Virus record (IMG/VR): IMGVR_UViG_3300010371_000035 | DNA length: 64,000 bases | DNA from: an uncultured virus (IMG/VR IMGVR_UViG_3300010371_000035) | Lineage: Duplodnaviria; Heunggongvirae; Uroviricota; Caudoviricetes | Reading direction: 5' to 3' (one strand) | Shown here: positions 1-64,000 of the stretch, in pieces | Layout of the letters: each line of letters starts with the position of its first letter | How positions within the stretch are numbered: position 1 is the stretch's first letter | Made by a program: the position numbers and the translations under genes | The notes under the pieces: model-generated | What the model saw: only the letters and a program-made list of their open reading frames with translations | Database searches by the model: none | What the model was told of the DNA's origin: nothing

Positions 1-1
1 G

Positions 2-931
2 TTCATCGATCTGCTGGAGGGTGAAACCCTGCGCAATCGGCTGGCAACCGATGACCTCTTGGTCTACATGAAGACCCTGAACATGCGCGGCAAGATCGCC
101 GCCGGATCGAGCGCGTTCAACGAACTCCCCGGTGCCGATCTGTCGATGAACATGATCAGCGCGCCAACCTATCTCCTTCGCACTCGTGCGGAGTGGGATC
201 ATCACGACGTGGCGGCGGGCGGCCGCTGGGGTCTCGCGGTTCCGGAGGGCTATCGTCTGGCTCTTCGCCAGACCAACTACCAGCTCTGCCGTGACTTCGC
301 GCTCTATGGCGGCAAGCCGCAGTACGGTGAGGGCATCGTCAATGCTCCCGGCGCGACTGCGATCAACCTCCCGCCGGACAGCGGCGGGCACACCACCGCC
401 AGCACCTACGACAACGGCGAGATGGCCTTCTTCCTGATGCAGCTGATCCTGGGCCTCAAGACCAGGACCTATCAGCTGGGTCTCGGCAAGAAGTTCTCCA
501 TCGTCGGCCCGCAGCGCATCCTGGGACTCTTCGAATACAACGTCGTCCAGGTCACGCAGTTCCAGCGTCCCGGCGCTGGTACCGCTTCGACCAAGGAGAC
601 CTTCGAGGCAGTGCTCCAGGCCAACGGCGATCGGATCACTTGGGGGTACGACGATACTCTCCAAGGTCAGGGCGCCGGTGGAACGGATCTCGTCATCGTG
701 GATATGGCTGGCGTCGATCAGCCGTCCACTGGCGGAATCAACACCAACGTCTTTGCTGGGATTACGCCGGGCACTGGCGTCTGCGTGACTCAGTACTGCG
801 ACAAGGCCGCTCCCACGGAGATCATCTCCCCACTCCCTGCGGGTGCGACGGACATGGTCACCGAGTGGCGCATCTCGCCCGGCTGGGCACCGCGCCCTCA
901 GGCGGTGACTCTGCTGAGCATCGCGCCGTGA
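2..931 (+). CDS. Major capsid protein (5'-truncated by window edge)
   Basis: Frame is open from position 2 (FIDLLEGETLRNRL...). It is the first gene of a head-neck-tail operon, has strongly biased codon usage and is followed by a hairpin/T-run. Product inferred from position and resemblance to myovirus capsid proteins. Confidence 0.7.
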   Translation, partial: FIDLLEGETLRNRLATDDLLVYMKTLNMRGKIAAGSSAFNELPGADLSMNMISAPTYLLRTRAEWDHHDVAAGGRWGLAVPEGYRLALRQTNYQLCRDFALYGGKPQYGEGIVNAPGATAINLPPDSGGHTTASTYDNGEMAFFLMQLILGLKTRTYQLGLGKKFSIVGPQRILGLFEYNVVQVTQFQRPGAGTASTKETFEAVLQANGDRITWGYDDTLQGQGAGGTDLVIVDMAGVDQPSTGGINTNVFAGITPGTGVCVTQYCDKAAPTEIISPLPAGATDMVTEWRISPGWAPRPQAVTLLSIAP

Positions 932-1011
932 TCTAGCGAGCCTTGAACCAGCCGGGGGTTCCGTGCAGGGCCGTGGGAATCGGCCCACTCTTTTAGAAGC
1001 AGGAGAAGATC

Positions 1012-1584
1012 ATGCGTTTGTTCGTTGCCAATGTGACTCATCAACGTTGCCAGTTTTTCTATCGCCTTGATTTCAATCAAGAAGGGACGGCCCGCATGCG
1101 GGCCCAGAATGACGTCAAGAGCGTGATCATCGAACCCGGCCGTCAAGTCACCATCGGTGGAGATCTGATGCCCGAGCAGGCTCAGTTGATCATGGACCAA
1201 GCTTCCCTCTATGGTGGTGTTGGCGTCGAGGAAATCCCTCGCCTGGACAATAACAAGAAGGTAGTCTTCTTGCTATCGTTCGGCAAGGAGATCCCGATGA
1301 AACAGATTCGAATGATGGATGAGCACAACAAGTTTCTGCTCACGGGTCTGGGGGATACTCGTCGCCGCATGGCGGCCATCGCCATGCATCCAATCGTGGA
1401 CCAGCAGATCGATAGTCTCAAACGTCTTGACGTAGAGATGGTCGAAGCTCCGCCGGAGCCGGGAGATCCCGAGCCTGTCGGCAAGCCACTGGACTTCGGA
1501 GTCCACCTCGATCCCAATGCGCGCGTGGAGAGCAAGACCAAACCGCCTAAAGCAAGGAAGTCCCGCCGCCCACGCGGAGAATAA
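1012..1584 (+). CDS. Virion morphogenesis protein, unknown function
   Basis: AGGAG RBS, 190 aa, lies between capsid and neck genes. Confidence 0.6.
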   Translation: MRLFVANVTHQRCQFFYRLDFNQEGTARMRAQNDVKSVIIEPGRQVTIGGDLMPEQAQLIMDQASLYGGVGVEEIPRLDNNKKVVFLLSFGKEIPMKQIRMMDEHNKFLLTGLGDTRRRMAAIAMHPIVDQQIDSLKRLDVEMVEAPPEPGDPEPVGKPLDFGVHLDPNARVESKTKPPKARKSRRPRGE

Positions 1585-1585
1585 G

Positions 1586-1813
1586 ATGCATCTCACCTTG
1601 AAGTTGCGAAACCAGAGCGCCGACCGCACATTCATAGTCGGCTGCAATTCGGTGGACATCCTCGCCAACGGCAAAGGCTACCACGTCCGAGCCTTCAAGG
1701 AAGAGGATGCCATCGAGGATTTCTACGTAGGCGGTGACGAGTATGACATCGCCTACGTTGAGAATTTCAACGGTGCTACCACGCACATCATAAAGCCGAG
1801 GGCCCAGAAATGA
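1586..1813 (+). CDS. Hypothetical protein (75 aa)
   Basis: GGAG RBS, ATG 1 nt after the upstream stop, ATGA overlap with next gene. Confidence 0.6.
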   Translation: MHLTLKLRNQSADRTFIVGCNSVDILANGKGYHVRAFKEEDAIEDFYVGGDEYDIAYVENFNGATTHIIKPRAQK

Positions 1814-2343
1814 GCGGACCAATCCTTGGTGTACCCGCCAATCCTCCCGCGCGGGCGACCGGCTACTATGGATTCATCAGATACAGCATGGGCATCCCTG
1901 TGGTTGCCCTTCCTGACAATAGCGACGTGATCTCTGCGTCGTTCTTTGCGTCGCTGGATATCGTTAACATCTTCCTGGCTATGGCTCCGCAGAATGCGCA
2001 GAGTCTGAATTTCCCCAGTCCATACGCTTATGCGGTCTACAACTTCGCTGGCGACCGCTTGGTCAATTTCGCCATGGACGATCCGGACAACCCTTATATC
2101 TACCCGAACAGTTCCCCACCGACACCTTACTTCCAGTGGCTTCGTCAGCAGTTCAAGATTGACAGCTTCGTCTCCGGCGTCGTCACGTATGCGGCCGACG
2201 TCACGACGAGCGCCAGCTACATGACGCCCAACTGGATGAAAGACATGTCGATGATGGACCTGAGCACGCTTAAGACTCCCTGGGGTCGGACCTACATGGC
2301 GATAGCTCAACAGTATGGACCAACCATTGTGGACATAACATGA
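1810..2343 (+). CDS. Head-tail adaptor/connector protein
   Basis: C-terminal TPWGRTY motif typical of DUF4054-like adaptors; position in operon. Confidence 0.6.
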   Translation: MSGPILGVPANPPARATGYYGFIRYSMGIPVVALPDNSDVISASFFASLDIVNIFLAMAPQNAQSLNFPSPYAYAVYNFAGDRLVNFAMDDPDNPYIYPNSSPPTPYFQWLRQQFKIDSFVSGVVTYAADVTTSASYMTPNWMKDMSMMDLSTLKTPWGRTYMAIAQQYGPTIVDIT

Positions 2344-2810
2344 AGATCGAATTTGGCGTCCTTGATGTTCCCTACAATGCGCGAGCGTCCTATAAACAAG
2401 TCGGACGACGAGCCGGACCCCGTCGTATCAGAACAGGAGCCACGATCACCACCGGGCAGTTGTCTGATATCCTTGAGCGTCGATATGGCATCGTCAATTT
2501 CTTTCTCAATGTCCATGGCGAGGAAGTCATTGGCGGGCTCATCGAAGCTGAGATGCTCAATGCCGCTCGGCCCGAGTCTGGTCGCGGCAGCCGGACGGAT
2601 CATCTGGCGAAAGCGATTGCCAGAGGCGAACAGATTTTCAGAAACATGCTCGACAACAAGGAATTGGACGGGCAAGTCGAAGGCGTTCCGACCATGGCAG
2701 CAGAGCTAGGCTATCGCTTCGGTCGGAAGAACGCGATCGGCGGCCGTCCTTCCTTTGTCGATACCGGGCTGTACCGGGATTCCTTTAGGATCCAGGTCGA
2801 GGAGAGCTAA
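2340..2810 (+). CDS. Neck/tail-completion protein
   Basis: C-terminal RPSFVDTGLYRDSF motif typical of phage neck proteins. Confidence 0.65.
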   Translation: MKIEFGVLDVPYNARASYKQVGRRAGPRRIRTGATITTGQLSDILERRYGIVNFFLNVHGEEVIGGLIEAEMLNAARPESGRGSRTDHLAKAIARGEQIFRNMLDNKELDGQVEGVPTMAAELGYRFGRKNAIGGRPSFVDTGLYRDSFRIQVEES

Positions 2811-3130
2811 TGTTTACCCAGAAAGAAGTAGATGCCAATCCGACCTTGTTCTCATATAACATGAAAACAGGGTACAAACTTCTCGGAGCGCCCCGGCTTC
2901 CTTCATCCCCCGTGGGGCCTGCTTCTGCATGTGAGCCCAGCTTCCCAGCCGATAACGAAAGCTGGCATTTCATTATCCCGCCAAACCAGCCAGACACTGC
3001 CAAGGTTCGGGCGCAATGGATCCCGAAGCTCAAAGCCTGGAAGCCGCCTCTTGAGGCACAGGGACGCCGTGTTGCTTTCAGCAGCCAGTATCTGGCAGCG
3101 CACGGCTGGATTTATGGGGAGGCTGAATAG
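2810..3130 (+). CDS. Hypothetical protein
   Basis: GGAG RBS, translationally coupled on both sides. Confidence 0.55.
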   Translation: MFTQKEVDANPTLFSYNMKTGYKLLGAPRLPSSPVGPASACEPSFPADNESWHFIIPPNQPDTAKVRAQWIPKLKAWKPPLEAQGRRVAFSSQYLAAHGWIYGEAE

Positions 3131-4174
3131 ATGCCCAGCGTCGAAGAAGCAGCCCAAGGTCCGAATACCAATCTTGCTGCAGACCTGCAGCAGGGTGTCG
3201 AGACCATCAGCCTGAATCAGACAATAACCTTTGAACCGTACGTCCGTCTGATCCTTCCGTTAGACGGCTATGTGTTCTGGGTAAAGAAATCCTCGATGGG
3301 CGATTCAGCAATGCTGAACATGATGGGTTTCAATTCAGCAGAGCCCAACTCGAGTTCTCTCACGACAAGCCCGTCTGCCTTCCAAGCCAAAGGCTCTCTG
3401 CACTACACGACAGATGGAGGACAGTCTGAAGAAGCGAACAGCAGCCGGAACCGTGTGGTCTTTACAGCCGAGGAACCGATCCAGGACTTGAACGCCATCG
3501 ACAGCCAGATACTCTACATCGGTACATGGGAAGGAGTTCGGTTTGCATTCTCGAACCGTAATTCCTATTATCAACAAGCGGGACTCTGGCACTACACCGG
3601 CAGCGCTCTATATTCGACCATGGACCCCCAGATCGTCGAGGACCCAAACACGTTGCTGAACAAAGGGCTCATAGTCTCGAACAGCTTGCCGTCATGGCTG
3701 TCGCTCAACAACTACAATCCACCATGGCCGGTCCCGGTGCCGATGCCCAACATCCGATTCTATCCGTCGTTCCTTACACCGGACAATATCGATCCTCCAT
3801 TCATATCGGTCCATATTGAGCCTCGGTCTGGTGGTTCATGGCAGGCTCTGCCACACTTGGATGCTCTGACCAACCAGTCTCAGCTTGGTTGGGATCGTGT
3901 GACTCTTACGCTATTCGGCTGCAACAATCGGATGGCAGAAGATATCTACTATGCGATCATGCAATACAGCTATGACGAAGAGGCGTTCGGCATCTTGAAC
4001 ATGCCTGACATCTCCGACGAAAAGGAACCGCAGGTCGAATTCCATACGCTGGCTCAGAAGAAAAAGATAGTCTTCGATGTCAGCTATACCAAGGGCACCA
4101 TGCGGGACATTGCGCGTCAACTGATTACCTCGTGCATCCCCACAGTCGATACGTGGGACCAGCCGAGTTCCTAG
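3131..4174 (+). CDS. Head-closure/tail-terminator protein (possibly fused domains)
   Basis: 347 aa, upstream of the sheath gene; inferred from synteny. Confidence 0.5.
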   Translation: MPSVEEAAQGPNTNLAADLQQGVETISLNQTITFEPYVRLILPLDGYVFWVKKSSMGDSAMLNMMGFNSAEPNSSSLTTSPSAFQAKGSLHYTTDGGQSEEANSSRNRVVFTAEEPIQDLNAIDSQILYIGTWEGVRFAFSNRNSYYQQAGLWHYTGSALYSTMDPQIVEDPNTLLNKGLIVSNSLPSWLSLNNYNPPWPVPVPMPNIRFYPSFLTPDNIDPPFISVHIEPRSGGSWQALPHLDALTNQSQLGWDRVTLTLFGCNNRMAEDIYYAIMQYSYDEEAFGILNMPDISDEKEPQVEFHTLAQKKKIVFDVSYTKGTMRDIARQLITSCIPTVDTWDQPSS

Positions 4175-4209
4175 AAGAAGGAAATTCATTAACTCTCAGG
4201 AGATCTTAA

Positions 4210-4497
4210 ATGCCTCAAAATCGTCCAGTCCAGTTCGGGATTCTGCGCCGGAGTCTTACGGCACCGGCAGTGCTGAAGTCCAAGCCCGGCATTCTGCTCT
4301 ATGTCGTCTGCTTGCAAAACGGGTCGATCACGCTCAACAACTGCGCCACGGTCGGCGCAGCCAGCGGCGGCAATCAACTCGCCGGGACTCCAGCCACCTT
4401 GACCGCCGGTCAAGTCCTTCCTCTCAATCTCGCCTGCACTGTGGGCATCGTTGCGAGCGCCGTCACCGGTCAGTTCGACGTTCTGATGTCCTCGTGA
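4210..4497 (+). CDS. Small beta-rich virion protein
   Basis: AGGAG RBS, 95 aa. Confidence 0.55.
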   Translation: MPQNRPVQFGILRRSLTAPAVLKSKPGILLYVVCLQNGSITLNNCATVGAASGGNQLAGTPATLTAGQVLPLNLACTVGIVASAVTGQFDVLMSS

Positions 4498-4521
4498 TAT
4501 TGGTCGAAAGGAATCTAGCCT

Positions 4522-6173
4522 ATGACCAATCCCATTGTCAACGTTAGCGTCACGCAGACGCAAGCACCGATTCCAAGCAACTTGCAGAAGACCGGTGCAC
4601 TGATCAGTCAAGGTGGCACTCTGCTCTCGGCGGGCCAATACAGCTTGCTCACGCAGATGGCCGACTTGACACCTCTGCTCGTAGCCGCACAACCTCTCAC
4701 GTCACTCACCTGGTCTTCGGCCTTTGGTGGGCAGGTGACGGCAACCACTTCGGCTCCGCATGGCATCGCTGTCGGTGAGCAATTTCCAACGACGATTGCC
4801 GGAGCAGTGCCCGCTGGATACAACGGTATGTTCAACGCAACCGCTGTTTCCTCGACCACGTTCACCTATTACCTCTCGCCCAATCCAGGCGTCGAGTCTA
4901 GCCCCGGCACCTACACTCCCAAGTCAGCTGGTGAGCTTTACCAGATGGCGAATACGTTCTTCTCTCAACAGGGGAGCGCGCAGGGAGTGTATGTGTTGGA
5001 GCTGGGACCGGGTGAAGCCGCGGCTGGTGTCTCGTTGCTCACGAGCATCATCCAGAACTCGCCACAGTTCTTCTACAGCTATCTGGTGCCTCGGTCGTGG
5101 GATGCTGATCCTGCGTTTGTGGCATTGCTGAATGACTTCGAGGCTACGACTTCCAAGACGTACTTCTTCGTCACGACGCAGATCCAGAACTATGCCAACT
5201 ATACTGGCAAGAAGGACGTAATTGCTCTAGTAGAGGCTCCGACCTACAACGCATGGCCGAGCGTCGCCATCAGCGCCGCCACATGGTCCGGCTCTTCGGA
5301 TCAAGTGACTCTGACGACGGCTTCGGCTCATGGCATTGCACCGGGCCAGCAATTCAATCTACAGGGCGTTGTTCCGGTTGGATACAACGGCACCTTCAGG
5401 GCGATGCCGGGGACCACTGGCACTGCACTTGTCTACAATCTGCCAAACGATCCGGGCTCTTACGTCTCTGGAGGTTCTGTACTCCAGAGCATCTACAGCG
5501 CACCGGTTCTCCCGGCAAACGAGTTCACGCATGCTTCGGATTTCTTCGTGACACTGGCCTACGATCCAGGTCCCGCCAATCGGGTCCCGCAGTTGCCTTC
5601 AGCTACCTGTACGGCGTCACGACTTACCCGTTGCTTGGGAATTCGGCAATCCTCACGACGATTGGAGCCGCCAGTGTCAACTATGCTGGCACTGGAGCAG
5701 AAGGCGGCCAACCGACCAGCCAGATCCTATTCAATGGTCTGACCATGGATGGGCGTCCATTCAACTATTGGTACTCGGTTGACTGGGTGCAGATCAACGC
5801 CAAGTTGTTCATCGCCAATGCCGTCATCAACGGATCGAACACGACGATCAACCCGCTGTACTACAATCAGGACGGTATCAACCGTCTGCAGCAGGCTCTG
5901 GTTGGAATGGTCGGTTCGGGCATCACCTCGGGCTTGATCCTTGGCAATGTGGTCCAGCTAAGTCTGGATGGACCGACACTCGCTAAGGTTCTCAGCACCG
6001 GCAAGTATGCCGGACAGGCCGTGGTGAACGCCGTACCGTTCCCGGCATATGCCAAGGCCAATCCTTCCCACTACCGGCTTGGTATCTACAACGGTTTGAG
6101 CATCACGTTCACACCGCTGGCCGGTTTCCGGTCGATCACCGTGTTCATCAACGTCACCGATTTCGTCGGGTAA
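4522..6173 (+). CDS. Contractile tail sheath protein, interrupted by a -1 frameshift at ~5593
   Basis: ORF 4522-5742 reads as sheath up to NRVPQ. ORF 5253-6173 continues AFSYLYGVT...YWYSVDWVQIN...NPLYYNQDGINRLQ, a DUF3383-like sheath C-terminus. Confidence 0.8.
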
Positions 6174-6188
6174 CAGAAGGAGAATTAG

Positions 6189-6647
6189 ATGCCCGATCCA
6201 CGTACTCCGCAGGGCAACCTGAATAGGATCAAAGCCACCGTGCTTTGGACCGACTTCACGGATCTCAATATCACGCCTGACTACCTCGGAACCGAAGGTA
6301 TTTCCCTCGCCTTCGAAGACACGGCCACTGGACGCATCCCGACCATGACTGGTTTGGTCAATTCGCCGGAGGCTTATCAGACGGTGACGCTCAGCGCACA
6401 CCTTCTGAAGACGCAACAACTGGCTCAGCTCTATGAAGAGCAACGCCAAGCCTACACGCTCTTGGGTGAATGCACCGTTCGCCCGGACGTATCGATCAAC
6501 AACGCCGGTTCGCTCGGACCCTACAACTTGCTGAATATGAGCATCACCAACATTCAGGAGTTGCGGTTCAACGGATCCGACGCGGGCTTCCGCGTTATCC
6601 TTGGCGGCTACTACATCATCAACTCGCAACTGTGGGATGGGGGCTGA
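6189..6647 (+). CDS. Tail tube protein
   Basis: 152 aa directly after the sheath, AAGGAG RBS. Confidence 0.75.
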   Translation: MPDPRTPQGNLNRIKATVLWTDFTDLNITPDYLGTEGISLAFEDTATGRIPTMTGLVNSPEAYQTVTLSAHLLKTQQLAQLYEEQRQAYTLLGECTVRPDVSINNAGSLGPYNLLNMSITNIQELRFNGSDAGFRVILGGYYIINSQLWDGG

Positions 6648-6687
6648 CGCCCCCTTCTCTCCTTTTTAGAAGCAGAAGGACTGTGAC

Positions 6688-7278
6688 ATGGCAACCAATC
6701 CAATTCTTGACAAGCGTCTGAATCTCGTTCTAGAAGTCGAGCGGCCCGATGGATCCACGTGCTACGTGCATCATCAGCCGATCTCTCGGCAGATGTGGAA
6801 GACTCACTACACTTATCTTTCCATCGTGATCAACAGCCTCTACGCCGATGGGTTTCCTCCTTCGACATGCGCCCGCATCTGCTACAATCGGATGCAAGAG
6901 ATCGCCGAGCAACAGAAGGAACGCTTTGGCGATCTGCAGAAGACCCTGTTCGCTGAGATCTGGCGTCTGACAAACGTCATGGTCCCAGGCGACAACGGAC
7001 TCGAGACCATGTCGTTCTATGACGTCATGAAAAGCGACAAGATCTTCGACGCTGACAATCTCGAAGAGGTTCAGAACTTCGTTTGCTTTTTTACTGCGGC
7101 CTCGTGGGTCCATGGCCTGAATCGAAAGGAACGCGAGGCATTCCAACTTCTGATGACGAGCGGCTTTGGCGTGCAGACTACTGCATCTTCTGTTACGGAG
7201 TACAAGAGTTCTATTCCGATCTCGAAACCGGAAGAGAATACTGGCGCGAAGGAGACTCCGTTGTTCACGCCAGCTTAG
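6688..7278 (+). CDS. Tail assembly chaperone (possible frameshifted extension to 7403)
   Basis: Between tube and tape measure; an overlapping -1 frame is open to 7403. Confidence 0.65.
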   Translation: MATNPILDKRLNLVLEVERPDGSTCYVHHQPISRQMWKTHYTYLSIVINSLYADGFPPSTCARICYNRMQEIAEQQKERFGDLQKTLFAEIWRLTNVMVPGDNGLETMSFYDVMKSDKIFDADNLEEVQNFVCFFTAASWVHGLNRKEREAFQLLMTSGFGVQTTASSVTEYKSSIPISKPEENTGAKETPLFTPA

Positions 7279-7402
7279 ACTGGGTGGCCAACGAAGGATT
7301 CAACGAGTACTTCAAACGATATGCTGCTGACTGGCCCTGGACAACTTCCAGGGCCTTTCGGCAACGAGAAGTCATCGCGCTCGGGATGCGAGGAGAACTA
7401 TA

Positions 7403-9496
7403 ATGGCAATCAATCTTCACGCCACTGCCACGGTTGATGTTCAGGCGCAGCATTTTCAGCAGTTCCTGCAAAACTTCAACCAGTTCCAAACAAACCTGAA
7501 TAAAGTCCCGGGTCAGTGGCAGAACATCAATCGTGCCAGCATTCTGGCGACAGCGCAGATGCGCAACGCCACAATGCAGATGCAACAGAGCACTCAGGCG
7601 ACCACTTCTAATGTGAACTCGCTCGGAGCTGCTCTGCAACGTGCATCTTACAATGCCGCCAATCTGACGCGTCGCCTTGGCGGCGCACTCGGGATTGGTG
7701 GCCGGACGCAGACTGGATCGGGCTCTACTGGTACGCATCCACTGGCCGGTGGGGCACCGGCTAATGCTGCGCCAGCGGCAGCCCCGGCGGGCGGAGGAAC
7801 CGTCCCTCCTACTGTCCCACCGCCTCCTCGGAATCCTCGTGGAGCTTATGGTCGTGGACGATTCTACGAGCGGGGTGGTGGATTCTTCGGCGCCACCAGT
7901 TTCTTCCAGCGAAATCTCGGACTCATTGGCAGCACTCTTCTAGGGGGTGGGGCCTTGTATGGCATGGGGGCGCTGGCGGGCAGCGCGAGTGCTGATCGTA
8001 AATTCTATCAAGGTGTTGGATCTGATTACGGAACTGTCAAGTCATATGAGCTTGCGTACAACCGTCTATTCAGCGGCAAGGAATATCTGTCACGAATTGC
8101 CGATGCGCAGACGGGCGTCAGCAGTGATCAGAGGACTGCGCTCTACACCCTCGGTGTAGATCCTACTCTTAGCACAAATCAAGCGGCAAACGCTGCTCTG
8201 CTAAACCTCCGTAATCGGACTAAAGGCATGGACCCGACGACTCTCGGGAACTATGCTAACTCTAATAGATGGACCAGCCTGTTCTCCATGCAGGACATCC
8301 GGCGCATCGCCGGAGCCTCTGACCAGGAGTTTCAGGAGCAGTACCAGAAACAAGTAGATGAAGCCGCACGACTTCAATTGCAAGACGAGTCTGTCAAGGC
8401 TTGGCAGGACCTCAACGATAAGTTGAAACAGACATCAGCTTATCTCGAACATGACTTCCTCGATGCCTTCAAAGGGCTGACAGGGCCGATCGGGAATCTT
8501 GCTACTGCTTCTGGCAATGCTGCCGCTGCGCTTCTCAAGACTGAATCGGCGGCCTATGCCATCGCGGCTTTGGGCAGTTCGTTGGATCATCTAGCTCGGT
8601 TCATCAATGCCTTTACGAAGTCCGAGCAGAAGTACGATCCCAAGAACCCGATGCCGAACGCGAATAATCCCAATTCTAGTTTCACAGATAAACTCGGAGA
8701 AGCTTTGAGTTGGTATCGTCGCATCTTCGGTGGCGGCATTGGGAATCCGGGAACAGCTTCGGGACTCAATACTCTGGGTGGTGCGAGCTCCGGTAAGACC
8801 ATCGGCAAATGGTGGGAGTCCGCCAAAGGTTCCGTCAAAGGCTGGGCAGGCCGCGCGCTTGACTGGACCATGGGCGGAGTCGGAAAGGGCATCGCTGGAT
8901 TTTCCAACGCCATCAGTGGTGCCCGTTCTGCCTACGACAATTTCAAGATCGGTGGTGGAAGCGGGGCTCCCAGCTTTTCACTCGCCACACCAAACTTGGA
9001 AAGCGGCGATCAGGCTATCCTGAAGACACTGATTGGCCTCGAAGCTGGTCCGCAAGGTTATGGATCGCTTGGCAAGAGAACTCCAAGCGGCGACCGCGCC
9101 TATGGCATGTATCAAGTCATGGGCAACAACGTTGCTTCATGGACCCAGAAATGGGTCGGCCGTTCCATGACTCCCGATGAATTCTTGGGTGATCCGAGAG
9201 CACAAGACGCCGTGGCGCTCGGACAATTCAAGGAATACATGCAGCGATATGGAACAGTCGTAGACGCCATGGCCGCTTGGAAATCGGGTCAACCATATGC
9301 CGTGTCCAAAGGCTGGGGAGATCCCACTGCCGGAGACAACGTTCAGTCCTATGTTCAGAAAGGCATCGGGATCTACAATAGCCAACCGGGCGTGACCAAA
9401 GTGGATATTTCACTCTATAATCAGACCGGCACTGGCGTCGGCACGAGCGCCAGCACCACTGCCGTCCCTCAGGGAATTATCATCAATCAATTCTAG
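7403..9496 (+). CDS. Tape measure protein with C-terminal lysozyme-like/lytic transglycosylase domain
   Basis: Ala/Gly/Gln-rich helical N-terminus; C-terminal LIGLEAG...AYGMYQVM...PRAQDAVA motif. Confidence 0.8.
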   Translation: MAINLHATATVDVQAQHFQQFLQNFNQFQTNLNKVPGQWQNINRASILATAQMRNATMQMQQSTQATTSNVNSLGAALQRASYNAANLTRRLGGALGIGGRTQTGSGSTGTHPLAGGAPANAAPAAAPAGGGTVPPTVPPPPRNPRGAYGRGRFYERGGGFFGATSFFQRNLGLIGSTLLGGGALYGMGALAGSASADRKFYQGVGSDYGTVKSYELAYNRLFSGKEYLSRIADAQTGVSSDQRTALYTLGVDPTLSTNQAANAALLNLRNRTKGMDPTTLGNYANSNRWTSLFSMQDIRRIAGASDQEFQEQYQKQVDEAARLQLQDESVKAWQDLNDKLKQTSAYLEHDFLDAFKGLTGPIGNLATASGNAAAALLKTESAAYAIAALGSSLDHLARFINAFTKSEQKYDPKNPMPNANNPNSSFTDKLGEALSWYRRIFGGGIGNPGTASGLNTLGGASSGKTIGKWWESAKGSVKGWAGRALDWTMGGVGKGIAGFSNAISGARSAYDNFKIGGGSGAPSFSLATPNLESGDQAILKTLIGLEAGPQGYGSLGKRTPSGDRAYGMYQVMGNNVASWTQKWVGRSMTPDEFLGDPRAQDAVALGQFKEYMQRYGTVVDAMAAWKSGQPYAVSKGWGDPTAGDNVQSYVQKGIGIYNSQPGVTKVDISLYNQTGTGVGTSASTTAVPQGIIINQF

Positions 9497-9503
9497 GTGA
9501 ACT

Positions 9504-10250
9504 ATGTCCGGTATGTCTGCAGGGTTGTCAGCTTTCAAACTAGCTTTTGAACTGTCGCCCATCATTCTTACTGGAGGTGTCGTCGGCAGCTTTCCGGGAG
9601 CGGCCATCCCGATCATGGCCGTCACCGAAGCTGCCAACTTCCCTTTCAGCATGCTCTCAGGTTCGCAAGGACTCAACCTCGATAGTTTCTTTGCGCACTA
9701 TCAAGTGCTGCCTGGATCTACTCTGATCCAGCAAGATATTGGCCGCTATCCATTTGCCAATGCGACCATTGCTGCCAATGCCGTGATCGTCAATCCAAAC
9801 CAAGTCTCGCTCATGATGATCTGCCCGATGCAGAACAAATTGGGTTGGACCGAGAAGCTGGCGATCATGACTGGCTTAAAGTTTCTATTCGACAAGCACA
9901 ACATCATGGGCGGGACCTACACGATCTTGACTCCGTCCTATGTCTACACCAACTGCGTCATGCGGGGCTTCCATGACGCATCGAGCCAGTTGACCAAGCA
10001 AGTGCAGAATGCCTATCAGCTAGACTTCGAGAAGCCGTTGCTGACACAGGACGATGCGACCGCAATGTTGAATACGATCACCTCGGCTATCAAGTCTGGT
10101 GCCGGTGCGGTCACCGATGTCTTCGGGCTCGAAAACATGACGTCTCAGGTTTCCACCTTGCTGCCCGGTATCGTGCCTGCCACTGCAGGCCAAACCGCCG
10201 CGCAGACACTCGGGTCTGTCCCCGGCATTGCCGGACCGTGGGGGACTTAA
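9504..10250 (+). CDS. Baseplate/tail-tube initiator protein
   Basis: Position after tape measure. Confidence 0.6.
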   Translation: MSGMSAGLSAFKLAFELSPIILTGGVVGSFPGAAIPIMAVTEAANFPFSMLSGSQGLNLDSFFAHYQVLPGSTLIQQDIGRYPFANATIAANAVIVNPNQVSLMMICPMQNKLGWTEKLAIMTGLKFLFDKHNIMGGTYTILTPSYVYTNCVMRGFHDASSQLTKQVQNAYQLDFEKPLLTQDDATAMLNTITSAIKSGAGAVTDVFGLENMTSQVSTLLPGIVPATAGQTAAQTLGSVPGIAGPWGT

Positions 10251-10744
10251 TGACTACTTACGTTCAATTCTCTCCGCAGCCGACACAGGCTTTTTCCTTC
10301 TCAGCGCTCCTAGACGGGCAAGGTATCACTTGTCAAGTACCATGGAGTTTGTTTGGAAATCGCTGGTACTTGACCATGACCGATGCCAACGGGTTTCTGT
10401 TTTGCACCAGAGCCCTTGCCGCTTCAGCTGATCCGATCCCGATCAAGAACATCGAATGGCACCAGGACAATGGTATTTTGGTCGAGACCATCGCCCCGCA
10501 TCTGTTCGACTATATGCAGACCTGCTACTTGACTCTCAGTGGTGCCACGCCTGCAACGTTGAACGGTTTGTGGTCGTGTTTCATTCTCAGCCCGACCACT
10601 TTCATATTTCAGTATCCGACCGATCCCGGAGCAATCACCAGTTTTGGGCAGGTTAGCTCCGACATCAATCTGGCGGCCGGATACTTCAGTGTCTCTACTC
10701 TCGTGTTTCGCCAGAGCACTCAGCTCTTCGAGATTGGACCATGA
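10250..10744 (+). CDS. Baseplate protein with inserted beta-domain
   Basis: WSLFGNRWY motif and INLAAGYF tail; TAATG coupling. Confidence 0.6.
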   Translation: MTTYVQFSPQPTQAFSFSALLDGQGITCQVPWSLFGNRWYLTMTDANGFLFCTRALAASADPIPIKNIEWHQDNGILVETIAPHLFDYMQTCYLTLSGATPATLNGLWSCFILSPTTFIFQYPTDPGAITSFGQVSSDINLAAGYFSVSTLVFRQSTQLFEIGP

Positions 10745-11949
10745 GATATTATGACATCCGAATTACCGATAAGAACGGGAAGCTAGTCGTTCCCAAACCT
10801 TTCCAAGGACTTAACGGACAGGTGACCAACGGCACTGGTGGTGGGACTCTCGATACAGGTTCCACCTACACCAACTTCGTTGGAGGTCAAATCCTTGCTG
10901 GTGGACTTGATATTGGATTGCAAATCCGGCAGTACACCTACGGAAATGCAGCGGGCGCAAAGGACGGCAGCCTTGTCACTATCTACGGTGTTTCACTTGC
11001 TGAAGTCGGCCAAGCGGTCAATCTCAACGATATGAACATCACCGTCAAGGCGGGCATGCAGAAGGGCCTGCCGCTTGCCAAGCCCCAGCAAGCCGGTGTG
11101 TTGACTGCGGGTAAGATCTTTCAGTCCATTGGTAATTGGGAGAACATCGACAAGACAATCACCTTCCTGTTTTATGATAGTCCGAAAATCGCCAACTTCC
11201 AATTCGTCTGGCGCAAAGGTTCGCCATTGAAGGATGCGATCCAGACCACGTTGGCGGCCGCAATGCCAGACGCCAAGATCAATATCTTCATTAGCCCTGA
11301 CTTGGTTGCGCTCAAAGATGAAGGAGCTACTTACGCCAACTTTGCGGAGTTTGCGCAAGCTATCAAAGAGCGAACCAAGAGTTCACAATTCAACGGCATC
11401 GCAACCTTGACCGGGAATAAATACGCTGGCGTGCAGATGTCCATCCAGCAGCCGACGCAACTTCACGGTTCAAGCGGAGGTGTGCAATTTCCTCAACCCG
11501 GTGGTTCGGTTTCGGGAACACCGTCCTTTGCTGGGAAGGCAGTGCTGGTCCAGGATATGACTCAGCCCTATCAGGAGTCTCGACTGCCCAACAGCCCGCT
11601 GCTGTTGAATTTCGAGGACTTCGTCGGTCAGCCTAGCTGGATCGAACCTGCAGTCATACGTTTCAAGATGGTCATGCGAGGCGATATCCGAGTAGGCGAT
11701 TTTGTGAAACTGCCGCAGACTCCGTTCGGCAATAATTTCATCACTCTGCCGGGCCAGTCTGCCTACACCGGCGCTCCAAGTCGGAATCAACTTGCATTCC
11801 AATCGTCGTATTTCATCCGACGAGTGGATCACTACGGCCGCTTACGCCAGCCCGATGCGAGCGCATGGGTGTCTGTCTTCGAAGGAGTATTCACCAAAAT
11901 CAATCTCAGTACTTCTGGACTTTCTGGCGGTGGAGGCACCGCGCCATAG
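10741..11949 (+). CDS. Baseplate hub protein
   Basis: 402 aa, MRYYDIRI start, position before spike. Confidence 0.65.
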   Translation: MRYYDIRITDKNGKLVVPKPFQGLNGQVTNGTGGGTLDTGSTYTNFVGGQILAGGLDIGLQIRQYTYGNAAGAKDGSLVTIYGVSLAEVGQAVNLNDMNITVKAGMQKGLPLAKPQQAGVLTAGKIFQSIGNWENIDKTITFLFYDSPKIANFQFVWRKGSPLKDAIQTTLAAAMPDAKINIFISPDLVALKDEGATYANFAEFAQAIKERTKSSQFNGIATLTGNKYAGVQMSIQQPTQLHGSSGGVQFPQPGGSVSGTPSFAGKAVLVQDMTQPYQESRLPNSPLLLNFEDFVGQPSWIEPAVIRFKMVMRGDIRVGDFVKLPQTPFGNNFITLPGQSAYTGAPSRNQLAFQSSYFIRRVDHYGRLRQPDASAWVSVFEGVFTKINLSTSGLSGGGGTAP

Positions 11950-11961
11950 AAGGAGTAGAAC

Positions 11962-12627
11962 ATGGCACGTTACGCCAATGAAGATCTTGCGCAAATCTAT
12001 CCACTTCCAAAGTCGATGGATGCGCACTTCGAGGGAAAGTATCAAGACAAATACTGGCTCAGGCCAAAAGCATTCCCTGCCAGCATTGTCTCGATTGATG
12101 CGACAGGGACTATCGCGAATGTGAAGTTCGAGGTCATCGAACCCGGCACCGACGATGGGACGAAGGACCTACACCCTCTGTGGCCCTTGCAGTTTCCTCA
12201 GATGGAAATGCCGGTCGCTACTGACCTCTACGGTATCCCGCCGTTAAAGGCTGGTGACAAGGGATATTGTGTCCCAGCTGACGTAGACCTTGGGGCTGTC
12301 TCGGGTTACTACGACAATTCAGCCACGTTGACCCAGCCTTTGAATCTATCGTCGCTGGTTTTCCATCCAATCGGCAACGTCAAAGCTACTGAGCGAACTT
12401 TCCAAGACAAGTATTTCATCAGTGGACCGACGGGTGCTCATATCAAGGATCTGAGCGGTTTTGCTGATGTAATCATTGGCCCGGTGCCCGATGGTCCGAA
12501 GAATACTGTGCAGATCCTGAATCTGATACCGGCATCCAGCGATGCTGACGCCCGGCAGAAAGGTGTGCCTCTTGGTGGACTCTACCACAACAACGGCGTT
12601 GTCCGTTATCAATTCACGGTGCCCTGA
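11962..12627 (+). CDS. Baseplate spike (Gp138/gpV-like)
   Basis: PASIVSID...PLKAGDKG OB-fold-like N-terminus. Confidence 0.65.
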   Translation: MARYANEDLAQIYPLPKSMDAHFEGKYQDKYWLRPKAFPASIVSIDATGTIANVKFEVIEPGTDDGTKDLHPLWPLQFPQMEMPVATDLYGIPPLKAGDKGYCVPADVDLGAVSGYYDNSATLTQPLNLSSLVFHPIGNVKATERTFQDKYFISGPTGAHIKDLSGFADVIIGPVPDGPKNTVQILNLIPASSDADARQKGVPLGGLYHNNGVVRYQFTVP

Positions 12628-13037
12628 TGAGAGTCTATGGCCGTGTCCCAGTCGATCAGCGGAACCCCAAGGGTCCGTTGAAGTGGGTGGTTGTCCAAAC
12701 GACCACGCAAGGTTTCGATGACGACGTCTACATCTGTGCGTTAGCACAGACATTGAAATTGAACACCAACGAGTCACCTTTCTGGGGGAACTATGGGCTG
12801 CCTGCCCATCAGTCTATCATGCAACAGGTGATGCCTGACTATTACATCTTGCAAGCGCAACGGTTCTATTCGAGCTTCTTTGCCAGCCTCATAGTCTACA
12901 AAGAGCCGAAGATTCCCGATCCGCTGTTGGATAATCTACAAAATGTGAATGTGCCCGCACCGGTCTATCGGTTTTCGGTCATCACAAATTTAGGGTTCAA
13001 GTACCCGCCTATCTTTGTTAGAGGAGCGCCACAATAA
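12627..13037 (+). CDS. Baseplate wedge/sheath initiator (gp25/gpW-like)
   Basis: LKLNTNESPFWGNYGLP motif; precedes baseplate J. Confidence 0.6.
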   Translation: MRVYGRVPVDQRNPKGPLKWVVVQTTTQGFDDDVYICALAQTLKLNTNESPFWGNYGLPAHQSIMQQVMPDYYILQAQRFYSSFFASLIVYKEPKIPDPLLDNLQNVNVPAPVYRFSVITNLGFKYPPIFVRGAPQ

Positions 13038-14713
13038 TGGCTGATCTACCCACCATCGTCACGACGGCTGGTCTGCAGCCGCGAGACATCGAAGAAATCC
13101 GAAACTCGCTGCTGACCCAAGTAGCGTCTACCAATCCCGGATATACCGCCAATCTGCCGGGTATTCTCATCGAGGACATTTCCTCGACGGACACACTGGC
13201 TATTGCGCAATGTGATAGCGCCCGCGTCGAGACAGTAAATTCGCTGACTCCTCTCGGGGCCAATGCCTTTCTGCTCCTCGAGTTGGGACAGATGCTGGGA
13301 GTGCCGGTTGGATCCACCAGCTTTACTTCCGTCTTCGTGACTTTTCAGGGTCCAGCCGGGTTCGTCCTAGGTAAAGGTTTCATCGTCACCGATGGTTTGT
13401 TCCAATATGCTTTGAACGATGGCGGCATCATTGGTTCAGATGGATTCAGTCTGCCGCTTTTTGCTATCGCAACTCAAGGAGGAACATGGGCTGTCCCGGC
13501 TGGTAGCGTGAACAAGTTGGTGACGTCTATCCCTTCAGGCATCACTGTTACTGTGAACAATTTGCAGGGTGGAATCCCAGGATCGACCGCCGGGCTCACC
13601 GAGTCCGATTATCGCGGCCGCGTCATGCGAGCCAATCTTGCCGCGAGTCAAGGCATGGCCCGTTACTTGCGGACTCTTCTTGCCAATGTTCCCGGCGTGC
13701 AGACCCGGCTTATCCTGCCTCTGATGAATCCAGTCGTAGGGACGCAAGGCTGGGAGATGATTGTCGGTGGCGGCGATCCTTATCAAGTCGCCTATGCCAT
13801 CTACACGGCGCTCTTCGACATTTCAACTATCGTCGGTTCGACGCTTGACATCTCAGGGATTACGCAAGCTCTCCCTGCTATGGTGTCTACGCGCTTGAAT
13901 CACTTGTTGCCGGTGGGTCAAGCAATCCATATCGCCGACACCAATCCTTCTGCTTACGAAGGAGACTTCGTGGTTATGAACGTGCCGTCTGAGAAGACAT
14001 TCACGCTCGGCAAGCCGTTCCCGCTCGACGCCATCACGGCGGCAAGCTGGGCGGCTACTGGCGGCGGGCAAGTCACGTTCACAACAACGACTGCACATGG
14101 AGTCACGGTCGGCTCTACGTTCGTGATTGCTGGTATGGTTCCGACGGGCTACAATGGATCCTTCACAGCAATCGCTGGGACGACCGGTTCTACGTTGAAA
14201 GCGGCGATGGTTTCCGATCCCGGTGCCGAGACAACGCTTGGGCAGCTCCAACCCGGCAATGCCTTATGGGATTCTACGGGCTTGGCGGCTTGGGTCTCTG
14301 GCGGTATCATCACACCGAATCCTCGAAACGTGCAAGTGTCTATCCAAGACAGCCCAGACACCTATTCGTTTCCGATCGTTATTCCGCCACAGCAATCGGT
14401 GACTATCGCAGTTACGTGGAGTACTATCTCTCCCAACTTTGTTGCTCCAGTTGCGATTGCTCAGGTAGTCCAACCGGCCATCGTAGACTATATCAATTCG
14501 ATCATCGTCGGCCAGCCGATAAGCCTGATCGAGTTGGAGGAAGCTTTTGTCACAGCTGTTCAGCCATTGCTGATGGTCGAGTTGATCTCCAATCTGGATT
14601 TCGATATCTCGATCAACGGCGTGGCAACAGCTCCAACCGGACTGCTGGTCTTTGGAGATCCTGAAAGTTTCTTCTTTGCCCAGCTCTCTGACATAGTGGT
14701 GACCAAGGTATGA
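13037..14713 (+). CDS. Baseplate J-like wedge protein
   Basis: TESDYRGRV and VGGGDPYQVAYAI motifs. Confidence 0.8.
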   Translation: MADLPTIVTTAGLQPRDIEEIRNSLLTQVASTNPGYTANLPGILIEDISSTDTLAIAQCDSARVETVNSLTPLGANAFLLLELGQMLGVPVGSTSFTSVFVTFQGPAGFVLGKGFIVTDGLFQYALNDGGIIGSDGFSLPLFAIATQGGTWAVPAGSVNKLVTSIPSGITVTVNNLQGGIPGSTAGLTESDYRGRVMRANLAASQGMARYLRTLLANVPGVQTRLILPLMNPVVGTQGWEMIVGGGDPYQVAYAIYTALFDISTIVGSTLDISGITQALPAMVSTRLNHLLPVGQAIHIADTNPSAYEGDFVVMNVPSEKTFTLGKPFPLDAITAASWAATGGGQVTFTTTTAHGVTVGSTFVIAGMVPTGYNGSFTAIAGTTGSTLKAAMVSDPGAETTLGQLQPGNALWDSTGLAAWVSGGIITPNPRNVQVSIQDSPDTYSFPIVIPPQQSVTIAVTWSTISPNFVAPVAIAQVVQPAIVDYINSIIVGQPISLIELEEAFVTAVQPLLMVELISNLDFDISINGVATAPTGLLVFGDPESFFFAQLSDIVVTKV

Positions 14714-15843
14714 CCGATCCACTATACTCACCATTTCCACCGGTCTATGCCGCTACTCAGCAAGCCAATACGCCGGTAGAAATCTCGAGCGGGTTCATGT
14801 CAGGGGGTGCCTTGATTCAAAACCCACAAGATCCTGCCGATCAGGGATTGGCTGTAGCTGAACCCTTGCGGGTGGACATGGTCGATCAACAGGGACGGTT
14901 AGCTGACAGCATTACGCTTCAGCCCGGCGGCATCTTTCGTGTGCCGTTGAATTTCAACGGTACAGTCTGGGCGACTTCGAGGACGGCTCAGCATCGCTAT
15001 TCGGCAGTCATCATTTTCCCTTATGTCGGATACCAGCCCTTCCCGCCGCAACCGGGTCGCCCAGGATTCCCTCCTTGGACGCCTTCGACGTTCACTACCG
15101 CTGTGACTGTGCTGCGTTCATATCTCTATCAGCAATACAACGATGACGAGGACTTGCAAGTCTTCGTCATGGCCTACAACGCTCTGACGCAATCATACAT
15201 CACATGGTTCGCCACTGTGATGCTCCCAGTCATTGCCAACAATCAGATGGTGAGCGGCAACTTGCTTGACTGGGTAGCGCATGGACTCTATGGCATGCTG
15301 CGGCCGCAGCTTGCCAGCGGCACGCGGAGAGACTTCGGTACGTTCAACACCGGCATGTTCAACGAAGTCGAATTCAACGAAGATGTCTTGCTTGGGCCTG
15401 ACGATATCTTCGTTACAGACGACGAGACTTTCCGCCGCATCTTGATCTGGCATCTGTACAAAAGCGATGGCAAGTTGTTCAATGTCCGTTGGCTCAAGCG
15501 TCGCGTCCAGCGGTTCTTGACTGGCAACGGTGGAGGTGGCGGCCAGAGCGCAGCCGGTACGCCCAGCACGCCGGATATGTATCCGCCAGATCAGACCTAC
15601 GAGATCTCAGTCACGTTCGGCCCCAATCACCAAATCAACATCAACCTACAAAGCACTCATCGTTCCATTCTTGACGGCGCTATGTTCAACGCCGGTATGT
15701 TCAATCAATTCGAGTTCAATGAATTGGGAACGGAAGCAGTCTATTCCCAGATAAGCCCATGGGCTCCGATCTTCAAGAGTGCTGTGGAGTCGGGCGCACT
15801 GGAGCTTCCATTCCAATACACCTTCGTCGTCAACATCAATTAG
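14710..15843 (+). CDS. Baseplate wedge protein (gpI/DUF2612-like) with extra N-terminal domain
   Basis: GNLLDWVAHGLYG and TDDETFRRIL motifs. Confidence 0.7.
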   Translation: MTDPLYSPFPPVYAATQQANTPVEISSGFMSGGALIQNPQDPADQGLAVAEPLRVDMVDQQGRLADSITLQPGGIFRVPLNFNGTVWATSRTAQHRYSAVIIFPYVGYQPFPPQPGRPGFPPWTPSTFTTAVTVLRSYLYQQYNDDEDLQVFVMAYNALTQSYITWFATVMLPVIANNQMVSGNLLDWVAHGLYGMLRPQLASGTRRDFGTFNTGMFNEVEFNEDVLLGPDDIFVTDDETFRRILIWHLYKSDGKLFNVRWLKRRVQRFLTGNGGGGGQSAAGTPSTPDMYPPDQTYEISVTFGPNHQININLQSTHRSILDGAMFNAGMFNQFEFNELGTEAVYSQISPWAPIFKSAVESGALELPFQYTFVVNIN

Positions 15844-15852
15844 GATACTCCG

Positions 15853-16992
15853 ATGGCAAACCTTTTCGTCTTTGCAAATCTGGCCCGTAGCTCTCTTGCG
15901 GGTGCGATGAATACAACTGACATTTCTCTGTCTGTGCAAGCGGGCGGAGGTGCGCAGTTCCCAAGTCCAACGACCGGTCAGCAATTCGCTATGACGCTGA
16001 CGGACGCTGCGACTGGACTTCTCAAAGAGATCGTCTACTGCACGGCCAAGGTCGGCGACACCATGACCGTGGTGCGCGGACAGGAAGGCTATCCAGCACT
16101 CAATTGGGCACCGGGTGATCCGATCGCCAATCTGTGGACTGCCGGACAAGCGGCCGCCATGCTGCAGACTGGACAGTTTCAATCACAGAGTCCGAACTAT
16201 GCTGTGGACGTGGGAACGACCAATGCCTATGTCGGATCCTACAGCCCGACGATCTCGGTGCCGGTTCCCGGCATGCCGCTTCGTTTGAAGATCGCCAACA
16301 CCAATTCTGGTCCTTCGACTTTCGATCCAGGTTCGGGTCTGGCAAACATCGTCCTGGCTTCGGGCGCATCGCTCTCAGGCGGCGAACTGAAACAGAACTT
16401 TGTGTACGAGTTCATGTGGAACGGAGCAGCATATGAGCTCATGGCTCCAGTGTCCAGCTCTACTCCAGTTGGCGTCGTCCAAGCCTTTGCTGGTGGAACT
16501 GTACCGGCAGGCTATCTATTCTGCGGTGGACAGTCTCTTCTGCGTGCGAGCTATCCAGATCTGTTCGCTGCCATCGGTGTCGTCTATGGCGCAGTGGACG
16601 GTACGCATTTCAATCTACCAGACTTGCAGGGCCGGACCATTGCCGGTCTGGACAGCACTGGCACCAGACTCAATACGCCATATGTGACTCCCAACGGCAA
16701 CACTCTGGGAGCTACTGGCGGGTCGCAATCTGAGACCACCACGCTCACTTCGAGCGGCAGCACTTCTGGTTCCCAGACAGTCACTGCTTCCGGCACCACG
16801 AGTGCTTCCAACCAGACCCGTACGTTTGACGGCGGCGGCAATACCGGCGTTCCCGAGACCCATCAGCACACCGTGACAGTCACCGGCACTACCTCTGGTG
16901 CTCTGGCGGTGGCCTCGACTGGAACAACCGCTACCGTGACCAACGTCCAGCCGACCATGGTCATGTACTGGATCATCAAGGCAACCGCGTAA
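15853..16992 (+). CDS. Tail fibre protein with tail-collar domain
   Basis: PVGVVQAFAGGTVPAGYLFCGGQ...YPDLFAAIG...FNLPDLQGR collar motif; C-terminal NVQPTMVMYWIIKA. Confidence 0.85.
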   Translation: MANLFVFANLARSSLAGAMNTTDISLSVQAGGGAQFPSPTTGQQFAMTLTDAATGLLKEIVYCTAKVGDTMTVVRGQEGYPALNWAPGDPIANLWTAGQAAAMLQTGQFQSQSPNYAVDVGTTNAYVGSYSPTISVPVPGMPLRLKIANTNSGPSTFDPGSGLANIVLASGASLSGGELKQNFVYEFMWNGAAYELMAPVSSSTPVGVVQAFAGGTVPAGYLFCGGQSLLRASYPDLFAAIGVVYGAVDGTHFNLPDLQGRTIAGLDSTGTRLNTPYVTPNGNTLGATGGSQSETTTLTSSGSTSGSQTVTASGTTSASNQTRTFDGGGNTGVPETHQHTVTVTGTTSGALAVASTGTTATVTNVQPTMVMYWIIKATA

Positions 16993-17002
16993 GGAGCAAG
17001 TC

Positions 17003-17338
17003 ATGGCAGGATCTCCCGTCACTCCCGTCGCCGCACTCGCGTCAACTGTCGCTACTGGAGGAAGTCCAGTCACGACGTTCCCCGCGAATATCGGAGGCGG
17101 CTTCGTGCAGAATCCACTAAGCACGGCCGATCAGAATCTGAGCCCGAGCGAGCCGCTCTACGTCGATCCAACCGGAGCCGATCCAGGCAGCAACCCGGGA
17201 CAAGGTTGGGGAACGACTTTCGTTCTTCAACCCGGTCAAGTCTGGGCAGTAATCCCTTTCCAGTCTACTCCCACCAAAGTCAACGCCAAAACCAGTGGAC
17301 ATCAATTCAGCGCCGTCTACTGGTTCCCTGGAGCCTAG
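17003..17338 (+). CDS. Small virion protein paralogous to the N-terminus of 14710-15843
   Basis: AAGGAG RBS; shared GG..QNP....DQ.L...EPL.VD and LQPG motifs. Confidence 0.65.
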   Translation: MAGSPVTPVAALASTVATGGSPVTTFPANIGGGFVQNPLSTADQNLSPSEPLYVDPTGADPGSNPGQGWGTTFVLQPGQVWAVIPFQSTPTKVNAKTSGHQFSAVYWFPGA

Positions 17339-17369
17339 CTGGCTTCTCCTCCTCCTCTGCAGACTTTAT

Positions 17370-17406
17370 GGGCCGAGTTCCTTGAATGGGACTCGGCCTC
17401 TTTTTC
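17370..17406 (+). terminator. Rho-independent terminator ending the structural operon
   Basis: GGCCGAGTTCC-ttgaat-GGGACTCGGCC followed by TCTTTTT. Confidence 0.8.
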
Positions 17407-18668
17407 GTTTGTAGATCCTTTTCTTTTAAGCGGGCTTTACCTCCATAAAGCTGGTGCCTGCCATGGGCCGTTTAGGGCGATCCTTTGCGCAATAGGCCCC
17501 AAAACGGTTAGAAACCTACTATATGTTGTGGTCAGAAACCACAAAGATACGCTACTAATAGTAGGTTTTTGGCTTACCAGCGGCCCAAATCGACCGGCAA
17601 ATGCTCCAAAAACACACATCGGGGGACTACCTATGTGGAACATGTAGTCCCCCCGGTCTGCTCTTAGCTCTTTCATCTAGAGTGGGGCCTCTATAAGAAC
17701 AGTAGCTATGAAGATCACGCTACCGGCCAGCACCACTATGAACGCCGTATCCAGTAGCAGTATCCAGTTCATATCGCATCACCTCCTTCCTGAACGTTGA
17801 ACTTTTGAACGCCGCGACATCCGCCTTTCGTGCGGGATAGGCGTGGCGTATTGTGGTCTTTCTGGCAGCACCGGCGGCTTCGCCTTCTTGCCGCTTCGCA
17901 TGATTATCCTCTCGTATCGTTTCTGTTCTGCTTCGATCGCATCTCTCCATGCCCGGTAGGGCACGAAGACCCGAGCCGCGATCTGAAGTCTAGTCTTATA
18001 GTCGGCATCCGAGCAAGGTTCTCCAGCCCAACGCATCAAAATCCGAAGTGCCCTCTCTAACCGATAGGGCTTCTGTCGTGCTGGATTCCTGCTTATCCGG
18101 ATTGCTTCGTCTAAGTCCATGTATGTTCTAAGTCCATACGCCATGACGTTCCCCGTCTATTGGTCCCTTAATGAACAACCTTTTCATCGGTTGACACTGC
18201 CCTTGACCCGCCTTCTATCATATAGATGACAGGCTCGCCTTCTTGCAGAATATCGCGGACCGTAACCCAGAACCCGCGATACTCACTATTTGTCTTCGCA
18301 ATGCTTAAGAAGCCCTCGACCACCAGCAGAGTCTTCGTCAAGCAGATGCGTTCCTCGCCTATATAGATATGGTATCTATAATGACGATCAGTTTCGTCGT
18401 CCGTATACGACGTCATCCAAACCCCCGGTTTCTACAATCTCCTTGTCATCGCCACAGTCCTCGCGAAGATCCTTCAGAGTGAGAAGCACCTTGCGCGTCT
18501 CGTCTTGGCTCCAGCCGGGAAATGGTTCCCCTGCCTTGCTGTTCTTTCGCAGGGCATCATCCAACCACGTTCCAAGCCAAGCGCCCAGCAGTCGGCGGCG
18601 GTCGGCTCTTAGGTTTGTGATCCTTGCCTTCGGCATAACATCCTCAACTGGCTAATCTCCGCCCTACG

Positions 18669-19253
18669 CTACTTGGCTTCGACGCAGAACAGCCCGTTCC
18701 CTTGCAGGCCGCAATCTTTCATCTGCAGCGTCGCGATGTTCTGGCAACGCAAAGAGCTGGCGAATTTAGGGGACTCTCTGCAGTCCTGTACAGTTTCCCC
18801 GTTAACCGTGCGCGGACGCTCTTCGGATCCAACGCACCTCTGCTTACCGTCCTGGTTCCGGATGCAGTAATAGACTTCTGCCGGAACTCGAGTATAATCC
18901 GAACAGGACCGATAGTTGTTCGGACCCCAATCATTGCAGGTGAGTCTGCCGTACATGGGCAGAGGCTGCGGCGGCTGGATTGGCACCGGGATAATCACCG
19001 CTTCCGGTAACACGATAGTTGTATGATTGGAACCATAGTCGCTCCATCCATAGTACTGACGAACCGTGCTCTGAGCCTTGGCTCCCGGTGTCAGCAGATA
19101 GCCAACGCCTACCAAGATCGCCATGGCGATCAGCAATCGGCCAATCCCACGCTTTGGCGGATCCTGTACTGGCAGGAACACATTCGGGTTCTCTGGGATA
19201 TAAACGGAGTCGATGACCTCGTACTCCCTTTCTCGAATATAGACTCTACGCAT
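18669..19253 (-). CDS. Membrane-anchored Cys-rich exported protein
   Basis: AGGAGG RBS; hydrophobic LLIAMAILVGVGYLL followed by AKA and several Cys pairs. Confidence 0.55.
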   Translation of the reverse strand: MRRVYIREREYEVIDSVYIPENPNVFLPVQDPPKRGIGRLLIAMAILVGVGYLLTPGAKAQSTVRQYYGWSDYGSNHTTIVLPEAVIIPVPIQPPQPLPMYGRLTCNDWGPNNYRSCSDYTRVPAEVYYCIRNQDGKQRCVGSEERPRTVNGETVQDCRESPKFASSLRCQNIATLQMKDCGLQGNGLFCVEAK

Positions 19254-19311
19254 TGTCGCCTCCTGTGCTAAAACGGAGCGAGCCCCATTGCCCGCTCCGT
19301 TGATTGAAATG

Positions 19312-19800
19312 TCACTTGACGGTGACCGCGCCCTTCTTGTCGAGAAACCGAAGGAGACCGATCGCAGGGAGCGGATTTTCGGACTTCTCCATCGCCAGGA
19401 CATACTCGCCGACCGTCTTCGACTTACTCTTCTTGATGAGATCGACGGCCTTCTCGACATTGCCTCCCGCACGATAGGCGCGCGCGCCTTCCACGAGGGC
19501 GATCTTCATCGAGTCCTCGTACTTGACCGCCGGGGTCCGAGGAGCCCTGGGAGCCGCCGGGGCCTTGGCGTCCTTCTTGACGACCGCGCCACGGCTCACA
19601 ACCGGCGCAGCCTTCTTACCAGCGACCGGAGCGGGCGCAGCCGCCTTGCTCTTGGCCGGAGCTGGTGGAGTCTTTGCCTGCGCGGGTGGCTTCGGGACCG
19701 CCGGAGCCTTCGCCTTTGCGGGGACTTTTGCACCCGGAGGCATTGGCGGCAAGCCTTTCTTCACCGAACCAAGCAGATCACTAGCAACATCACGAGCCAT
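19312..19800 (-). CDS. Basic Ala/Lys/Pro-rich putative DNA-binding protein (paralog 1 of 3)
   Basis: AAGGAG RBS; H1-like PAK repeats; C-terminal LLRFLDKKGAVTVK. Confidence 0.7.
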   Translation of the reverse strand: MARDVASDLLGSVKKGLPPMPPGAKVPAKAKAPAVPKPPAQAKTPPAPAKSKAAAPAPVAGKKAAPVVSRGAVVKKDAKAPAAPRAPRTPAVKYEDSMKIALVEGARAYRAGGNVEKAVDLIKKSKSKTVGEYVLAMEKSENPLPAIGLLRFLDKKGAVTVK

Positions 19801-20172
19801 ATTTATTCTCCTTGTCGTTTCTCGCCCGGTGTGGAACCAACCGTGCGACCAATGCGGGAGCACTGGCGGATCGAGCGGCCGTGGCCGCTCTCACCGTTAG
19901 GGCTCCCTCGGCTGCATCATATCGAGCGTCTGCTGTGCTTCATGTTGCGCCGCGACCACCATCTCGCGTTCGTCGCTCCCATTCGGCAGCACCTCCGTGT
20001 CCAACAGAGCCGCCGCGTACTTCGCCAGAGCCTCTCGCAGTTTGCGTCTCACAACTGCCGCCTCATACTTGTCCATCCTTACCTCCTGCCCTTGCCGGGC
20101 TCCTCGGTTTCGTATCCCAAAACCACTACGAGCCCTATAGTACCACCCCTATCGGGGAACGCCACTAGACGC

Positions 20173-20568
20173 TTACTTGTTCTTGTGCTTTCTAGGATTG
20201 TATACCTCTTCCTTTTTAGCCCGGATATGCTTGCAGTCTTCATGAAACTCGAATCCCTTGCAGGTACAAGTCCATGTTCCTTCGTCGTTTATGACGACGT
20301 ATTGATCTCCTTTCGATCCTATAACAGACCAAAACTTCGGCCGAGCCTTCTTGGGTAAACGGACATTGAGTCCAAAAGCCACGTCTTCTTTCTTGACGAT
20401 CCGCAGCGGGTTAAAAGATTCACCAGTATCTATGGTGACACAGTCTTCTCCCACCCAATACGGATTGGGGACCAGCTTGCCAACGATCGTGATCATCGTA
20501 GGCTCGTAGCAGAACATCTTCCCGCGATGCGGTCGATTGTGCAGGATCAACGTAACCATAGAATCCAT
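20173..20568 (-). CDS. SWIM zinc-finger protein
   Basis: GSKGDQYVV...WTCTCKGF....CKHI motif; start uncertain. Confidence 0.75.
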   Translation of the reverse strand: MDSMVTLILHNRPHRGKMFCYEPTMITIVGKLVPNPYWVGEDCVTIDTGESFNPLRIVKKEDVAFGLNVRLPKKARPKFWSVIGSKGDQYVVINDEGTWTCTCKGFEFHEDCKHIRAKKEEVYNPRKHKNK

Positions 20569-20838
20569 ACCAGTTTGGAAAAGAAGTAGATCGCAGCAAG
20601 TCCAAAGAAACACGACAACAAGAACCAGCCAATTACCCAACGGAAAATCCACAGCTTGCGTTTCATGTGCCACAGATTCCATCTCAACGGCATATCCTTC
20701 GCTTCACTGTCGAGTCGCGTAGCTCCACAGTACCAGCAATGGGAATATCGCTTCGAGTTCCGTCTATAGCAAAGACACTGCCAGCTTTCGCTCACGTATC
20801 GGCGATGCGCCCGCCACATCTTCCAAGCTTCCCACATC

Positions 20839-21234
20839 TTACACCATATAGTGAGGAGGGAGAGGGATAGGATGATCGTGCGGCCGCCAAAGATGGAGCG
20901 TGTAAGGGTGAATGCTGATGTGATTCTTCACGGCTACGTGAAGTTGGAATGCTGTCTCGTGCTCCTCAAAGAACAGTCGCTTTATCTGTTCCATCTCATG
21001 CCACACCGGGCAGCGAGCGCGTGTGCTCACACTCACGTGATCCCAGCCGTTACCGCATCCGGCTACGACATGGAGCTCTATTCTTTGATCGACGTTGTAG
21101 GAACTCCAGTATGTAAAGAAGCCATTGTAGTCGTCTCCCATGAGCTCGTCTGGCCTGAGTTGAAACCGTTCCGCATACTGCGGGGGAGCAGGGCGACGAT
21201 TGTGATCAAACAAGGGTCCACGCAGTTTCTTCAT
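20839..21234 (-). CDS. Conserved phage hypothetical protein
   Basis: WDHVSVS..RCP.W.EM..IK.LFF...HPYTLHLWR motif common in phages. Confidence 0.7.
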   Translation of the reverse strand: MKKLRGPLFDHNRRPAPPQYAERFQLRPDELMGDDYNGFFTYWSSYNVDQRIELHVVAGCGNGWDHVSVSTRARCPVWHEMEQIKRLFFEEHETAFQLHVAVKNHISIHPYTLHLWRPHDHPIPLPPHYMV

Positions 21235-24200
21235 AGTACTTCTCCTACCCTAGAAACTCGCCAGCGACCAACTCGGCGATACGCTTGTCACGTTCCGAGT
21301 AATTTAGAATCTCGCCGGTCTTGGAATTTACTTTCATCCAGCCCAGCTTGTTCTTGTGCTTGTCATAGATCCATAACAAATCTTCAGCCCCCAGCATCGC
21401 CTGTCGGAGTTCAATCAAGCTGTGGCTGTACGTCAGCACTAGATCCGTGCCGTCATCTACCGAGACCTTGTATGTCTTCGACAAGATACGGCGGATTAGA
21501 TTATCCTTTCCGCTTGCCATAGGATTCTAACCTTGCTTTCTCCATCCTATCGTTGCAGTGGCTCGATAGCAGAAGCCAGAACACTGCCTCCTGCATTGCG
21601 GTCATCCTGTTCTCCTTGGGAATCTTGCACAACTCCTCCCCGGTCTTTTGCACAAATTCCCATATCTTACGGTCTTCCATCCATCCATCTCCTGACTATG
21701 AAGGTTCCAAGCATAGACCCAAAAAAGGAACCCAGAAACGAGCCTAGAAACGAGACCGAAAACAATTCCATTATCGAATCCTCCTTGTCTGCGTCCTGCG
21801 CGCCCACTTTAACCGCTGGCCGATTCCGAGCCCAACAAGGACCGCGATAACAAAGAAGACTGCTGGATAGATTACATATTCCATATCACTTCTCCTGTTA
21901 GAGTGCCGCCCAGCCACCAAGACCGGGCGGCTTCTAGACTACGCCCTCTGTTCGATCATATCACGATATAGATCCTGATAAGCTGAGGCGCGTACACCAG
22001 TGGTCCTTTTCTTTGCACCCTTAGCGTTCTTATTATTCAACATTGCCAAGGAACGAGGGCTGTTCCCATGATGGGCTCGACCGTTGATTCTCTCGGTCGG
22101 GCTTGGAGGAGCCAGCTTGTAAACTGCCTCCTCGAAACCGATTCCCCGGTCGAACCGCTTGAGTTGATTTCGACAATCCCTCGGTGTGTGATACCGGACC
22201 CACCGGCCCCGGATCAGCACATAGGTCTTAGTCAGGTAAACCCTGACGTGCCGTACCTTCAACTGCCTCTTCAGCGCGACAGCGATGGCACAGTTTTCAC
22301 AGTCTTTCGCCTTGCCCTTGGCGACGTCCTTCTCATGGACATAGAGCACAAGAGGTCTCCCCGAGTCCACAACTCTAATGCCTTTGATCATCATCGTCTC
22401 GTCACTCCTTCACAATGGGGATCGCAGCCATCATGGCGGCAATCCATTGCTCCAAGTCAGCGATCGCCACCGCATAGGCTCGCCGCCCATACGTCTTTCC
22501 TGTGAACGTTCCCGCTGCATGGAGCAATCTCTGTGGGCTTACTCTATAGTTGATGCGTATTCCTACCTGCGCCAACTTGAGGCCCGCTTTCACAGTCTGA
22601 GCCCGACGCAGCTTCACCGCATCAGGCCCTTCATAAATCGTTGCGTTTTCAGTTATTATGACTCTCGACATGACCTGTCTCCATTCCCCTTACCGGGGTG
22701 CATGAGAACGTCGGTGTTTCCTCGAGACCAACCATCGAGTCTATCGTGTAGAAGGAAACCCTGCCTCTTTCAAGGCAAGAGTTCCTGTGACCCTGATCGA
22801 ACAGATATGGGACAACGAACGCCCATATGAGCAGCATCCAGAACCAAAAGTCAAACTTTGGAGGACTCGACGCCGAGTCCCACAAAGCCTGTAGGTATTT
22901 CATTACTTCACCTCCTCGATTTTCACCGGCACCTTGGCATTATTGATGCGGCGCAGCTTGATGATCAACCAGCGCCACACTTCGTTGATATCCTGACCGA
23001 ACAGATGCTCTACTGTCCCGTCCTCGTACTCAACGCGAAACTGTCTTTCAACCTGCTGCATATGAGCCCCCTTTAGCTACCCCTAGCATAACCCATCTCG
23101 AACTGGAATTATACATGAAATTGCAGGCTCCGGAAACTTCTTAGATCGCCACCGTAATCTGTTCTCCTTCGTGGTAATAGATTCCCTGTCTACGCAATAT
23201 TCTTCTAATCAGTTTCCGTTTATCCTTGCCGATCCCCAGAATCAAAGCCAGAGCTTTGAACGAGTCCCAACGTTCCCCGCGGAAACAGACCGGCAGCGAA
23301 TGCCCGGTATAGGTCGGTGGTTCTTTCAAAAGCAAGTCTATGTGACCGATCTTCGAATCCTGCCAGACCCTCGCTCCGACAGGGCACCATTCAGTTTTAT
23401 GTCCGTTAACCATGTCCTGCCCCTTTCTAAAGTCTAATCGTCTAAAGACGAATAGGTCATGATCGTCGAATAGTTCTGCTGCAACAACCGTTCATCAGCA
23501 ATGGCTACCGTAAGGAGGACAGCCAGGATGGCGAGGATCGCCAGAACAACTGGCATCAGTTCACTCCTCGCATGAGTGCTGCCATGCTCCGCTTGATCAT
23601 TGGCTGGTAATAGAAATTCCTACCCTCAACGTCTACGATGATAAGATGTCCGGCGAGTTGATATCCCTTGATAAGCAACTCGTTCACTTGATCCATGATA
23701 TCCGGGATGTTGGTATCATCCAGGATCACATAGTTCTTTTGGAACCCGCCGCTAATTTCCTCCCCCGGCTTGGGTGCGCGTACGGTCTCCGGTTGGTTCT
23801 GTTTTATCATTATCCTTCTCCTAGATCAGTTTGCTGATTGCGTTGAACACACCCATCTGCTTGGCGTTCACTCCATCCTTGATGGCATAATGAACGATGG
23901 CTCTTCTTGTTCTCCGTTTGGGAAGATCACTAAAAGGAAGTTCGACGTGAACCTTTTCGCCGTTCACCTCACCATGGCAGTAGCTCACATCCCATGCCGG
24001 GTAGCCAGGATCGCTCAGCAACCGCAGCCGCGTCACCTTCAATCCTGGTTCGGTCCAAGGGACTGTCCTGGCCCCTTGAAATTCCTTGTGGTACTCGTTC
24101 CCATTGACGAGTCCATTACTTTCCCGCGCGCCATAGACGTTGCGGTATGGAACAAACTTGTTCATCGACTGCTCCCTCCAAACTTGTCAAAGAAATACGG

Positions 24201-24924
24201 GCTCTGTTCACCGGCTTCCAAAACGCCGAGTTGGAATCCGCGCTCGTATTCTTCAGCCCGGCGGCCCGGTGGATAGTGATGGATGCGGCGACCCTTCTCG
24301 CCATCGTCCTGCCCAATGATCCATGCCAAGTAGACATGGTCACCATTCGTCGTGTATTTCCGTTCGCCCTTCTTGGTCTTGCGCCAATCGGGATCATAAA
24401 GATCTGCCTTGGCAAAGCGGGGAGTCCGCTTGTATTCCTTGAAATCATACATAAGAGCCTCTTCCTCCAGCTAACCGCTGGGGGATCGAGCCGCTCGCGA
24501 GCGGCTCTCACCCGCAGCGTCCCCTACTCGATGGGGGTGATGGTGACCATGAGTGTCTTGCCGGGCATTCCCTGCGGGTAATCGCTCTTCAGGACGTACC
24601 ACTTCCTGGCCCAATCGGGGGTCCCTTGCGGGGCGTACCCTTCCTTCTCGGCATCGGCCTTGCTGGCCGGAGCCATCTGCCAGTCGTAGAGCCAGCAGCC
24701 CTTCGTCTCACGCGCCAACACATACCGTCGGAGGACCGACTTCTGTTCGTTGTTCACAACGAGCGCCGTAACCTTGTTCCTTGCCATCGCTCTGCTCCTT
24801 GCCCTCACCGGGCTTTTGGGTTCACCCCGTTCGCCGGGGGCTGTTTACCAGCAGCCCCACCCTAACCCATGGGTGTGCAGATGTAATGGTGATTTTTACA
24901 GATGATGCATTATCTTAGAAGGCT

Positions 24925-26424
24925 TTAAATCTTCCATGCAGCCAACTCTCGGTGAAGGCTATCGGACAGCTTCTGCCCATTCATGATAACGGAACGGATC
25001 TTCGCATCGTATGTTCCTGGCGCTATGAAGTCGCCATAGACGCAGGCTCGGTTCTGGCCCAGTCTCCAGATACGACGCTCGGTCTGCCGACGCTGTTGAG
25101 AATCATAGCTATTGCTCCAGTAGAACGTGTACCGGCAATTCTTCTGAAAACCATCAGTCCCGGTACCTGCACTCTTCGGCTGGGCAAAGATCAATCTCGC
25201 CTTGCCGTTTATGAATTCTTCCTTGGCAGCCGCCTTCTCCTCTTTGGTCATACCACCGCGATACTTGACGGCCTCTGATCCGAAATGCTTAGTGAGTCTT
25301 TCGATGCACGGCGAAAATCTGCTCCACACGATTACTCGCCCGCGCGTGCGCGCGAGCATACGCTCGAGAGCCTCGGTGCGGAGCTCAGGTATCCATTGCA
25401 AACGGATATCCGGCTTTCCCTCTGCATCTTCATTAGCGTCGTATGGAAGAAATCCACAGGCAACCTGTTGTATGCGCGTCAAGCGCTGCAGCACCATCGG
25501 CATGTAGAGAGTCTTCTTATTGAGCTCGGCAACGAACTCTTCTTTGATCTGCTTTATGAAATCCTTCTGTTGCTTCGTCAACTCGACCGGAAACTCGAGC
25601 CAAGTCCGTTCAGGCATATCGGTACAGTCTTCGATTTCCACTGTGTAGGTGTATGGAGCAACTCGCGCCTTGTAGTCGTCTTCATTGATATAGCCTTCGA
25701 TCTCCTTGCCTTTGAATCCTCCCGACACACAGTATCTGGATTTGAAATCGCCAAAAGTTGCACATCTAAGAATCTTCGGAGAGAGCCATGTGTATTGAGG
25801 ATACGCCAGCTCCAGTCGCCCGCCCGGCACCGGATAACCAGAGGAGATGCGACGATAGGCTCCTAGCTCGCGAAGCAAGCGAAGAGTCTTGGTGGTTCGA
25901 GAATCATGGTGCATCATCATTTGAGACTCGTCCACAACGAATCCCATTCGTCCGCTTTTGAGAAACCGCTCCATGTGCTTGAGTGCATTCTTCTGCCTCG
26001 AACGCCAAAGAGCCCTCCGCGCTCGGAAGGCTGCATTGGATTCGTTCTTCTCGCGAGGCGGCGGTTTTGGCCGACGGCGAAACGCCTCGGGATAGATGGT
26101 AAATATCCGAGGCAGTTTCGTCTTTTGGAGCGGCGGTGGCTCCGGCCATACTGCCGTGATGCATTCCTGATCTGTTGTCTTGGGCAGCTCCGTTGTGATC
26201 CATTGATCATGCACGTCAACCGGGGCGACGACCAGCAAGCCGTCAACATATCCCGCCTGCCACATAGCGAGAAACTCTCTTAGGAGCATGTAGGTCTTGC
26301 CAACTCCCAGGTCAGGGAAGAGAGCGAAATACTTCTTAAAGATCATCCGCTCGTAGGCGATATCCTGCTGCTCGTACGCCGCCGGTCTTAGGAACATTAT
26401 TTGATTCCGTTTTTCCACATGCAC
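24925..26424 (-). CDS. SNF2-family helicase
   Basis: DLGVGKT (Walker A), VVDESQ, SGYP, QTERRIWRLGQ motifs. Confidence 0.9.
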   Translation of the reverse strand: MHVEKRNQIMFLRPAAYEQQDIAYERMIFKKYFALFPDLGVGKTYMLLREFLAMWQAGYVDGLLVVAPVDVHDQWITTELPKTTDQECITAVWPEPPPLQKTKLPRIFTIYPEAFRRRPKPPPREKNESNAAFRARRALWRSRQKNALKHMERFLKSGRMGFVVDESQMMMHHDSRTTKTLRLLRELGAYRRISSGYPVPGGRLELAYPQYTWLSPKILRCATFGDFKSRYCVSGGFKGKEIEGYINEDDYKARVAPYTYTVEIEDCTDMPERTWLEFPVELTKQQKDFIKQIKEEFVAELNKKTLYMPMVLQRLTRIQQVACGFLPYDANEDAEGKPDIRLQWIPELRTEALERMLARTRGRVIVWSRFSPCIERLTKHFGSEAVKYRGGMTKEEKAAAKEEFINGKARLIFAQPKSAGTGTDGFQKNCRYTFYWSNSYDSQQRRQTERRIWRLGQNRACVYGDFIAPGTYDAKIRSVIMNGQKLSDSLHRELAAWKI

Positions 26425-26496
26425 GAGTAGATAGCTTGTCGAGATACTACGAGCTTCCCGGCGATATTAATCACCGAGAGCCCTTCTTCACGCAAC

Positions 26497-27087
26497 TTAC
26501 GAACCTTCTCCGGATCGATCGCGCTCGCTTTTGGTCTTCGGCCATATACCCGCTTCCCTGTAGACGTCTCGATCTTCGGCAAACTCACCTCTAACGTTCT
26601 CTTCCTCCTTCGCATCGTATCCGAAGGGATGCTCTTGTTCGGTAGTGGGCTTGCGGCCTCCTTTGTCGTAGTCTCGCTTGACTCTCTGAGAAGGTTGCTC
26701 TTCGAGGACGTATCGGACATGATGCAATGCCTCTTCAATATCGGCCAATGTGCGCCACCGGAACAGTAGCTCAATGGCCTTGGCTGTATGTTCGTCTTTG
26801 ACTTTGTTGGCCGAACAGAACAATCCGATGCTTTCCACAGTCGGCACCATGGAAGCCCGATTCTTCCGTCTCCCCGCTTCTGTAAGTTCGATCAGCTTGG
26901 CGACGATATGCTGGGACTTCTCGAGGTCTTGAACCGGCATCCCTTTCTTATCCCATCGCACCAGATACTTGGTCGCATATCCTTCCAAATAGCCGATACC
27001 GTGGTCCTCGATAAAATCCCAGTGCTGGTACCGCCCAGCCTGCGAGTAGTGGTCCCCGCCAACCTGATAGTCATTCGCCTTAGTCAT
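26497..27087 (-). CDS. DUF3310 (SaV/T7 gp1.7-like) protein, putative nucleotide kinase
   Basis: QVGGDHY...YLEGYATKYLVRW.KKG...DLEK motif. Confidence 0.8.
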   Translation of the reverse strand: MTKANDYQVGGDHYSQAGRYQHWDFIEDHGIGYLEGYATKYLVRWDKKGMPVQDLEKSQHIVAKLIELTEAGRRKNRASMVPTVESIGLFCSANKVKDEHTAKAIELLFRWRTLADIEEALHHVRYVLEEQPSQRVKRDYDKGGRKPTTEQEHPFGYDAKEEENVRGEFAEDRDVYREAGIWPKTKSERDRSGEGS

Positions 27088-27613
27088 AAGTATCCTCCTG
27101 CATCAAGACTTGGAACACTTCGCGAACTTCTGAAGGCAACGTGATCTCGCGCATCTTCATCGTTGCTTTGTGGTAGGATTTTCTCACAAGCTGATTACCA
27201 GCCAACAGATTCTGACGAAGGAATATCCATGCGTCAAACAAATCTGCCGCTTTGAGCCAGCGCATGTCTTGTTCGTCTAGATCGTTCTCATTCCAGAGCT
27301 CGTGCGTGCTTAGGATTCCTCCTTCGGCAGCGTCAATGATTTCTCGAACACCTGGATAGTCTTTGAACCATCGAGGGATATCGCCTGTCACATATTCAGG
27401 CACATCGTGAACCATCGCCGCCAAGATCAATTGCTTGCCTGGATTTGGATGTAACAGCAGGATGATCATCACGACGTTCCAAGTGTGAGCCGCGATTGTC
27501 TCCTCACGGATCACATGTGTTCGAGCATGCCAACGACGGACCTGACCAGCATTGTAGCAAAACATAAGCCGATCTACAAGAAATCGGACTCTTGTTTCTT
27601 CTCTTGATGCCAT
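27080..27613 (-). CDS. HD-domain 5'-deoxynucleotidase/dNTP pyrophosphatase (YfbR-like)
   Basis: VRRWH...ETIAAHTW...HDVPEYVTGDIP...KAADLFD; start uncertain. Confidence 0.85.
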   Translation of the reverse strand: MASREETRVRFLVDRLMFCYNAGQVRRWHARTHVIREETIAAHTWNVVMIILLLHPNPGKQLILAAMVHDVPEYVTGDIPRWFKDYPGVREIIDAAEGGILSTHELWNENDLDEQDMRWLKAADLFDAWIFLRQNLLAGNQLVRKSYHKATMKMREITLPSEVREVFQVLMQEDTYD

Positions 27614-27739
27614 CTCCATACCCTCACTGCTATTGCTTTCGTCACCGATTCTGCATTGGCTGAGATCTGAATTATTCGATCCCAGCTTGGGCTCTGAAGA
27701 CTGTCCGTCTCGTAGATTACCCGACATAGCTCGTCTAAC

Positions 27740-28756
27740 TCACGTTTGGTTGGCTTTCGCATTCCTTGCCTCGATCCGATTATCGAACCATTGAAGGGCT
27801 GCCTCTTGCCAGTCAGGTGCAGCAATCTGCATCGCCCAGCTCCCGGCCTTCTCTGGATCTTTCTCATGCACGAACGCATGCCATGCACGATACATCGGTA
27901 CGGCAATTCTGGCAAAGAACGGTGTATGCCAATCGTCTACTTCTGGTCCTCCCATTGTATATTGATCTATGAAGAACTTGGCGTCTCGCTGCCATTGGCT
28001 GATCATATCCGCTTTCGGCAACACCATGATATGTGACGGGTCGATGCCAATCTCATTGTAAGGATCTGGCGGCATCGGCTGTACCTTGCCGATCAATTTC
28101 TTGGTGACGTCAAACTCGGTATAGATATGAAAGTTGCTGCTGATCTGCGCATAGTATCCGATCTCACATCCAATGGCTGTTGCAATATACTCCTGCAAAA
28201 AACTGAAATGCACGACATTGGCTCCGTAAGCGCCATAGAGCATATCGTTGCTTCGGTTGAATACTGTCATGTCCAACTGACCGTCTCGGACATAGAACGA
28301 GATGCCGGTATTGCACGGGATATCCTTGCCGTCTCGGAAGCAATCGTTCATCCAAAAGATCGGGATGTAAGCCCTCCGAGTGCTCTTATCGTTTTGCAGT
28401 CGGTTGATTATCGACGTCAGCACCTTACTCCAACGATAGCCATAGCTCGAGACGAGCGTGACACCATCGTCCGAATACTCCTGCATACGTTTGTTGAACT
28501 TGACCAACCACGCTACTTCATTTCGCCCGGCCAGCATCCAAATGGACTCGAAGAAATGGAAGAAAGGATTGCAGTCACGCACCTTGTCGAAGAGCACACG
28601 CTTCCTTGGCTCGAGAAAGATCGTTGTGACCGGAAAGATCGAGCGACGCACCGGGCCATTGCGCGAAGGCTCCTCGATGACCGGAGCATTCTTATCCCAC
28701 ATCATGTGCCACATGACAGGGAAGGCTTCGTTGATGTTGTTGAAGATATATTCCAT
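27740..28756 (-). CDS. Thymidylate-synthase homologue, probable dUMP hydroxymethyltransferase
   Basis: RNGPV, NPFFHFFESIWMLAGRN, YGYRW, KDIPCN (catalytic Cys), NRSND, and GANVVHFS with the dUMP-specifying Asn. Confidence 0.85.
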   Translation of the reverse strand: MEYIFNNINEAFPVMWHMMWDKNAPVIEEPSRNGPVRRSIFPVTTIFLEPRKRVLFDKVRDCNPFFHFFESIWMLAGRNEVAWLVKFNKRMQEYSDDGVTLVSSYGYRWSKVLTSIINRLQNDKSTRRAYIPIFWMNDCFRDGKDIPCNTGISFYVRDGQLDMTVFNRSNDMLYGAYGANVVHFSFLQEYIATAIGCEIGYYAQISSNFHIYTEFDVTKKLIGKVQPMPPDPYNEIGIDPSHIMVLPKADMISQWQRDAKFFIDQYTMGGPEVDDWHTPFFARIAVPMYRAWHAFVHEKDPEKAGSWAMQIAAPDWQEAALQWFDNRIEARNAKANQT

Positions 28757-28770
28757 GTCCGGTTCTCCTT

Positions 28771-29457
28771 CTAGATATACTGCCGTACGCCATCTTCTAA
28801 CTCAGCTAATTGATTCAAATCGTTCCAGCCCTTGTACTCTATCGCTCGACGGGCCTGCAGCTTGGGCATGCGAGCCAATGCCTCAGACAAATAGACATCT
28901 TCTGCATGTATAGACTGACACAAGTTAAACATATTGAGTAGATAGACGCCAGCCACGGCATCTTCTGAGATTGGTCGTTTCTCGGCTATCTCTAGAATAC
29001 GACCGACACCGTCCTTGCGAACGTAGGACCATCGTTCGTCATTCTTTTGCTTCGGTCGAAACGTGAACACGACACCTGGACATTTGTCGTAGTCCAAGCT
29101 CTGGATACCTTCGATGATGCTTTTGCGATCGATCACATTGTCACAGTTGCTGATCAGCACAAAGTTTCTAAGACGTGTTGTCCGTAGCCAACGATAGACC
29201 GTCTGCGCTTGGCCAGATGTCGGCTCGATGAAATGCACCACTGTTTCTCGTCCAAGCGGCGGACAGCCCATTTCACGTCGTACAGCAATCTCGACATCCA
29301 TCTCATCCGGAACCATATTGATTACTTCATTGATTGCCAACCAGTTCCGATCCTTCTCTTCGACATGGATAAACGGTTTTACTCCACGAGCCTTTACCCT
29401 CTCGCCCAGACCTGCAGCCGGGACGAACATCACGAAATCTTCCATGGTAAATCTCAT
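28771..29457 (-). CDS. Sugar/alcohol-phosphate nucleotidyltransferase
   Basis: PAAGLGER...KPFI, NCDN, WSYV....G.ILEIAEK.PIS..AVAGVY motifs. Confidence 0.85.
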   Translation of the reverse strand: MRFTMEDFVMFVPAAGLGERVKARGVKPFIHVEEKDRNWLAINEVINMVPDEMDVEIAVRREMGCPPLGRETVVHFIEPTSGQAQTVYRWLRTTRLRNFVLISNCDNVIDRKSIIEGIQSLDYDKCPGVVFTFRPKQKNDERWSYVRKDGVGRILEIAEKRPISEDAVAGVYLLNMFNLCQSIHAEDVYLSEALARMPKLQARRAIEYKGWNDLNQLAELEDGVRQYI

Positions 29458-30212
29458 AGCAATTCATCCTTCTTCTCGTAGAGCCAGGAACAGTAGTCGA
29501 TGTTGTCGTCGCAAATTTCCTTCTGCCAATCTTCCTTTGCCCGCACTTTGATCCGCATGAAGTGTACGGCACACCAGAATGGAGCCATGTGGCATTCTTT
29601 CATTATCGCTCGGACATGGGCAGCGTGGAATTTGGTGCGTTGCTGTGGACTGTTCTTATCCCATCCAATAAGGCTCTGCAGCAACTTACCGTAATCTACA
29701 TCCTTATGTGGCGGAATATAGTCATGCCGCTTTGCCTGCCAGTCTATGAATTTGTAGATCTTGGTGCGCTCGATCACGGTGTTCTCGTGCGTTAGATCTC
29801 CGTGAGTAAGACAAGCTGGAATATTCTCATAATACAATTGAAGGAACGGCAGAGATGGAAGGGTAATTTCATTCAACCATCCCTGAGACTCGATATACTC
29901 AAATGTCTTTCGCGCACTGTAGATCGGCGCGTTCTTATGGATCCACTTTTCGGGAATAAACCAATAGTTCTTCATCGAGGCTTCGGCTATCCGCCAATGC
30001 CATTCACGATAGATCGGAGGGCCCAAAGATTGTTTGATCGTTTCCATGACATAGCTTGACTTGCCCAGCCAGTAAATCCTAGGAACGTTCAGAGGCTGAT
30101 AGTCTCCGATCTCCAGCATCACCCGGCCTTGTTCGGCGACCAGTGGCGAGCCGCTCTTTACCGTAAAGAATGGCGTCACCAATATATTCTCTCCTGACAG
30201 GTTTCGCTTCAT
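29454..30212 (-). CDS. APH/choline-kinase-like phosphotransferase
   Basis: HGDLTHEN (Brenner motif), FIDW, D.DYGKLLQS. Confidence 0.85.
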   Translation of the reverse strand: MKRNLSGENILVTPFFTVKSGSPLVAEQGRVMLEIGDYQPLNVPRIYWLGKSSYVMETIKQSLGPPIYREWHWRIAEASMKNYWFIPEKWIHKNAPIYSARKTFEYIESQGWLNEITLPSLPFLQLYYENIPACLTHGDLTHENTVIERTKIYKFIDWQAKRHDYIPPHKDVDYGKLLQSLIGWDKNSPQQRTKFHAAHVRAIMKECHMAPFWCAVHFMRIKVRAKEDWQKEICDDNIDYCSWLYEKKDELL

Positions 30213-31075
30213 TCTCCTCTCCCTTGCTTTATCGCCTTCTTCCATGCCACCACGATCCGCTTTGGACCCAATCGTTCGGCATCCTCGGTACGTACGATAA
30301 CACGTACAATTCCTGGATGCAATTTTCCCATTAAGTCAGCACCGTCTGATATGATCTTCGAATTACGGCCGCTGGCAGTCTCTCCACCACTAGCATTGAA
30401 TCCTCGAGGATCGTTAGTCGCTCCCCACATATAGATTGCATTCTCAAATCCGGCCTCCAGCAACTGGAGCGTATAGTCTAAGTCCTCGAACATCCGCACG
30501 CGCCCCAGCTTGCATACTTCCATGACCGTAGGGACATGGTATGCTAGAGCATGTGTTGCTTTGTGATTGAGAATGAACTCGTGGCCGTGGACTTGATTCA
30601 TATATCGCTGGCTGATCCCGCCATGACGATAGTCGTCAAGCATCTCTTCTACACGGCGGAACATAGCACTAGTGGACTTATGGTTCGCATCGTGGATCCG
30701 GCCGTAACTCCGATCTTTCTTTACCATCTCAGGCCACGCTTTTGGATCGCCTTGCTGATACCCAGCGTAGCTCTTATGAACATGCAGACGGGTACTGAAT
30801 CGAAGATCGTCGTCAAGCACGAGTATCTTCTCATACCTCATCTCAGAAGCGTGGCGGAATATCCACGCTCGCTTGGCGGCGATGTTGGCGCAATCCCTTG
30901 GAGCGGGACAAGCTACTTCAAACGCATTTGGGAACATACGATGCAGAGCATGCATCTCGTCTCTTGGGCAGACAAGAGTCGTGCGTTCCTGCCATTCCAT
31001 TGGCAAGCCCGCCATCGTGATCTGATAATCGAGGCGCTTATGCGTCGGGACGTAGATCATCATTTCGCCGGTCAT
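30209..31075 (-). CDS. GT-A fold DNA glycosyltransferase (GREB1/TAGT-like) 1
   Basis: IYVPTHKR, IAAKRAWI, LVLDDD, EDLDYTLQLL, GG motifs. Confidence 0.8.
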   Translation of the reverse strand: MTGEMMIYVPTHKRLDYQITMAGLPMEWQERTTLVCPRDEMHALHRMFPNAFEVACPAPRDCANIAAKRAWIFRHASEMRYEKILVLDDDLRFSTRLHVHKSYAGYQQGDPKAWPEMVKKDRSYGRIHDANHKSTSAMFRRVEEMLDDYRHGGISQRYMNQVHGHEFILNHKATHALAYHVPTVMEVCKLGRVRMFEDLDYTLQLLEAGFENAIYMWGATNDPRGFNASGGETASGRNSKIISDGADLMGKLHPGIVRVIVRTEDAERLGPKRIVVAWKKAIKQGRGE

Positions 31076-31191
31076 GGGTCACCCATATCCTGTACATTGT
31101 CATAGCTGCTATCGCCAACACTAGATAGGTTATCATGGCCGCGGCCGCAGCCACGATCCCTAGGACAAACCCTGTCCAGAACGGATCCATG

Positions 31192-32061
31192 TCAGCCTAC
31201 CAGTCCTGTCTTACCAAGCTGGATGGCGTTCTGCCAACGTATGACTACCTCGGCACGCGGCGTACTGACGAGATAGTCTTTCTGTTTTACCTTTACCAGC
31301 CCCGGATGCAGCCGGGCCAGCTTATAGGCATCGGCATTGCTCGCCTTCATACTCCGTTCGAGACTGGCTCCTCCTTCGGCATTGTATCCTTCGTATTGCT
31401 CGACCACGACCCAGCAGTAGATAGCGTTCTCGAACCCTTTCTTCATAAGCTGGAGCGTGTAATCGAAATCCTCACGATGTTCGATCCGGCCCAGCTTGCA
31501 ATGCTTGATCACAGTTGGCACGTGATAAGCGTTGGCATACATAGACCGGCGGTTTAGCATGAACTCACCCCACATCTCTTGGTTCATGAGACGTGGGCCA
31601 AATCCTCCATGCCGATAGGTGTTTAGCATAGACTCGATGCGGCGAAACGCCAGATCGATCTTCGGGTCCTCGGGGTCTGAGCATTTGTAGAGCCCAGATG
31701 CTTCTGGATGTTTTTCACGATACGCTCGCCAATCCTTCGCCGTGCCTTTCTGAAAACCGGCAAACTGTTTGACGTACTCGTGGCGCGGGCAGAACGACAA
31801 GTCGTCGTCCAACATCATGATCTTTTCCTGTTTCAGACCCGCTGCGGTCTTAAAGATGAACGCTCGCTTCTGGGCAATCGACATCTTAGGATCAGGCTGC
31901 ATGATGCAAGCGCACGACGGCCAGTTCTTCAAATGCGCGTGCATCTCATCTTTCGGGCAAACGATCGTTGTCCGTTTGCGCCATGCCTCCGGCATGTTCT
32001 GCAAGGTCAGTTGGATATCGACCCTACCGCGCGTAGGGATATAGAGTCGCATGCCGCTCAT
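31192..32061 (-). CDS. GT-A fold DNA glycosyltransferase (GREB1/TAGT-like) 2
   Basis: LYIPTRGR, IAQKRAFI, MMLDDD, EDFDYTLQLM, GGAS..R motifs; paralog of the neighbouring gene. Confidence 0.8.
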   Translation of the reverse strand: MSGMRLYIPTRGRVDIQLTLQNMPEAWRKRTTIVCPKDEMHAHLKNWPSCACIMQPDPKMSIAQKRAFIFKTAAGLKQEKIMMLDDDLSFCPRHEYVKQFAGFQKGTAKDWRAYREKHPEASGLYKCSDPEDPKIDLAFRRIESMLNTYRHGGFGPRLMNQEMWGEFMLNRRSMYANAYHVPTVIKHCKLGRIEHREDFDYTLQLMKKGFENAIYCWVVVEQYEGYNAEGGASLERSMKASNADAYKLARLHPGLVKVKQKDYLVSTPRAEVVIRWQNAIQLGKTGLVG

Positions 32062-32384
32062 TGTTGGTTCATCCGGTTGTCGATTTCCATTCGACGATTG
32101 ATCTCACGCAGTCGCTCTTGTCCACTGTTAGTGATCTTAAAGATACGGCATGGCGTCGGCATGTTATCCTTCCCGGGCGGGAGCATGGGATTCGGCAGTA
32201 CCGGCTGCAGGTCCCAGAAACGGATCCAGCCCATCTCCATGCACTTCTGCCATGCAAGATTCATCTCTGGTTCTTGGAATACAGCGCCGACACCCATGAC
32301 CAGTTTCTTCTCAGCCTCAACTAGGATGTTACGCTCGAAGTTCGGCTTAGAGCCGATGCCCGGAACGACGATATGTGGCTTCAT
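32058..32384 (-). CDS. Hypothetical protein
   Basis: Coupled (ATGA overlaps) inside the modification operon. Confidence 0.55.
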   Translation of the reverse strand: MKPHIVVPGIGSKPNFERNILVEAEKKLVMGVGAVFQEPEMNLAWQKCMEMGWIRFWDLQPVLPNPMLPPGKDNMPTPCRIFKITNSGQERLREINRRMEIDNRMNQQ

Positions 32385-33229
32385 AGGAACTTCTCCTCAT
32401 AGGGAACGTATTGCGTCTTGCTGTAGCCTCTCACATACTTGCTGAATTCACACAACATGTTCTGCACATCATGCAGTGTCGCCCGCTTGCCGAGCGCAGG
32501 TAGCTTGTCGTCAATCAAGTCTGCAAGTTCTCGCATCCAGACGACACCTTGCTGTTGATTCATCTTCTTGGCATCGGCATCACCACGATAGATGATATTG
32601 AGCCCTTTGATGCTGCCCGGTCCAAGCGGAGCCCATGTCTTGGCATCCTTGGCTTTGATGATGCCGAACGTATTCCAATCGGCAACGATCTGTCCTGCCA
32701 TGAACGAACCCTGACCGGGATGCTTTCGCAACTCCTTCCAAGTTTCCTCGAAGGATTCACAGAGCATGACGCCATTGCGGAACATAGGATCCAAAACACT
32801 ATCTACGACCGCCACATATTTCTTTTGACCGGGGCCTGCCACCACGCCGGTTATGATATACGCAGCCCTGAATATTTTCAGCTTCTTCGTTTCCATGTGC
32901 CGCAGGATGTTCTTGTATCGCATCGGGGACCAGACAGTTGGCAGTTGCGCTAGCGTGTCTGGTTCGTTGATCCAGCGAGCCACGGCAAATGAGAACCATC
33001 GATCCTTGGGTGCCCACTCCTGTGCCCAATCCCCAATCCACTTAGTGACCCGGTCGTCGGCACGGATCATGTTGCAGAAGTGATATTGTTGCAAGACTCC
33101 GTCCGAAGTCCACGGTGCCTTTTCACCAGCCTCTTTCTTGCGCCGGATATTCTCACGTTCGTTGATGAATTTCAGAAAGCTCAGCTTCCTGTCTTTCTCA
33201 GTCTTAAGATCATTAACGAGCAGACTCAT
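32381..33229 (-). CDS. 5-hmdU DNA kinase, helical domain (aGPT-Pplase1 family)
   Basis: FINERENIR..K..G...PWT.D.VLQQYHFCN..R.DDRVT.WI; FMAGQIVAD; GPGS..GL; DVQNMLCEFSKY. Confidence 0.85.
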   Translation of the reverse strand: MSLLVNDLKTEKDRKLSFLKFINERENIRRKKEAGEKAPWTSDGVLQQYHFCNMIRADDRVTKWIGDWAQEWAPKDRWFSFAVARWINEPDTLAQLPTVWSPMRYKNILRHMETKKLKIFRAAYIITGVVAGPGQKKYVAVVDSVLDPMFRNGVMLCESFEETWKELRKHPGQGSFMAGQIVADWNTFGIIKAKDAKTWAPLGPGSIKGLNIIYRGDADAKKMNQQQGVVWMRELADLIDDKLPALGKRATLHDVQNMLCEFSKYVRGYSKTQYVPYEEKFL

Positions 33230-33299
33230 ATTCCTTCTCCTCCTAATGTGCGTCCGGAGCGGTTTCCCGCCCCGGCCGACTTTGCTAAAGAGGTGAAGT

Positions 33300-33665
33300 T
33301 TATCGGACCTGGACGACGCCATCCTTCACGAGGAACGACAGGATGCCCGAAGCCTTGAACGGAATCTTGGCCTTGTCGAGCGCCTTGTTGAACTCGCCGA
33401 AGGTCATGTTCGGCTTGATGAGCGAGAGCGTCCGACCGACATTGCTGTCCGGGCGAGTGTTCCGCTGACCGACCACCTTGAGACGCTGATGATCCTCGAA
33501 AGTCTGGCGGGAAGCTCGTTGCGTCGGAGCTGCGGTCGCCTTGGCTCCCTTCTGCCCCTTGGCCACTTCCATCTGTTTCTTCGCACGCGGCTTGGTGACA
33601 CCGAGCAGATCGCTCTCGACGTTCCGAGAAGCCTTGCCGTTGGTCGCTTCCTTTGCCTTAGCCAT
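33300..33665 (-). CDS. Basic putative DNA-binding protein (paralog 2 of 3)
   Basis: AAGGAG RBS; C-terminal ILSFLVKDGVVQVR. Confidence 0.7.
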   Translation of the reverse strand: MAKAKEATNGKASRNVESDLLGVTKPRAKKQMEVAKGQKGAKATAAPTQRASRQTFEDHQRLKVVGQRNTRPDSNVGRTLSLIKPNMTFGEFNKALDKAKIPFKASGILSFLVKDGVVQVR

Positions 33666-33998
33666 AGTCAACTCCTTCTGTCTGCGATTTATGATCCATA
33701 CCCCGAATGCTATGAGCGCGAGGGGCTTGCGCACTGGCACTCCTTCTGCTACTTCCTCCACCTTGGCCAGCTCCGAGATGGAAGATTCTGACGGTGCATA
33801 GTATATCGCTTCCTCTAGCGTGCGAAAAGGAACAATGTGGACTACGCCGTCAAGATAATGGTCTATGACGAGATATAGCTCATGGTCACGCAGAGCCTGC
33901 TCGTCGTATGACAAGTTATGTGGAGGCACATCCCTATCTCCTTCGATCCTAGCACCAGTGTACCATAGATCTACTCGGAGTTAAACTTGAATTTTGCT

Positions 33999-36104
33999 TT
34001 ACTCACCCTTCTTGTATCGAGGTCCCGACCACGACTCTACAGCCAGCGGACAATTAGGGACCCAAGACAGAGGGCCGCACAAGATGGTGTTGAAGATATC
34101 GAGCGTGACTGTATTCTTCTTTGCTTGGGTGATTAGCTCGTCATGTACTGTATGGAGCAGACGGAACCCACGCTTCTCGAGCGGAGCAAACTTGTCCGAC
34201 ATGGCATGCCGTGCCTCGTGCTGAATAATGTTCTCGGTCAACAGCCCGCCATATGGATTGTATTTGATAAACCGACGCGGCTTGTCGGCTTGATAGTACG
34301 CGCGCAACTCGGGAACAACTCGAGTTTCACCTTTCAGGTTCTTTGTCGTCTTGCCAACGATATGCGCGAATGGATAATAGAGTTTCCCGCCGTCCAGACA
34401 TTGACAGACTAACATTTGGAACCGTTTGTCGTACCAGAACTTGATGCCGCGATATTCCTGCGCTGTGCCTTTCTTTGCCACCGCACGGATGCTGAGTGCT
34501 TTCATGATGCGCCAGAACCGCACCGTCATCGGATTGTTCTCACGCCACCGCTCGACCACGTACCGCGCGCCTTTCCAATCCTTCTCGTGCCCGCTGCCCG
34601 CCAACTTCCACAGTTGGTTAACCCATTCGCGCGTCCGTGGCGTTGCAGTCTTAACGACGATCGGATACAAGTCGCGGAAGTACACACCAGTCTTTTCGGT
34701 CTGCCGTGTCAGAGCCCCACAGCCTCCCTCGTATCCGAGCGATAGTTCCTCGATCTTTCCCCAATACCGCATGTCCTTCGTGCACTTCTCAATCGGCACG
34801 TTGAACAGTTCGGCTCCGTTCTTTTCGTACACGTCTGGGGCCAAGCCCATATCAGACAACATCCACTGCATGTTGGTGGACTCTTGCCCGGTAGTCGCCG
34901 CCAGCATGCGAGATTCGATTGACTTGAAATCGGCAACGTACAGATCGCTGTCTTCGTCGGCAACGATCATAGATCGAGTGGCGTTGGATACCGGCTCCAT
35001 GACATTGCCATAGCAAGACTCGACCAGCCAAGACTGTCCTTGCTTGATCGTGTCCACCACGTCGTCGATCAACTCGAGATACTTCTTATCCAACCGCTTA
35101 AGATTATCCATCTGCACGCCACGACCGGCCCAGCGGCTTGTATGTGCTCCATAGAACTGCCTTGCTCCTTTGACTGTCCCGTCTGCACATAGATGGACCA
35201 ACGCGCTCTTGTATTTGCTAGTGCTGCTACGGCCGCCTTCGAGCCGACACTGCAAGACAGTGCGCAAATTAGAAGGAAGATCGGGCGTCTTAAGCGCGTT
35301 CTCGATTGTTTCCTTTTTACAGTCGGTGACTTCGAGACCCTTTGCATTCAGCCATTGCTTGAGCTTTACCGGCTGGCTTGGATTGAACCCGCATATCTTC
35401 TTAGACTTCGCCGCCAACTCAAGGCTTCGAGTCTTAACGATCCGGATGGCATTTTGACAAAGATCGGTGTCGATCCGGATACCTCGATCTGCTACACGCT
35501 GATCGAACCAGTATTGACGTTCTTCATCGATCGGCAACAGTGGGAGTCTATCACCGCACTCTCGTTCGGTAACGACGTCCTGTCCGCAATAGGAATACAA
35601 CCTGTCATAAGTTGCCTTCCACTGCTCGCGATCCCAACGATGGACCTTCTCGATCTCCCCCATCACGCTGTATTCGATCTTGCGCGGCTTCGTCAGCTTG
35701 CGCATGGCCTTCGCACCCTCGGTATCCTTCCGAGCATCCACCCGCAGTGCTGGAGCCGCGAATTCCAATTTGCCTGGGAATCCACAAGCAAGCGCCCTGA
35801 CCATGGTGCAACGCCACTGGCGAATATCTACTTTGACATGCTTCGCCATCCGTCTGTTCCACACCAGACGTTCAAAGAGCGCGTGCCATGCGTGAAGCAT
35901 GCCGCCGCGCTCAATGTGCCGTTTCAGATCTTTAGGAAATGGCTCCCAGGGTTTCCATACTTGGACGGGTTCGTGGTTGATGGCCCAACCCATGCACAGG
36001 ACGTCGAAGTATGGATCTTCGATATAGACGTGTGTCCCGACTATTGGTAGTTTCCGGACACCGAACGTTTCAAAGTCAATGCTGGCAAAATCCTGTTTGA
36101 GCAT
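33999..36104 (-). CDS. polA: DNA polymerase, family A, with 3'-5' exonuclease
   Basis: DFET exo I; DFKSIESR (motif A); R..GK..EL.LGY (motif B); VHDE (motif C). Confidence 0.95.
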   Translation of the reverse strand: MLKQDFASIDFETFGVRKLPIVGTHVYIEDPYFDVLCMGWAINHEPVQVWKPWEPFPKDLKRHIERGGMLHAWHALFERLVWNRRMAKHVKVDIRQWRCTMVRALACGFPGKLEFAAPALRVDARKDTEGAKAMRKLTKPRKIEYSVMGEIEKVHRWDREQWKATYDRLYSYCGQDVVTERECGDRLPLLPIDEERQYWFDQRVADRGIRIDTDLCQNAIRIVKTRSLELAAKSKKICGFNPSQPVKLKQWLNAKGLEVTDCKKETIENALKTPDLPSNLRTVLQCRLEGGRSSTSKYKSALVHLCADGTVKGARQFYGAHTSRWAGRGVQMDNLKRLDKKYLELIDDVVDTIKQGQSWLVESCYGNVMEPVSNATRSMIVADEDSDLYVADFKSIESRMLAATTGQESTNMQWMLSDMGLAPDVYEKNGAELFNVPIEKCTKDMRYWGKIEELSLGYEGGCGALTRQTEKTGVYFRDLYPIVVKTATPRTREWVNQLWKLAGSGHEKDWKGARYVVERWRENNPMTVRFWRIMKALSIRAVAKKGTAQEYRGIKFWYDKRFQMLVCQCLDGGKLYYPFAHIVGKTTKNLKGETRVVPELRAYYQADKPRRFIKYNPYGGLLTENIIQHEARHAMSDKFAPLEKRGFRLLHTVHDELITQAKKNTVTLDIFNTILCGPLSWVPNCPLAVESWSGPRYKKGE

Positions 36105-36233
36105 TTTCTACTCGTGGCAAAGGGAGGTGCAGGGGATGCCGCCCCTGCGCGCCCACCACTCGACTGTTCCACGGATCGTGACAGGTGGCTTCATTCTCAG
36201 ACAGGCCAGGAATCGGCCCCGGCAAAGATCTGT

Positions 36234-36962
36234 CTAGAGAAACTCGTCGGCTGCGTCCTTCTTGCCTTTGCCAGCCTTGGTCGCCATGCTGGTCGGCTTC
36301 CGGCGCTGCGGCCTCTCCTCAACCTCTTCCTCGAGATCCTCGCCGCTATCCTCCATATCCCGTTCCAACTCGTCCCCTTCGTCTTCGGACCAGCTCTCGG
36401 GATCGTAACCGCCACCACCCAGAGGCTCGTCGTCGCGAATGAACTGGACGCCAGCAAGTCCAAGTCCGACGCCACGATTACCTTTCCGATCGTAGATGTA
36501 CGGACGATACAGCAATCGAGCCCAGCATCCGGAGTAGAACGTGCTGAGATCAACTTCTTCCTTGTTACGGCCGATGCAACGTGGTTGATATTTGCTGGAA
36601 GTGTTGAAGTAGTAGGCTCCATCCACAAAGCCTTCGTACTCACCAACCTTGTCGTCCTGCTCGCGCAATGGATCCTTGTACCGAGACCCGCGTTCGCCCT
36701 TCTCCTGGATGGCAAACCGACGGCAGGATTCTTTGAGCAGGGATAGATTCTCTCCTTTCTTAAAGAGGCAAGCGCATCCGTAGTTCTTGCGCTCGCTGCC
36801 GTCATCGTTCTCGCCAACCTTCGGTTGGACAAAGTTGACAAAGCTCAATCGGCAGATCGGACCGCGGACTGCGAAGTTGCTATAGAGGACGGAACCATTG
36901 GGAAGCTTCTTGATGGGCTTCAGTTCCTTGTCGCTCTTAGCGTCGTTCTTTCCCTTAGCCAT
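36234..36962 (-). CDS. Single-stranded DNA-binding protein (DUF2815/T7 gp2.5-like)
   Basis: RLSF, FYSGCWAR, GNRGVGLGL..VQFIRDDEPLGG and acidic tail. Confidence 0.9.
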   Translation of the reverse strand: MAKGKNDAKSDKELKPIKKLPNGSVLYSNFAVRGPICRLSFVNFVQPKVGENDDGSERKNYGCACLFKKGENLSLLKESCRRFAIQEKGERGSRYKDPLREQDDKVGEYEGFVDGAYYFNTSSKYQPRCIGRNKEEVDLSTFYSGCWARLLYRPYIYDRKGNRGVGLGLAGVQFIRDDEPLGGGGYDPESWSEDEGDELERDMEDSGEDLEEEVEERPQRRKPTSMATKAGKGKKDAADEFL

Positions 36963-37628
36963 GATGTGTTCCTAGTGTTAGGATGTGTTGATAGTGAGGG
37001 TCGGCGAGTCTAGCCCGCCGACCTAACACTAGGATACTATCAACGACCTACGAACGCAATGTGATTTTACGGGTTCTTGCTTTTCTGTTGCTCGTGCAAC
37101 TTCACGAGATCTTCGCCTTTTATGACGACGTAGTTCTTACTGTTCGACAACCCTAACACGTAGACGTACCCTAGAAAACACAGGACTACTCCGATAGAAC
37201 AGACGATTAAGGTCCAGAGTACCCATGTCATATCCCCCTCCTATCCCCGCTCTAGAATATCCCTCTCCTCCCTTTGCTCCAGTAGTAGAGCACGATTGGC
37301 AACCATCCACAAGACCAGCGCACGAATAGGATTGCGTTGGTCATCCAAAATCTCAAGCGATTTGTCCGATAGATCGGATTCAACCGGCGCAGGACACCGG
37401 ACAACACGCTGTATGCAAAGAATGCGCCTGCAGCGAAATAGAGGCCCAGCAGGGCTAGAGCCAACATCCGGCAATCCATGGTGCTCTCCTTAGGTTAGGT
37501 CGTGCTCTTCTTCGAGAGCTTCGACTGCGCTGTCACATCTGGCTGCCACACCTTCTAGGAAATCCTTCGCTTCCTGTGGTGTCATCTTATCAGGCACGCA
37601 CATTGCCTGAATGTGTTGATCGGCAGCC

Positions 37629-37859
37629 TCAACCGCTTGGCTCACCTTGTCTTCGGCCATCGTTCTCTCCATCGTTGTCTTTGAAGCCGGGCAAATACTG
37701 CACGCCGACTGTGGCAATTATAGCAGGCCGCCACACATGACCGCAATACTGGCATGCGTGAGTGTGGTGCGTATTCTGAGCGAAGATCCCACGGTCGATA
37801 TGCCTTTCACGACACATGGGACAATGGATTATCATCGGAACTGGCTTTTCGGAATCCAT
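37629..37859 (-). CDS. Small zinc-ribbon protein
   Basis: CPMC..RH.D....H.TH.CQYCGHVW. Confidence 0.65.
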   Translation of the reverse strand: MDSEKPVPMIIHCPMCRERHIDRGIFAQNTHHTHACQYCGHVWRPAIIATVGVQYLPGFKDNDGENDGRRQGEPSG

Positions 37860-38069
37860 CTAACTCTCCTTGAACAGCTTGGCGCGCACCGCACAGTCTT
37901 TGGCTTCGAGAAGCTTGCGCAATGCCATCCGTCGTTCCTCGTTTTGCGGCACGAGATACATCAAGTTCCCAGCCAGTTGAAAGAACGGCTTCGATACTTC
38001 GGCCAGATGCGGCGGCAGATGGCCAAACTCGAAGAACTGCAAGAGGTTGTCGTCATCCGATGAATTCAT
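37860..38069 (-). CDS. Small helical-hairpin protein, possible Acb2/Tad1-like
   Basis: LQFF...HLPPHL..VSKPF...ERRMALRKLLEAKDCAVRA; AAGGAG RBS. Confidence 0.65.
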   Translation of the reverse strand: MNSSDDDNLLQFFEFGHLPPHLAEVSKPFFQLAGNLMYLVPQNEERRMALRKLLEAKDCAVRAKLFKES

Positions 38070-39267
38070 CTTCGGCTCCTTCGTCATCGAAATAGGTATC
38101 GAGGCGCGGCATGTGACGCGCATTGTCTGCAGGCTGCAGTTTCTCCCGCCCCGGTGTCTTGTGCCAGAGCTTGTCGAAGTCGCCATAGAGGGCTTTGTTC
38201 TTAAGCATCCCCCGGACCCGAGCGACGCCCAACATCTTCCGAGGCGCATAGTCGTCCTCGTTTAGATTGAACTTCGCTTTCATCTTAGCTCGCAGTTGCT
38301 TCACCAGCTTCTGCTTATCGCCATTCCATTGTTTTGATTGACGACCGGCTCCCAGCACCCAACCCATCGGAGGCTTATTGCTCTGGGCCATCTCGTACGC
38401 CAAGTTCTCGATCGACTTGATCCACTGTTTCATAAGTGGCAGATCGAACAGGAGAGACCCAATCCGGCCGGTATCGTTCTCGTCAAACTTGTTACGCAAC
38501 AGACGGTACATTGCTTTTTCTGCCGTACGGCAGACAGCATGAGCTCCGCAATACAGACAATGCGATCCTGCCTTGCGAGGCGCTCTAGGGTCCTTTACGG
38601 CATCGACCTTGTCCTTTAGATCTTCTTCGAAGGCTCCGAGCTCATCGGGATCGGTGACATCGTGCAAGAATGGTCCGTCAACGTGATCCAAACGGGGTTG
38701 GTAGATCCAGAGGTGTACGGTATCCACTTTCTTACCGGCGCGCCGCAACTCTCGCAGCTTACCTGATGCATAGATCCGTATCTGTTTATTGTTCCGAGGC
38801 TCAGCAACTGCTCCATAGCCGTACTTGAGATCAAGTATGTGCAGCTGATATTCATTGTCTTTCGCTCGATCCAACGGGTCAATTGGATAGTAGCCATACC
38901 ATCCACAATCAAGCGTTCCACCACATTGCACTCCTTGTATTTTGAATTCGACGTACTTCTCGGTCCAAAGGATCCCTTTGCCGACCTTGCTCCTGACGAG
39001 ATCTACTCCATCCTGCACATGCTGGACCATGTCCTCGTCGATCACCCACTGCCCGGCATCCTTGGGTAGAGTGACTTCTTCCCCTAAGAATGCTTCGGCA
39101 TCTGTCTTACGACGCAGACATTGCTCGAAGAGCCAATGCGCCGCTGTCCCTTCATTGGCGATGGCCGATCCTTCGGTCAACATCGGAGCCATGCGCTCGG
39201 CCAGCACGCTGCCGGGGCACACGGTCCAGCGATGCGCGCTAGAAGGGGCTAGGAAACGAATCTGCAT
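38053..39267 (-). CDS. Cas4-like PD-(D/E)xK exonuclease (DUF2800)
   Basis: PSSAHRW..CPGS, GT.AH, GTLD, DLKYG, Q...YA, HCLYC....VC. Confidence 0.9.
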   Translation of the reverse strand: MQIRFLAPSSAHRWTVCPGSVLAERMAPMLTEGSAIANEGTAAHWLFEQCLRRKTDAEAFLGEEVTLPKDAGQWVIDEDMVQHVQDGVDLVRSKVGKGILWTEKYVEFKIQGVQCGGTLDCGWYGYYPIDPLDRAKDNEYQLHILDLKYGYGAVAEPRNNKQIRIYASGKLRELRRAGKKVDTVHLWIYQPRLDHVDGPFLHDVTDPDELGAFEEDLKDKVDAVKDPRAPRKAGSHCLYCGAHAVCRTAEKAMYRLLRNKFDENDTGRIGSLLFDLPLMKQWIKSIENLAYEMAQSNKPPMGWVLGAGRQSKQWNGDKQKLVKQLRAKMKAKFNLNEDDYAPRKMLGVARVRGMLKNKALYGDFDKLWHKTPGREKLQPADNARHMPRLDTYFDDEGAEDEFIG

Positions 39268-39875
39268 CGCATCACCTTCTCTTGATTTCATCTAAAGTGA
39301 TTTGTTCGAGATCTTCGAACATCTGGGCTTGCTTGTCGCTTGGATAGACCCGGCTGATCAATAGAACATTGTTATTCTCGCCCGGTACGCCGCCTAATCG
39401 GACGATTAACAAGAAACCATTGTCTACTAGACGGATTTCGATCTTTAGAGTTTTCATAGATCACCCTGCGTCTGAGATCACACGACCGCGATGGTCCTTA
39501 CCCTTGTGCTTGGATCCTCCGCGATACTTGGTATTCCGGGTAAATCGGATACCACCCCACCATGACCGGCTGCGCGGCATGCCGGTGACAGGATCACGAA
39601 TCAAGTTCAATGCCGCCTTTTCATCCTCGCTTAAAGGACGAAGATGGGTCGGCTTGTGAGAAGCAGGCATTACAGCAACCCTCCTTTTTCGAGCCATGCT
39701 CGGACATACAGCTTGAGATAGAAATCGTTGTCTATTTCGTGGAGTTCTGCTAACATCTCAGTAAGGTTCGCTTCAGTTAGCAGGTTCTTAGACGGACTTG
39801 TCGTGCGCGCCCATTCGTCAAGTTCATCCCACACATCTGTCTGCGTCAACATGGTACCTCCGATGAAGAGTCCAC

Positions 39876-39928
39876 AAAATAAAAGAGGGGGCTCGCGGGG
39901 AATTGCCAATCCCATATGCGAGCCCCCT
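39876..39928 (-). terminator. Rho-independent terminator closing the ncRNA
   Basis: AGGGGGCTCGC / GCGAGCCCCCT 11-bp stem followed by CTTTTATTTT on the minus strand. Confidence 0.8.
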
Positions 39929-40185
39929 ACTGCCAAGTCTAGTTCATGGCTACTAACGATTAGAACAACCAGATGAGTACTCTAACCACTGAGTTACCCC
40001 GGTACAGTGGTAGAAGATGGAACCGGGGGCAGGATTCGAACCTGCGACTCTCATTGGGTTTTCACCAGACCTTTCTTAGCAGATGGTTTAGGCAGACCGT
40101 TGAGGGCAATACACAGAATCGAAGTACGACCCTAATGTCCCATATGACTATGGGAGCCTGACCATAACCATGTCCCTCACAGGAC
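39929..40185 (-). ncRNA. Structured ncRNA containing a circularly permuted tRNA-like domain (39973-40054)
   Basis: Minus strand reads ATGAG-AGTC-GCAGG TTCGAAT CCTGC-CCCCGGT-T-CCA, then a 14-nt linker, then ACCGGGG-TA-ACTC AGTGGTTA GAGT-A-CTCAT. All four stems pair perfectly. RNA ends are inferred. Confidence 0.8.
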
Positions 40186-40956
40186 CTATGTAGTCCGCGA
40201 CATCCGGCCGTGGACAATGAAGTTGAGAAGCGGCGTCGCTATCCGCTCCTCGCTGATCTCTACGTCATTCGCTCGCTGACGTGCGCGTTTCGCTGCCTGT
40301 ATCACCGTATCGATCCTCCCGAGCATGTCCGATTTTTGGGCTGGGCTTATCGCAGCAGTATAGTGCGTTGTCGTCACCTTCGCAACCCGTACGTCGTCGT
40401 GACTCTCTTTGACCTGAGCAGGATGCTGTGGCGTCGGTTGGACCACTACGGTATAGACAGGGAGTTTCCTTGTAATGTATGAGATCTGATCGCGGCTCGA
40501 TTTGTGGATGTAGCCTTCCGAAGATTGCGCAGAGTCTCTTTCCCAGACAATCCCAGGCGCTTGTGTCGGAACCATCTCGACCATCGCCCGATATTCCTTG
40601 AACTTGTTCTCGAGAGTCAGCAAGAAACCGACCGGGACAGCTTCGGCCACGACGACTCCATCAATCTCCAGATCGGCTTTCGCTGTCTGGTTGGCGCACT
40701 CGATCTGGTAGTCGAGATCCAGCAATGCCCGGATATGGCCGTTCACATAATCCAACTTGCCGGGCACCGTCTCATCGACCTTCTTTTCCTCGATGCCGTT
40801 GAATTTCTGTTGCTCCTCGTCATAGAACTCAGTGATCTTGACGAACCCAGCGAAATGGGACGCACCTTTGAATGTGGCACGCGCCTCGTCTAAGATCTTC
40901 TTGGCGACCCCAGAACGATCCTTGTGGATCGACAGTCCTTCATGTAGCTTGGCCAT
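40186..40956 (-). CDS. Protein of unknown function directly upstream of the ncRNA
   Basis: AAGGAG RBS, 256 aa; motifs AN..AKADL.IDG...VPV.FLL.LE and T.QHPAQV. Confidence 0.8.
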   Translation of the reverse strand: MAKLHEGLSIHKDRSGVAKKILDEARATFKGASHFAGFVKITEFYDEEQQKFNGIEEKKVDETVPGKLDYVNGHIRALLDLDYQIECANQTAKADLEIDGVVVAEAVPVGFLLTLENKFKEYRAMVEMVPTQAPGIVWERDSAQSSEGYIHKSSRDQISYITRKLPVYTVVVQPTPQHPAQVKESHDDVRVAKVTTTHYTAAISPAQKSDMLGRIDTVIQAAKRARQRANDVEISEERIATPLLNFIVHGRMSRTT

Positions 40957-41111
40957 CTACTTCTCCTTTGGAACCATTTTCCTAAACGCTCGTATCCAAT
41001 CCAAGGCAAACGTGTTTCCGCGTCTTGCCAGCAGGATAATCTCAATCGCCTTGGCTGACGTGTGCCCGCCACGGCAGAGCAAGCGATAGACTCTGCCGTA
41101 GTGTTTCTGCT

Positions 41112-43137
41112 TTACCATTTCATCCCATGTTTCTTGAAGATAGCTGCGGCGAGATTGATCAGATGCTCAACTTGCGGACGATAGGTATGGCTCTCGATGC
41201 TGACCCACCTGTCTCCCTTATCCTTGGCATGCACCTGATAGTGCCTCTCCATCTCTTCGCGAGTCTTGTAGGAACAGCAGCCGTAGGCGACGAAGGAGCC
41301 AATTTCTCCGTCATGGTCTCCCATGCCATTATCTTGATAACCCTTATCGTCTGGATCGGTGCAAATCCTGACGAGGAACTCGTGCTCCTCACCGTGACCA
41401 AATCGGTCCTTATGTTCATGTGCAGGAGTACGAACTCCTTCATAGCGGTATATCCATTCCTGCTGAGGAGTGGGTTCCTCTTTATGAGAATATTGGATTT
41501 GCCGTTCCAAATAAGAAAGATCATTCGGTTGCCGCTTGGATGTCCGCTTGGTCACTTTCTTGCTTGCTGTTCTATTCTTGCGCGACGCAACTTTTCTACG
41601 AGCCATTGTTCTCTCCTCCTTCTAGAGCTTGTCGAGCATATGACGGCATATGGCCAGATCGATTGGATCTCGGCTGTTCAAGCACGTAACTCTATGCCAC
41701 GCCTGCTTCTCGGGCAGGCTCAGCTGATCATAGACCTCGTTTACTCGGATCATCGCCGGGTGATCCTGTGGCAATATCTGCATCGTCTTCTGATCGACGA
41801 TCACCGGCCGACATCCCGGACAGCCCTCCTGATACTCGTCCCTGCTCATTATCTACTCCTTCGTGGAACATATGACAGTTGCTGCAATACTTCTCGCGGA
41901 CATCATTGGGATTGTGCGAAGTCATATTGCACTTTGGACACGTGATAGATGGTGGAGGATCCACCTTCTTTGGTTTCCATGGATAGTAGTTTGCTCTCCA
42001 CACCATGCGCGCCACCAGTTCATTCTTTTCTTCGTCTGTGAGATGCTTGCTACGCCGGACGGCGGCAATCGCATGGGTTAGGATCATGATTTCCTCGGCT
42101 TGTTGGTCAGGAAGTCCATGACGCGAGTTTCCTCAGAGATAAGAGGCTGCACCATTGCCTGCAGCTTCTCCTCCGTCTCACCCCAGAAGATCATAATGTC
42201 GAATGGACGATCCCATTCGGCACCAAGGATATGGATCGGATGACCTTCTCGCATTCTCTGGATGTTGCCCTCGCTAAGTCCGAAGGCATACATATCCTGA
42301 CCTCTACGGCCTTGAGCATAGAGCTTAATCATGCCACAGGGTCCTTCACGATCTTGATGATAACGTAGGTGTGGTCCACGTCTCCATTAAAGACCTTGGC
42401 CTGCTCTTCGTCCAAGGCGGTGGCCAGATTATCGTCGATATCCAGCTCTACCATGAACCGGGCGTCACGAACCGTAATGTCCACGACTGGATAATCCTCA
42501 AAGTTTGGTTTCTCAGCCATTTACTTCTCCTCTCTTCCTGAGTTCGCCCACCAATGCTTCAGCGGCAGCGATCTGTGTGGCGAAGTTTCCCTTCTCGCAT
42601 TCCAGCGCAGGCAGCTTGCTGTGGCGCGACCGACGGATGCGCCATAGATCGCCACCCGCCTTCACGACTTGGTATTGATCATATTCTCGAGGCCGCGCGC
42701 CAGACATCAGCACACGAGAACTCGTCGGTCGTTTCATTTCGGCTCCTCCTTGATCTGTTTCGTTGCTCCCAGGAGCTCACGGAGCTGATCGCGCACTACT
42801 GGATCCTCGACCGTGCGCAAGAAATCACATTCCGCACACAGATTGTCTGTTGTACCCGGTCGCCGTTCGAGGAACGTGTAGACATGCGTCCCGCAGTCCT
42901 CACATTCAAACTCCCTCGGGCCGCTCATTTGGGCCACCGTTTCGCCCGCTCGGCGTTCCACGGCAAGTCCGGTATCTCGTCACCGAAATACGATTTCAAC
43001 AATTCGGTCAGGATACGGCGTTCCTCGACCGTCACACGCATTTTCGATATCTCATGACCCAGCCGAATCATATTGAGGTGGAACAACTTGTGGTCCCTTG
43101 GCCTCAACTCGATCCGCAACAACCCATCGTCCGACAT
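41112..43137 (-). other. Cluster of small hypothetical genes (41112-41606, 41622-41849, 42084-42332, 42329-42520, 42513-42737, 42734-42961, 42925-43137)
   Basis: Tightly coupled ORFs with RBSs; several carry CxxC pairs. Confidence 0.65.
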
Positions 43138-43423
43138 AACCTGTCCTCCTATAATAACCGCAGGCTCGAAAGGACGGTAGAGGAAAACCCGGCCTTCGAT
43201 TTCCTCCCACCCTGGACTCGTCTTAGAGCGACCACCGACGTCCCAAACTAGGAGTTAGCATCCAGTGCCATTGCCGCACGACACGACCACCGGAGAACCC
43301 GCGATACAAACCCAGCATAGCAAAACGCCCCGGTTCATGCAGCATGAACTGCACAGACCGGGGCGCCTGTTAGAGCAGACCGAGGAGGGGCGTCGGAACA
43401 GTCTGCTCTGTTATCCGATCGAA

Positions 43424-43789
43424 CTACGCCTTCACGCCGAGGAGCTTGGCCAGCGGCTTGAGCTTGGCGTCCTTCACGTCATCGTCGAACTTGGCGATCT
43501 TGACCTTCTTGAACGCGTCACGGATCTTGGCAACGTCATTCGGCTTCTTGGACATCGCCCTGATCTTCTCGACGATCTTGTCGCGAAGCTCCTGCATCGG
43601 GTCGGCTTCTTCACCTTCCTCACCCAGGAGGTCAGACCCGTCGCCCTCTTCCTCGGACGTCTCTTCTTCGGTCGTTTCCTCTTCGGGCTCGGTCTCCTCA
43701 GGAGCGGCACCGCGCGCTTCCAGCCACGTCTTGACCTGCTCGACGACTTCAGCTTCGTCGTCGCCTGTGAACATCACAGAAATACCCAT
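43424..43789 (-). CDS. Acidic protein typical of the head of DUF2800-DUF2815-PolA modules
   Basis: Glu-rich linker plus basic helical C-terminus; high-expression codon bias. Confidence 0.65.
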   Translation of the reverse strand: MGISVMFTGDDEAEVVEQVKTWLEARGAAPEETEPEEETTEEETSEEEGDGSDLLGEEGEEADPMQELRDKIVEKIRAMSKKPNDVAKIRDAFKKVKIAKFDDDVKDAKLKPLAKLLGVKA

Positions 43790-44318
43790 GGTCTTTCCTT
43801 TCACTCTGCAGAGAGGCATCTTTGCCTCGCCGACCATGGTGGCGATGGATGTTCTTCCGCGCAAGCTGAATTTGGCACCTTATATTCGCCCGCGCGAGCG
43901 CGCGATGCGCTCCTGTTGCTCTTTTATGAGCTGTTTCATCCGTTCTCTTCTCAATCTCGTCCGTTCCATTGTACGAATATGCGACACCATGGCCCGGAGC
44001 ACCATCATCCCATCCACCCTGTCAATTTCTTCTGCTATATGAAAGGCACTGGCAGCGCAGGGGATGCAGATCTTAAAATCTATTGTATTCAAATAATCTC
44101 GAGCTCTTTTTGGAAGATTGTCGAACTCTTGCATAACTTCTACTGGATCTACATACGACTGTATCATACATCCATAGATATTGGTCTGCTGGAGCAACGA
44201 GGCTGGAAAATCCGAGAGTTTCATATTTACTATCCTCCACCGCTTACCGCCGGTACCAACCGCAGTATGCCTGTATCTACTGGTCATATGCAATTAGAAC
44301 TTTACATTGCCAGGAAAA

Positions 44319-44347
44319 TTGCTGCCGGAAATATCGGCTGCTACAAT
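44319..44347 (+). promoter_or_regulatory. Sigma70-like promoter for primase-helicase
   Basis: TTGCTG-17 nt-TACAAT upstream of a GAGGAG RBS. Confidence 0.5.
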
Positions 44348-44380
44348 AAGGGTAAGAGGGCCGGAACGAAAGAGGAGAGA

Positions 44381-46570
44381 ATGACAGACTATCTTAAGAA
44401 ATACGGATTGACCGTTGTAAAGAACGGATGGCCGATTGTTCTACTTCCACATGGGAGCAAGAAACCAATTGGATTCAAATGGCAGGAGAAGGTTGTTACA
44501 GAGCACGACATCAAGCGAGCGCTCGCCTCCGGTAAGGAGTACGGGTTTGGGATCAAGTGCGGCAATGTGGTTGGGATAGACGACGATTACGAGGAGTCGG
44601 ACACTGTCACCGAAACGTTCCTCGATGCGGTCAAGGAGCTCAAGGACCATTACTTCCCGAAGTCGCTCTGGCGGCGTGGCCGTCCGACGCGACAACCACT
44701 CCGCGTTATTCGTCTCAAGGACGGGGAGGCCGCCAAGTCTCTCAATGTAGACAAGCTGCAGATCATCGGCAAGGGTCGTCAGTTCGTTGCCTATAACCTC
44801 CACCCCGATACAGGAGAATCGTATGTCTGGCTCAAAGGCGAAGACGAAGGCATCGGAAGCCCAGTCTCAATGCGATTCAAGGACATCCCCCAATACAGCA
44901 GAGCAGAGCTCGAGGGATTCTTGCAAGGGGTGCTCCTCCTCGAAGAAACCTTCGGACTGGCACCCGAACGAACAGGAGATGTTGTCCGCGCTATCAAGGC
45001 TGGTGAGCGTCCGAAGCGTGTCGCCGGGCTTTCTGCAGACCGAAAGCTGGTTGAGAAAGCATGCGAGTACATTGTGAACGATCCGAAGTGGGGATGGGAA
45101 GACTGGAATAACAACATCATGATGCCCCTCTACAACGCCAGCAAAGGCGAACCGTGGGGTTTGGAGCTTGCACATGCGCTATCGGCCCAGAGCGATCTCT
45201 ACGACGAAGCGACGACGGAAGAAAGATGGGAACAAATCGAGAAGCATCCAGCCGATCTACTCGGTTGGCCACGGCTCAATTGGCTGGCTCGACAACAGGG
45301 TATGCCTTTCCTCGGTCCGCTGGATTGGGACAACTACCGAGTCTTCATGGACCGCAAAGAAGTCCTTAATGTCACGAATAATCAGTGGATTATTTCTGAG
45401 AGGTTTAACGATCTGTTTGCAGATTATAAAGAGAAGAAACGCACGGTGATGCAAACGTTCGTAAAGAACCGTCCCGATCAAGTGTTCGACACGATTACGT
45501 GGGACAGCAGCCTGCCCAGCGGGATGGCCTCGAAGTCCGGACGTCGTCTTTGGAATACATGGGTGGCCCCGGACTGGTGGGGCGAACCGGGCGATATAAC
45601 GCCATGGCTTATCGTCATGGATAAGATCTTCGGAAATCTAATGCATCTGGTGATCAAACGGATGGCGTGTGACGTCCAGTATCCCGAAGTGCGGCCGCAA
45701 TGGCACATCCTTGTCACGGGAGAGAACGGCATCGGCAAATCGACAACATTCTATCCGCTTATGGAATGGGCCAAGCGATTCAACATGCACGCGCCTATCA
45801 CAACGAATATGATCAATGGCCCGTTCAATGCATGGATATCTCGTAAGAAGATCATAACGTTGAACGAAGTGGTTGGCATCACGTCAGCGCAATTCGACAA
45901 TCTGAAGGACATGCTGGCGGGCGGTGAGAGCGAAATAATGGTCAACGACAAGAACGTCAAGTTGGTGCCTGAACATCTTATTGCTTCGTTCTACTGTTCC
46001 AGTAACCATCGCAATGCGTTGTCGATCACAAAGACCGAGCGCAGGCTCTTGGTCCATCATAGTCAAGAGCCATCGCCCGAGAAGGGTAGCAAGGCATCGA
46101 AGGAAGCATATGATGCATTCCAATGGGTTAAACAGAACTGGCCTCGAGTGGTTCATCATCTGAAGCATGAAGTCAAAGTGTCCTCGGCGTTCGTGCAAGT
46201 TCATCCCGGTGTGACGGCTGGACAACGAGAAATGGCGGACATGACCGCCCCAGCGCACGAGCGTATCGCCGACAACATCCGCGAGATCATGCACAACGTC
46301 CCTGTCTTCGATATGCGGGACGTCGCCACCGCGTTGGCCATGGACGAGAGCAGCGTGGACGGCAGCATGATCAACAATGGCATGATCCGCAAAGCGCTAA
46401 GCCATCTAGGTGCTGTCCGTCTCAACAACGGCCGGTCTGTGAAGATCATCAACGGACATGGCGCAGAACAGAAACGGTTATGGTCCCTCGACCGCGAACT
46501 GGAAACGGCACCGAATGAACAAGTGCGATTCCTATACGAGACGTTCCGTAAAGATGAGAAGTACAGCTAG
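44381..46570 (+). CDS. Primase-helicase (Prim-Pol N-terminus, PriCT-2, SF3/DUF5906 helicase)
   Basis: GWPIVLL...KKP..W, GIDDD, GRQFVAY..HPDTG..Y.W; GENGIGKS Walker A; SSNH; GAGGAG RBS before ATG 44381. Confidence 0.9.
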   Translation: MTDYLKKYGLTVVKNGWPIVLLPHGSKKPIGFKWQEKVVTEHDIKRALASGKEYGFGIKCGNVVGIDDDYEESDTVTETFLDAVKELKDHYFPKSLWRRGRPTRQPLRVIRLKDGEAAKSLNVDKLQIIGKGRQFVAYNLHPDTGESYVWLKGEDEGIGSPVSMRFKDIPQYSRAELEGFLQGVLLLEETFGLAPERTGDVVRAIKAGERPKRVAGLSADRKLVEKACEYIVNDPKWGWEDWNNNIMMPLYNASKGEPWGLELAHALSAQSDLYDEATTEERWEQIEKHPADLLGWPRLNWLARQQGMPFLGPLDWDNYRVFMDRKEVLNVTNNQWIISERFNDLFADYKEKKRTVMQTFVKNRPDQVFDTITWDSSLPSGMASKSGRRLWNTWVAPDWWGEPGDITPWLIVMDKIFGNLMHLVIKRMACDVQYPEVRPQWHILVTGENGIGKSTTFYPLMEWAKRFNMHAPITTNMINGPFNAWISRKKIITLNEVVGITSAQFDNLKDMLAGGESEIMVNDKNVKLVPEHLIASFYCSSNHRNALSITKTERRLLVHHSQEPSPEKGSKASKEAYDAFQWVKQNWPRVVHHLKHEVKVSSAFVQVHPGVTAGQREMADMTAPAHERIADNIREIMHNVPVFDMRDVATALAMDESSVDGSMINNGMIRKALSHLGAVRLNNGRSVKIINGHGAEQKRLWSLDRELETAPNEQVRFLYETFRKDEKYS

Positions 46571-46582
46571 AAGGAGAAAGTA

Positions 46583-46804
46583 ATGTCTGATATCGCAATC
46601 ATGACTGCACAAGAGCTCATGCGCCAAGCTGGCATGACAGCTAACGACTATATGTCCTATGCCATCGAGCGGATCGACAAACAGCTGGGAGTTGGATACG
46701 CCCGCAAACATCCGGAACTTATCGGACAATTCATGCGTACGGCTGCACAGGATTTCCATACTGCTATGATGGTGCAATGTTCCGTGCGCGGTTCCCAATC
46801 CTAG
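46583..46804 (+). CDS. Hypothetical protein
   Basis: AAGGAG RBS. Confidence 0.6.
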   Translation: MSDIAIMTAQELMRQAGMTANDYMSYAIERIDKQLGVGYARKHPELIGQFMRTAAQDFHTAMMVQCSVRGSQS

Positions 46805-46846
46805 AAGACGACTATCCCGCGGTCAAACTAACAGAAGGAGTAGACT

Positions 46847-47419
46847 ATGTCATCCGATATCATGATCGATCTTGAGACGCTGGGCCTCCAGCCGGGTTGC
46901 GTCCTGCTGTCGTTGGGTGCAGCCGCTTTCAGTTTGAATGAACCCGGCAGTCTAGGGGACACCTTCCATTGCAACATCAACCGAACCTCGTGCGTCAAGC
47001 TGGGTATGTTCATCGACCCTTCCACGGAAATGTGGTGGACAACGCAGAGTGAGGAGGCGAAGGCAGGACTCTGGAACCCTCAGCCGGTGGACATCAGCAT
47101 TGCCTTCTACCACTTCTTCGAGTGGATCAAAAAGCATGGGGATGTTCGCGTGTGGTCGCATGGGGCTGGCTTCGATCTGCCTATGATCCATGATGCTGCC
47201 CGGCGCTGTGGATATTCTATGCCATGGTCGTTCCGCAATGAACGCGATACACGGACTCTGTTCCATCTGGCACGAAATCTGATTCCGTGGGGGCAATACG
47301 TCGAGATAATGGAACAAAAAGCTGGTGTTCACCATCATGCGAGGGACGATTCTGTCACACAGGCCGAACAGGTCATGAAACTCTGGGCAGCCGTGGAAGG
47401 GTCAAAAAATGGGGGGTGA
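46847..47419 (+). CDS. DEDDh 3'-5' exonuclease (Rv2179c/DUF5051-like)
   Basis: MIDLETLG, WSHGAGFD, RDTRT, HHARDD. Confidence 0.9.
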   Translation: MSSDIMIDLETLGLQPGCVLLSLGAAAFSLNEPGSLGDTFHCNINRTSCVKLGMFIDPSTEMWWTTQSEEAKAGLWNPQPVDISIAFYHFFEWIKKHGDVRVWSHGAGFDLPMIHDAARRCGYSMPWSFRNERDTRTLFHLARNLIPWGQYVEIMEQKAGVHHHARDDSVTQAEQVMKLWAAVEGSKNGG

Positions 47420-47745
47420 ACGGTGCGCGGTGCAGGCCGTTTTGGTGAACAGCACCGTGAGGTGCATACTTTCCTGGGTGGTCTAAGCGTCTGTAATAAC
47501 AGGAAAATATCCAAATTCAGGTGCAGGGTGCAGTGGGTGCAGCAAATGGCCATTTTTATATATAGATATACTCATACATATTCAATATACTTTCCTTCGT
47601 ATTGCTATGGGTATTTACTGCACCCACTGCACCTTCTATTAATAAATAAGGGGAAATAGTAGTAAATATATGGATTTTTCTTGGGTGCACTGAATTGGGT
47701 GCAGTAGGAAGTATTCAGCAATTGAGATGCACCGCTGCACCTGAG
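47420..47745. repeat. AT-rich region with GGTGCA/TGCACC repeats; probable replication origin
   Basis: 16-bp perfect inverted repeat (47527-47542 / 47618-47633) around an AT-rich core, plus further GGTGCA copies in both orientations. Confidence 0.7.
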
Positions 47746-47951
47746 CGAAAGGAGGGACCAAAATGGATGCGAGACCAGTTCAGCTTGTAGTGTCTCCCGA
47801 GGAGTTTCTGGAGTTGCAAATGGTCGATGATGAAGAGCTGTTGGTGCTGGTGTCCTGGATCACGGGGCAGTCCTTGAGTACGGTTCGACAGTGGGCTGTT
47901 CCAAACATGCCACCGATAGAAGTGATTGTCGATTGGAACAGGGAGTAGGTC

Positions 47952-48146
47952 ATGCCGAAGCCTATCTATCCCGAGGAGGAGTGCCCATTGTGCGATGGAA
48001 AAGGAACAAAGGATCCCGAGTGTGTTACCTGTATGGGGAAAGGGAGGATCAAGGTTCATGACGAGTGGATGGACTGCCCCGATTGTGAGAACGAGCCATG
48101 CGATATGTGTGGAGGATATCTGCGACATCTGCGTAGGAGGTTCTGA
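47952..48146 (+). CDS. Small Cys-rich zinc-finger protein (DnaJ-type CxxCxGxG)
   Basis: CPLCDGKG, CVTCMGKG, CPDC, CDMCGG. Confidence 0.65.
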   Translation: MPKPIYPEEECPLCDGKGTKDPECVTCMGKGRIKVHDEWMDCPDCENEPCDMCGGYLRHLRRRF

Positions 48147-48340
48147 TGACTGACTTGTTCGATTATGCGGAAGGGAAAGCGGCGGCATTAGAGCATAGGC
48201 CATGTTCTGATAATCCGCATGGCGTGGGATCCGACAGTTACCAGCACTGGCGATTGGCGTGGCTGCTCACACGATCGTGGATGCTGGATAATCTTCCACC
48301 AATGCATATCCGTATTCGCGAGACACAAGAAAGGTAGGCT

Positions 48341-48754
48341 ATGATGAAAGAAGGAGCTGATGGCGTATGGGGTCACTTCTCCAAGGCGTGGCCGTGGCAT
48401 AGCGAGCGGATGGAGCCCGCGTTCGATAGCGGATTGCCAGATGTTCTGCTCAAAGACATACGCGGTAATGCAGGACTCTGCGAATTGAAGGCACCAGACA
48501 AGCTGTTCTTGAGACCAAGCCAGAAAGCATGGATAAGACGATGGCAGGATTCCGGGTCGTGTGCTATTCCTATTGTCACATGCGATAATGTGAATGGCCG
48601 GATCCAGTGGAAGGTGATGCGGTTCTTCCGAGTTGGAGGTGGTGGATCGTATCTGTCATCTGCTCTCAAGAAGGATGCAGACAGATGGATCAACAAGGAT
48701 GAAATGATTCATCTGGTCTGTGTGATGAATGGACTGGAGCCATATCTTGAGTAG
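48341..48754 (+). CDS. VRR-NUC/Holliday-junction-resolvase-like nuclease
   Basis: R.E.....GLPD......ELK......RPSQ..W. Confidence 0.75.
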   Translation: MMKEGADGVWGHFSKAWPWHSERMEPAFDSGLPDVLLKDIRGNAGLCELKAPDKLFLRPSQKAWIRRWQDSGSCAIPIVTCDNVNGRIQWKVMRFFRVGGGGSYLSSALKKDADRWINKDEMIHLVCVMNGLEPYLE

Positions 48755-49217
48755 AAAGAAAAAGGAACAGAAGCAGAAGGACAGGAATGTGTCCCTCGGA
48801 TATCTGATGAGGATATTCGAGGAGCACCAACTGGAGTCGTTATCCCATATCGCTCAGACGTATCATAAGATCGAACGTTCTCTAGGATATAGGACCATGC
48901 GATTCCAGGAGTATACGCATACAGGAGGATTAGATAGCGGATCCGTTGCACTTCATGAGATTGAAGTAATAGGGAAATGGAGCAAGCAATGCGAGAGATG
49001 GGGATTAGATCCAGCTGGGACTGTTCTATTGGCTCGGGAAGGAGCTCCGATAGAGCGGATTGTGCGGCAATTGAATTTGCCACGAGACCGAGTCATATTG
49101 CATGCTCAGTGCTGCTTGACTGTATGGTCTGTAAATTTCCACAGATGTTCTTCCGAAGAACTTCATAAAATTATGAGAATAATGGATCCTGAATTTGCCA
49201 GACAAAACATCCAATAG
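48729..49217 (+). CDS. Hypothetical protein, possible late transcription regulator
   Basis: HTH-like C-terminus; directly upstream of terminase. Confidence 0.4.
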   Translation: MDWSHILSRKKKEQKQKDRNVSLGYLMRIFEEHQLESLSHIAQTYHKIERSLGYRTMRFQEYTHTGGLDSGSVALHEIEVIGKWSKQCERWGLDPAGTVLLAREGAPIERIVRQLNLPRDRVILHAQCCLTVWSVNFHRCSSEELHKIMRIMDPEFARQNIQ

Positions 49218-49424
49218 GCCCTGCATCCAATGTTTGCTGGGGTTTGTGGGGGCTTGTGCAATGGAAATATCTGTGCGACGATGTATGCCTCGCTGGTTTT
49301 AGACACTTCAGTCCCGTTCCCCTCGGGCTGCAGTGGTGGCCCTCCCAGTCGAAGCTCCTCCCATCGTATGCTCATCACTCCCCCTCGGTCTTGGGAGGGC
49401 CATTTCACGGAATGGAGTTTGGTC

Positions 49425-50273
49425 GTGGCCAGGACTAAGCAGAAGAAAACGATTCCTCCAAACAAATCTATTTCCAAGAAGGCGATTCCAAAGAAGGTTG
49501 TTCCGAAGAAACACAAGATATTCCCAAATCGCCCAGAGCCTGCTCGACTTACAATGATGGCCGCGCGGAATGTCGGGAAGCCATCAGATTATAAATCCCG
49601 TAATGATTATCTGCTGGCTCTTCGAGCTGAACGGTGGAGACTTCGTAAAGAATACGACACTAAGGATTTGATAGTGGAAGTTGAGAAGAGATTAAATCCT
49701 GGTGGTGTCACAGAATATAGAAAGGATTTTGCGCAAGTAGCTCGTCTTGTATGTTCCCTTTACGGTAGTACCCGAGGTGAGCTCGCCAAGTTCTTTCGAG
49801 TGTCTGAAAATACCATTACTCTATGGTTGCAGGAATATCCAGAATTTAATGCTGCTGTGAATGATCGTTCTACCGAGATGAATATTCAAATCATGCAACG
49901 TCTTGCGCGTCGCGCAATGGGCTTCTATGCTAATACGGAAAAGATATTCTACGATGTCAAACGTGGTGATGTAGTCCGCGTACCCACCAAGGAATACCAC
50001 CCTCCATCTGAGTCTGCGATTATGTTCTGGCTAAAGAACAGGATGCCTGAACATTGGAAGGATGTGAAACAAGTGGATGTGGATGAGACTCGTAAGCTCA
50101 CCATGGAGATCTACCGCAATTTCGATAACATGACTTCGGAGCAAGCGAGCGATGCCTACCAAGAGCTCCTTAAAATCGAGAGCGGCACCTTCCAAAAAGA
50201 AGACCGTCGCCAGACCCAGACCAAAGTTACAGACGTCGTTGACCTCGCCGCAAATTCAGGAAAAGACTCCTGA
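49425..50273 (+). CDS. Terminase small subunit
   Basis: ELAKFFRVSENTI..W...YPEF HTH; PPSESAIMFWLKNR.PE.WKD motif; GTG start after GGAG. Confidence 0.85.
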   Translation: MARTKQKKTIPPNKSISKKAIPKKVVPKKHKIFPNRPEPARLTMMAARNVGKPSDYKSRNDYLLALRAERWRLRKEYDTKDLIVEVEKRLNPGGVTEYRKDFAQVARLVCSLYGSTRGELAKFFRVSENTITLWLQEYPEFNAAVNDRSTEMNIQIMQRLARRAMGFYANTEKIFYDVKRGDVVRVPTKEYHPPSESAIMFWLKNRMPEHWKDVKQVDVDETRKLTMEIYRNFDNMTSEQASDAYQELLKIESGTFQKEDRRQTQTKVTDVVDLAANSGKDS

Positions 50274-52512
50274 TTCTCAATTCGTATTCGATTGGAAGCA
50301 TCCTGACTACCTGCCCATCATCCGTGCGCGTGTTGCTCGTCTGCGATACCTTCGTTCTGATCCTTCGAGGATGCGCGGCCTCCTTTCCTATTATAGGGAT
50401 GGTCATGTTGCGGATTTTATTAATGATTGGGGTGTGACATTCGATCCTCGTAATCTCGCGCTTAATCTGCCATCCAAGATCCCCTTCGTATTGTTCCCAA
50501 AGCAAAGGGAATGGGTGGATTGGGTCTGCAACTATCTGTGGAAGAACAACAAGGATGGACTCACAGACAAATCGCGTGAGATTGGTGTATCGTGGTTGGC
50601 GTGTGCGACGCTCGATTCATTGTGCATCCTGCACAACGGATTCATCGGAGGGTTTGGCTCCCGCAAACTCGAATACGTGGACAAGGCCGGAGATCCCAAA
50701 TCCCTCTTTTGGAAAGCGCGTGAGTACTTGGACAATCTACCGCTTGAGTTTAGAGCGGGATGGTCGCGTGAAACTGATGCGCATTGCAGGATTACATTCC
50801 CAATTACTGGCTCTGCAATTACTGGAGAAGCCGGTGACAATATCGGACGAGGAGATCGCACTTCGATTCATGTCGTGGATGAGGCTGCGTATATAGAACA
50901 TCCTGACGCTGTGGATGCTGCTCTTAGCCAGACCACGCGATGCAGGATTGATGTATCCTCTGCACATGGAATGGGAAACCCATTTGCACGCAAGAGACAT
51001 TCGTGGCCCGCAGATAGACTGATGACAATCCATTGGAGGGATGATCCACGTAAATCCGAGCAATGGTATCAGGAGCAGTGCGAGCGATATGATCCAATCG
51101 TTGTCGCACAGGAAATAGACATTAACTACATGGCCTCTGTGGAAGGTATTCTAATACCCTCGGCATGGGTGAATGCGGCCATTGACGCAGATAAGAAGCT
51201 GGGTCTGGATCTAGGCGGTAGAATCAAATGCGCTTTGGACATTGCCGACGAAGGCCCTGATAAGAATGCGTGGACTGCCGTACGGGGTGTGACGGTATTC
51301 AAAGCGGAGGATTGGAGCGGTGAAGCAAGTAATCTATACCGTACTCTCATGCGCGCCTTTCAATTGTGCGATTCTGTTGGATGTCAGGATCTGGTGTTTG
51401 ATTCTGACGGCATGGGTGTTTCCGTAAGAGGTGATTCTGAGGTTCTAAACAGCAATAGGTCAGACGAGCAGCAGATTAAGACCTATCCATTCCATGCATC
51501 TGGCAAAGTGCTGTATCCTGAACGTGAGGATGTGCAGGGCAGGCTCAACTCTGAAATGTATTCCAACGCTAAAGCTCAGGCATGGTGGCGTTTGCGAATC
51601 CGCTTTGAGAAGACATTCAAAGCTGTGATGAGTATGAAGGAACAGAATACTGAAGATTCCTCTTCACCCTTGAATTCATCTTCCGTTCCGGTATTTTCCT
51701 TTCAGCCTGAAGAGCTGATTTCGATTGACTCAAAGCTCGTGAATTTAGTACGTCTTCAACAAGAACTCGCGCAGGTAATCTATGGCTATTCGATGACTGG
51801 AAAGCTCCAGATCATCAAGGCCGAGGAGGGCATGGCGTCGCCCAATCTTGCAGACAGTCTCATGATGAACTTCGGAATAGAGACGGCTCCTCCGCTTCGC
51901 GTGCTTCAGCAAAACGAAATGATGCTAACTGCGGGATCTGGTGTGCCATTTCCCATCCATTGCGATTGCGTATTCGGAGTCATCACCGCCAATATGCGTC
52001 CGGGCCGAGACACTGACGGCGCGGCCGCAGTGTTCTGTGCACACAATATGAATGCTGTGCATCCGCTGATTGTTCTAGACTGGGATATCACCGAGATGAG
52101 TTCCCGCCTACTCGACGACTGGATGGCGGGCTGTTTCTACAAGTTGGAGGCGCTCGCCAATGCTGCAAATGCTGGATCGGGCTCGATGGGAATGTGGTTC
52201 GCGGACGATACGACCGGCAAGGTCTTCTTGAACCGTGCGGATCGCATGGGCTATCCGGCACAGGTGATTGAATCCGAATTGGACGATGTGAACCGTGCGC
52301 TCACTGTGTCCGGTGCGGTACGGGACGGCGTGGTCCAGCTCACACAGGAGTGCATCGAGAAGACACAGAATTTCAAGGGCATCACCAGAAACCATTTGAC
52401 TGGGCAGGTGGGTGAATTCACACCAGCCATGAAGGATCTCGACGGCAAGGTCGTGCTCAATGCGTTCACGCATGCGATAGCTCTGAGCAAGGGCAACGTG
52501 GATGGCTATTAG
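50152..52512 (+). CDS. terL: Terminase large subunit with extra C-terminal domain (true start possibly TTG 50239)
   Basis: KSREIGVSW (Walker A), VVDEAA (Walker B), LDIADEG.D, DSDGMG, SPNLADS. Confidence 0.9.
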   Translation: MPTKSSLKSRAAPSKKKTVARPRPKLQTSLTSPQIQEKTPDSQFVFDWKHPDYLPIIRARVARLRYLRSDPSRMRGLLSYYRDGHVADFINDWGVTFDPRNLALNLPSKIPFVLFPKQREWVDWVCNYLWKNNKDGLTDKSREIGVSWLACATLDSLCILHNGFIGGFGSRKLEYVDKAGDPKSLFWKAREYLDNLPLEFRAGWSRETDAHCRITFPITGSAITGEAGDNIGRGDRTSIHVVDEAAYIEHPDAVDAALSQTTRCRIDVSSAHGMGNPFARKRHSWPADRLMTIHWRDDPRKSEQWYQEQCERYDPIVVAQEIDINYMASVEGILIPSAWVNAAIDADKKLGLDLGGRIKCALDIADEGPDKNAWTAVRGVTVFKAEDWSGEASNLYRTLMRAFQLCDSVGCQDLVFDSDGMGVSVRGDSEVLNSNRSDEQQIKTYPFHASGKVLYPEREDVQGRLNSEMYSNAKAQAWWRLRIRFEKTFKAVMSMKEQNTEDSSSPLNSSSVPVFSFQPEELISIDSKLVNLVRLQQELAQVIYGYSMTGKLQIIKAEEGMASPNLADSLMMNFGIETAPPLRVLQQNEMMLTAGSGVPFPIHCDCVFGVITANMRPGRDTDGAAAVFCAHNMNAVHPLIVLDWDITEMSSRLLDDWMAGCFYKLEALANAANAGSGSMGMWFADDTTGKVFLNRADRMGYPAQVIESELDDVNRALTVSGAVRDGVVQLTQECIEKTQNFKGITRNHLTGQVGEFTPAMKDLDGKVVLNAFTHAIALSKGNVDGY

Positions 52513-52717
52513 CGAGAAGAAGTCCCGTCGTCTGGCATGGGCGTGTCAGGCGACGAGGCAGCGAGCAGGTTTCCCCCATCCCTCTGCTTGCTGCCAAGCG
52601 GGCTGCGCTGGTCCGCGGCTGGTCTATGGCGCAGCCCGCTCCTTATACCCTGAGTGTGCAAAGGCTCTTCTTCCGGATAATTCCTGTCCTCGAGATGAGC
52701 TCTTCTCGGAAAGGTAA

Positions 52718-52925
52718 GAATCTGTCGGTAAGATTCAGCACGGATTCAGCGTGCGGATTGACGGATTCTTTCGTTGTAAGATTCAGTACGGATTCAGCGT
52801 GCGAATAGCAAGATTCTGTCGCAAGCAAGAATCAGGCTTGGAGTCAGTCATCCCGCGCAACATTCTGTCGCGCAGGATTCTGTCGTGGATGCAATTTGCA
52901 CTATCGAGAGAACAGCGCAAGAATC
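52718..52925. repeat. Non-coding GANTC-rich repeat region
   Basis: 28-bp direct repeat (52728-52755, 52776-52803; one mismatch), ATTCTGTCG x3, 11 GANTC sites. Confidence 0.8.
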
Positions 52926-53061
52926 AGCATGAATAGAAAAGTACCAGCGGGGAGGATGCAGAAGCAGAAAATTTCAGCGGTCATTGGAGAACTCCTTGCA
53001 GGAAGGATGCGAGATGGAGGAGGGACAGGATGAGGATCATGATAGATTCCTTCGCGAGTGC

Positions 53062-53094
53062 AAAAAGTGAGGGGCGACTTGCGCCGCCCCTCGC
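53062..53094 (-). terminator. Rho-independent terminator
   Basis: GAGGGGCG stem-loop followed by TTTTT on the minus strand. Confidence 0.7.
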
Positions 53095-53100
53095 TCTGGG

Positions 53101-53454
53101 TTATCGCACGGTGACCGCGCCCTCCCGCTCGAGAAACCGCAGGATCGCAATCGCCTGAGTCGTGGCGGGCTGACCGCCCCGGCCCGGGAGGTCGCCCGAC
53201 CCTGCCTTGGCCTTGTTCAGCTTGTCGATCTCGGCCGCGAAGGCATCGCGGTACTTCCCGACGGTCGGGTTTGCCTTCATGTGCTGCATCGCGCGGTCAC
53301 AGCTCAGGTTGCGAACCGTGCGCCGCTGGCCGTCGCCCGTCACGATGGTGATGCGGCCTGCCTCCGTGTACGCGGCGGGGCGCTTGCGGGCGGGGGCCTT
53401 CACGGCCGCGGGGGTCGCGGGGGCCTTGGGGGCCTTGGTCACTTGCTTCGTCAT
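53101..53454 (-). CDS. Basic putative DNA-binding protein (paralog 3 of 3)
   Basis: GAGG RBS; KAP repeats; C-terminal ILRFLEREGAVTVR. Confidence 0.7.
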   Translation of the reverse strand: MTKQVTKAPKAPATPAAVKAPARKRPAAYTEAGRITIVTGDGQRRTVRNLSCDRAMQHMKANPTVGKYRDAFAAEIDKLNKAKAGSGDLPGRGGQPATTQAIAILRFLEREGAVTVR

Positions 53455-53806
53455 ATCGAACCTCGTTTATCAGTTACAAGCTAACCGCTTGCATACTGTT
53501 TATGGCATGCAACCATGGCTAATGTACTTGCGTTGTCTACCGCGTTTGCGCAACTATCTAATCAGTTCAGGCGCACGAACTCTCGAGCAGGGCAACTCAA
53601 TTCTGTGACAGATAGTTGCGTATTCCATACGCGAAACGAAAGAATCAACTGTTTCGATCTGGGGCCCACGGCCGTCTATAGTTATCGGATCCCCGGGTCC
53701 ACCTCCGTCTTGTGCGAATGGACGCTTAGGCCACCCCGCCCAAGATGATCTACCTAAGATGAAAAAGGGGACCCTATCTATTCTATCAACACGGACAAAG
53801 CATGCT

Positions 53807-54265
53807 TTAATTCCGTTTTCTCTTAGGTGAATCGAATAACTTCTCCACCGGCCAGCCCGAAGAGATTCTATCAGTAAGAGTCCGACAAGCTATTCCAGAA
53901 ACGCGCGAAGCCTCGCTTAGGATCATTCGGCCTTTGGGCGTTTCTATGTAGCGATTGAATCGCGTATTCTGCATTTGTTCCTTTTGTGTCACCCAGCGAC
54001 AGTTCTTAAGAGAATAAGGGCCGTCGTTATCCTTCCTGTCAAGTTTCAATCCAGGCTTGTAGCTGTCTTTCATATCTTCATAGAATTGCTCGAAATGATC
54101 CCATCGTGACGTGATCGTTATGCCTCGTCCTCCCCATTCAGAGTACTTGGGATATCTGGGCGAATTGCATCGACGGCGCATGTTGACCCATACTCGATAA
54201 AGAGGAGTAGCACACATCCCGTGTGTAGTGCGGGACCAAGTCTTGCGCTTCGACCAATCGGCCAT
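53807..54265 (-). CDS. HNH homing endonuclease
   Basis: HG....LY..W..MR.RC...GGRGI....RW..F..F..DM...LDRKDNDG.YS..NCRW.T..EQ..N. Confidence 0.9.
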   Translation of the reverse strand: MADWSKRKTWSRTTHGMCATPLYRVWVNMRRRCNSPRYPKYSEWGGRGITITSRWDHFEQFYEDMKDSYKPGLKLDRKDNDGPYSLKNCRWVTQKEQMQNTRFNRYIETPKGRMILSEASRVSGIACRTLTDRISSGWPVEKLFDSPKRKRN

Positions 54266-54294
54266 TTGTTTCTCCTAAGATGATGAAAGCATGC

Positions 54295-54624
54295 TTATCT
54301 GAGGTAGAGGTAGGGCCGTGAATATTCTAATGATGTGCCGCAGCTCCAGCACACTGTTGCCGTTGGATCGAGATTGGCCTTATGGCAAAGACAGATACGG
54401 GCCTCTAGACACGAGTTGAAGTAATCGTAGAAGGAGGAGCTTCCCACTATGGTATTGAATCTGCGTAGCACCAAGGATTGTTGGCGAGGATGTTCGATCT
54501 TCATCCTAGTCTTGCCTCGGGCACGTTTGGAGCGGTTGGGTTTCTTCTGATCCGAAAATTCGGAATACCTTCTGCCCCGGCTGGCTTCACGGCGTTGACG
54601 CTTTTTCAATTGTCGATATCCCAT
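54295..54624 (-). CDS. Basic zinc-ribbon protein
   Basis: CLC...N......CWSCGTSLEY. Confidence 0.55.
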   Translation of the reverse strand: MGYRQLKKRQRREASRGRRYSEFSDQKKPNRSKRARGKTRMKIEHPRQQSLVLRRFNTIVGSSSFYDYFNSCLEARICLCHKANLDPTATVCWSCGTSLEYSRPYLYLR

Positions 54625-54908
54625 ACGAGGTACATCACGGCTTCTTCGTCGCTCATGGTGCCGTTGAGGAGCTTGTCAATGGTCTCAGGCATGCGGAGGT
54701 CGGCGAAGTCTTTGTCCTTCTGCGGGTTCGCCTTATAGAACTCAGAATCCTTGAGCTCCTGCAACGCTTGCTCCTTCGTCAATGTGCGGTCGAGCAGTGC
54801 GTCAACGATGTTCTCAGCCAGTGCTAGAGCACCGATCAGCTTGGCAGTGGAACCGTTGCGCGGACCGACGACGATGGTTCTACCTTTGCGGGGCATCACC
54901 TTCTCCAT
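54606..54908 (-). CDS. Hypothetical protein (tandem paralog A)
   Basis: Similar to 54880-55104. Confidence 0.6.
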   Translation of the reverse strand: MEKVMPRKGRTIVVGPRNGSTAKLIGALALAENIVDALLDRTLTKEQALQELKDSEFYKANPQKDKDFADLRMPETIDKLLNGTMSDEEAVMYLVWDIDN

Positions 54909-55104
54909 CCCAGGTATCTGCGATTTGCCTGACGGCTTCGCTCGCCAGGATCTTGCCGGTGGTCAGGAGCACCAGCGTTTCGGAAGTCTTGTCGAAGTAC
55001 GGAAGGCTACGCAGCTTCTCCGTTGCTTCTGCAATCGAGAGTCTACGCTCGAATAGAGCGTCCACTAGAGCTTGAGCTCGGTTGAAGCTCTGGGTGGTTT
55101 TCAT
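54880..55104 (-). CDS. Hypothetical protein (tandem paralog B)
   Basis: Similar to 54606-54908. Confidence 0.55.
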   Translation of the reverse strand: MKTTQSFNRAQALVDALFERRLSIAEATEKLRSLPYFDKTSETLVLLTTGKILASEAVRQIADTWDGEGDAPQR

Positions 55105-55744
55105 CTTGCGATGGTAGATCGTCACGGCAGCAGGTCCTTGGGCAGAGCGTATTCGAGGAGACCTTCGACGCCGTTCAGAATGGCGGCCGTCAAGTCCTTG
55201 TGGCTCGTGCTGAAATCGTACTCCCACCACTTGCCGTCTTTGTAGACGGTCTCATGGCTGATGTCGCTGTCTGCGCCACCCCACCAGATTGTCGTGCGCC
55301 ATGTCGGATGTTTCTCGCCGTCGAAGCCTTCCTCCATGCCCGCATAGAAGGTGTGTAGGACGATATGCCCTTCGGTGACCTCCCATCTTTGCTTGCTCTG
55401 TTCAAGTATCTCAACAACCTTCGCTTGATCCATAGCCGATGCCTTTCCCATATACCGCCCTAACCGGGCATTACCTACCCTAGCACGCCCAGCCATGGAA
55501 CTATATAGGACCTTGCAAGATCTAGGAGTAACACTCTATGCCGAACATCAGACCGACAAGACCGGAAGAGATGCTTCCGGCGACAAGGGAGGATCTGAAG
55601 AGGACCCACAGCCTGCCTCAGATCCCGCAACCGGCTCCGCCGAGCTACGGCCAGCCATTCAAGACCGAAGAACAGCGCGCGCGGAGGATAAGACGTCATC
55701 GTCCACGCGAACAGGCAATTTTCAAAAATCAATGAGGGGTTGTC

Positions 55745-56035
55745 ATGGCCGATATCCCCGCTGGATGGCTCGCCCTTATTGGAACGATCTTGTCGGCGCT
55801 CGGAACGGCCATCGGCATCTTCTTACAGAGTAAGAACAAGGACATTGCCGACCGGGACCAACGGATAAAGGAATTAGAGGACCGGGTAGACAGCATGCAG
55901 GCTCGGCAAATGGAGCAACTGCAGCAACAGATTCAAATCCTCCAACAGCGCCGACAGACCGACGAGCATCTGGTCGATACTCTGGCCAAGTTGCCCGCAG
56001 CGATGAAAGGCGCCAACCAGGAAGCGGCCTCATGA
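55745..56035 (+). CDS. Holin-like protein (one TM helix plus coiled coil)
   Basis: Hydrophobic N-terminus; at the head of the lysis operon. Confidence 0.55.
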   Translation: MADIPAGWLALIGTILSALGTAIGIFLQSKNKDIADRDQRIKELEDRVDSMQARQMEQLQQQIQILQQRRQTDEHLVDTLAKLPAAMKGANQEAAS

Positions 56036-56265
56036 TCGCCGATTGGTTCCGTCGCTACTTCGAGCCGCGCCAGCGTCTGGTGCCGCTTAAATTCCAAACA
56101 AGGGTCCAAGACCATGTGATCATAGCTCTTGACCAGAAGTTACGCGAAGAACATGAGGCCGCGCAGCGGTCGCGGTCTCGTCTTGATCATTTCATAGGCC
56201 AGATGGGTGAAGCGTTCGTGGGAAGCGTACGCAACATGGAGAGGGACATCGACCAGGAGCGGTAG
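56032..56265 (+). CDS. Hypothetical protein
   Basis: ATGA-coupled in lysis operon. Confidence 0.55.
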   Translation: MIADWFRRYFEPRQRLVPLKFQTRVQDHVIIALDQKLREEHEAAQRSRSRLDHFIGQMGEAFVGSVRNMERDIDQER

Positions 56266-56270
56266 GAATT

Positions 56271-56645
56271 ATGATTGACAGAGTGATTGCGTTCTGCGCG
56301 GCGATTGCCGCCATCTTCTATCTCATTGCTTCCTTGTCCTTTTGGCTCATGTTGGCAACCCGTCGGTCCGGCCGGGCTCCGTTTCAGGGAGCTGACGTCG
56401 TGCTCGACCGGGCAATAGCATGGGGAGCCCTCACCATCATCTTCGGCAGCATTGCTGTCGTCAAGATGCATTGGTTGATGTGGGAATCTGTGAGTGTGCC
56501 GTTGGCGGTGAGTCTGCTCGTCGTGACCGGGATGGGCTTATGCTCCGTTCGTGCCATGACAAAGGCGCAGTACGGCAATAGAGTCTGGTTGTTCTATTTC
56601 TGCGCTATCACGTTCTTCAGCGTTGTCCTGTATCTATGGGGATAG
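56271..56645 (+). CDS. Multi-pass membrane protein
   Basis: About four hydrophobic segments. Confidence 0.65.
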   Translation: MIDRVIAFCAAIAAIFYLIASLSFWLMLATRRSGRAPFQGADVVLDRAIAWGALTIIFGSIAVVKMHWLMWESVSVPLAVSLLVVTGMGLCSVRAMTKAQYGNRVWLFYFCAITFFSVVLYLWG

Positions 56646-56649
56646 AACC

Positions 56650-57060
56650 ATGTCGTCAGATTTCCTTGACCGTGCTCTAGCCGCGACCGATGCCATTGCC
56701 AGCATTCTGGTCATCATCGCCGCTATCATGCTCTGGTATCGGCGGCTTGTCCCTCCTGTCCTCACAAAATGGTTGCCAGCGGCTCCCGAGTTACAGGTAG
56801 AACCACTGGCGACGAGTCTAGCTATTATCCTGGGAGTCCTAGCATTGCGCTTTGCCGTGAATGCTGGATCTCTTCTAGGTTGGTGGCCGCAGAATATCTT
56901 CTGGGTAGATGTAATCCGGATGATATTGAGTTATTTCATCATCGGTTCGAGCGTCGCGACGCTTAGAACAGCAACCAACGACCTCTTTGGAAATCTTGCC
57001 GTCTTGGTGTGCATCTGCTTCGCCTTGCTGGGCGGTTGCGGCCTTTACTTCTTCGGGTGA
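56650..57060 (+). CDS. Multi-pass membrane protein
   Basis: About four hydrophobic segments; architecture like the upstream gene. Confidence 0.65.
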   Translation: MSSDFLDRALAATDAIASILVIIAAIMLWYRRLVPPVLTKWLPAAPELQVEPLATSLAIILGVLALRFAVNAGSLLGWWPQNIFWVDVIRMILSYFIIGSSVATLRTATNDLFGNLAVLVCICFALLGGCGLYFFG

Positions 57061-57063
57061 TCC

Positions 57064-57669
57064 ATGATCGACCGCAAGTTCTTCTATAACTCGGTGCGCG
57101 TGTTCCTATTCAATGGGACATTGAGCCAGCAGCAGGTCAATGGCATGAACACTATCCTGGATACGTTCGAGGATCTGAAGATCTATGATCTAAGATGGTG
57201 CGCCTATCCCTTGGCGACCACGTTCCATGAGACCGACCGTGAGATGTGGCCGATCAACGAGTATGGCGGAGACGCCTACTACACCAGACTCTACGACGTC
57301 ACGGGTCTATATCCGGCCCGAGCCCGTTCGATGGGGAACGTGAATCCAGGCGATGGTATCAAGTATCACGGCCGGGGCTACGTTCAGCTCACATGGGCGA
57401 ACAACTACAGAGCGCTCGGCACGGCGTTGAAGTTGGATCTGCTGAACAAACCAGAGCTGGCGCTCGAACCCGTCAATGCTGCCCGTATCCTGTTCAGAGG
57501 CATGATTGATGGCACGTTCACAACGCGCAAGCTGGCCGACTACTTCACAGCCAGCCTAGACGAACCGGAAGCAGCGCGCCAGATCATCAACGGCGACGAT
57601 CATGCAGAAGACATTGCTGTATATCACGACAACTTCTTGAACGCCTTGGAAGGAAATGCCAATGCCTAG
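57064..57669 (+). CDS. Endolysin, glycoside hydrolase family 19
   Basis: LATTFHET, GN...GDG.KYHGRGYVQLTW..NY, ARQIING. Confidence 0.9.
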   Translation: MIDRKFFYNSVRVFLFNGTLSQQQVNGMNTILDTFEDLKIYDLRWCAYPLATTFHETDREMWPINEYGGDAYYTRLYDVTGLYPARARSMGNVNPGDGIKYHGRGYVQLTWANNYRALGTALKLDLLNKPELALEPVNAARILFRGMIDGTFTTRKLADYFTASLDEPEAARQIINGDDHAEDIAVYHDNFLNALEGNANA

Positions 57670-58450
57670 GAGCAAACAATGGTACGGATGCATTCCGGAC
57701 TACAAGGACCATCGCGATCATGTCATGCAGGTTGCCGCGCCGCAGACTCTACCGCCCAGCGTTGACTTGAGCCGGTGGTGTCCGCCGGTCATGAATCAGG
57801 AATCGTTGGGTTCCTGTACGGCGCATGGCGTCAGTGGCTGCGCGCGCTGGCACATCCTCAAGCGCAACACCACTTATGATTTCGAGATGTCACGTCTTCA
57901 GCTCTACTACGACAGCCGGATGAGCGAGGGTACGGTGGACGTAGACAGCGGTGCCATGATCCGCGACGTTATCAAGTCTGTGGCGGCCAAGGGGATCGGT
58001 CACGAGGAACTCTGGCCGTACGACATCACCAAATTCACTCAACCGCCGCCGCAGGAAGTCTACGACGACGCCGTTCAATACAAGGCGTTGCACTTCAGTC
58101 GCGTGCCGGTCAGCGTCAACGGCCTGAAGACGGCACTGGCAAATCAGCATCCAGTGGTCATCGGCATCTCGGTCTACGACAGTTTCGAGTCCGATGAAGT
58201 CGCACGTACCGGGATGGTGCCGATGCCGGGTCCGAATGAGAGCATGATCGGCGGCCACTGCATGTACGTGATCGGCTATGGTCAGAAGCCCGATCATTTC
58301 ACCGTCCGTAATTCCTGGGGCGATGACTGGGGTGACAAGGGGAACTGCTACATCCCGTTCAATTTCCTCGGGTCGCCGACCTACGGATCCGACTATTGGA
58401 TCATCGACCTGTTCGGATCCGACGCCGAGCAGCAGGCTCATACGGCTTAA
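57656..58450 (+). CDS. Papain-family (C1) cysteine peptidase
   Basis: Q..LGSCTAH, GGHC...IGY, RNSWG..WG.KG. Confidence 0.9.
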   Translation: MPMPRSKQWYGCIPDYKDHRDHVMQVAAPQTLPPSVDLSRWCPPVMNQESLGSCTAHGVSGCARWHILKRNTTYDFEMSRLQLYYDSRMSEGTVDVDSGAMIRDVIKSVAAKGIGHEELWPYDITKFTQPPPQEVYDDAVQYKALHFSRVPVSVNGLKTALANQHPVVIGISVYDSFESDEVARTGMVPMPGPNESMIGGHCMYVIGYGQKPDHFTVRNSWGDDWGDKGNCYIPFNFLGSPTYGSDYWIIDLFGSDAEQQAHTA

Positions 58451-58465
58451 CAGAAAGGAACAGAA

Positions 58466-58795
58466 ATGCGTTCACTTGCAGGATCTCTTCTCACCATCTT
58501 CGCCTTCTTCCTTGGCGGCTGCAATTCGCAGACCGGAGGTATCGACGTCAGCGCCGTGCAGGCAGCTCTCAAGAGCGCATGCGGCGTGGAGTTGGCGGCC
58601 TCGACCGCGCTCACCGAGATCCAGGCTCTGACCGGCGAGATCCCGGGGCTGTCTACCGCTCAGCAGGTTGCCGATCTGATCTGCAGCAGCATGCGGACCC
58701 AGATGGCGGGCAAGGCCGGTGCGCCGCGCGTTGGTGTCACTGAGACCGTCAATGTCCAGAATAAGGTTCTCGTCCACGTTCAGCGGGCGCAGTAA
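58466..58795 (+). CDS. Lipoprotein in the lysis cassette (spanin candidate)
   Basis: Signal peptide with LGGC lipobox. Confidence 0.65.
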   Translation: MRSLAGSLLTIFAFFLGGCNSQTGGIDVSAVQAALKSACGVELAASTALTEIQALTGEIPGLSTAQQVADLICSSMRTQMAGKAGAPRVGVTETVNVQNKVLVHVQRAQ

Positions 58796-58890
58796 TCAGC
58801 CAACCCCGGTGACATGCCTATATAGCCGGGAAACTGAGGGGCTGCCACCACCTAAGAACCAGCCCCTCGCATTTTCTCAAGGAGAAGAAC

Positions 58891-59205
58891 ATGGCCGATA
58901 CGGAAAAGGATCCGGAAGAGTTCGCCACCACTGGCGACGAGCAGGAAGAAGGGACCGAGTCCGAAACGATGGAACTTGCAAAGGGTCCGGAACCTCTGCC
59001 GCCCTTCGAGGGCTGGATGCCAGCCCCTCAGCTTGTCTGGTGCAGGGTACGCGCCGATGAAGACGGCAAGGTCGTCGAAGTCAAGCTGGCTTCAGACTAT
59101 GACGTCGTTCGGACACATCAGTACGACGAGAGCCATCCCGTCGTGTTGGTCAATCGCGAGATGCCGGAGCATCTACAACAGCCGGAGGATCCGAAACGGG
59201 GATAG
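58891..59205 (+). CDS. Acidic hypothetical protein
   Basis: AAGGAG RBS. Confidence 0.6.
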   Translation: MADTEKDPEEFATTGDEQEEGTESETMELAKGPEPLPPFEGWMPAPQLVWCRVRADEDGKVVEVKLASDYDVVRTHQYDESHPVVLVNREMPEHLQQPEDPKRG

Positions 59206-59491
59206 CTTGGGCCGGGGGAACTAGAGGGCCACGATCGTTCTCCCGGATCCATCCAGCGGCGCGCGCCAGCATCGTGATGTTCCACAGACGCCGACCGTCT
59301 GGCATCTCGGCCAGATAGTGCGATGTGAATAGAGTGCCGGTGTAGACGATGGTACCCAGGACTCGGCCGCTTATCCTTTCCACGACCGACCATTGATCAG
59401 GCTGGTACTTCCGGGTCTTGCAGATACCGTCGTAGCGGATGAACGTCGGCTTCAGTTCGTTCGGCTGAACGAGCAGGCGTGGCTTTCTCAT
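59150..59491 (-). CDS. Hypothetical protein
   Basis: Coupled to the upstream minus-strand gene. Confidence 0.5.
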   Translation of the reverse strand: MRKPRLLVQPNELKPTFIRYDGICKTRKYQPDQWSVVERISGRVLGTIVYTGTLFTSHYLAEMPDGRRLWNITMLARAAGWIRENDRGPLVPPAQAIPVSDPPAVVDAPASRD

Positions 59492-59865
59492 CGCTCTTCT
59501 CTCCCGTAATCGAATCTAGATAGGTAGACGATGCGAGTCTCTCGCCTGAGTTCAAGATCAGCCCGCAGTTTCGTCTCCTGCATCAACCCGCGATTGATAT
59601 CATCGACGTAGTATTCATCATTGGTCGTCTTGGCGAACTCCAAGCTGGTGCCGCAGCCCCAGCAATGAGCGGCTTCCTTGATTAGGTTTTGCTTCCCGCA
59701 CAAACAGACCCTAAGAACGAACCGACATTTTGGACTGTACCGCGACATTTCCATTCGGACATGGACAATGTCGTTGACGTTGATGGGCATGGTGTTCTCC
59801 TCCTTGTAGAAAAAGTGCTCCCCCGGCGCCTGCGAAAGGATGGCCCCCATTCGACCATCCCACAC
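59488..59865 (-). CDS. Zinc-ribbon protein (likely start at MPINV)
   Basis: CLCG..N.....HCWGCGTSLEF; AGGAGG RBS before MPINV. Confidence 0.6.
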   Translation of the reverse strand: MWDGRMGAILSQAPGEHFFYKEENTMPINVNDIVHVRMEMSRYSPKCRFVLRVCLCGKQNLIKEAAHCWGCGTSLEFAKTTNDEYYVDDINRGLMQETKLRADLELRRETRIVYLSRFDYGREER

Positions 59866-59930
59866 CGGGGGAGCTAGACCGTGGTTCGGGTCACCTGCAC
59901 AGGACAGGCTTCTATGCCACGGCCGTCTCG

Positions 59931-60707
59931 TTACCTACGCCAGTTGGGATGGCGGAAGTAATCGCTCACATTATTGAGGCCGGGGTCGGAGGCATAGCCG
60001 GACGAGCCGCCAGCATTACCACTCCCACCAGAAGCGCCAGCAGAGCCGCCGCTTCCCGACCCGCTACTGCCACCGCCGCCCGAAGATGATCCGGATCCAG
60101 CCCCACCTGAGCCACCACCTCCGGATCCGCCACCCCCAGACGAGCCTGAACCGCCAGAACCTCCCGAGCCGGAACCACCAGAGCCTCCGCCAGATCCTCC
60201 AGAGCCTCCTGAGCCGCCTCCCGAGCCTCCGGACCCACCGCCCGATCCTCCGCCAGATCCGCCAGAACCCCCGCCAGACCCGCCGCCACTCCCACCGCCA
60301 GAACCACCACCGGACCCGCCGGACCCACCGCCGCCGCCAGATCCACCGCCACCACCGGACCCGCCTCCGCCAGAACCCCCACCGCCCCCGGAGCCGCCAC
60401 CGCCACCAGATCCGCCACCGCCTGATCCACCACCACCAGAGCCACCACCTGAACCTCCACCGCCAGAGCCACTACCGCCGGAGCCACCGCCCCCGCCAGA
60501 ACCACCTCCACCGCCGCCGGATCCGCCCCCGGAGCCACCGCCTCCGGAACCGCTGCCGCCACCGGAACCTCCGCCACCGCCACTACCGGAACCTCCGGAG
60601 CCACCGCCTCCCCCACCACCATGCGCGGAAGCGCTGGCAACGGAGAGAAGACCGGCGGCTGTGCCGCTTAGGAGAAGTGCGAGAAACCTACGCTTGGTCG
60701 TTGTCAT
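59931..60707 (-). CDS. Exported Gly/Ser low-complexity protein with twin-arginine-like signal
   Basis: KRRFL + hydrophobic stretch + ASA; about 210 aa of (GGS)n with varied synonymous codons. Confidence 0.8.
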   Translation of the reverse strand: MTTTKRRFLALLLSGTAAGLLSVASASAHGGGGGGGSGGSGSGGGGGSGGGSGSGGGGSGGGSGGGGGGSGGGGGSGGSGSGGGGSGGGSGGGGSGGGGSGGGGGSGGGGGSGGGGSGGGGGSGGGGGSGGSGGGSGGGSGGGSGGGSGGSGGGSGGGSGGSGGGSGGSGGSGGGSGGSGSGGSGGSGSSGGGGSGGGGSGGAGSGSSSGGGGSSGSGSGGSAGASGGSGNAGGSSGYASDPGLNNVSDYFRHPNWRR

Positions 60708-60736
60708 GTTTTGCTCCAAACCTCATCTGGTTGATG

Positions 60737-61093
60737 TTAATATGCCACTCGGCCTCTGGAATATGGATGCCAGTCCCCAGCAACCACGTGACATCTCTCG
60801 TGATGGATAATGTCATCTCGCACCCAACCCCTCAGGTTTTCGTCGATCATGATGACCTTACCGCCCCACGTGAGCCCGTAGAGCCGCCCGTTGATATGAC
60901 GCGCGGCTGCAAGTCGATCCATGTCGGCCCTGGAAACAGGGACGACCGGGATTTTGATGTAGCTTAAGTCTTTCTGGCAAGCCACAGGGTAGTGGTTTCC
61001 CAGAACATCTGTCGCCGCGTAGTAGTCCGGAGTGTTGCTGCAAGCGCTGAGCACTGCAGCAAGCCCTATGAATAGGATTTTCACGGCGACCAT
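60737..61093 (-). CDS. Lipoprotein with HExxH metallopeptidase-like motif
   Basis: LSAC lipobox; IIHHERCH. Confidence 0.6.
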   Translation of the reverse strand: MVAVKILFIGLAAVLSACSNTPDYYAATDVLGNHYPVACQKDLSYIKIPVVPVSRADMDRLAAARHINGRLYGLTWGGKVIMIDENLRGWVRDDIIHHERCHVVAGDWHPYSRGRVAY

Positions 61094-61490
61094 CCGAAGA
61101 GGATATTCGCCCATAGCACTCCTGCGAACAGCAGAATCGCCAGTGTCGTTCCACAATGGAACAAGGTATAGTCTCGCATAGCCAGCCTTACTCTCCCAAT
61201 GCACCCTAACCGGGCATGCCTTAACTATGCCACAAGCAACAGGGGAACAATAGCTGAACTTTACAGGAGGCAGGCCATGTTCCGATATCGCCAAGTAGAG
61301 TTCGACAATGGAGCGACGGTGTTTCTAAGACCCCAAGACCATGACCGCCAGATAGGACTTCTACTGCAGAAGATGACTACGGAAAATCTGGTGCTTGACA
61401 TTACGGTCGAGAAGGCTGCCGCCTGGGACTATGCTGTGAATCTATATCACATGCCTGTGATGGGATCTGCTTAACACAGAAGGAGACAAA

Positions 61491-62639
61491 ATGGCACCTC
61501 CGTATAAGTTGATAGACGTTGCGACCGGTCAGGTCGTCCAGACCGATGGCCAGAGTTGGGACAACATGGACACTCAGCCTGGGAATACGATCGAGGTCTA
61601 TTCTGGAACCGTGACCGGCGGACCCAACGCTCGCATCAGCCCCGGCGAAATCATTCGTCCGCCCAACACCGACCCGGATCCCGGTCCAGGCCCCGATCCC
61701 ACCCCGCCATCAGGAGCAGACATGGATTATCCTCTGAACGAGACCCAGCTTGCGCAGTTCCTCCAGAGCTATGCCAACAACGGCATCATCGGTCAGCTCG
61801 ATCCTCGGACCAAGGTTACTGTGACCAAGACCATTACCATCAAGCAGAGCAACAACGGTGCAGGGAGCCCGTGGGGCGTTGATGGGAACGGCGCGAAGAT
61901 CACGTGGGGTGGTGCTGCTGGACAAGACATGCTCCAATACGTCGGCGTTCAAGGCGTGAACAATCGTGGCTTGACGGTCCGTGGGTTGTTCATGGACGGC
62001 AATGGATATGCCGGTGGAGCAGCCGGTGCTTGCCTCAAACTGTCCGCACCGCTGGGTGACAGCGGTCCGATCTACGAGTTCCTGATCGAGGACGTCTACA
62101 CTGTCTATGCCACCAACGGACTCTTCCTCGAAGGCGGTGTCTACGAAGGCATGTGCCTCAACGTGCATGCGCAGAACCACAATGCTGATGGAATCTTTAT
62201 GCAGAACCTGTCCAATGGGGCAGTCGTCAGCAATGTGTCGCTCCTGCATCCGAACTGCTCGCGGAACTTCGGTGCCGGGATCCATTCGGTCTACTCCTGT
62301 GACATCAAGTTTGGTTCCTTCGTGCTGAATGCTCTAGGCGGCGTGGTGGCTCCAGCCGGTCTGCGGTCGGCCAGCCAGTGCAACGGCGAGAACACTGGCG
62401 AAGCGGTCTTCGTGGTCGGATCCAAGGGCGGATATGGCTGCGCTATCAGCTCTTGCGAAGCTTCTTCGGACGGCCAGACGGTCTGTCGCAAGTTCCAGAA
62501 CGGTGTATGGGTGAGCCTCGGCAAGCCCGAGCTCTATCTGATCAACTGGAGCGACGGATCGGGTACGGGCACCGTTCAGCAGATGAACCATTGCTCCTAC
62601 TATGGATCAGGGACCAATCCAATGCGAGTTGTGAAATGA
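61491..62639 (+). CDS. Right-handed beta-helix (pectate-lyase-like) protein, putative depolymerase
   Basis: DGNGAKI, TVRGLFMDGNG, Asn/Gly ladder repeats; PDPGPGPDPTP linker; AAGGAG RBS. Confidence 0.75.
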   Translation: MAPPYKLIDVATGQVVQTDGQSWDNMDTQPGNTIEVYSGTVTGGPNARISPGEIIRPPNTDPDPGPGPDPTPPSGADMDYPLNETQLAQFLQSYANNGIIGQLDPRTKVTVTKTITIKQSNNGAGSPWGVDGNGAKITWGGAAGQDMLQYVGVQGVNNRGLTVRGLFMDGNGYAGGAAGACLKLSAPLGDSGPIYEFLIEDVYTVYATNGLFLEGGVYEGMCLNVHAQNHNADGIFMQNLSNGAVVSNVSLLHPNCSRNFGAGIHSVYSCDIKFGSFVLNALGGVVAPAGLRSASQCNGENTGEAVFVVGSKGGYGCAISSCEASSDGQTVCRKFQNGVWVSLGKPELYLINWSDGSGTGTVQQMNHCSYYGSGTNPMRVVK

Positions 62640-62641
62640 AA

Positions 62642-63064
62642 ATGGCTCGGAACGAAGCGCCGTATCCGGAGATTCTCCAAGAGCTCGTGAAACGGCTCAG
62701 CTATCGGAAGTGGCGCTTCACCCTCGGCCATATCGACCGCGGACAAGGTTCGGAAGGCTTGACCTTGATCATCACCACGGTTGGATATGACAGCTACAAC
62801 CCGGAAGATGGCGAGAACTACCGGGTGAATCACTACATGCCGGTACCTCCAGCGGCCTACAACGAACAGAGCTGGCGGCGTTGGCTCTTCGAGCAATGTC
62901 TGCTCGTCGAGAGACACGAGTGCTGTGAGTTCTTCAAGATCGATGGGAAGCGGCCCTATGCTCCCCACCACGGACCGGGCAACGACCCCTATATCGTCTT
63001 CGAACGCGGAAGCGACGAAGAGGCTAGGACCATGTATACTGGTGAGGTCCGCCCAAAGACGTAA
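62642..63064 (+). CDS. Conserved phage hypothetical protein
   Basis: WLF...L.VE.HE..EFF..DG.RP.APHH motif. Confidence 0.65.
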   Translation: MARNEAPYPEILQELVKRLSYRKWRFTLGHIDRGQGSEGLTLIITTVGYDSYNPEDGENYRVNHYMPVPPAAYNEQSWRRWLFEQCLLVERHECCEFFKIDGKRPYAPHHGPGNDPYIVFERGSDEEARTMYTGEVRPKT

Positions 63065-63165
63065 CCCAGGAGGCGATCATGTAGTTCCAACAAAGGAGGC
63101 CAATCCTGTTTCAGTTTCTCATCCTGTTACGATACCTCAAGAACATCCTTGCAAAGGTGAATAAA

Positions 63166-63408
63166 ATGGCTGGTGAACTTCAGGCACTTCAGAACGAAGT
63201 GGCGAACAACAACTCCGTTACCCAGAGCGCGGTGACCCTCCTGCAGGGCCTCAAGGCGGCTCTCGATGCGGCGATTGCGTCCGGCGACATGTCCCAGGTC
63301 CAGGCGCTGTCTGATCAACTGGCGTCTCAGGATCAGGCGCTCGCCGCTGCGGTGACCGCGAATACTCCGACCCCGCCGGAGCCCCCGGCTCCGCAGGGCC
63401 GTCGCTAG
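63166..63408 (+). CDS. Small coiled-coil protein
   Basis: Heptad pattern ending AAAVTANTP; biased codon usage. Confidence 0.65.
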   Translation: MAGELQALQNEVANNNSVTQSAVTLLQGLKAALDAAIASGDMSQVQALSDQLASQDQALAAAVTANTPTPPEPPAPQGRR

Positions 63409-64000
63409 TTCGATGAAGTGACGTAGGGGGAGGGGGCAGTGCTCCTTCCCTTTACGTTCGTCTTTAGAACGCAAAGCGATAGGAAGATCCCAATCGCCAT
63501 GCCGAGTAGGAGCATCCGAAAAGGCATCACAGATTCCCTTCTACCAGATAATAGGTCATCATATCCGAGATTCGGATAAGGACCATGCCGATGAGAACAC
63601 CGGCGGCGAAGGTGACAATCATCCATTTCCAGGAGAACATGGCTACCTCCGGTTCCGAAATATTCTGGAAAACCGAAACCAAAATCGGAGCCAGCGTGGT
63701 GTCTCGATCCACATAGTGCCGACATGGCCGTAGTGCGGATCTCCTGTCATTCTTCTAGCCTTGAAACATCCGGTGAACTTGGTGTAATCACATTGTTCCG
63801 GCTTACCGCCGCCACAGTAGATGCAATGTTTCATCGTTGCCTCCTGGTAGAAAAAGACCGGTCGCGCGATCACCCGGCTGAGGTTGGATCGCCACCGGCT
63901 CTCGTCTTTGGGGAAAACGAGCCTCACTGCAGGAACCTTCGGGGGTGGGACTGTCAGGGTCCCTGCAGCACGTTCTAAATTGATAAAAGAAAGACGGAGA

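Follow-up and report, generated by a model that had tools for sequence, protein, structure and literature searches.

A permuted tRNA-like RNA of the YrlA type encoded downstream of DUF7873 genes in phages: a probable two-part protein-RNA module

In two-piece tmRNA, the 5′ acceptor strand is encoded after the T arm, the 3′ acceptor strand and CCA, and the piece lying between is removed; the gene for its dedicated protein, SmpB, is often adjacent. The permuted nuclear tRNA genes of the red alga Cyanidioschyzon merolae, a eukaryote, give rise to true tRNAs with anticodon loops via a circular intermediate. Known RNP pairs that combine one gene with one RNA include rsr-yrlA and smpB-ssrA and, to our knowledge, Y RNAs with tRNA-like domains have so far been known as Ro60 partners only. 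For YrlA of M. smegmatis, Chen et al. describe an acceptor stem of 7 bp, cleavage of the RNA by RNase P and the acquisition of CCA in vivo, the CA being added post-transcriptionally; the two halves stay together after the RNase P cut and were recovered bound to Rsr (PMC4201824). The same study gives GNCGAAN0-1G, near the 5′ end, as the proposed Ro60 contact in YrlA (PMC4201824).

The window analysed here (the whole stretch of viral DNA, 64,000 nt) carries a 256-aa ORF for which an initial annotation had proposed a partner RNA encoded immediately downstream. After the stop codon of this ORF, the minus strand contains a non-coding stretch of about 300 nt with a terminator hairpin at its end (Table 1). 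The RNA includes a circularly permuted cloverleaf in the order T arm, 3′ acceptor strand, U-CCA, 14-nt linker, 5′ acceptor strand, D arm and 5-bp anticodon-type stem. Checking by hand recovered every element of this cloverleaf, base for base, at the minus-strand coordinate first assigned to it, together with the hairpin at 40155-40138 proposed in the 5′ flank. The strong terminator that had been claimed is present by eye as a G+C-rich hairpin (39928-39918/39896-39886) followed by a T-run (39884-39876), but it was not called by the terminator scan because its 21-nt loop exceeds the 3-8 nt rule of this tool. With the four cloverleaf stems forced, the 255-nt fold has a free energy of -83.8 kcal/mol, equal to that of the unconstrained fold. 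For the 251-nt fold, the z-score reaches only -2.26; since this single-sequence value is modest, the case for more than chance rests on conservation in other phages. A further pairing suggested at the outset, between flanks 40172-40165 and 39952-39945, exists as an 8-bp complementarity with one G-U, but as a closing helix, although possible, it lies 3.1 kcal/mol above the optimal fold and receives no support from the close relative L092. The closing stem of the window RNA could accommodate a sarcin-ricin/loop-E motif (AGUA opposite GAA); occurring in 4 of 73 units only, this motif was rejected as a family feature.

Table 1. Features of the DUF7873 gene and of the downstream RNA in the window (positions of the whole stretch).
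Feature	Position	Strand	Basis
DUF7873 protein gene, 256 aa	40186..40956	-	Pfam PF25283
AAGGAG ribosome-binding site of DUF7873 gene	40963-40968	-	read from sequence
RNA 5′ domain	40083..40185	-	predicted fold
5′-domain hairpin	40185-40172	-	predicted fold
5′-domain branched part, closing stem	40171-40166/40088-40083	-	predicted fold
Hairpin CCCAUA...UAUGGG inside branched domain	40154-40139	-	predicted fold
Second hairpin inside branched domain	40138-40111	-	predicted fold
UGCCC in 5′ domain	40108-40104	-	
Closing-stem 5′ strand, predicted partner 39931-39970	40057..40081	-	constrained and unconstrained MFE
Anticodon-type stem 3′ strand, ATGAG	40054-40050	-	sequence
Variable region, 4 nt, AGTC, last base C48	40049-40046	-	sequence
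T arm, 5-bp stem, loop UUCGAAU	40045-40029	-	sequence and strict scan
3′ acceptor strand CCCCGGT	40028-40022	-	sequence
Discriminator U	40021	-	sequence
Encoded CCA	40020-40018	-	sequence
14-nt linker, last base U(-1)	40017-40004	-	sequence
5′ acceptor strand ACCGGGG	40003-39997	-	sequence
U8 A9	39996-39995	-	sequence
D arm including A14, G15, G18 G19	39994-39979	-	sequence
Position 26, A	39978	-	sequence
Anticodon-type stem 5′ strand CTCAT	39977-39973	-	sequence
3′ tail, about 42 nt, pairs back to 40057-40081	within 39931..39978 part	-	MFE fold
Terminator-like hairpin and T-run	39876..39930	-	by eye

ARAGORN detected neither tRNA nor tmRNA genes across the 64 kb, and no Rfam model matched the searched window sequence at its gathering score. 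The RNA lacks the contiguous cloverleaf with a 7-nt anticodon loop that defines a canonical tRNA, and the only part of it matched by the Rfam tRNA model in the window is the T arm (14.6 bits). At a permissive Rfam threshold, RF02553, the model of YrlA, aligns over its full length (positions 1-114 of 114) to 39950-40068 on the minus strand; the score is 36.3 bits, below the gathering score of 69, with an E-value of 3.1e-6 for a search of 701 nt. We also scanned both strands without a family model, requiring a perfectly paired T stem, a T-loop pattern, 7 nt of 3′ acceptor strand, a linker of 3-150 nt, full complementarity of the 5′ acceptor strand and GG in the D arm. This strict scan returned exactly one site in the window, the permuted cloverleaf, and a covariance model of the core (R1) has a single match in the window.

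The 256-aa ORF belongs to the Pfam family DUF7873 (PF25283), its only Pfam match, which is full-length (residues 1-248 on profile positions 1-242 of 244; 196.5 bits, E 7.9e-58, curated cut-off 27 bits); no TROVE domain was found in this protein. DUF7873 is a large, almost purely phage family, with members in cultured phages of Rhizobium, Gordonia, Arthrobacter, Vibrio, Klebsiella and others. It comprises 2,609 cluster representatives, all of about 245-275 aa among the 150 listed, and no longer or fused forms were found, which is weak evidence. Searches of PHROG, NCBIfam and PADLOC gave no match for the protein, the best PDB sequence match has an E-value of 0.14, and neither Foldseek against the PDB nor the BFVD search returned anything at E<=1e-3. 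The ESM Atlas yielded DUF7873 clusters only, followed by weak neighbours (TM 0.40-0.46). In the VIA wide search, the best row, the uncharacterised protein 3kdq_A, reached a Z of 9.0 but with an rmsd of 7.4 and was not retained; the other rows correspond to generic helical hairpins. Ro60 is not listed among the rows of the Foldseek PDB and VIA wide searches, again weak evidence. The family and fold searches thus gave no match to solved structures and no recognisable RNA-binding fold, catalytic fold or motif in DUF7873. The AF2 model of the protein is confident (pLDDT 92.5). The homodimer model scores 0.70 (best of three controls, 0.00), a value that 20 of 30 proteins solved as one-chain pairs attain, as does 1 of 23 proteins solved as single chains; its runs agree in at least 97% of contacts, with a partner pLDDT of at least 87. 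These models suggest that the DUF7873 protein is probably an intertwined homodimer. Conserved basic residues are present (K208, R214, K223, R226 and R228), whereas the proteins are not basic overall (median pI 6.96, net charge 0). One source labels a DUF7873 homologue 'predicted nucleic acid-binding protein'.

The expectation that homologues of the protein would be followed by the same RNA is borne out, since R1 at E<=1e-9 matches 93 of 99 DUF7873 loci. These 100 matches are all on the strand of the gene, and the RNA lies nearly always 0.1-1 kb downstream of it. The strict scan of 89 loci (501,141 nt) gave 90 sites on the gene's strand and none on the opposite one; 86 of them are within 1 kb downstream, where the median distance to the T arm is 184 nt, and an ARAGORN tRNA call overlaps only one of these 86. 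All nine annotated phage loci have a YrlA or permuted-tmRNA-segment Rfam match after DUF7873 on the same strand, and the unit is present in 8 of 10 further DUF7873 loci. Conversely, the reverse search of five phage genomes (878 kb) produced eight R1 matches of at least 45 bits, all DUF7873-linked, and strong R1 matches in five more phage records are either DUF7873-linked or TROVE-linked. One phage, G002, has further R1 matches of 38-45 bits at 95.6-96.0, 123, 135-136 and 145 kb; its matches at 115-116 kb and 140 kb were discarded because they lie in dense arrays of tandem canonical tRNAs. A strong RNA match is absent from 6 of the 99 loci, one of which is a truncated contig, while L073/L097 and L083 have weak matches only; in L071 and L080 the DUF7873 gene and the unit are 0.9-1.6 kb apart. 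Loci contain one to three tandem units. No third conserved gene recurs among 150 neighbour ORFs of 38 loci. The protein and the RNA, encoded on the same strand in 93 of 99 loci, hence form a conserved two-part module, as had been suspected from the window; many unrelated phages share this module, and we found no description of it in the literature. The metagenome scan identified a single close relative of the window, L092 (68% identical).

The tRNA-like character of the RNA is maintained across the family. Compensatory changes affect all 16 pairs of the T, acceptor and D stems in 68 sequences, for which the scan pre-selects pairing. Features that the scan does not impose are maintained as well: the anticodon-type stem is fully paired (5/5) in 38 of 73 non-redundant units (52%, against 8.9% with swapped partners), and the Levitt pair 15:48 covaries (G15:C48 in 46 units, A15:U48 in 22, A15:C48 in three, G15:U48 in none; Fisher p 1.8e-15), with C48 pairing with G15 in the window. 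U8 and A14, likewise not imposed, are each found in 73 of 73 units; G53:C61 is found in 72. Of the 73 units, 63 encode a CCA behind the discriminator and 38 have U(-1), and the acceptor stem has 7 bp; the linker varies from 3 to 143 nt (median 20). Together, the encoded CCA, U(-1) and the 7-bp acceptor indirectly favour a cut in the linker that exposes a CCA end, as initially envisaged, and we predict from these signals that RNase P and 3′ trimming take out the linker. For one subfamily, the predicted fold places the CCA within a hairpin of the linker, where it would be sequestered.

Outside the cloverleaf, what the family supports statistically is a closing stem between the proximal flanks, the 5′ and 3′ flanks of the same unit pairing at -28.8 kcal/mol versus -19.9 when swapped (p 6.7e-20). 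A subfamily of seven sequences has a multi-domain consensus fold with covarying stems, and the 5′ domain of the window RNA is largely conserved in L092. In about 20 of 73 units, the UGCCC motif precedes the T arm by 60-69 nt; it occurs in 22 of 66 5′ domains, versus 7 and 6 in controls, and CCC-N4-GGG in 15 of 66, versus 2 in the control. Canonical tRNA genes are frequent neighbours: at least one is located within about 2.5 kb in 55 of 89 loci, and in 26 of 66 loci one begins 48-68 nt after the D arm, a spacing that the length of the window 3′ tail fits. Processing of these adjoining tRNAs would therefore set the ends of the RNA.

The end-to-end RF02553 match, the order of the elements, the closing stem and the 15:48 covariation identify the RNA as a circularly permuted cloverleaf of the YrlA type, in agreement with the initial annotation. 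It could then be an ordinary YrlA served by Ro60/Rsr from the host or from outside the window, with DUF7873 as an unrelated neighbour. TROVE-linked units with the same core do exist in the phages RHph_Y65 and G002 (34-37 bits with Rfam, 47-67 bits with R1), and two phages carry both genes. As these TROVE-linked units score similarly to the window RNA and to nine relatives (29-38 bits), the gathering cut-off cannot separate both kinds in phages. However, the TROVE gene of the two double carriers has a separate unit array of its own, TROVE is absent from 9 of 11 phage records with the module, and the 68 window ORFs include no Ro60/TROVE gene (Pfam), as first noted, and hence none within about 4 kb on the same strand as the RNA; the longest contig with the 256-aa protein reaches 78,081 nt, so that about 14 kb of this phage may lie beyond the window searched for TROVE. 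The proposed Ro60 contact GNCGAAN0-1G is at chance level (1 of 73 5′ flanks versus 1.6 expected from shuffles), the window having GGUGAA, with one mismatch, at the aligned place, and the linkage to DUF7873 is too tight for a chance neighbour, all of which makes this reading very improbable. The outcome that the initial annotation had set against its own proposal, a full-length match to a described family whose partner is encoded elsewhere, is thus found in part: the YrlA match is full-length, although sub-threshold, and the known partner is absent here. Given the absence of TROVE from the window and from 9 of 11 records and a recognition motif at chance, the DUF7873-linked RNA is a tRNA mimic of the YrlA type that very probably does not partner Ro60. 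If it were instead a two-piece RNA resembling tmRNA, with DUF7873 as the SmpB analogue, it would share the permuted order and the encoded CCA, and the Rfam model beta_tmRNA (RF01850) matches the T-arm/acceptor segment in five relatives (20-25 bits). This is hardly credible, since ARAGORN, which is able to find permuted tmRNAs, finds none in the window, G3:U70 occurs in 2 of 73 units (C3:G70 in the window), the D arm is complete with 4 bp, the piece after it measures only about 50 nt, and two relatives have a normal tmRNA elsewhere in the locus. It is also highly unlikely that we are dealing with a permuted gene for a real tRNA, whose precursor ends would be joined to a circle, which creates an anticodon loop, the circle then being opened at the acceptor stem as for the permuted tRNA genes of Cyanidioschyzon. 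The succession of 3′ half and 5′ half, the encoded CCA, the RNase P-type acceptor and the 5-bp anticodon-type stem would all suit such a gene, but no conserved anticodon-loop halves were seen by eye beside the anticodon-type stem of the family units, the long flanks (about 125 and 50 nt) form a helix with each other, the identities of acceptor and discriminator are unconstrained among the 73 units, and we know of no bacterial pathway for this kind of tRNA end-joining. The RNA-library contigs, whose coverage stops short of the tRNA-like core, show no such joint.

Two other alternatives concern the nature of the link between the gene and the RNA. Contigs from the RNA libraries X19 and X22 span the stop codon (40070-40338 and 40048-40234), and the promoter scan found no convincing promoter between the window gene and the RNA, its one promoter-like site (40385-40357) being inside the CDS and at chance level. 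Both observations would agree with a cis-acting 3′ element of the DUF7873 mRNA, i.e., an RNase P site or a protective 3′ end that controls message stability or translation. Yet the RNA-library contigs, from four runs and covering 40048-40426 only, may contain DNA and show neither ends nor strand, and the FBKp24 record has an annotated promoter between the DUF7873 gene and the RNA. Furthermore, a canonical tRNA-Thr is located 6-8 nt after the stop codon and 123-128 nt before the T arm in L014, L016 and L032, and three tRNAs separate the gene from the RNA in L071, so that processing of these tRNAs would release the RNA from the message. A mere processing site leaves unexplained the full tRNA tertiary constraints, the one to three tandem units and the conserved 5′ domain, and we regard a purely cis-acting role as improbable. 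The functional pair might also act without a stable RNP, DUF7873 being an enzyme or chaperone whose action on the tRNA-like RNA (its substrate, cofactor or decoy), or on tRNAs generally, would be transient and would serve repair, modification or protection. This alternative, unlikely but deserving of attention, would account for the position of the module in or beside phage tRNA clusters, for a protein that is not basic overall and for the nucleic acid-binding name given to one homologue. It sits less well with the lack of a recognised catalytic fold or motif, with a window phage that keeps the module without any tRNA gene in 64 kb, and with the arrangement of one gene and one RNA at fixed spacing, which is the pattern of known RNP pairs.

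We therefore favour, with a probability of roughly 0.6, a two-part phage module in which the DUF7873 protein and the permuted YrlA-type tRNA mimic act independently of Ro60, probably as an RNP; its binding, processing and function are proposed here by analogy and from sequence signals. The DUF7873 dimer would bind the non-tRNA part of the RNA, i.e., the 5′ domain and the closing stem, and would thereby stand in for the Ro60 of YrlA. RNase P would cut before the 5′ acceptor strand and exonucleases would trim the linker back to the encoded CCA, leaving a two-piece RNA joined by the acceptor, anticodon-type and closing stems. The exposed tRNA-like elbow and CCA end could then engage host tRNA-handling factors during infection, candidates being the CCA-adding enzyme, modification enzymes, a synthetase, EF-Tu and tRNA-directed defence nucleases. 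Several observations count against this preferred reading. The synteny would fit an enzyme-substrate or a purely regulatory link as well, and the overall charge of the protein and its lack of a recognisable RNA-binding fold weigh against an RNP. Ten of 73 units have no encoded CCA, the CCA of one subfamily is predicted to be sequestered, 6 of 99 loci have no strong RNA match, and the units of L071 and L080 are distant from the gene. The RNA-library contigs are uninformative on the tRNA-like core, and a TROVE gene might be encoded in the 14 kb or so that may lie outside the window. More tentatively, DUF7873 might define a second, Ro60-independent and phage-specific Y-RNA-type RNP, in which the dimer holds a two-piece, CCA-ended mimic that the host charges or reads as a tRNA, blunting tRNA-directed defences or redirecting translation or RNA turnover.

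These results give a first context to DUF7873, a family with thousands of members, and reveal an RNA gene that is unannotated, and sometimes mis-annotated, in dozens of deposited phage genomes. The same tRNA mimic as in Y RNAs is here paired with a different, uncharacterised protein family, and the module offers an independent, genetically tractable system for the role of a tRNA-shaped module on a non-coding RNA.

Compared with the permuted tRNA genes of C. merolae, the DUF7873-linked RNAs similarly encode the 3′ half of the cloverleaf before the 5′ half, but they form no anticodon loop from conserved sequence and occur in a phage context. They resemble two-piece tmRNA in their permuted order with encoded CCA and differ from it by the lack of an alanine identity pair, a complete D arm, the absence of an evident tag frame and a negative ARAGORN result. 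The resemblance to YrlA extends to the order of closing stem, variable region, T arm, acceptor stem, D arm and closing stem, to the same-strand neighbouring protein gene, the occurrence in phages and the sometimes tandem units. It also includes the tRNA tertiary signatures, among them the covarying 15:48 pair, also reported by Chen et al. (PMC4201824). In contrast to YrlA, the neighbour is DUF7873 and not a TROVE protein, GNCGAAN0-1G is absent, and the RNA, at about 250-300 nt with an extra 5′ domain of about 125 nt, is longer than the 114-position YrlA model. Finally, the combination of a 7-bp acceptor and an encoded CCA is the rule in the DUF7873-linked RNAs; judged by their sequences, they carry exactly the processing signals of M. 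smegmatis YrlA, as described in that study, with the difference that the full CCA is already encoded in 63 of 73 units.

Reading of the minus strand from 39850 to 41050 recovered, at the coordinates given there, every element of the permuted cloverleaf described in the initial annotation: ATGAG (5 nt), a 4-nt variable region, a perfectly paired T arm (loop UUCGAAU), the 7-nt 3' acceptor strand, U-CCA, a 14-nt linker, a 5' acceptor strand that complements the 3' one, U8-A9, a 4-bp D arm (A14, G15 and G18-G19), position 26 and CTCAT, which completes with ATGAG a 5-bp anticodon-type stem that, as had been stated, lacks an anticodon loop. A model-free search for this architecture (strict scan) found exactly one site on both strands of the 64 kb, and imposing the cloverleaf has no energy cost relative to the best fold. 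ARAGORN called no tRNA or tmRNA gene in the whole window, and no Rfam match reached its gathering score. The proposed likeness to YrlA stood in part: at a permissive threshold, the YrlA model (RF02553) aligned end to end, but its 36.3 bits fell short of the gathering score, which is 69. The hairpin downstream of the cloverleaf (Table) was not called by the terminator scan, solely because of its 21-nt loop.

The adjacent 256-aa ORF belongs to the Pfam family DUF7873 (196.5 bits), and the linkage between this gene and the RNA is close to certain. In nine annotated phages from across the family, a gap of some 100-480 nt without annotation comes next after DUF7873, and all nine gaps contain a same-strand match either to YrlA or to the permuted-tmRNA model, in the latter case to its T-arm/acceptor segment. 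Applied to these phages and 80 IMG/VR loci (89 loci, 501,141 nt), the strict scan gave 90 matches on the strand of the gene and none on the opposite strand, in 78 loci; 86 lie at most 1 kb downstream of the stop codon (median 184 nt to the T arm), and only 1 of these overlaps an ARAGORN tRNA call. Among the remaining four is a pair of adjacent tRNA-Lys genes. Eight of ten further loci, from metagenome and MAG contigs, also carry a unit, i.e., one permuted tRNA-like core. The expectation that the cloverleaf would recur downstream of DUF7873 homologues was borne out with R1, a covariance model of the core: at E<=1e-9 it produced 100 matches spread over 93 of 99 loci, every one of them on the strand of the gene; the seed loci of the 53 scan-derived sequences from which it was built match by construction. 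R1 recovers L028, L039, L047, L050, L072 and L078, which fail the strict rule, and misses L029 (a contig that stops ~100 nt past the gene), L073, L074, L083, L097 and L100. Four of its matches are not just downstream of the gene: two tandem tRNAs (L019), one upstream match (L081) and one at +1.6 kb (L080). In a reverse search of five phage genomes (878 kb), all eight R1 matches of at least 45 bits were linked to DUF7873, and the strong matches in five further records were either linked to DUF7873 or adjoined a gene with the TROVE (Ro60/Rsr) domain. Several phages carry two or three tandem units, and no third recurring gene was detected among 150 neighbour ORFs from 38 loci. We classify the locus as a conserved DUF7873-RNA module.

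Extra R1 matches inspected in the 358-kb phage record G002, some weaker ones being left out, were tandem-tRNA artefacts inside arrays of 9 and 4 canonical tRNAs, an artefact about which Chen et al. (2014; PMC4201824) caution. The 'tRNA-Sup-TTA' of the Klebsiella phage FBKp24 record, a tRNA-Stop according to ARAGORN, overlaps the second permuted unit and borrows the T arm and CCA of the permuted unit; it is probably a mis-called permuted RNA, not a suppressor tRNA. The canonical tRNAs called directly past a permuted unit, which may be real tRNAs or further tRNA-like elements, often have an unusual anticodon (tta 'Stop', ata, att, tat) or, as in L028 and L067, an unreadable one. One-piece phage tmRNA genes share tRNA regions with the DUF7873 module in two loci (Table).

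Positions of features in the window and in other phage loci (L handles denote extracted DUF7873 or TROVE loci)
Record	Feature	Position	Strand	Details
Window	Capsid and tail genes	1-20 kb		
Window	Replication and nucleotide-metabolism block	25-41 kb	-	Helicase, thymidylate-synthase-like, two TAGT glycosyltransferases, 5-hmdU DNA kinase, family A polymerase, Gp2.5-like SSB, DUF2800/PD-(D/E)XK exonuclease
Window	Thymidine-hypermodification-type block	27080-33322	-	
Window	HD/YfbR-like	27080-27727	-	
Window	Thymidylate-synthase-like	27740-28756	-	
Window	TET-associated glycosyltransferase-like	30209-31075	-	
Window	TET-associated glycosyltransferase-like	31192-32061	-	
Window	5-hmdU DNA kinase	32381-33322	-	
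Window	G+C-rich hairpin and T-run	39928-39876	-	
Window	Metatranscriptome contig coverage	40048-40426		
Window	UGCCC	40108-40104	-	
Window	CCC-N4-GGG hairpin	40154-40139	-	
Window	DUF7873 gene	40186-40956	-	
Window	GC skew sign flip	~43000-44500		At coding-strand switch (minus genes to ~43 kb, plus from 43265)
Window	Primase-polymerase	43.3-46.6 kb		
Window	Rv2179c-like 3'-5' exoribonuclease	46847-47419	+	136.7 bits; ~6 kb from module
Window	Lysis genes	near 57-58 kb		
Window	Glycoside-hydrolase-19-like	57064-57669	+	
Window	Papain-family cysteine peptidase	57656-58450	+	
FBKp24	'tRNA-Sup-TTA'	46041-46120		L003 4013-4097
L041	Post-unit tRNA, unusual anticodon	3653-3727		
L020	Post-unit tRNA, unusual anticodon	3614-3686		
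L082	Post-unit tRNA, unusual anticodon	3534-3605		
L056	Post-unit tRNA, unusual anticodon	3478-3550		
L008	One-piece tmRNA	177-705		Gordonia phage GodonK, 90.3 bits
L043	One-piece tmRNA	5005-5395		IMG/VR contig, tag GKQPSKAEPMKLAA
L091 (RHph_Y65)	TROVE locus, three permuted units upstream of TROVE	387-1229		
L104 (G002)	Units downstream of TROVE	329200-330300		

RNAalifold applied to 68 units recovered the T, acceptor and D stems, and each of their 16 pairs shows compensatory changes. Since the scan itself demanded pairing, the stronger evidence comes from features that it did not impose. The anticodon-type stem is paired at all five positions in 38 of 73 non-redundant units, versus 8.9% with swapped partners, and the Levitt pair covaries (G15:C48 46, A15:U48 22, A15:C48 3, G15:U48 0, other 2; Fisher p 1.8e-15). 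U8 and A14 are present in all 73 units and G53:C61 in 72. Both the acceptor sequences and the discriminator (U 30, G 21, A 17, C 5) vary freely, and no single amino-acid identity is conserved.

The 70-nt flanks of a unit pair far better with each other than with those of other loci (-28.8 versus -19.9 kcal/mol; 73 own and 584 swapped pairs; Mann-Whitney p 6.7e-20), both proximally and distally; the module therefore rests on a closing stem. In a seven-member subfamily, the whole intergenic RNA (~280 nt) has a consensus fold with five successive elements. A hairpin directly past the stop codon precedes a long-range helix that joins the 5' part to the 3' tail; two further hairpins follow, the first variable and covarying, the second with UGCCC in its loop, and a covarying stem then connects to the tRNA-like module. 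About 20 of the 73 units have UGCCC 60-69 nt ahead of the T arm, and 22 of 66 5' domains contain it (7 and 6 in two controls); the CCC-N4-GGG hairpin occurs in 15 of 66 versus 2. Both are subfamily-level features, not universal ones, and the window carries both. Visual inspection of the first ~40 nt past the DUF7873 stop in the window, L001, L002, L003, L005 and L008 also suggests a recurring hairpin, with UUGAG or UGUGAG after its 5' side.

In 63 of the 73 units the discriminator is followed by an encoded CCA, and in 38 a U precedes the 5' acceptor strand; the acceptor stem has 7 bp and the linker 3-143 nt (median 20). A canonical same-strand tRNA gene starts 48-68 nt past the D arm in 26 of 66 non-redundant loci, the terminator hairpin of the window begins ~49 nt past it, and in three loci a tRNA-Thr lies 6-8 nt past the stop codon, 123-128 nt ahead of the T arm. 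From this spacing, the RNA would span a ~125-nt 5' domain, a 55-200-nt core and a ~50-nt tail, and its ends would often be set by processing of the flanking tRNAs. Chen et al. (PMC4201824) showed that the YrlA of M. smegmatis, the sole studied YrlA with a 7-bp acceptor, is cleaved by RNase P and carries CCA in vivo, both halves being recovered with Rsr. By analogy, we infer that the DUF7873-linked RNA may likewise undergo RNase P cleavage and have a CCA end.

All 101 word-indexed homologues of the protein fall into DUF7873, none with a functional name. An exhaustive profile search (E<=1e-3) retrieved 2,609 cluster representatives; the 150 matches listed measure 245-275 aa with one matched stretch each, and no longer or fused forms were found. 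DUF7873 is encoded in 70 deposited phage records (Vibrio 29, Rhizobium 12, Gordonia 10, Klebsiella 7, Serratia-named 6, Arthrobacter 3, Ralstonia 2, Rhodococcus 1), always with less than 40% identity to the window protein. Among 185,579 prokaryotic species (one genome each) it occurs only nine times, all on MAG contigs (eight of 2-21 kb, one of 163 kb), and is therefore essentially viral. PHROGs, NCBIfam and PADLOC contain no entry for the family. The confident AF2 model (pLDDT 92.5, pTM 0.67) combines four long helices with long beta hairpins. With a median pI of 6.96, the family as a whole is not basic, but its C-terminal helix keeps a basic cluster (K208, R214, K223, R226, R228). A two-copy model scored 0.70 (best of three controls 0.00), a mark reached by 20 of 30 proteins solved as same-chain pairs and 1 of 23 solved as single chains; contact agreement between runs was at least 97% and partner pLDDT at least 87. 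In the modelled interface, which is symmetric and intertwined, strand 38-43 of one copy pairs with strand 192-199 of its partner. The model supports a homodimer without demonstrating it.

The window is a segment of a tailed-phage genome according to ORF family searches. Its hypermodification-type block suggests that the phage DNA probably contains modified thymidine. The GC-skew switch may correspond to an origin of replication or a region of divergent promoters, and the two lysis genes form an unusual cassette pair. The Rv2179c-like enzyme is a candidate for trimming the 3' ends of RNA, for example the linker that follows CCA, though its connection to the module is pure conjecture.

The initial annotation held that no Ro60-like gene is present in the window, and TROVE was indeed detected in none of 68 scanned ORFs (62 of the 81 of at least 90 aa in the greedy set, plus six smaller ones), the 19 unscanned ORFs all being of at most 272 aa and the phage TROVE frames found of 529 and 563 aa. 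It was not found either in G001, the nearest record (47.9 kb, with an estimated completeness of 61%). Two of 11 phage records searched encode TROVE, RHph_Y65 and G002; it is missing from RHph_TM16, FBKp24, K479, RSL1, Talia1610, Ronaldo, GodonK, D472 and the partial G001. In RHph_Y65 and G002, where both genes are present, a separate array of permuted units accompanies the TROVE gene; the two systems therefore share the tRNA-like module. One RHph_Y65 unit has a tetraloop-closed acceptor without CCA and another a 7-bp acceptor with UCCA. The array of G002, four strict units and one more R1 match, lies downstream of TROVE at a distance of ~0.8-1.5 kb and contains no canonical tRNA. In these arrays, some units have closed acceptor loops and some encoded CCA, all scoring below the Rfam YrlA gathering score.

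The most likely mechanism is an RNP: a DUF7873 dimer would grip the non-tRNA part of an RNA processed into a two-piece tRNA mimic with a CCA end. To this statement, taken as a whole, we assign a joint probability of about 0.6. DUF7873 could instead meet the RNA transiently, as an enzyme its substrate, which we regard as rather unlikely; one source labels a homologue 'predicted nucleic acid-binding protein', and sequence and fold searches of PDB, BFVD and ESM Atlas gave no informative match. The RNA might also be a cis-acting 3' element of the gene. The DNA was found in rhizosphere and soil metagenomes, and contigs from four metatranscriptome libraries (four studies) cover part of the locus, two of them extending past the stop codon as far as the 5' domain. 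They hint only weakly at read-through transcription from gene into RNA, because such libraries can contain DNA and the contigs show no ends. A cis-acting role is improbable, weakened as it is by the tRNA genes that separate gene and RNA in some loci.

That the RNA works with a host Ro60 appears very improbable: the motif GNCGAAN0-1G, a Ro60 contact proposed by Chen et al. (PMC4201824), occurs in 1 of 73 5' flanks, versus 1.6 by chance. Maturation into a true tRNA is a still fainter prospect. A tmRNA-like role seems the least probable of all; the alanine identity of tmRNA is absent from the DUF7873-linked units, of which only 2 of 73 have G3:U70.

Full-text searches retrieved no literature on DUF7873 by name and no published DUF7873-RNA module, which review or supplementary lists of Ro60-free YrlA-like RNAs may nevertheless include; judged by title and abstract opening, none of the papers listed for permuted tRNA and phage concerned phage RNAs. 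In its accessible sections, a jumbo-phage survey mentions only TROVE with a tRNA-like partner (PMC7824862). The search of Chen et al. covered only TROVE-annotated genomes (PMC4201824), and DUF7873-linked RNAs would escape it for this reason. The tRNA mimic is of a kind already known from YrlA, and its pairing with a DUF7873 gene appears to be the new part. We classify the RNA as a YrlA-like tRNA mimic outside the Ro60-related group. DUF7873-linked and YrlA/TROVE-linked units are scored alike by R1 and the Rfam model, and the closing stem under the module resembles that of Y RNAs, whereas the DUF7873-linked RNA is larger, has a 5' domain, lacks the proposed Ro60-contact motif above chance level, and has DUF7873 in place of TROVE as its partner gene.

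Follow-up and report, generated by a model that had tools for sequence, protein, structure and literature searches.

A phage terminase large subunit with a second, predicted inactive nuclease domain from another terminase lineage

One gene in the 64,000-nucleotide stretch of soil-phage DNA analysed here (the window) encodes a terminase large subunit (TerL) of 786 aa in which a whole TerL of the Sf6/Magia type (lineage 1) is followed by the nuclease domain of a second TerL lineage (lineage 2). The fusion is real and not an assembly artefact. To judge from its sequence, the second domain is catalytically dead. We think it probable, though with appreciable doubt, that the protein combines a complete foreign motor with a retained lineage-2 domain that docks it on the native portal. 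The features to which we refer are the following, all on the + strand.

2..931, +, major capsid protein, its 5' end cut by the start of the window (phrog_6671, E 8e-100)
49230..50273, +, small subunit (TerS) ORF, start uncertain, 122 nt shared with the TerL ORF (phrog_309, E 3e-23, aa 157-320)
50152..52512, +, three-domain TerL ORF, stop included, unbroken, 786 aa (the 757-aa version from aa 30 is P0002)
50281..51150, +, ATPase domain of a lineage-1 TerL, aa ~44-333 (tblastn and Foldseek)
51151..51876, +, predicted live nuclease domain of a lineage-1 TerL, aa ~334-575, with SPNLADSLMM at its end (phmmer and Foldseek)
51877..51915, +, junction and low-confidence linker (up to ~25 aa), aa 576-588 (AF2 pLDDT and homology limits)
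51916..52509, +, second, predicted dead nuclease domain of lineage-2 type, aa 589-786 (homology, AF2, Foldseek, dN/dS)
51985..51987, +, codon T612, replacing the first catalytic Asp (lineage-2 xIDTA; D in 0/19 group-A fused sequences)
52201..52203, +, codon A684, replacing the Glu of lineage-2 IEDK (E in 2/19 group-A fused sequences)
52459..52461, +, codon N770, replacing the last catalytic Asp (lineage-2 DDLLDxF; N in 19/19 group-A fused sequences)

An earlier note, made from the sequence alone, had claimed that the ATPase and nuclease are complete by SPNLADSLMM (aa 563-572, nt 51838-51867, with 214 residues beyond) and that some 200 aa follow. PHROG, tblastn and phmmer matches indeed all stopped at about aa 575. 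The match to phrog_2 (TerL) was confined to aa 31-574 (E 2.3e-19). With the 786-aa protein as tblastn query against phages, none of the 960 records found covered at least 80% of the query, and the 30 matches listed all stopped at aa 574-599. This part was 44-49% identical to the TerLs of Magia, BcepB1A, IFTN9 and vB_EcoM-683R1; the Magia TerL (531 aa) has its stop 16 codons past the end of its match. In the PDB, phmmer aligned aa 338-573 with the E217 TerL nuclease (E 2.7e-20) and aa 290-574 with Sf6 gp2 (E 8e-13; Sf6 gp2 nuclease, E 2.8e-10), and found no match past aa 575. The motifs aldiADeGpD, vfDsDGmG and SPNLADsLMM are common to the window protein and the E217 and Sf6 nucleases. Foldseek matched the full model to Sf6 gp2 (4idh, E 7e-24) and the lineage-1 nuclease to 8dkr and 5c12 (TMt 0.82-0.86), and the acidic motifs of this nuclease are invariant across the fused family. 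These findings indicate that aa ~44-575 form a whole Sf6/Magia-type TerL, ATPase plus RNase H-like nuclease, and that it is apparently active. The TerLs of Sf6 (gp2), E217 and Magia share with this part their ATPase and nuclease build and their acidic motifs, but they end 11-50 residues past SPNLAD, whereas the window protein adds a domain of ~200 aa. Similarly, unfused lineage-1 relatives (n = 40) end 11-50 aligned residues past aa 575, mostly 13-25; with 211 aa beyond that point, the window protein lacks the two-domain ending of an ordinary TerL of this type. The accompanying TerS was of the CUS-3/HU1 type by tblastn, with no similarity to the TerS of Magia or to the Yersinia lineage-2 TerS.

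The origin of the remaining residues was apparent when the two parts were searched separately, since they matched different TerLs. The C part alone (aa 577-786) retrieved 14 phage records (E 9e-33 to 1e-14), and in the three inspected the match was the C-terminal half of an annotated TerL of 424-443 aa. Overall, the domain was 27-38% identical to the nuclease half of lineage-2 TerLs of 420-530 aa, with homology starting at ~aa 589-591, and 244 matches to the domain were obtained at E ≤1e-3. AF2 modelled the C part with high confidence (pLDDT 92.3, pTM 0.90). Its top Foldseek matches were terminase nuclease domains or whole terminases (E from 1e-5), namely HSV pUL15, D6E, PhiV-1, HCMV UL89, RB49 gp17 and SPP1 G2P. 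The model thus points to an RNase H-like terminase nuclease fold for aa ~589-786, as the earlier note had supposed, and by homology this stretch is the nuclease domain of another TerL lineage together with its inter-domain linker, again as proposed. In the full-length model (pLDDT 87.9, pTM 0.58), aa 1-41 were disordered and pLDDT fell below 50 in the linker at aa 580-583 and 592-594. Pfam returned no family at E ≤1 for the whole protein or for its C part, and hence no intein match. We considered an internal start yielding a separate C-domain product, as M589-M590 are encoded by two ATG codons; no Shine-Dalgarno-like purine run lies ahead of them.

Named lineage-2 TerLs include those of Shewanella phage vB_Sb_QDWS (UEP18781.1, 424 aa), Klebsiella phage vB_Kpn_Chronis (gp1) and Yersinia phage vB_YenM_29.18. 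They share with the dead domain the linker, the fold core, the RNHL motif, the C-terminal tail and the capsid lineage. In these proteins, however, the nuclease stands behind a Terminase_6N ATPase and has the D/E/D triad, whereas in the window protein it stands behind a complete foreign TerL and reads T/A/N. Neither the window nor the contig that bridges its ends (see below) yielded a lineage-2 ATPase; the dead domain sits behind the foreign TerL instead.

The replacement of the acidic residues, read by the earlier note from VITA, FADD and KVVLNAF, was confirmed by alignment to the conserved lineage-2 D/E/D: VxDTA, IEDK and DDLLDxF of lineage 2 align with VITAN, FADD and KVVLNAF. Across the fused family, six residues (T, V, A, S, C, F) occupy position 612, and where position 684 is not Glu it is one of A, K, P, Q, V and M. 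At the first D of DDLLDxF the window protein has V767, and D767 occurs in 0/19 fused sequences. Among lineage-2 representatives, all three sites aligned in 119 of the 150 listed, with 91 D-E-D and 28 not. In a set of 131 aligned loci, 116 were D-E-D, all seven fused loci were non-acidic and eight had alignment gaps. The fold core is retained in 84-100% of the 19 group-A fused sequences (P601, L642, D643, W644, D645, W657, G677 and G680, as well as G689, I706, R715, A716, S720, N747, H748 and Q752), and so are G781 (83%) and G785 (93%) at the C-terminus. By these residues, the second domain is predicted to be catalytically dead.

A possible assembly error at the junction was addressed with Logan contigs. 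Those of three of four other runs bridged positions 51870-51930 with zero differences; the fourth contig begins at 51871. The same architecture was present in many other contigs. It is carried by at least 12 distinct full-length relatives and was seen at seven loci, down to ~48% identity in the N part. The nine nearest N-part relatives (the window's own protein excluded; at least 56% identity) were all fused, with 698-790 aa, while the unfused ones among the matches listed had 526-586 aa and at most 53% identity. A FastTree built from 52 N parts placed all 12 fused rows on one side of a branch with a starred value of 99. For five pairs with unsaturated dS, dN/dS was 0.114, 0.16, 0.147, 0.099 and 0.071 in the dead domain, and it was 0.067-0.18 in the N part. 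These sequence comparisons argue that the fusion is old and stable and that the dead domain is under purifying selection.

We then compared the second domain with the head genes. With tblastn, the capsid protein and the dead domain retrieved one and the same set of 14 phage records, and relatives whose capsid proteins are 51-63% identical carry an ordinary live lineage-2 TerL adjoining the portal. A public viral contig of 15,273 nt joins the end of the window (100%, 1043 nt) to its start (98.97%, 291 nt), closing the genome map at ~78 kb. The portal that it encodes has 522 aa and shares 45% identity with that of L012; this ~78-kb map contains no second TerL. Homology therefore assigns the capsid and portal of the window phage to the lineage of the dead domain. 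This match supports the reading of native versus foreign parts, and with it the earlier note's proposal that a foreign TerL displaced the native one while the native C-terminal domain was kept, inactive.

There is one departure from a simple in-place swap, in that the portal of the window phage starts ~15.8 kb downstream of the terminase genes. Another fused locus (L005) has no portal within 9.4 kb of its terminase genes. Only at L019 was the gene order seen that an in-place replacement would leave: its fused TerL, 54% identical and with a dead site, precedes a lineage-2-type portal by 0.7 kb. For comparison, unfused lineage-2 TerL loci with at least 2 kb downstream (n = 87, not deduplicated) had a lineage-2-type portal within 1.5 kb in 74 cases and farther away in seven; six had none in the flank, and the two of these inspected had an integrase or transposase instead. 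The portals of Magia and L012 showed no detectable pairwise similarity (E 0.022). Yet the portals of lineage-1 and lineage-2 phages both belong to Pfam Phage_portal_3, so the need of the foreign TerL for docking help stays putative. Prediction of a complex between the L019 portal (402 aa, 3' cut) and the L019 dead domain gave, without controls, a score of 0.30 for a mark of 0.32, a result that favours neither binding nor its absence.

The explanation we favour, docking of a foreign motor by a retained native domain, would run as follows; its order of events and the binding to the portal are inferred. An ancestor with a lineage-2 head module would have gained a foreign TerS-TerL pair. The gene of the newcomer TerL would have become fused, in frame, with the 3' half of the resident TerL gene, while the ATPase half of the latter disappeared. 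The resident nuclease domain would then have lost catalysis while staying under purifying selection. In the present protein, the lineage-1 part (aa ~44-575) would perform both ATP-driven translocation and DNA cutting, and the dead domain, conserved C-terminal tail included, would recognise the lineage-2 portal and dock there. It would thus act as a built-in adaptor through which a foreign motor packages DNA into a native head.

The arrangement is not confined to one family. A TerL followed by a dead lineage-2 nuclease was found with at least three other, unrelated TerL types, at least four in all (groups A-D plus P0144), so that dead domains of this kind have several different upstream partners. 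A Pfam scan of 29 proteins, 26 of them of at least 600 aa, separated two kinds of long TerL. Those with a live triad (n = 16) had intein, Hint or LAGLIDADG matches in 13 cases and no intein-type match in three, the proteins named as lacking one being P0036, P0092 (Terminase_6N only), P0040 and P0087 (no family); those with a dead triad had a second nuclease upstream. Intein-containing TerLs thus resemble the window protein in being unusually long and in ending with a lineage-2 nuclease domain, but they carry a Hint/LAGLIDADG insert in the ATPase domain and a live nuclease, and the window protein has no intein match. Two dead domains apparently stood alone (P0023 and P0028); the relatives of these that were scanned were all ordinary live TerLs, at 36-45% identity. 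In a quick tree of C domains, with many open forks and long branches, two changes of the dead/live label suffice. A scan of viral contigs with a group B query gave 80 ordinary TerLs and none with a dead domain, while a group D query of genome contigs found the dead domain on two short contigs (L220 and L221), neither of which has a downstream portal region. That a dead TerL nuclease serves generally as a portable portal adaptor after a motor swap, alone setting the choice of portal behind at least four TerL types, is a bolder proposal, to which we give slightly less than an even chance; P0023 and P0028 may be a split version of this adaptor.

Full-text searches of the openly accessible literature turned up no account of a TerL that has an inactive nuclease domain besides its live one. 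One parallel is phi29 gp16, which, according to a 2026 review, has a vestigial, inactive nuclease domain that has kept DNA binding (PMC13595956). Both proteins have a terminase nuclease fold without catalysis, kept, in the window protein putatively, for a structural role in the motor. Yet phi29 has no active nuclease and needs none, its inactive fold being the sole C-terminal domain, whereas the window protein has a live and a dead nuclease of different lineages in the same chain. As for the proposed function, the same review describes portal binding by the C-terminus of the TerLs of T3, lambda, SPP1 and P22, and contacts of the HK97 nuclease domain with the portal (PMC13595956). C-terminal portal specificity in lambda gpA, T3 gp19, SPP1 G2P and P22 gp2 is the function that we propose for the dead domain, but there it resides in short tails of the protein's own nuclease, whereas here it would reside in a whole extra domain of foreign descent.

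We considered the possibility that the dead domain was kept for a job on the DNA side or in regulation, either as an extra grip or valve on DNA, as proposed for the vestigial phi29 domain, or as a partner of the live nuclease in timing headful cleavage. The DNA binding retained by the phi29 domain (PMC13595956) is in keeping with this, as is the motif KGxxRNHLxxQ (N747, H748, Q752), whose 96-100% conservation extends to live and dead domains equally and so indicates selection for a task of the fold other than catalysis. Furthermore, the pTM of the full-length model allows various arrangements of the domains. A DNA-side role would, however, leave unexplained why the lineage of the dead domain matches that of capsid and portal rather than that of the live motor, and why the extreme C-terminal tail was retained; we hold it to be unlikely.

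If the second domain were still a nuclease, by relocated acidic residues or by another chemistry, candidates for these residues would be D685 beside position 684 (84% retention across fused sequences) and likewise D622, D643 and D645 (84-95%). Their retention makes residual or relocated catalysis possible from sequence, and pseudoenzymes with migrated catalytic residues exist (PMC10211241). Yet live domains conserve D622, D643 and D645 just as well, two triad positions are non-acidic in 19/19 fused sequences and the third in 17/19, and the hypervariability of positions 612 and 684 suggests released constraint rather than a new active site. Retained nuclease activity is thus very improbable.

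TerL is a known target of Avs-type NLRs, and the extra domain could be a shield or decoy against such host sensors of the terminase fold. The one point in favour of this is the presence of the Avs3-terminase complex 8dgc among the structural neighbours. A decoy would not account for the match with the head-module lineage, no defence-related context was seen, and the live ATPase and nuclease would still be exposed on the same chain, so that we give this idea hardly any weight. Mosaicism at phage terminase genes is common, but a neutral recombination remnant or an assembly chimera is scarcely credible given dN/dS values of 0.07-0.16, the recurrence of the architecture in at least 12 distinct proteins and at seven loci, down to ~48% N-part identity, and a junction bridged without differences by contigs of three of the four runs.

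Few structures of a portal with its TerL exist, as the 2026 review stresses (PMC13595956). Which part of TerL touches the portal, and where the specificity of motor for head comes from, has been argued from a few model phages. The T4 model seats the ATPase domain on the portal instead of the nuclease domain, which tells against docking by the dead domain. The fused family offers a natural domain-swap experiment, in which a foreign motor is joined to a silenced native nuclease that tracks the lineage of capsid and portal. Should docking of the motor be the role of the dead domain, portal specificity would lie with the nuclease domain and not with the ATPase domain. Phages could then exchange their packaging enzymes, pac/cos strategy and TerS without rebuilding the head, which would also provide a design rule for hybrid packaging systems. 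For annotation, TerLs of ~700-850 aa fall into two classes: some contain an intein and a live nuclease, others two nucleases of which one is dead. The latter class adds a clear case of a pseudoenzyme to phage biology.

We are nearly certain of the structural and evolutionary description of the large terminase (TerL) of this phage as a double-nuclease protein, in which a complete TerL of lineage 1 (Sf6/Magia type) is followed by a nuclease domain of lineage 2 (Chronis/QDWS type). The window is part of a tailed-phage genome of about 78 kb from soil and rhizosphere metagenomes. A public viral contig of 15,273 nt (IMGVR_UViG_3300005337_000071) is 100% identical to the window's last 1043 nt (62958-64000) and 98.97% identical to its first 291 nt (1-291). 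Because this bridging contig overlaps both ends, the map closes into a circle of 64,000 + 13,939 nt (about 77.9 kb); the 13.9-kb gap encodes a portal, a 621-aa SPRY-domain protein, a 680-aa NUDIX-fusion protein and a scaffold-like protein.

Gene arrangement in the window
1-17 kb, + strand: structural genes including capsid, sheath and baseplate
24-42 kb, - strand: replication and nucleotide-modification genes
26497-27087, - strand: nucleotide kinase-like gene
27080-27727, - strand: dNTP hydrolase-like gene
27740-28756, - strand: thymidylate-synthase-family gene
30209-31075 and 31192-32061, - strand: two beta-glucosyl-HMC-alpha-glucosyltransferase-like genes
43-52.5 kb, + strand: gene block ending with TerS (small terminase) and TerL
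49230-50273: TerS ORF
50152-52512: TerL ORF, 786 aa

The ORFs of TerS and TerL share 122 nt, read in different frames; disorder is predicted for TerL residues 1-41, and a recorded 757-aa form (P0002) begins at aa 30. TerL translation therefore probably starts downstream of 50152. The gene cluster at 26497-32061 (- strand) suggests hypermodified DNA. The + strand block opens with a primase-type protein (1101 aa, 43265-46570, +; phrog_1156, phrog_1829), at which the GC skew changes sign (about 44 kb). An HNH endonuclease gene (53807-54265, -; phrog_3377, E 7e-46) lies on the other strand, 1.3 kb past the end of the TerL gene; some terminases cut DNA with the help of HNH proteins.

The earlier note had placed the end of a complete ATPase and nuclease at SPNLADSLMM (aa 563-572, nt 51838-51867), and this was confirmed by several comparisons. 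The PHROG profile phrog_2 spans aa 31-574. Searching phages with TerL (tblastn) gave 960 records, none covering at least 80% of the query; the best matches, 44-49% identical over aa 44-575, were Burkholderia Magia and BcepB1A, Bordetella IFTN9 and E. coli vB_EcoM-683R1. The Magia TerL (531 aa) stops 16 codons past the end of its match, and the 40 unfused relatives in a 66-row alignment end 11-50 aligned residues past aa 575, mostly 13-25. Against the PDB (phmmer), aa 338-573 matched the E217 TerL nuclease (E 2.7e-20) and aa 290-574 matched Sf6 gp2 (E 8e-13), with the motifs ADeGpD, DsDG and SPNLAD in common. The full-length AF2 model (pLDDT 87.9) matched Sf6 gp2 (E 7e-24) and the E217 and Sf6 nuclease domains (TMt 0.82-0.86).

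The additional 200 or so residues had been read as the nuclease domain of a different TerL lineage, and sequence and fold both bore this out. Alone, aa 577-786 matched 14 phage records (E 9e-33 to 1e-14, 27-38% identity): Shewanella QDWS and a duplicate record, five Yersinia, three Klebsiella, one Actinobacillus, E. coli Rac-SA53 and two Pantoea. In all three records examined, the match was the C-terminal half of a 424-443 aa TerL with the portal directly downstream, and two of the three carried Terminase_6N in the N half. A phmmer search of the C domain against 1.84 billion representatives gave 244 matches at E <= 1e-3. The AF2 model of the domain (66-row alignment; pLDDT 92.3, pTM 0.90) found terminase nucleases or whole terminases as best Foldseek matches (HSV pUL15, D6E, PhiV-1, HCMV UL89, RB49 gp17, SPP1, G20c), with RuvC ranking below them. 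In the full-length model, pLDDT fell below 50 at the junction (aa 580-583 and 592-594) and pTM was only 0.58, so the model does not fix how the two parts lie relative to each other.

Lineage-2 nucleases usually carry the D of xIDTA, the E of IEDK and the D of DDLLDxF. Among 150 listed representatives, all three sites were aligned in 119, as D-E-D in 91 and otherwise in 28; among 131 aligned loci, 116 had D-E-D, 8 had alignment gaps and all 7 fused ones lacked an acidic residue at both the first and the last site. At the three sites the window carries T612, A684 and N770; the predicted replacement of catalytic acidic residues held there and across the 19 sequences with the window-type fusion (group A). 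In these, D612 was never kept (T/V/A/S/C/F instead), E684 was kept in two (otherwise A/K/P/Q/V/M), D767 in none and D770 in none, with N in 19/19; the position of Y774 was H throughout. Some acidic residues are still present in the domain. The fold core, the RNHL..Q motif and the C-terminal G..G[YF] tail were 83-100% kept in group A; the live comparison set was chosen by D-E-D, and its 100% at the three sites is by construction. For five pairs with unsaturated dS, domain dN/dS (Nei-Gojobori) was 0.114, 0.16, 0.147, 0.099 and 0.071, similar to the N part, i.e. TerL up to about aa 575 (0.067-0.18). Judged from sequence, the second domain appears CATALYTICALLY dead but conserved, its catalysis presumably lost and its function retained.

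The fusion is genuine and of long standing, and a whole family shares it. The region 51870-51930, for which the earlier note had wanted the assembly checked, was crossed without differences by Logan contigs from 3/4 runs not flagged as possible source. The C-domain search gave full-length fused proteins (P0003, P0006, P0007 and P0008; 698-790 aa) plus fragments. The nine nearest N-part relatives besides the window's own protein were 56-78% identical and all 698-790 aa long; the remaining proteins listed in that search had 526-586 aa and at most 53% identity, except the fused P0231 (51%). P0055 is likewise fused (N part 48% identical). The FastTree built from 52 N parts, with 40 unfused relatives sampled out of thousands, has all 12 fused rows to the same side of a 99* branch. 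Fused loci (L004, L005, L015-L019) came from several metagenomes.

The same architecture was found behind other terminases. A Pfam scan covered 29 of the C-domain matches, 26 of them at least 600 aa long. Long proteins with a live triad had intein, Hint or LAGLIDADG matches in 13/16 cases; P0036 and P0092 had Terminase_6N only, and P0040 and P0087 no family. Dead-triad proteins had a second nuclease directly upstream of the dead domain: Terminase_6C in P0021, P0024, P0047, P0131 and P0120, and the end of a lineage-1 nuclease in P0081. Their N parts formed at least four mutually unrelated groups, namely A (window type), B (P0021, P0024, P0047, P0131), C (P0037) and D (P0156, P0120, P0142, P0076), plus P0144. 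A dead lineage-2 domain behind the protein's own nuclease also occurs in P0144, P0081, L220 and L221, from other TerL lineages, and the nearest unfused relatives of the Terminase_6N/6C types are in alphaproteobacterial genomes. N-part groups and C-domain clusters did not correspond one to one: the C domain of P0131 (group B) pairs with that of P0037 (98*), and that of P0081 (group A) sits with group D. Two changes of the dead/live label suffice on a quick C-domain tree. Either there were a few inactivations, or one old dead domain was re-partnered repeatedly.

P0033 (519 aa) combines the lineages in another way: a lineage-1 ATPase (45% identical to the window's over aa 44-326) precedes a live lineage-2 nuclease; P0041 (456 aa; 35% over aa 110-328) is a similar ATPase-only swap with a lineage-1-like ATPase. 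P0023 (191 aa) and P0028 (193 aa) open with a Met that coincides with the beginning of the domain, and at the three sites they carry Y/E/R and Y/E/N; P0054, P0090, P0150 and P0155 are similar, the set spanning 191-212 aa with at least one triad residue missing. These six may represent dead terminase nuclease domains encoded on their own, or else gene-call fragments.

The dead domain and the head are of one lineage. The capsid protein encoded at the start of the window matched 14 phage records, the identical set to that of the dead domain. Two viral contigs (L009, L012) with capsid proteins 51-63% identical to the window's have ordinary TerLs of 510-533 aa in which the lineage-2 nuclease is live; next come a Phage_portal_3 portal gene and then the genes for a NUDIX-fusion protein, a scaffold-like protein and the capsid. 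The bridging contig keeps this order (portal, SPRY protein, small ORFs, NUDIX fusion, scaffold-like protein, capsid gene); its 522-aa portal is 45% identical to that of L012, and no further TerL of either lineage was found on it. Neither a portal nor a lineage-2 ATPase was found within the window itself. At L019, the fused TerL (854-aa ORF, 54% identical to the window's, CKN at the three sites) has a portal 0.7 kb downstream, 46% identical to L012's. Among 87 unfused lineage-2 TerL loci with at least 2 kb downstream (not deduplicated), this portal type lay within 1.5 kb in 74, farther away in 7 and nowhere in the flank in 6. Two of these six have an integrase or transposase in the portal's place. 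At L065 (11599-13344) and L071 (14665-15681), a serine integrase or transposase follows a live lineage-2 TerL, which is preceded by a ParB-methyltransferase fusion; such loci could represent the ends of prophages or satellite-like elements.

We consider it fairly probable that the dead domain serves as a portal dock. A 2026 review (PMC13595956) presents TerL as a two-domain protein; there, T3, lambda, SPP1 and P22 TerLs bind the portal through the C-terminus, a nuclease domain touches the portal in stalled HK97 motors, and phi29 retains an inactive nuclease domain. A full-text literature search turned up no TerL reported to carry an additional, inactive nuclease domain. Against docking, the terminase genes lie about 15.8 kb from the portal gene in the window phage, acidic residues partly remain in the dead domain and one Pfam family takes in the portals of both lineages. 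Lineage-1 phage portals (Magia, vB_EcoM-683R1) are Phage_portal_3 too, at 354-388 bits, and lineage-2 portals score 36-76 bits; pairwise, similarity between the two was not significant (E 0.022).

The dead domain may have a DNA-side or regulatory role, though we think this unlikely. Residual catalysis by the second domain is very improbable, since D612 and D770 are absent from all of group A (0/19), and a defence decoy is slightly more improbable still. That the domain is a remnant or an artefact can practically be dismissed, given its dN/dS of 0.071-0.16 and the bridged junction. Portal docking through the dead domain would instead leave a division of labour: the incoming motor would bring the ATPase and the nuclease and would recognise the DNA together with its own TerS, and the retained native domain would supply the interface to the native portal. 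An incoming motor with a retained native portal interface is the most economical reading.
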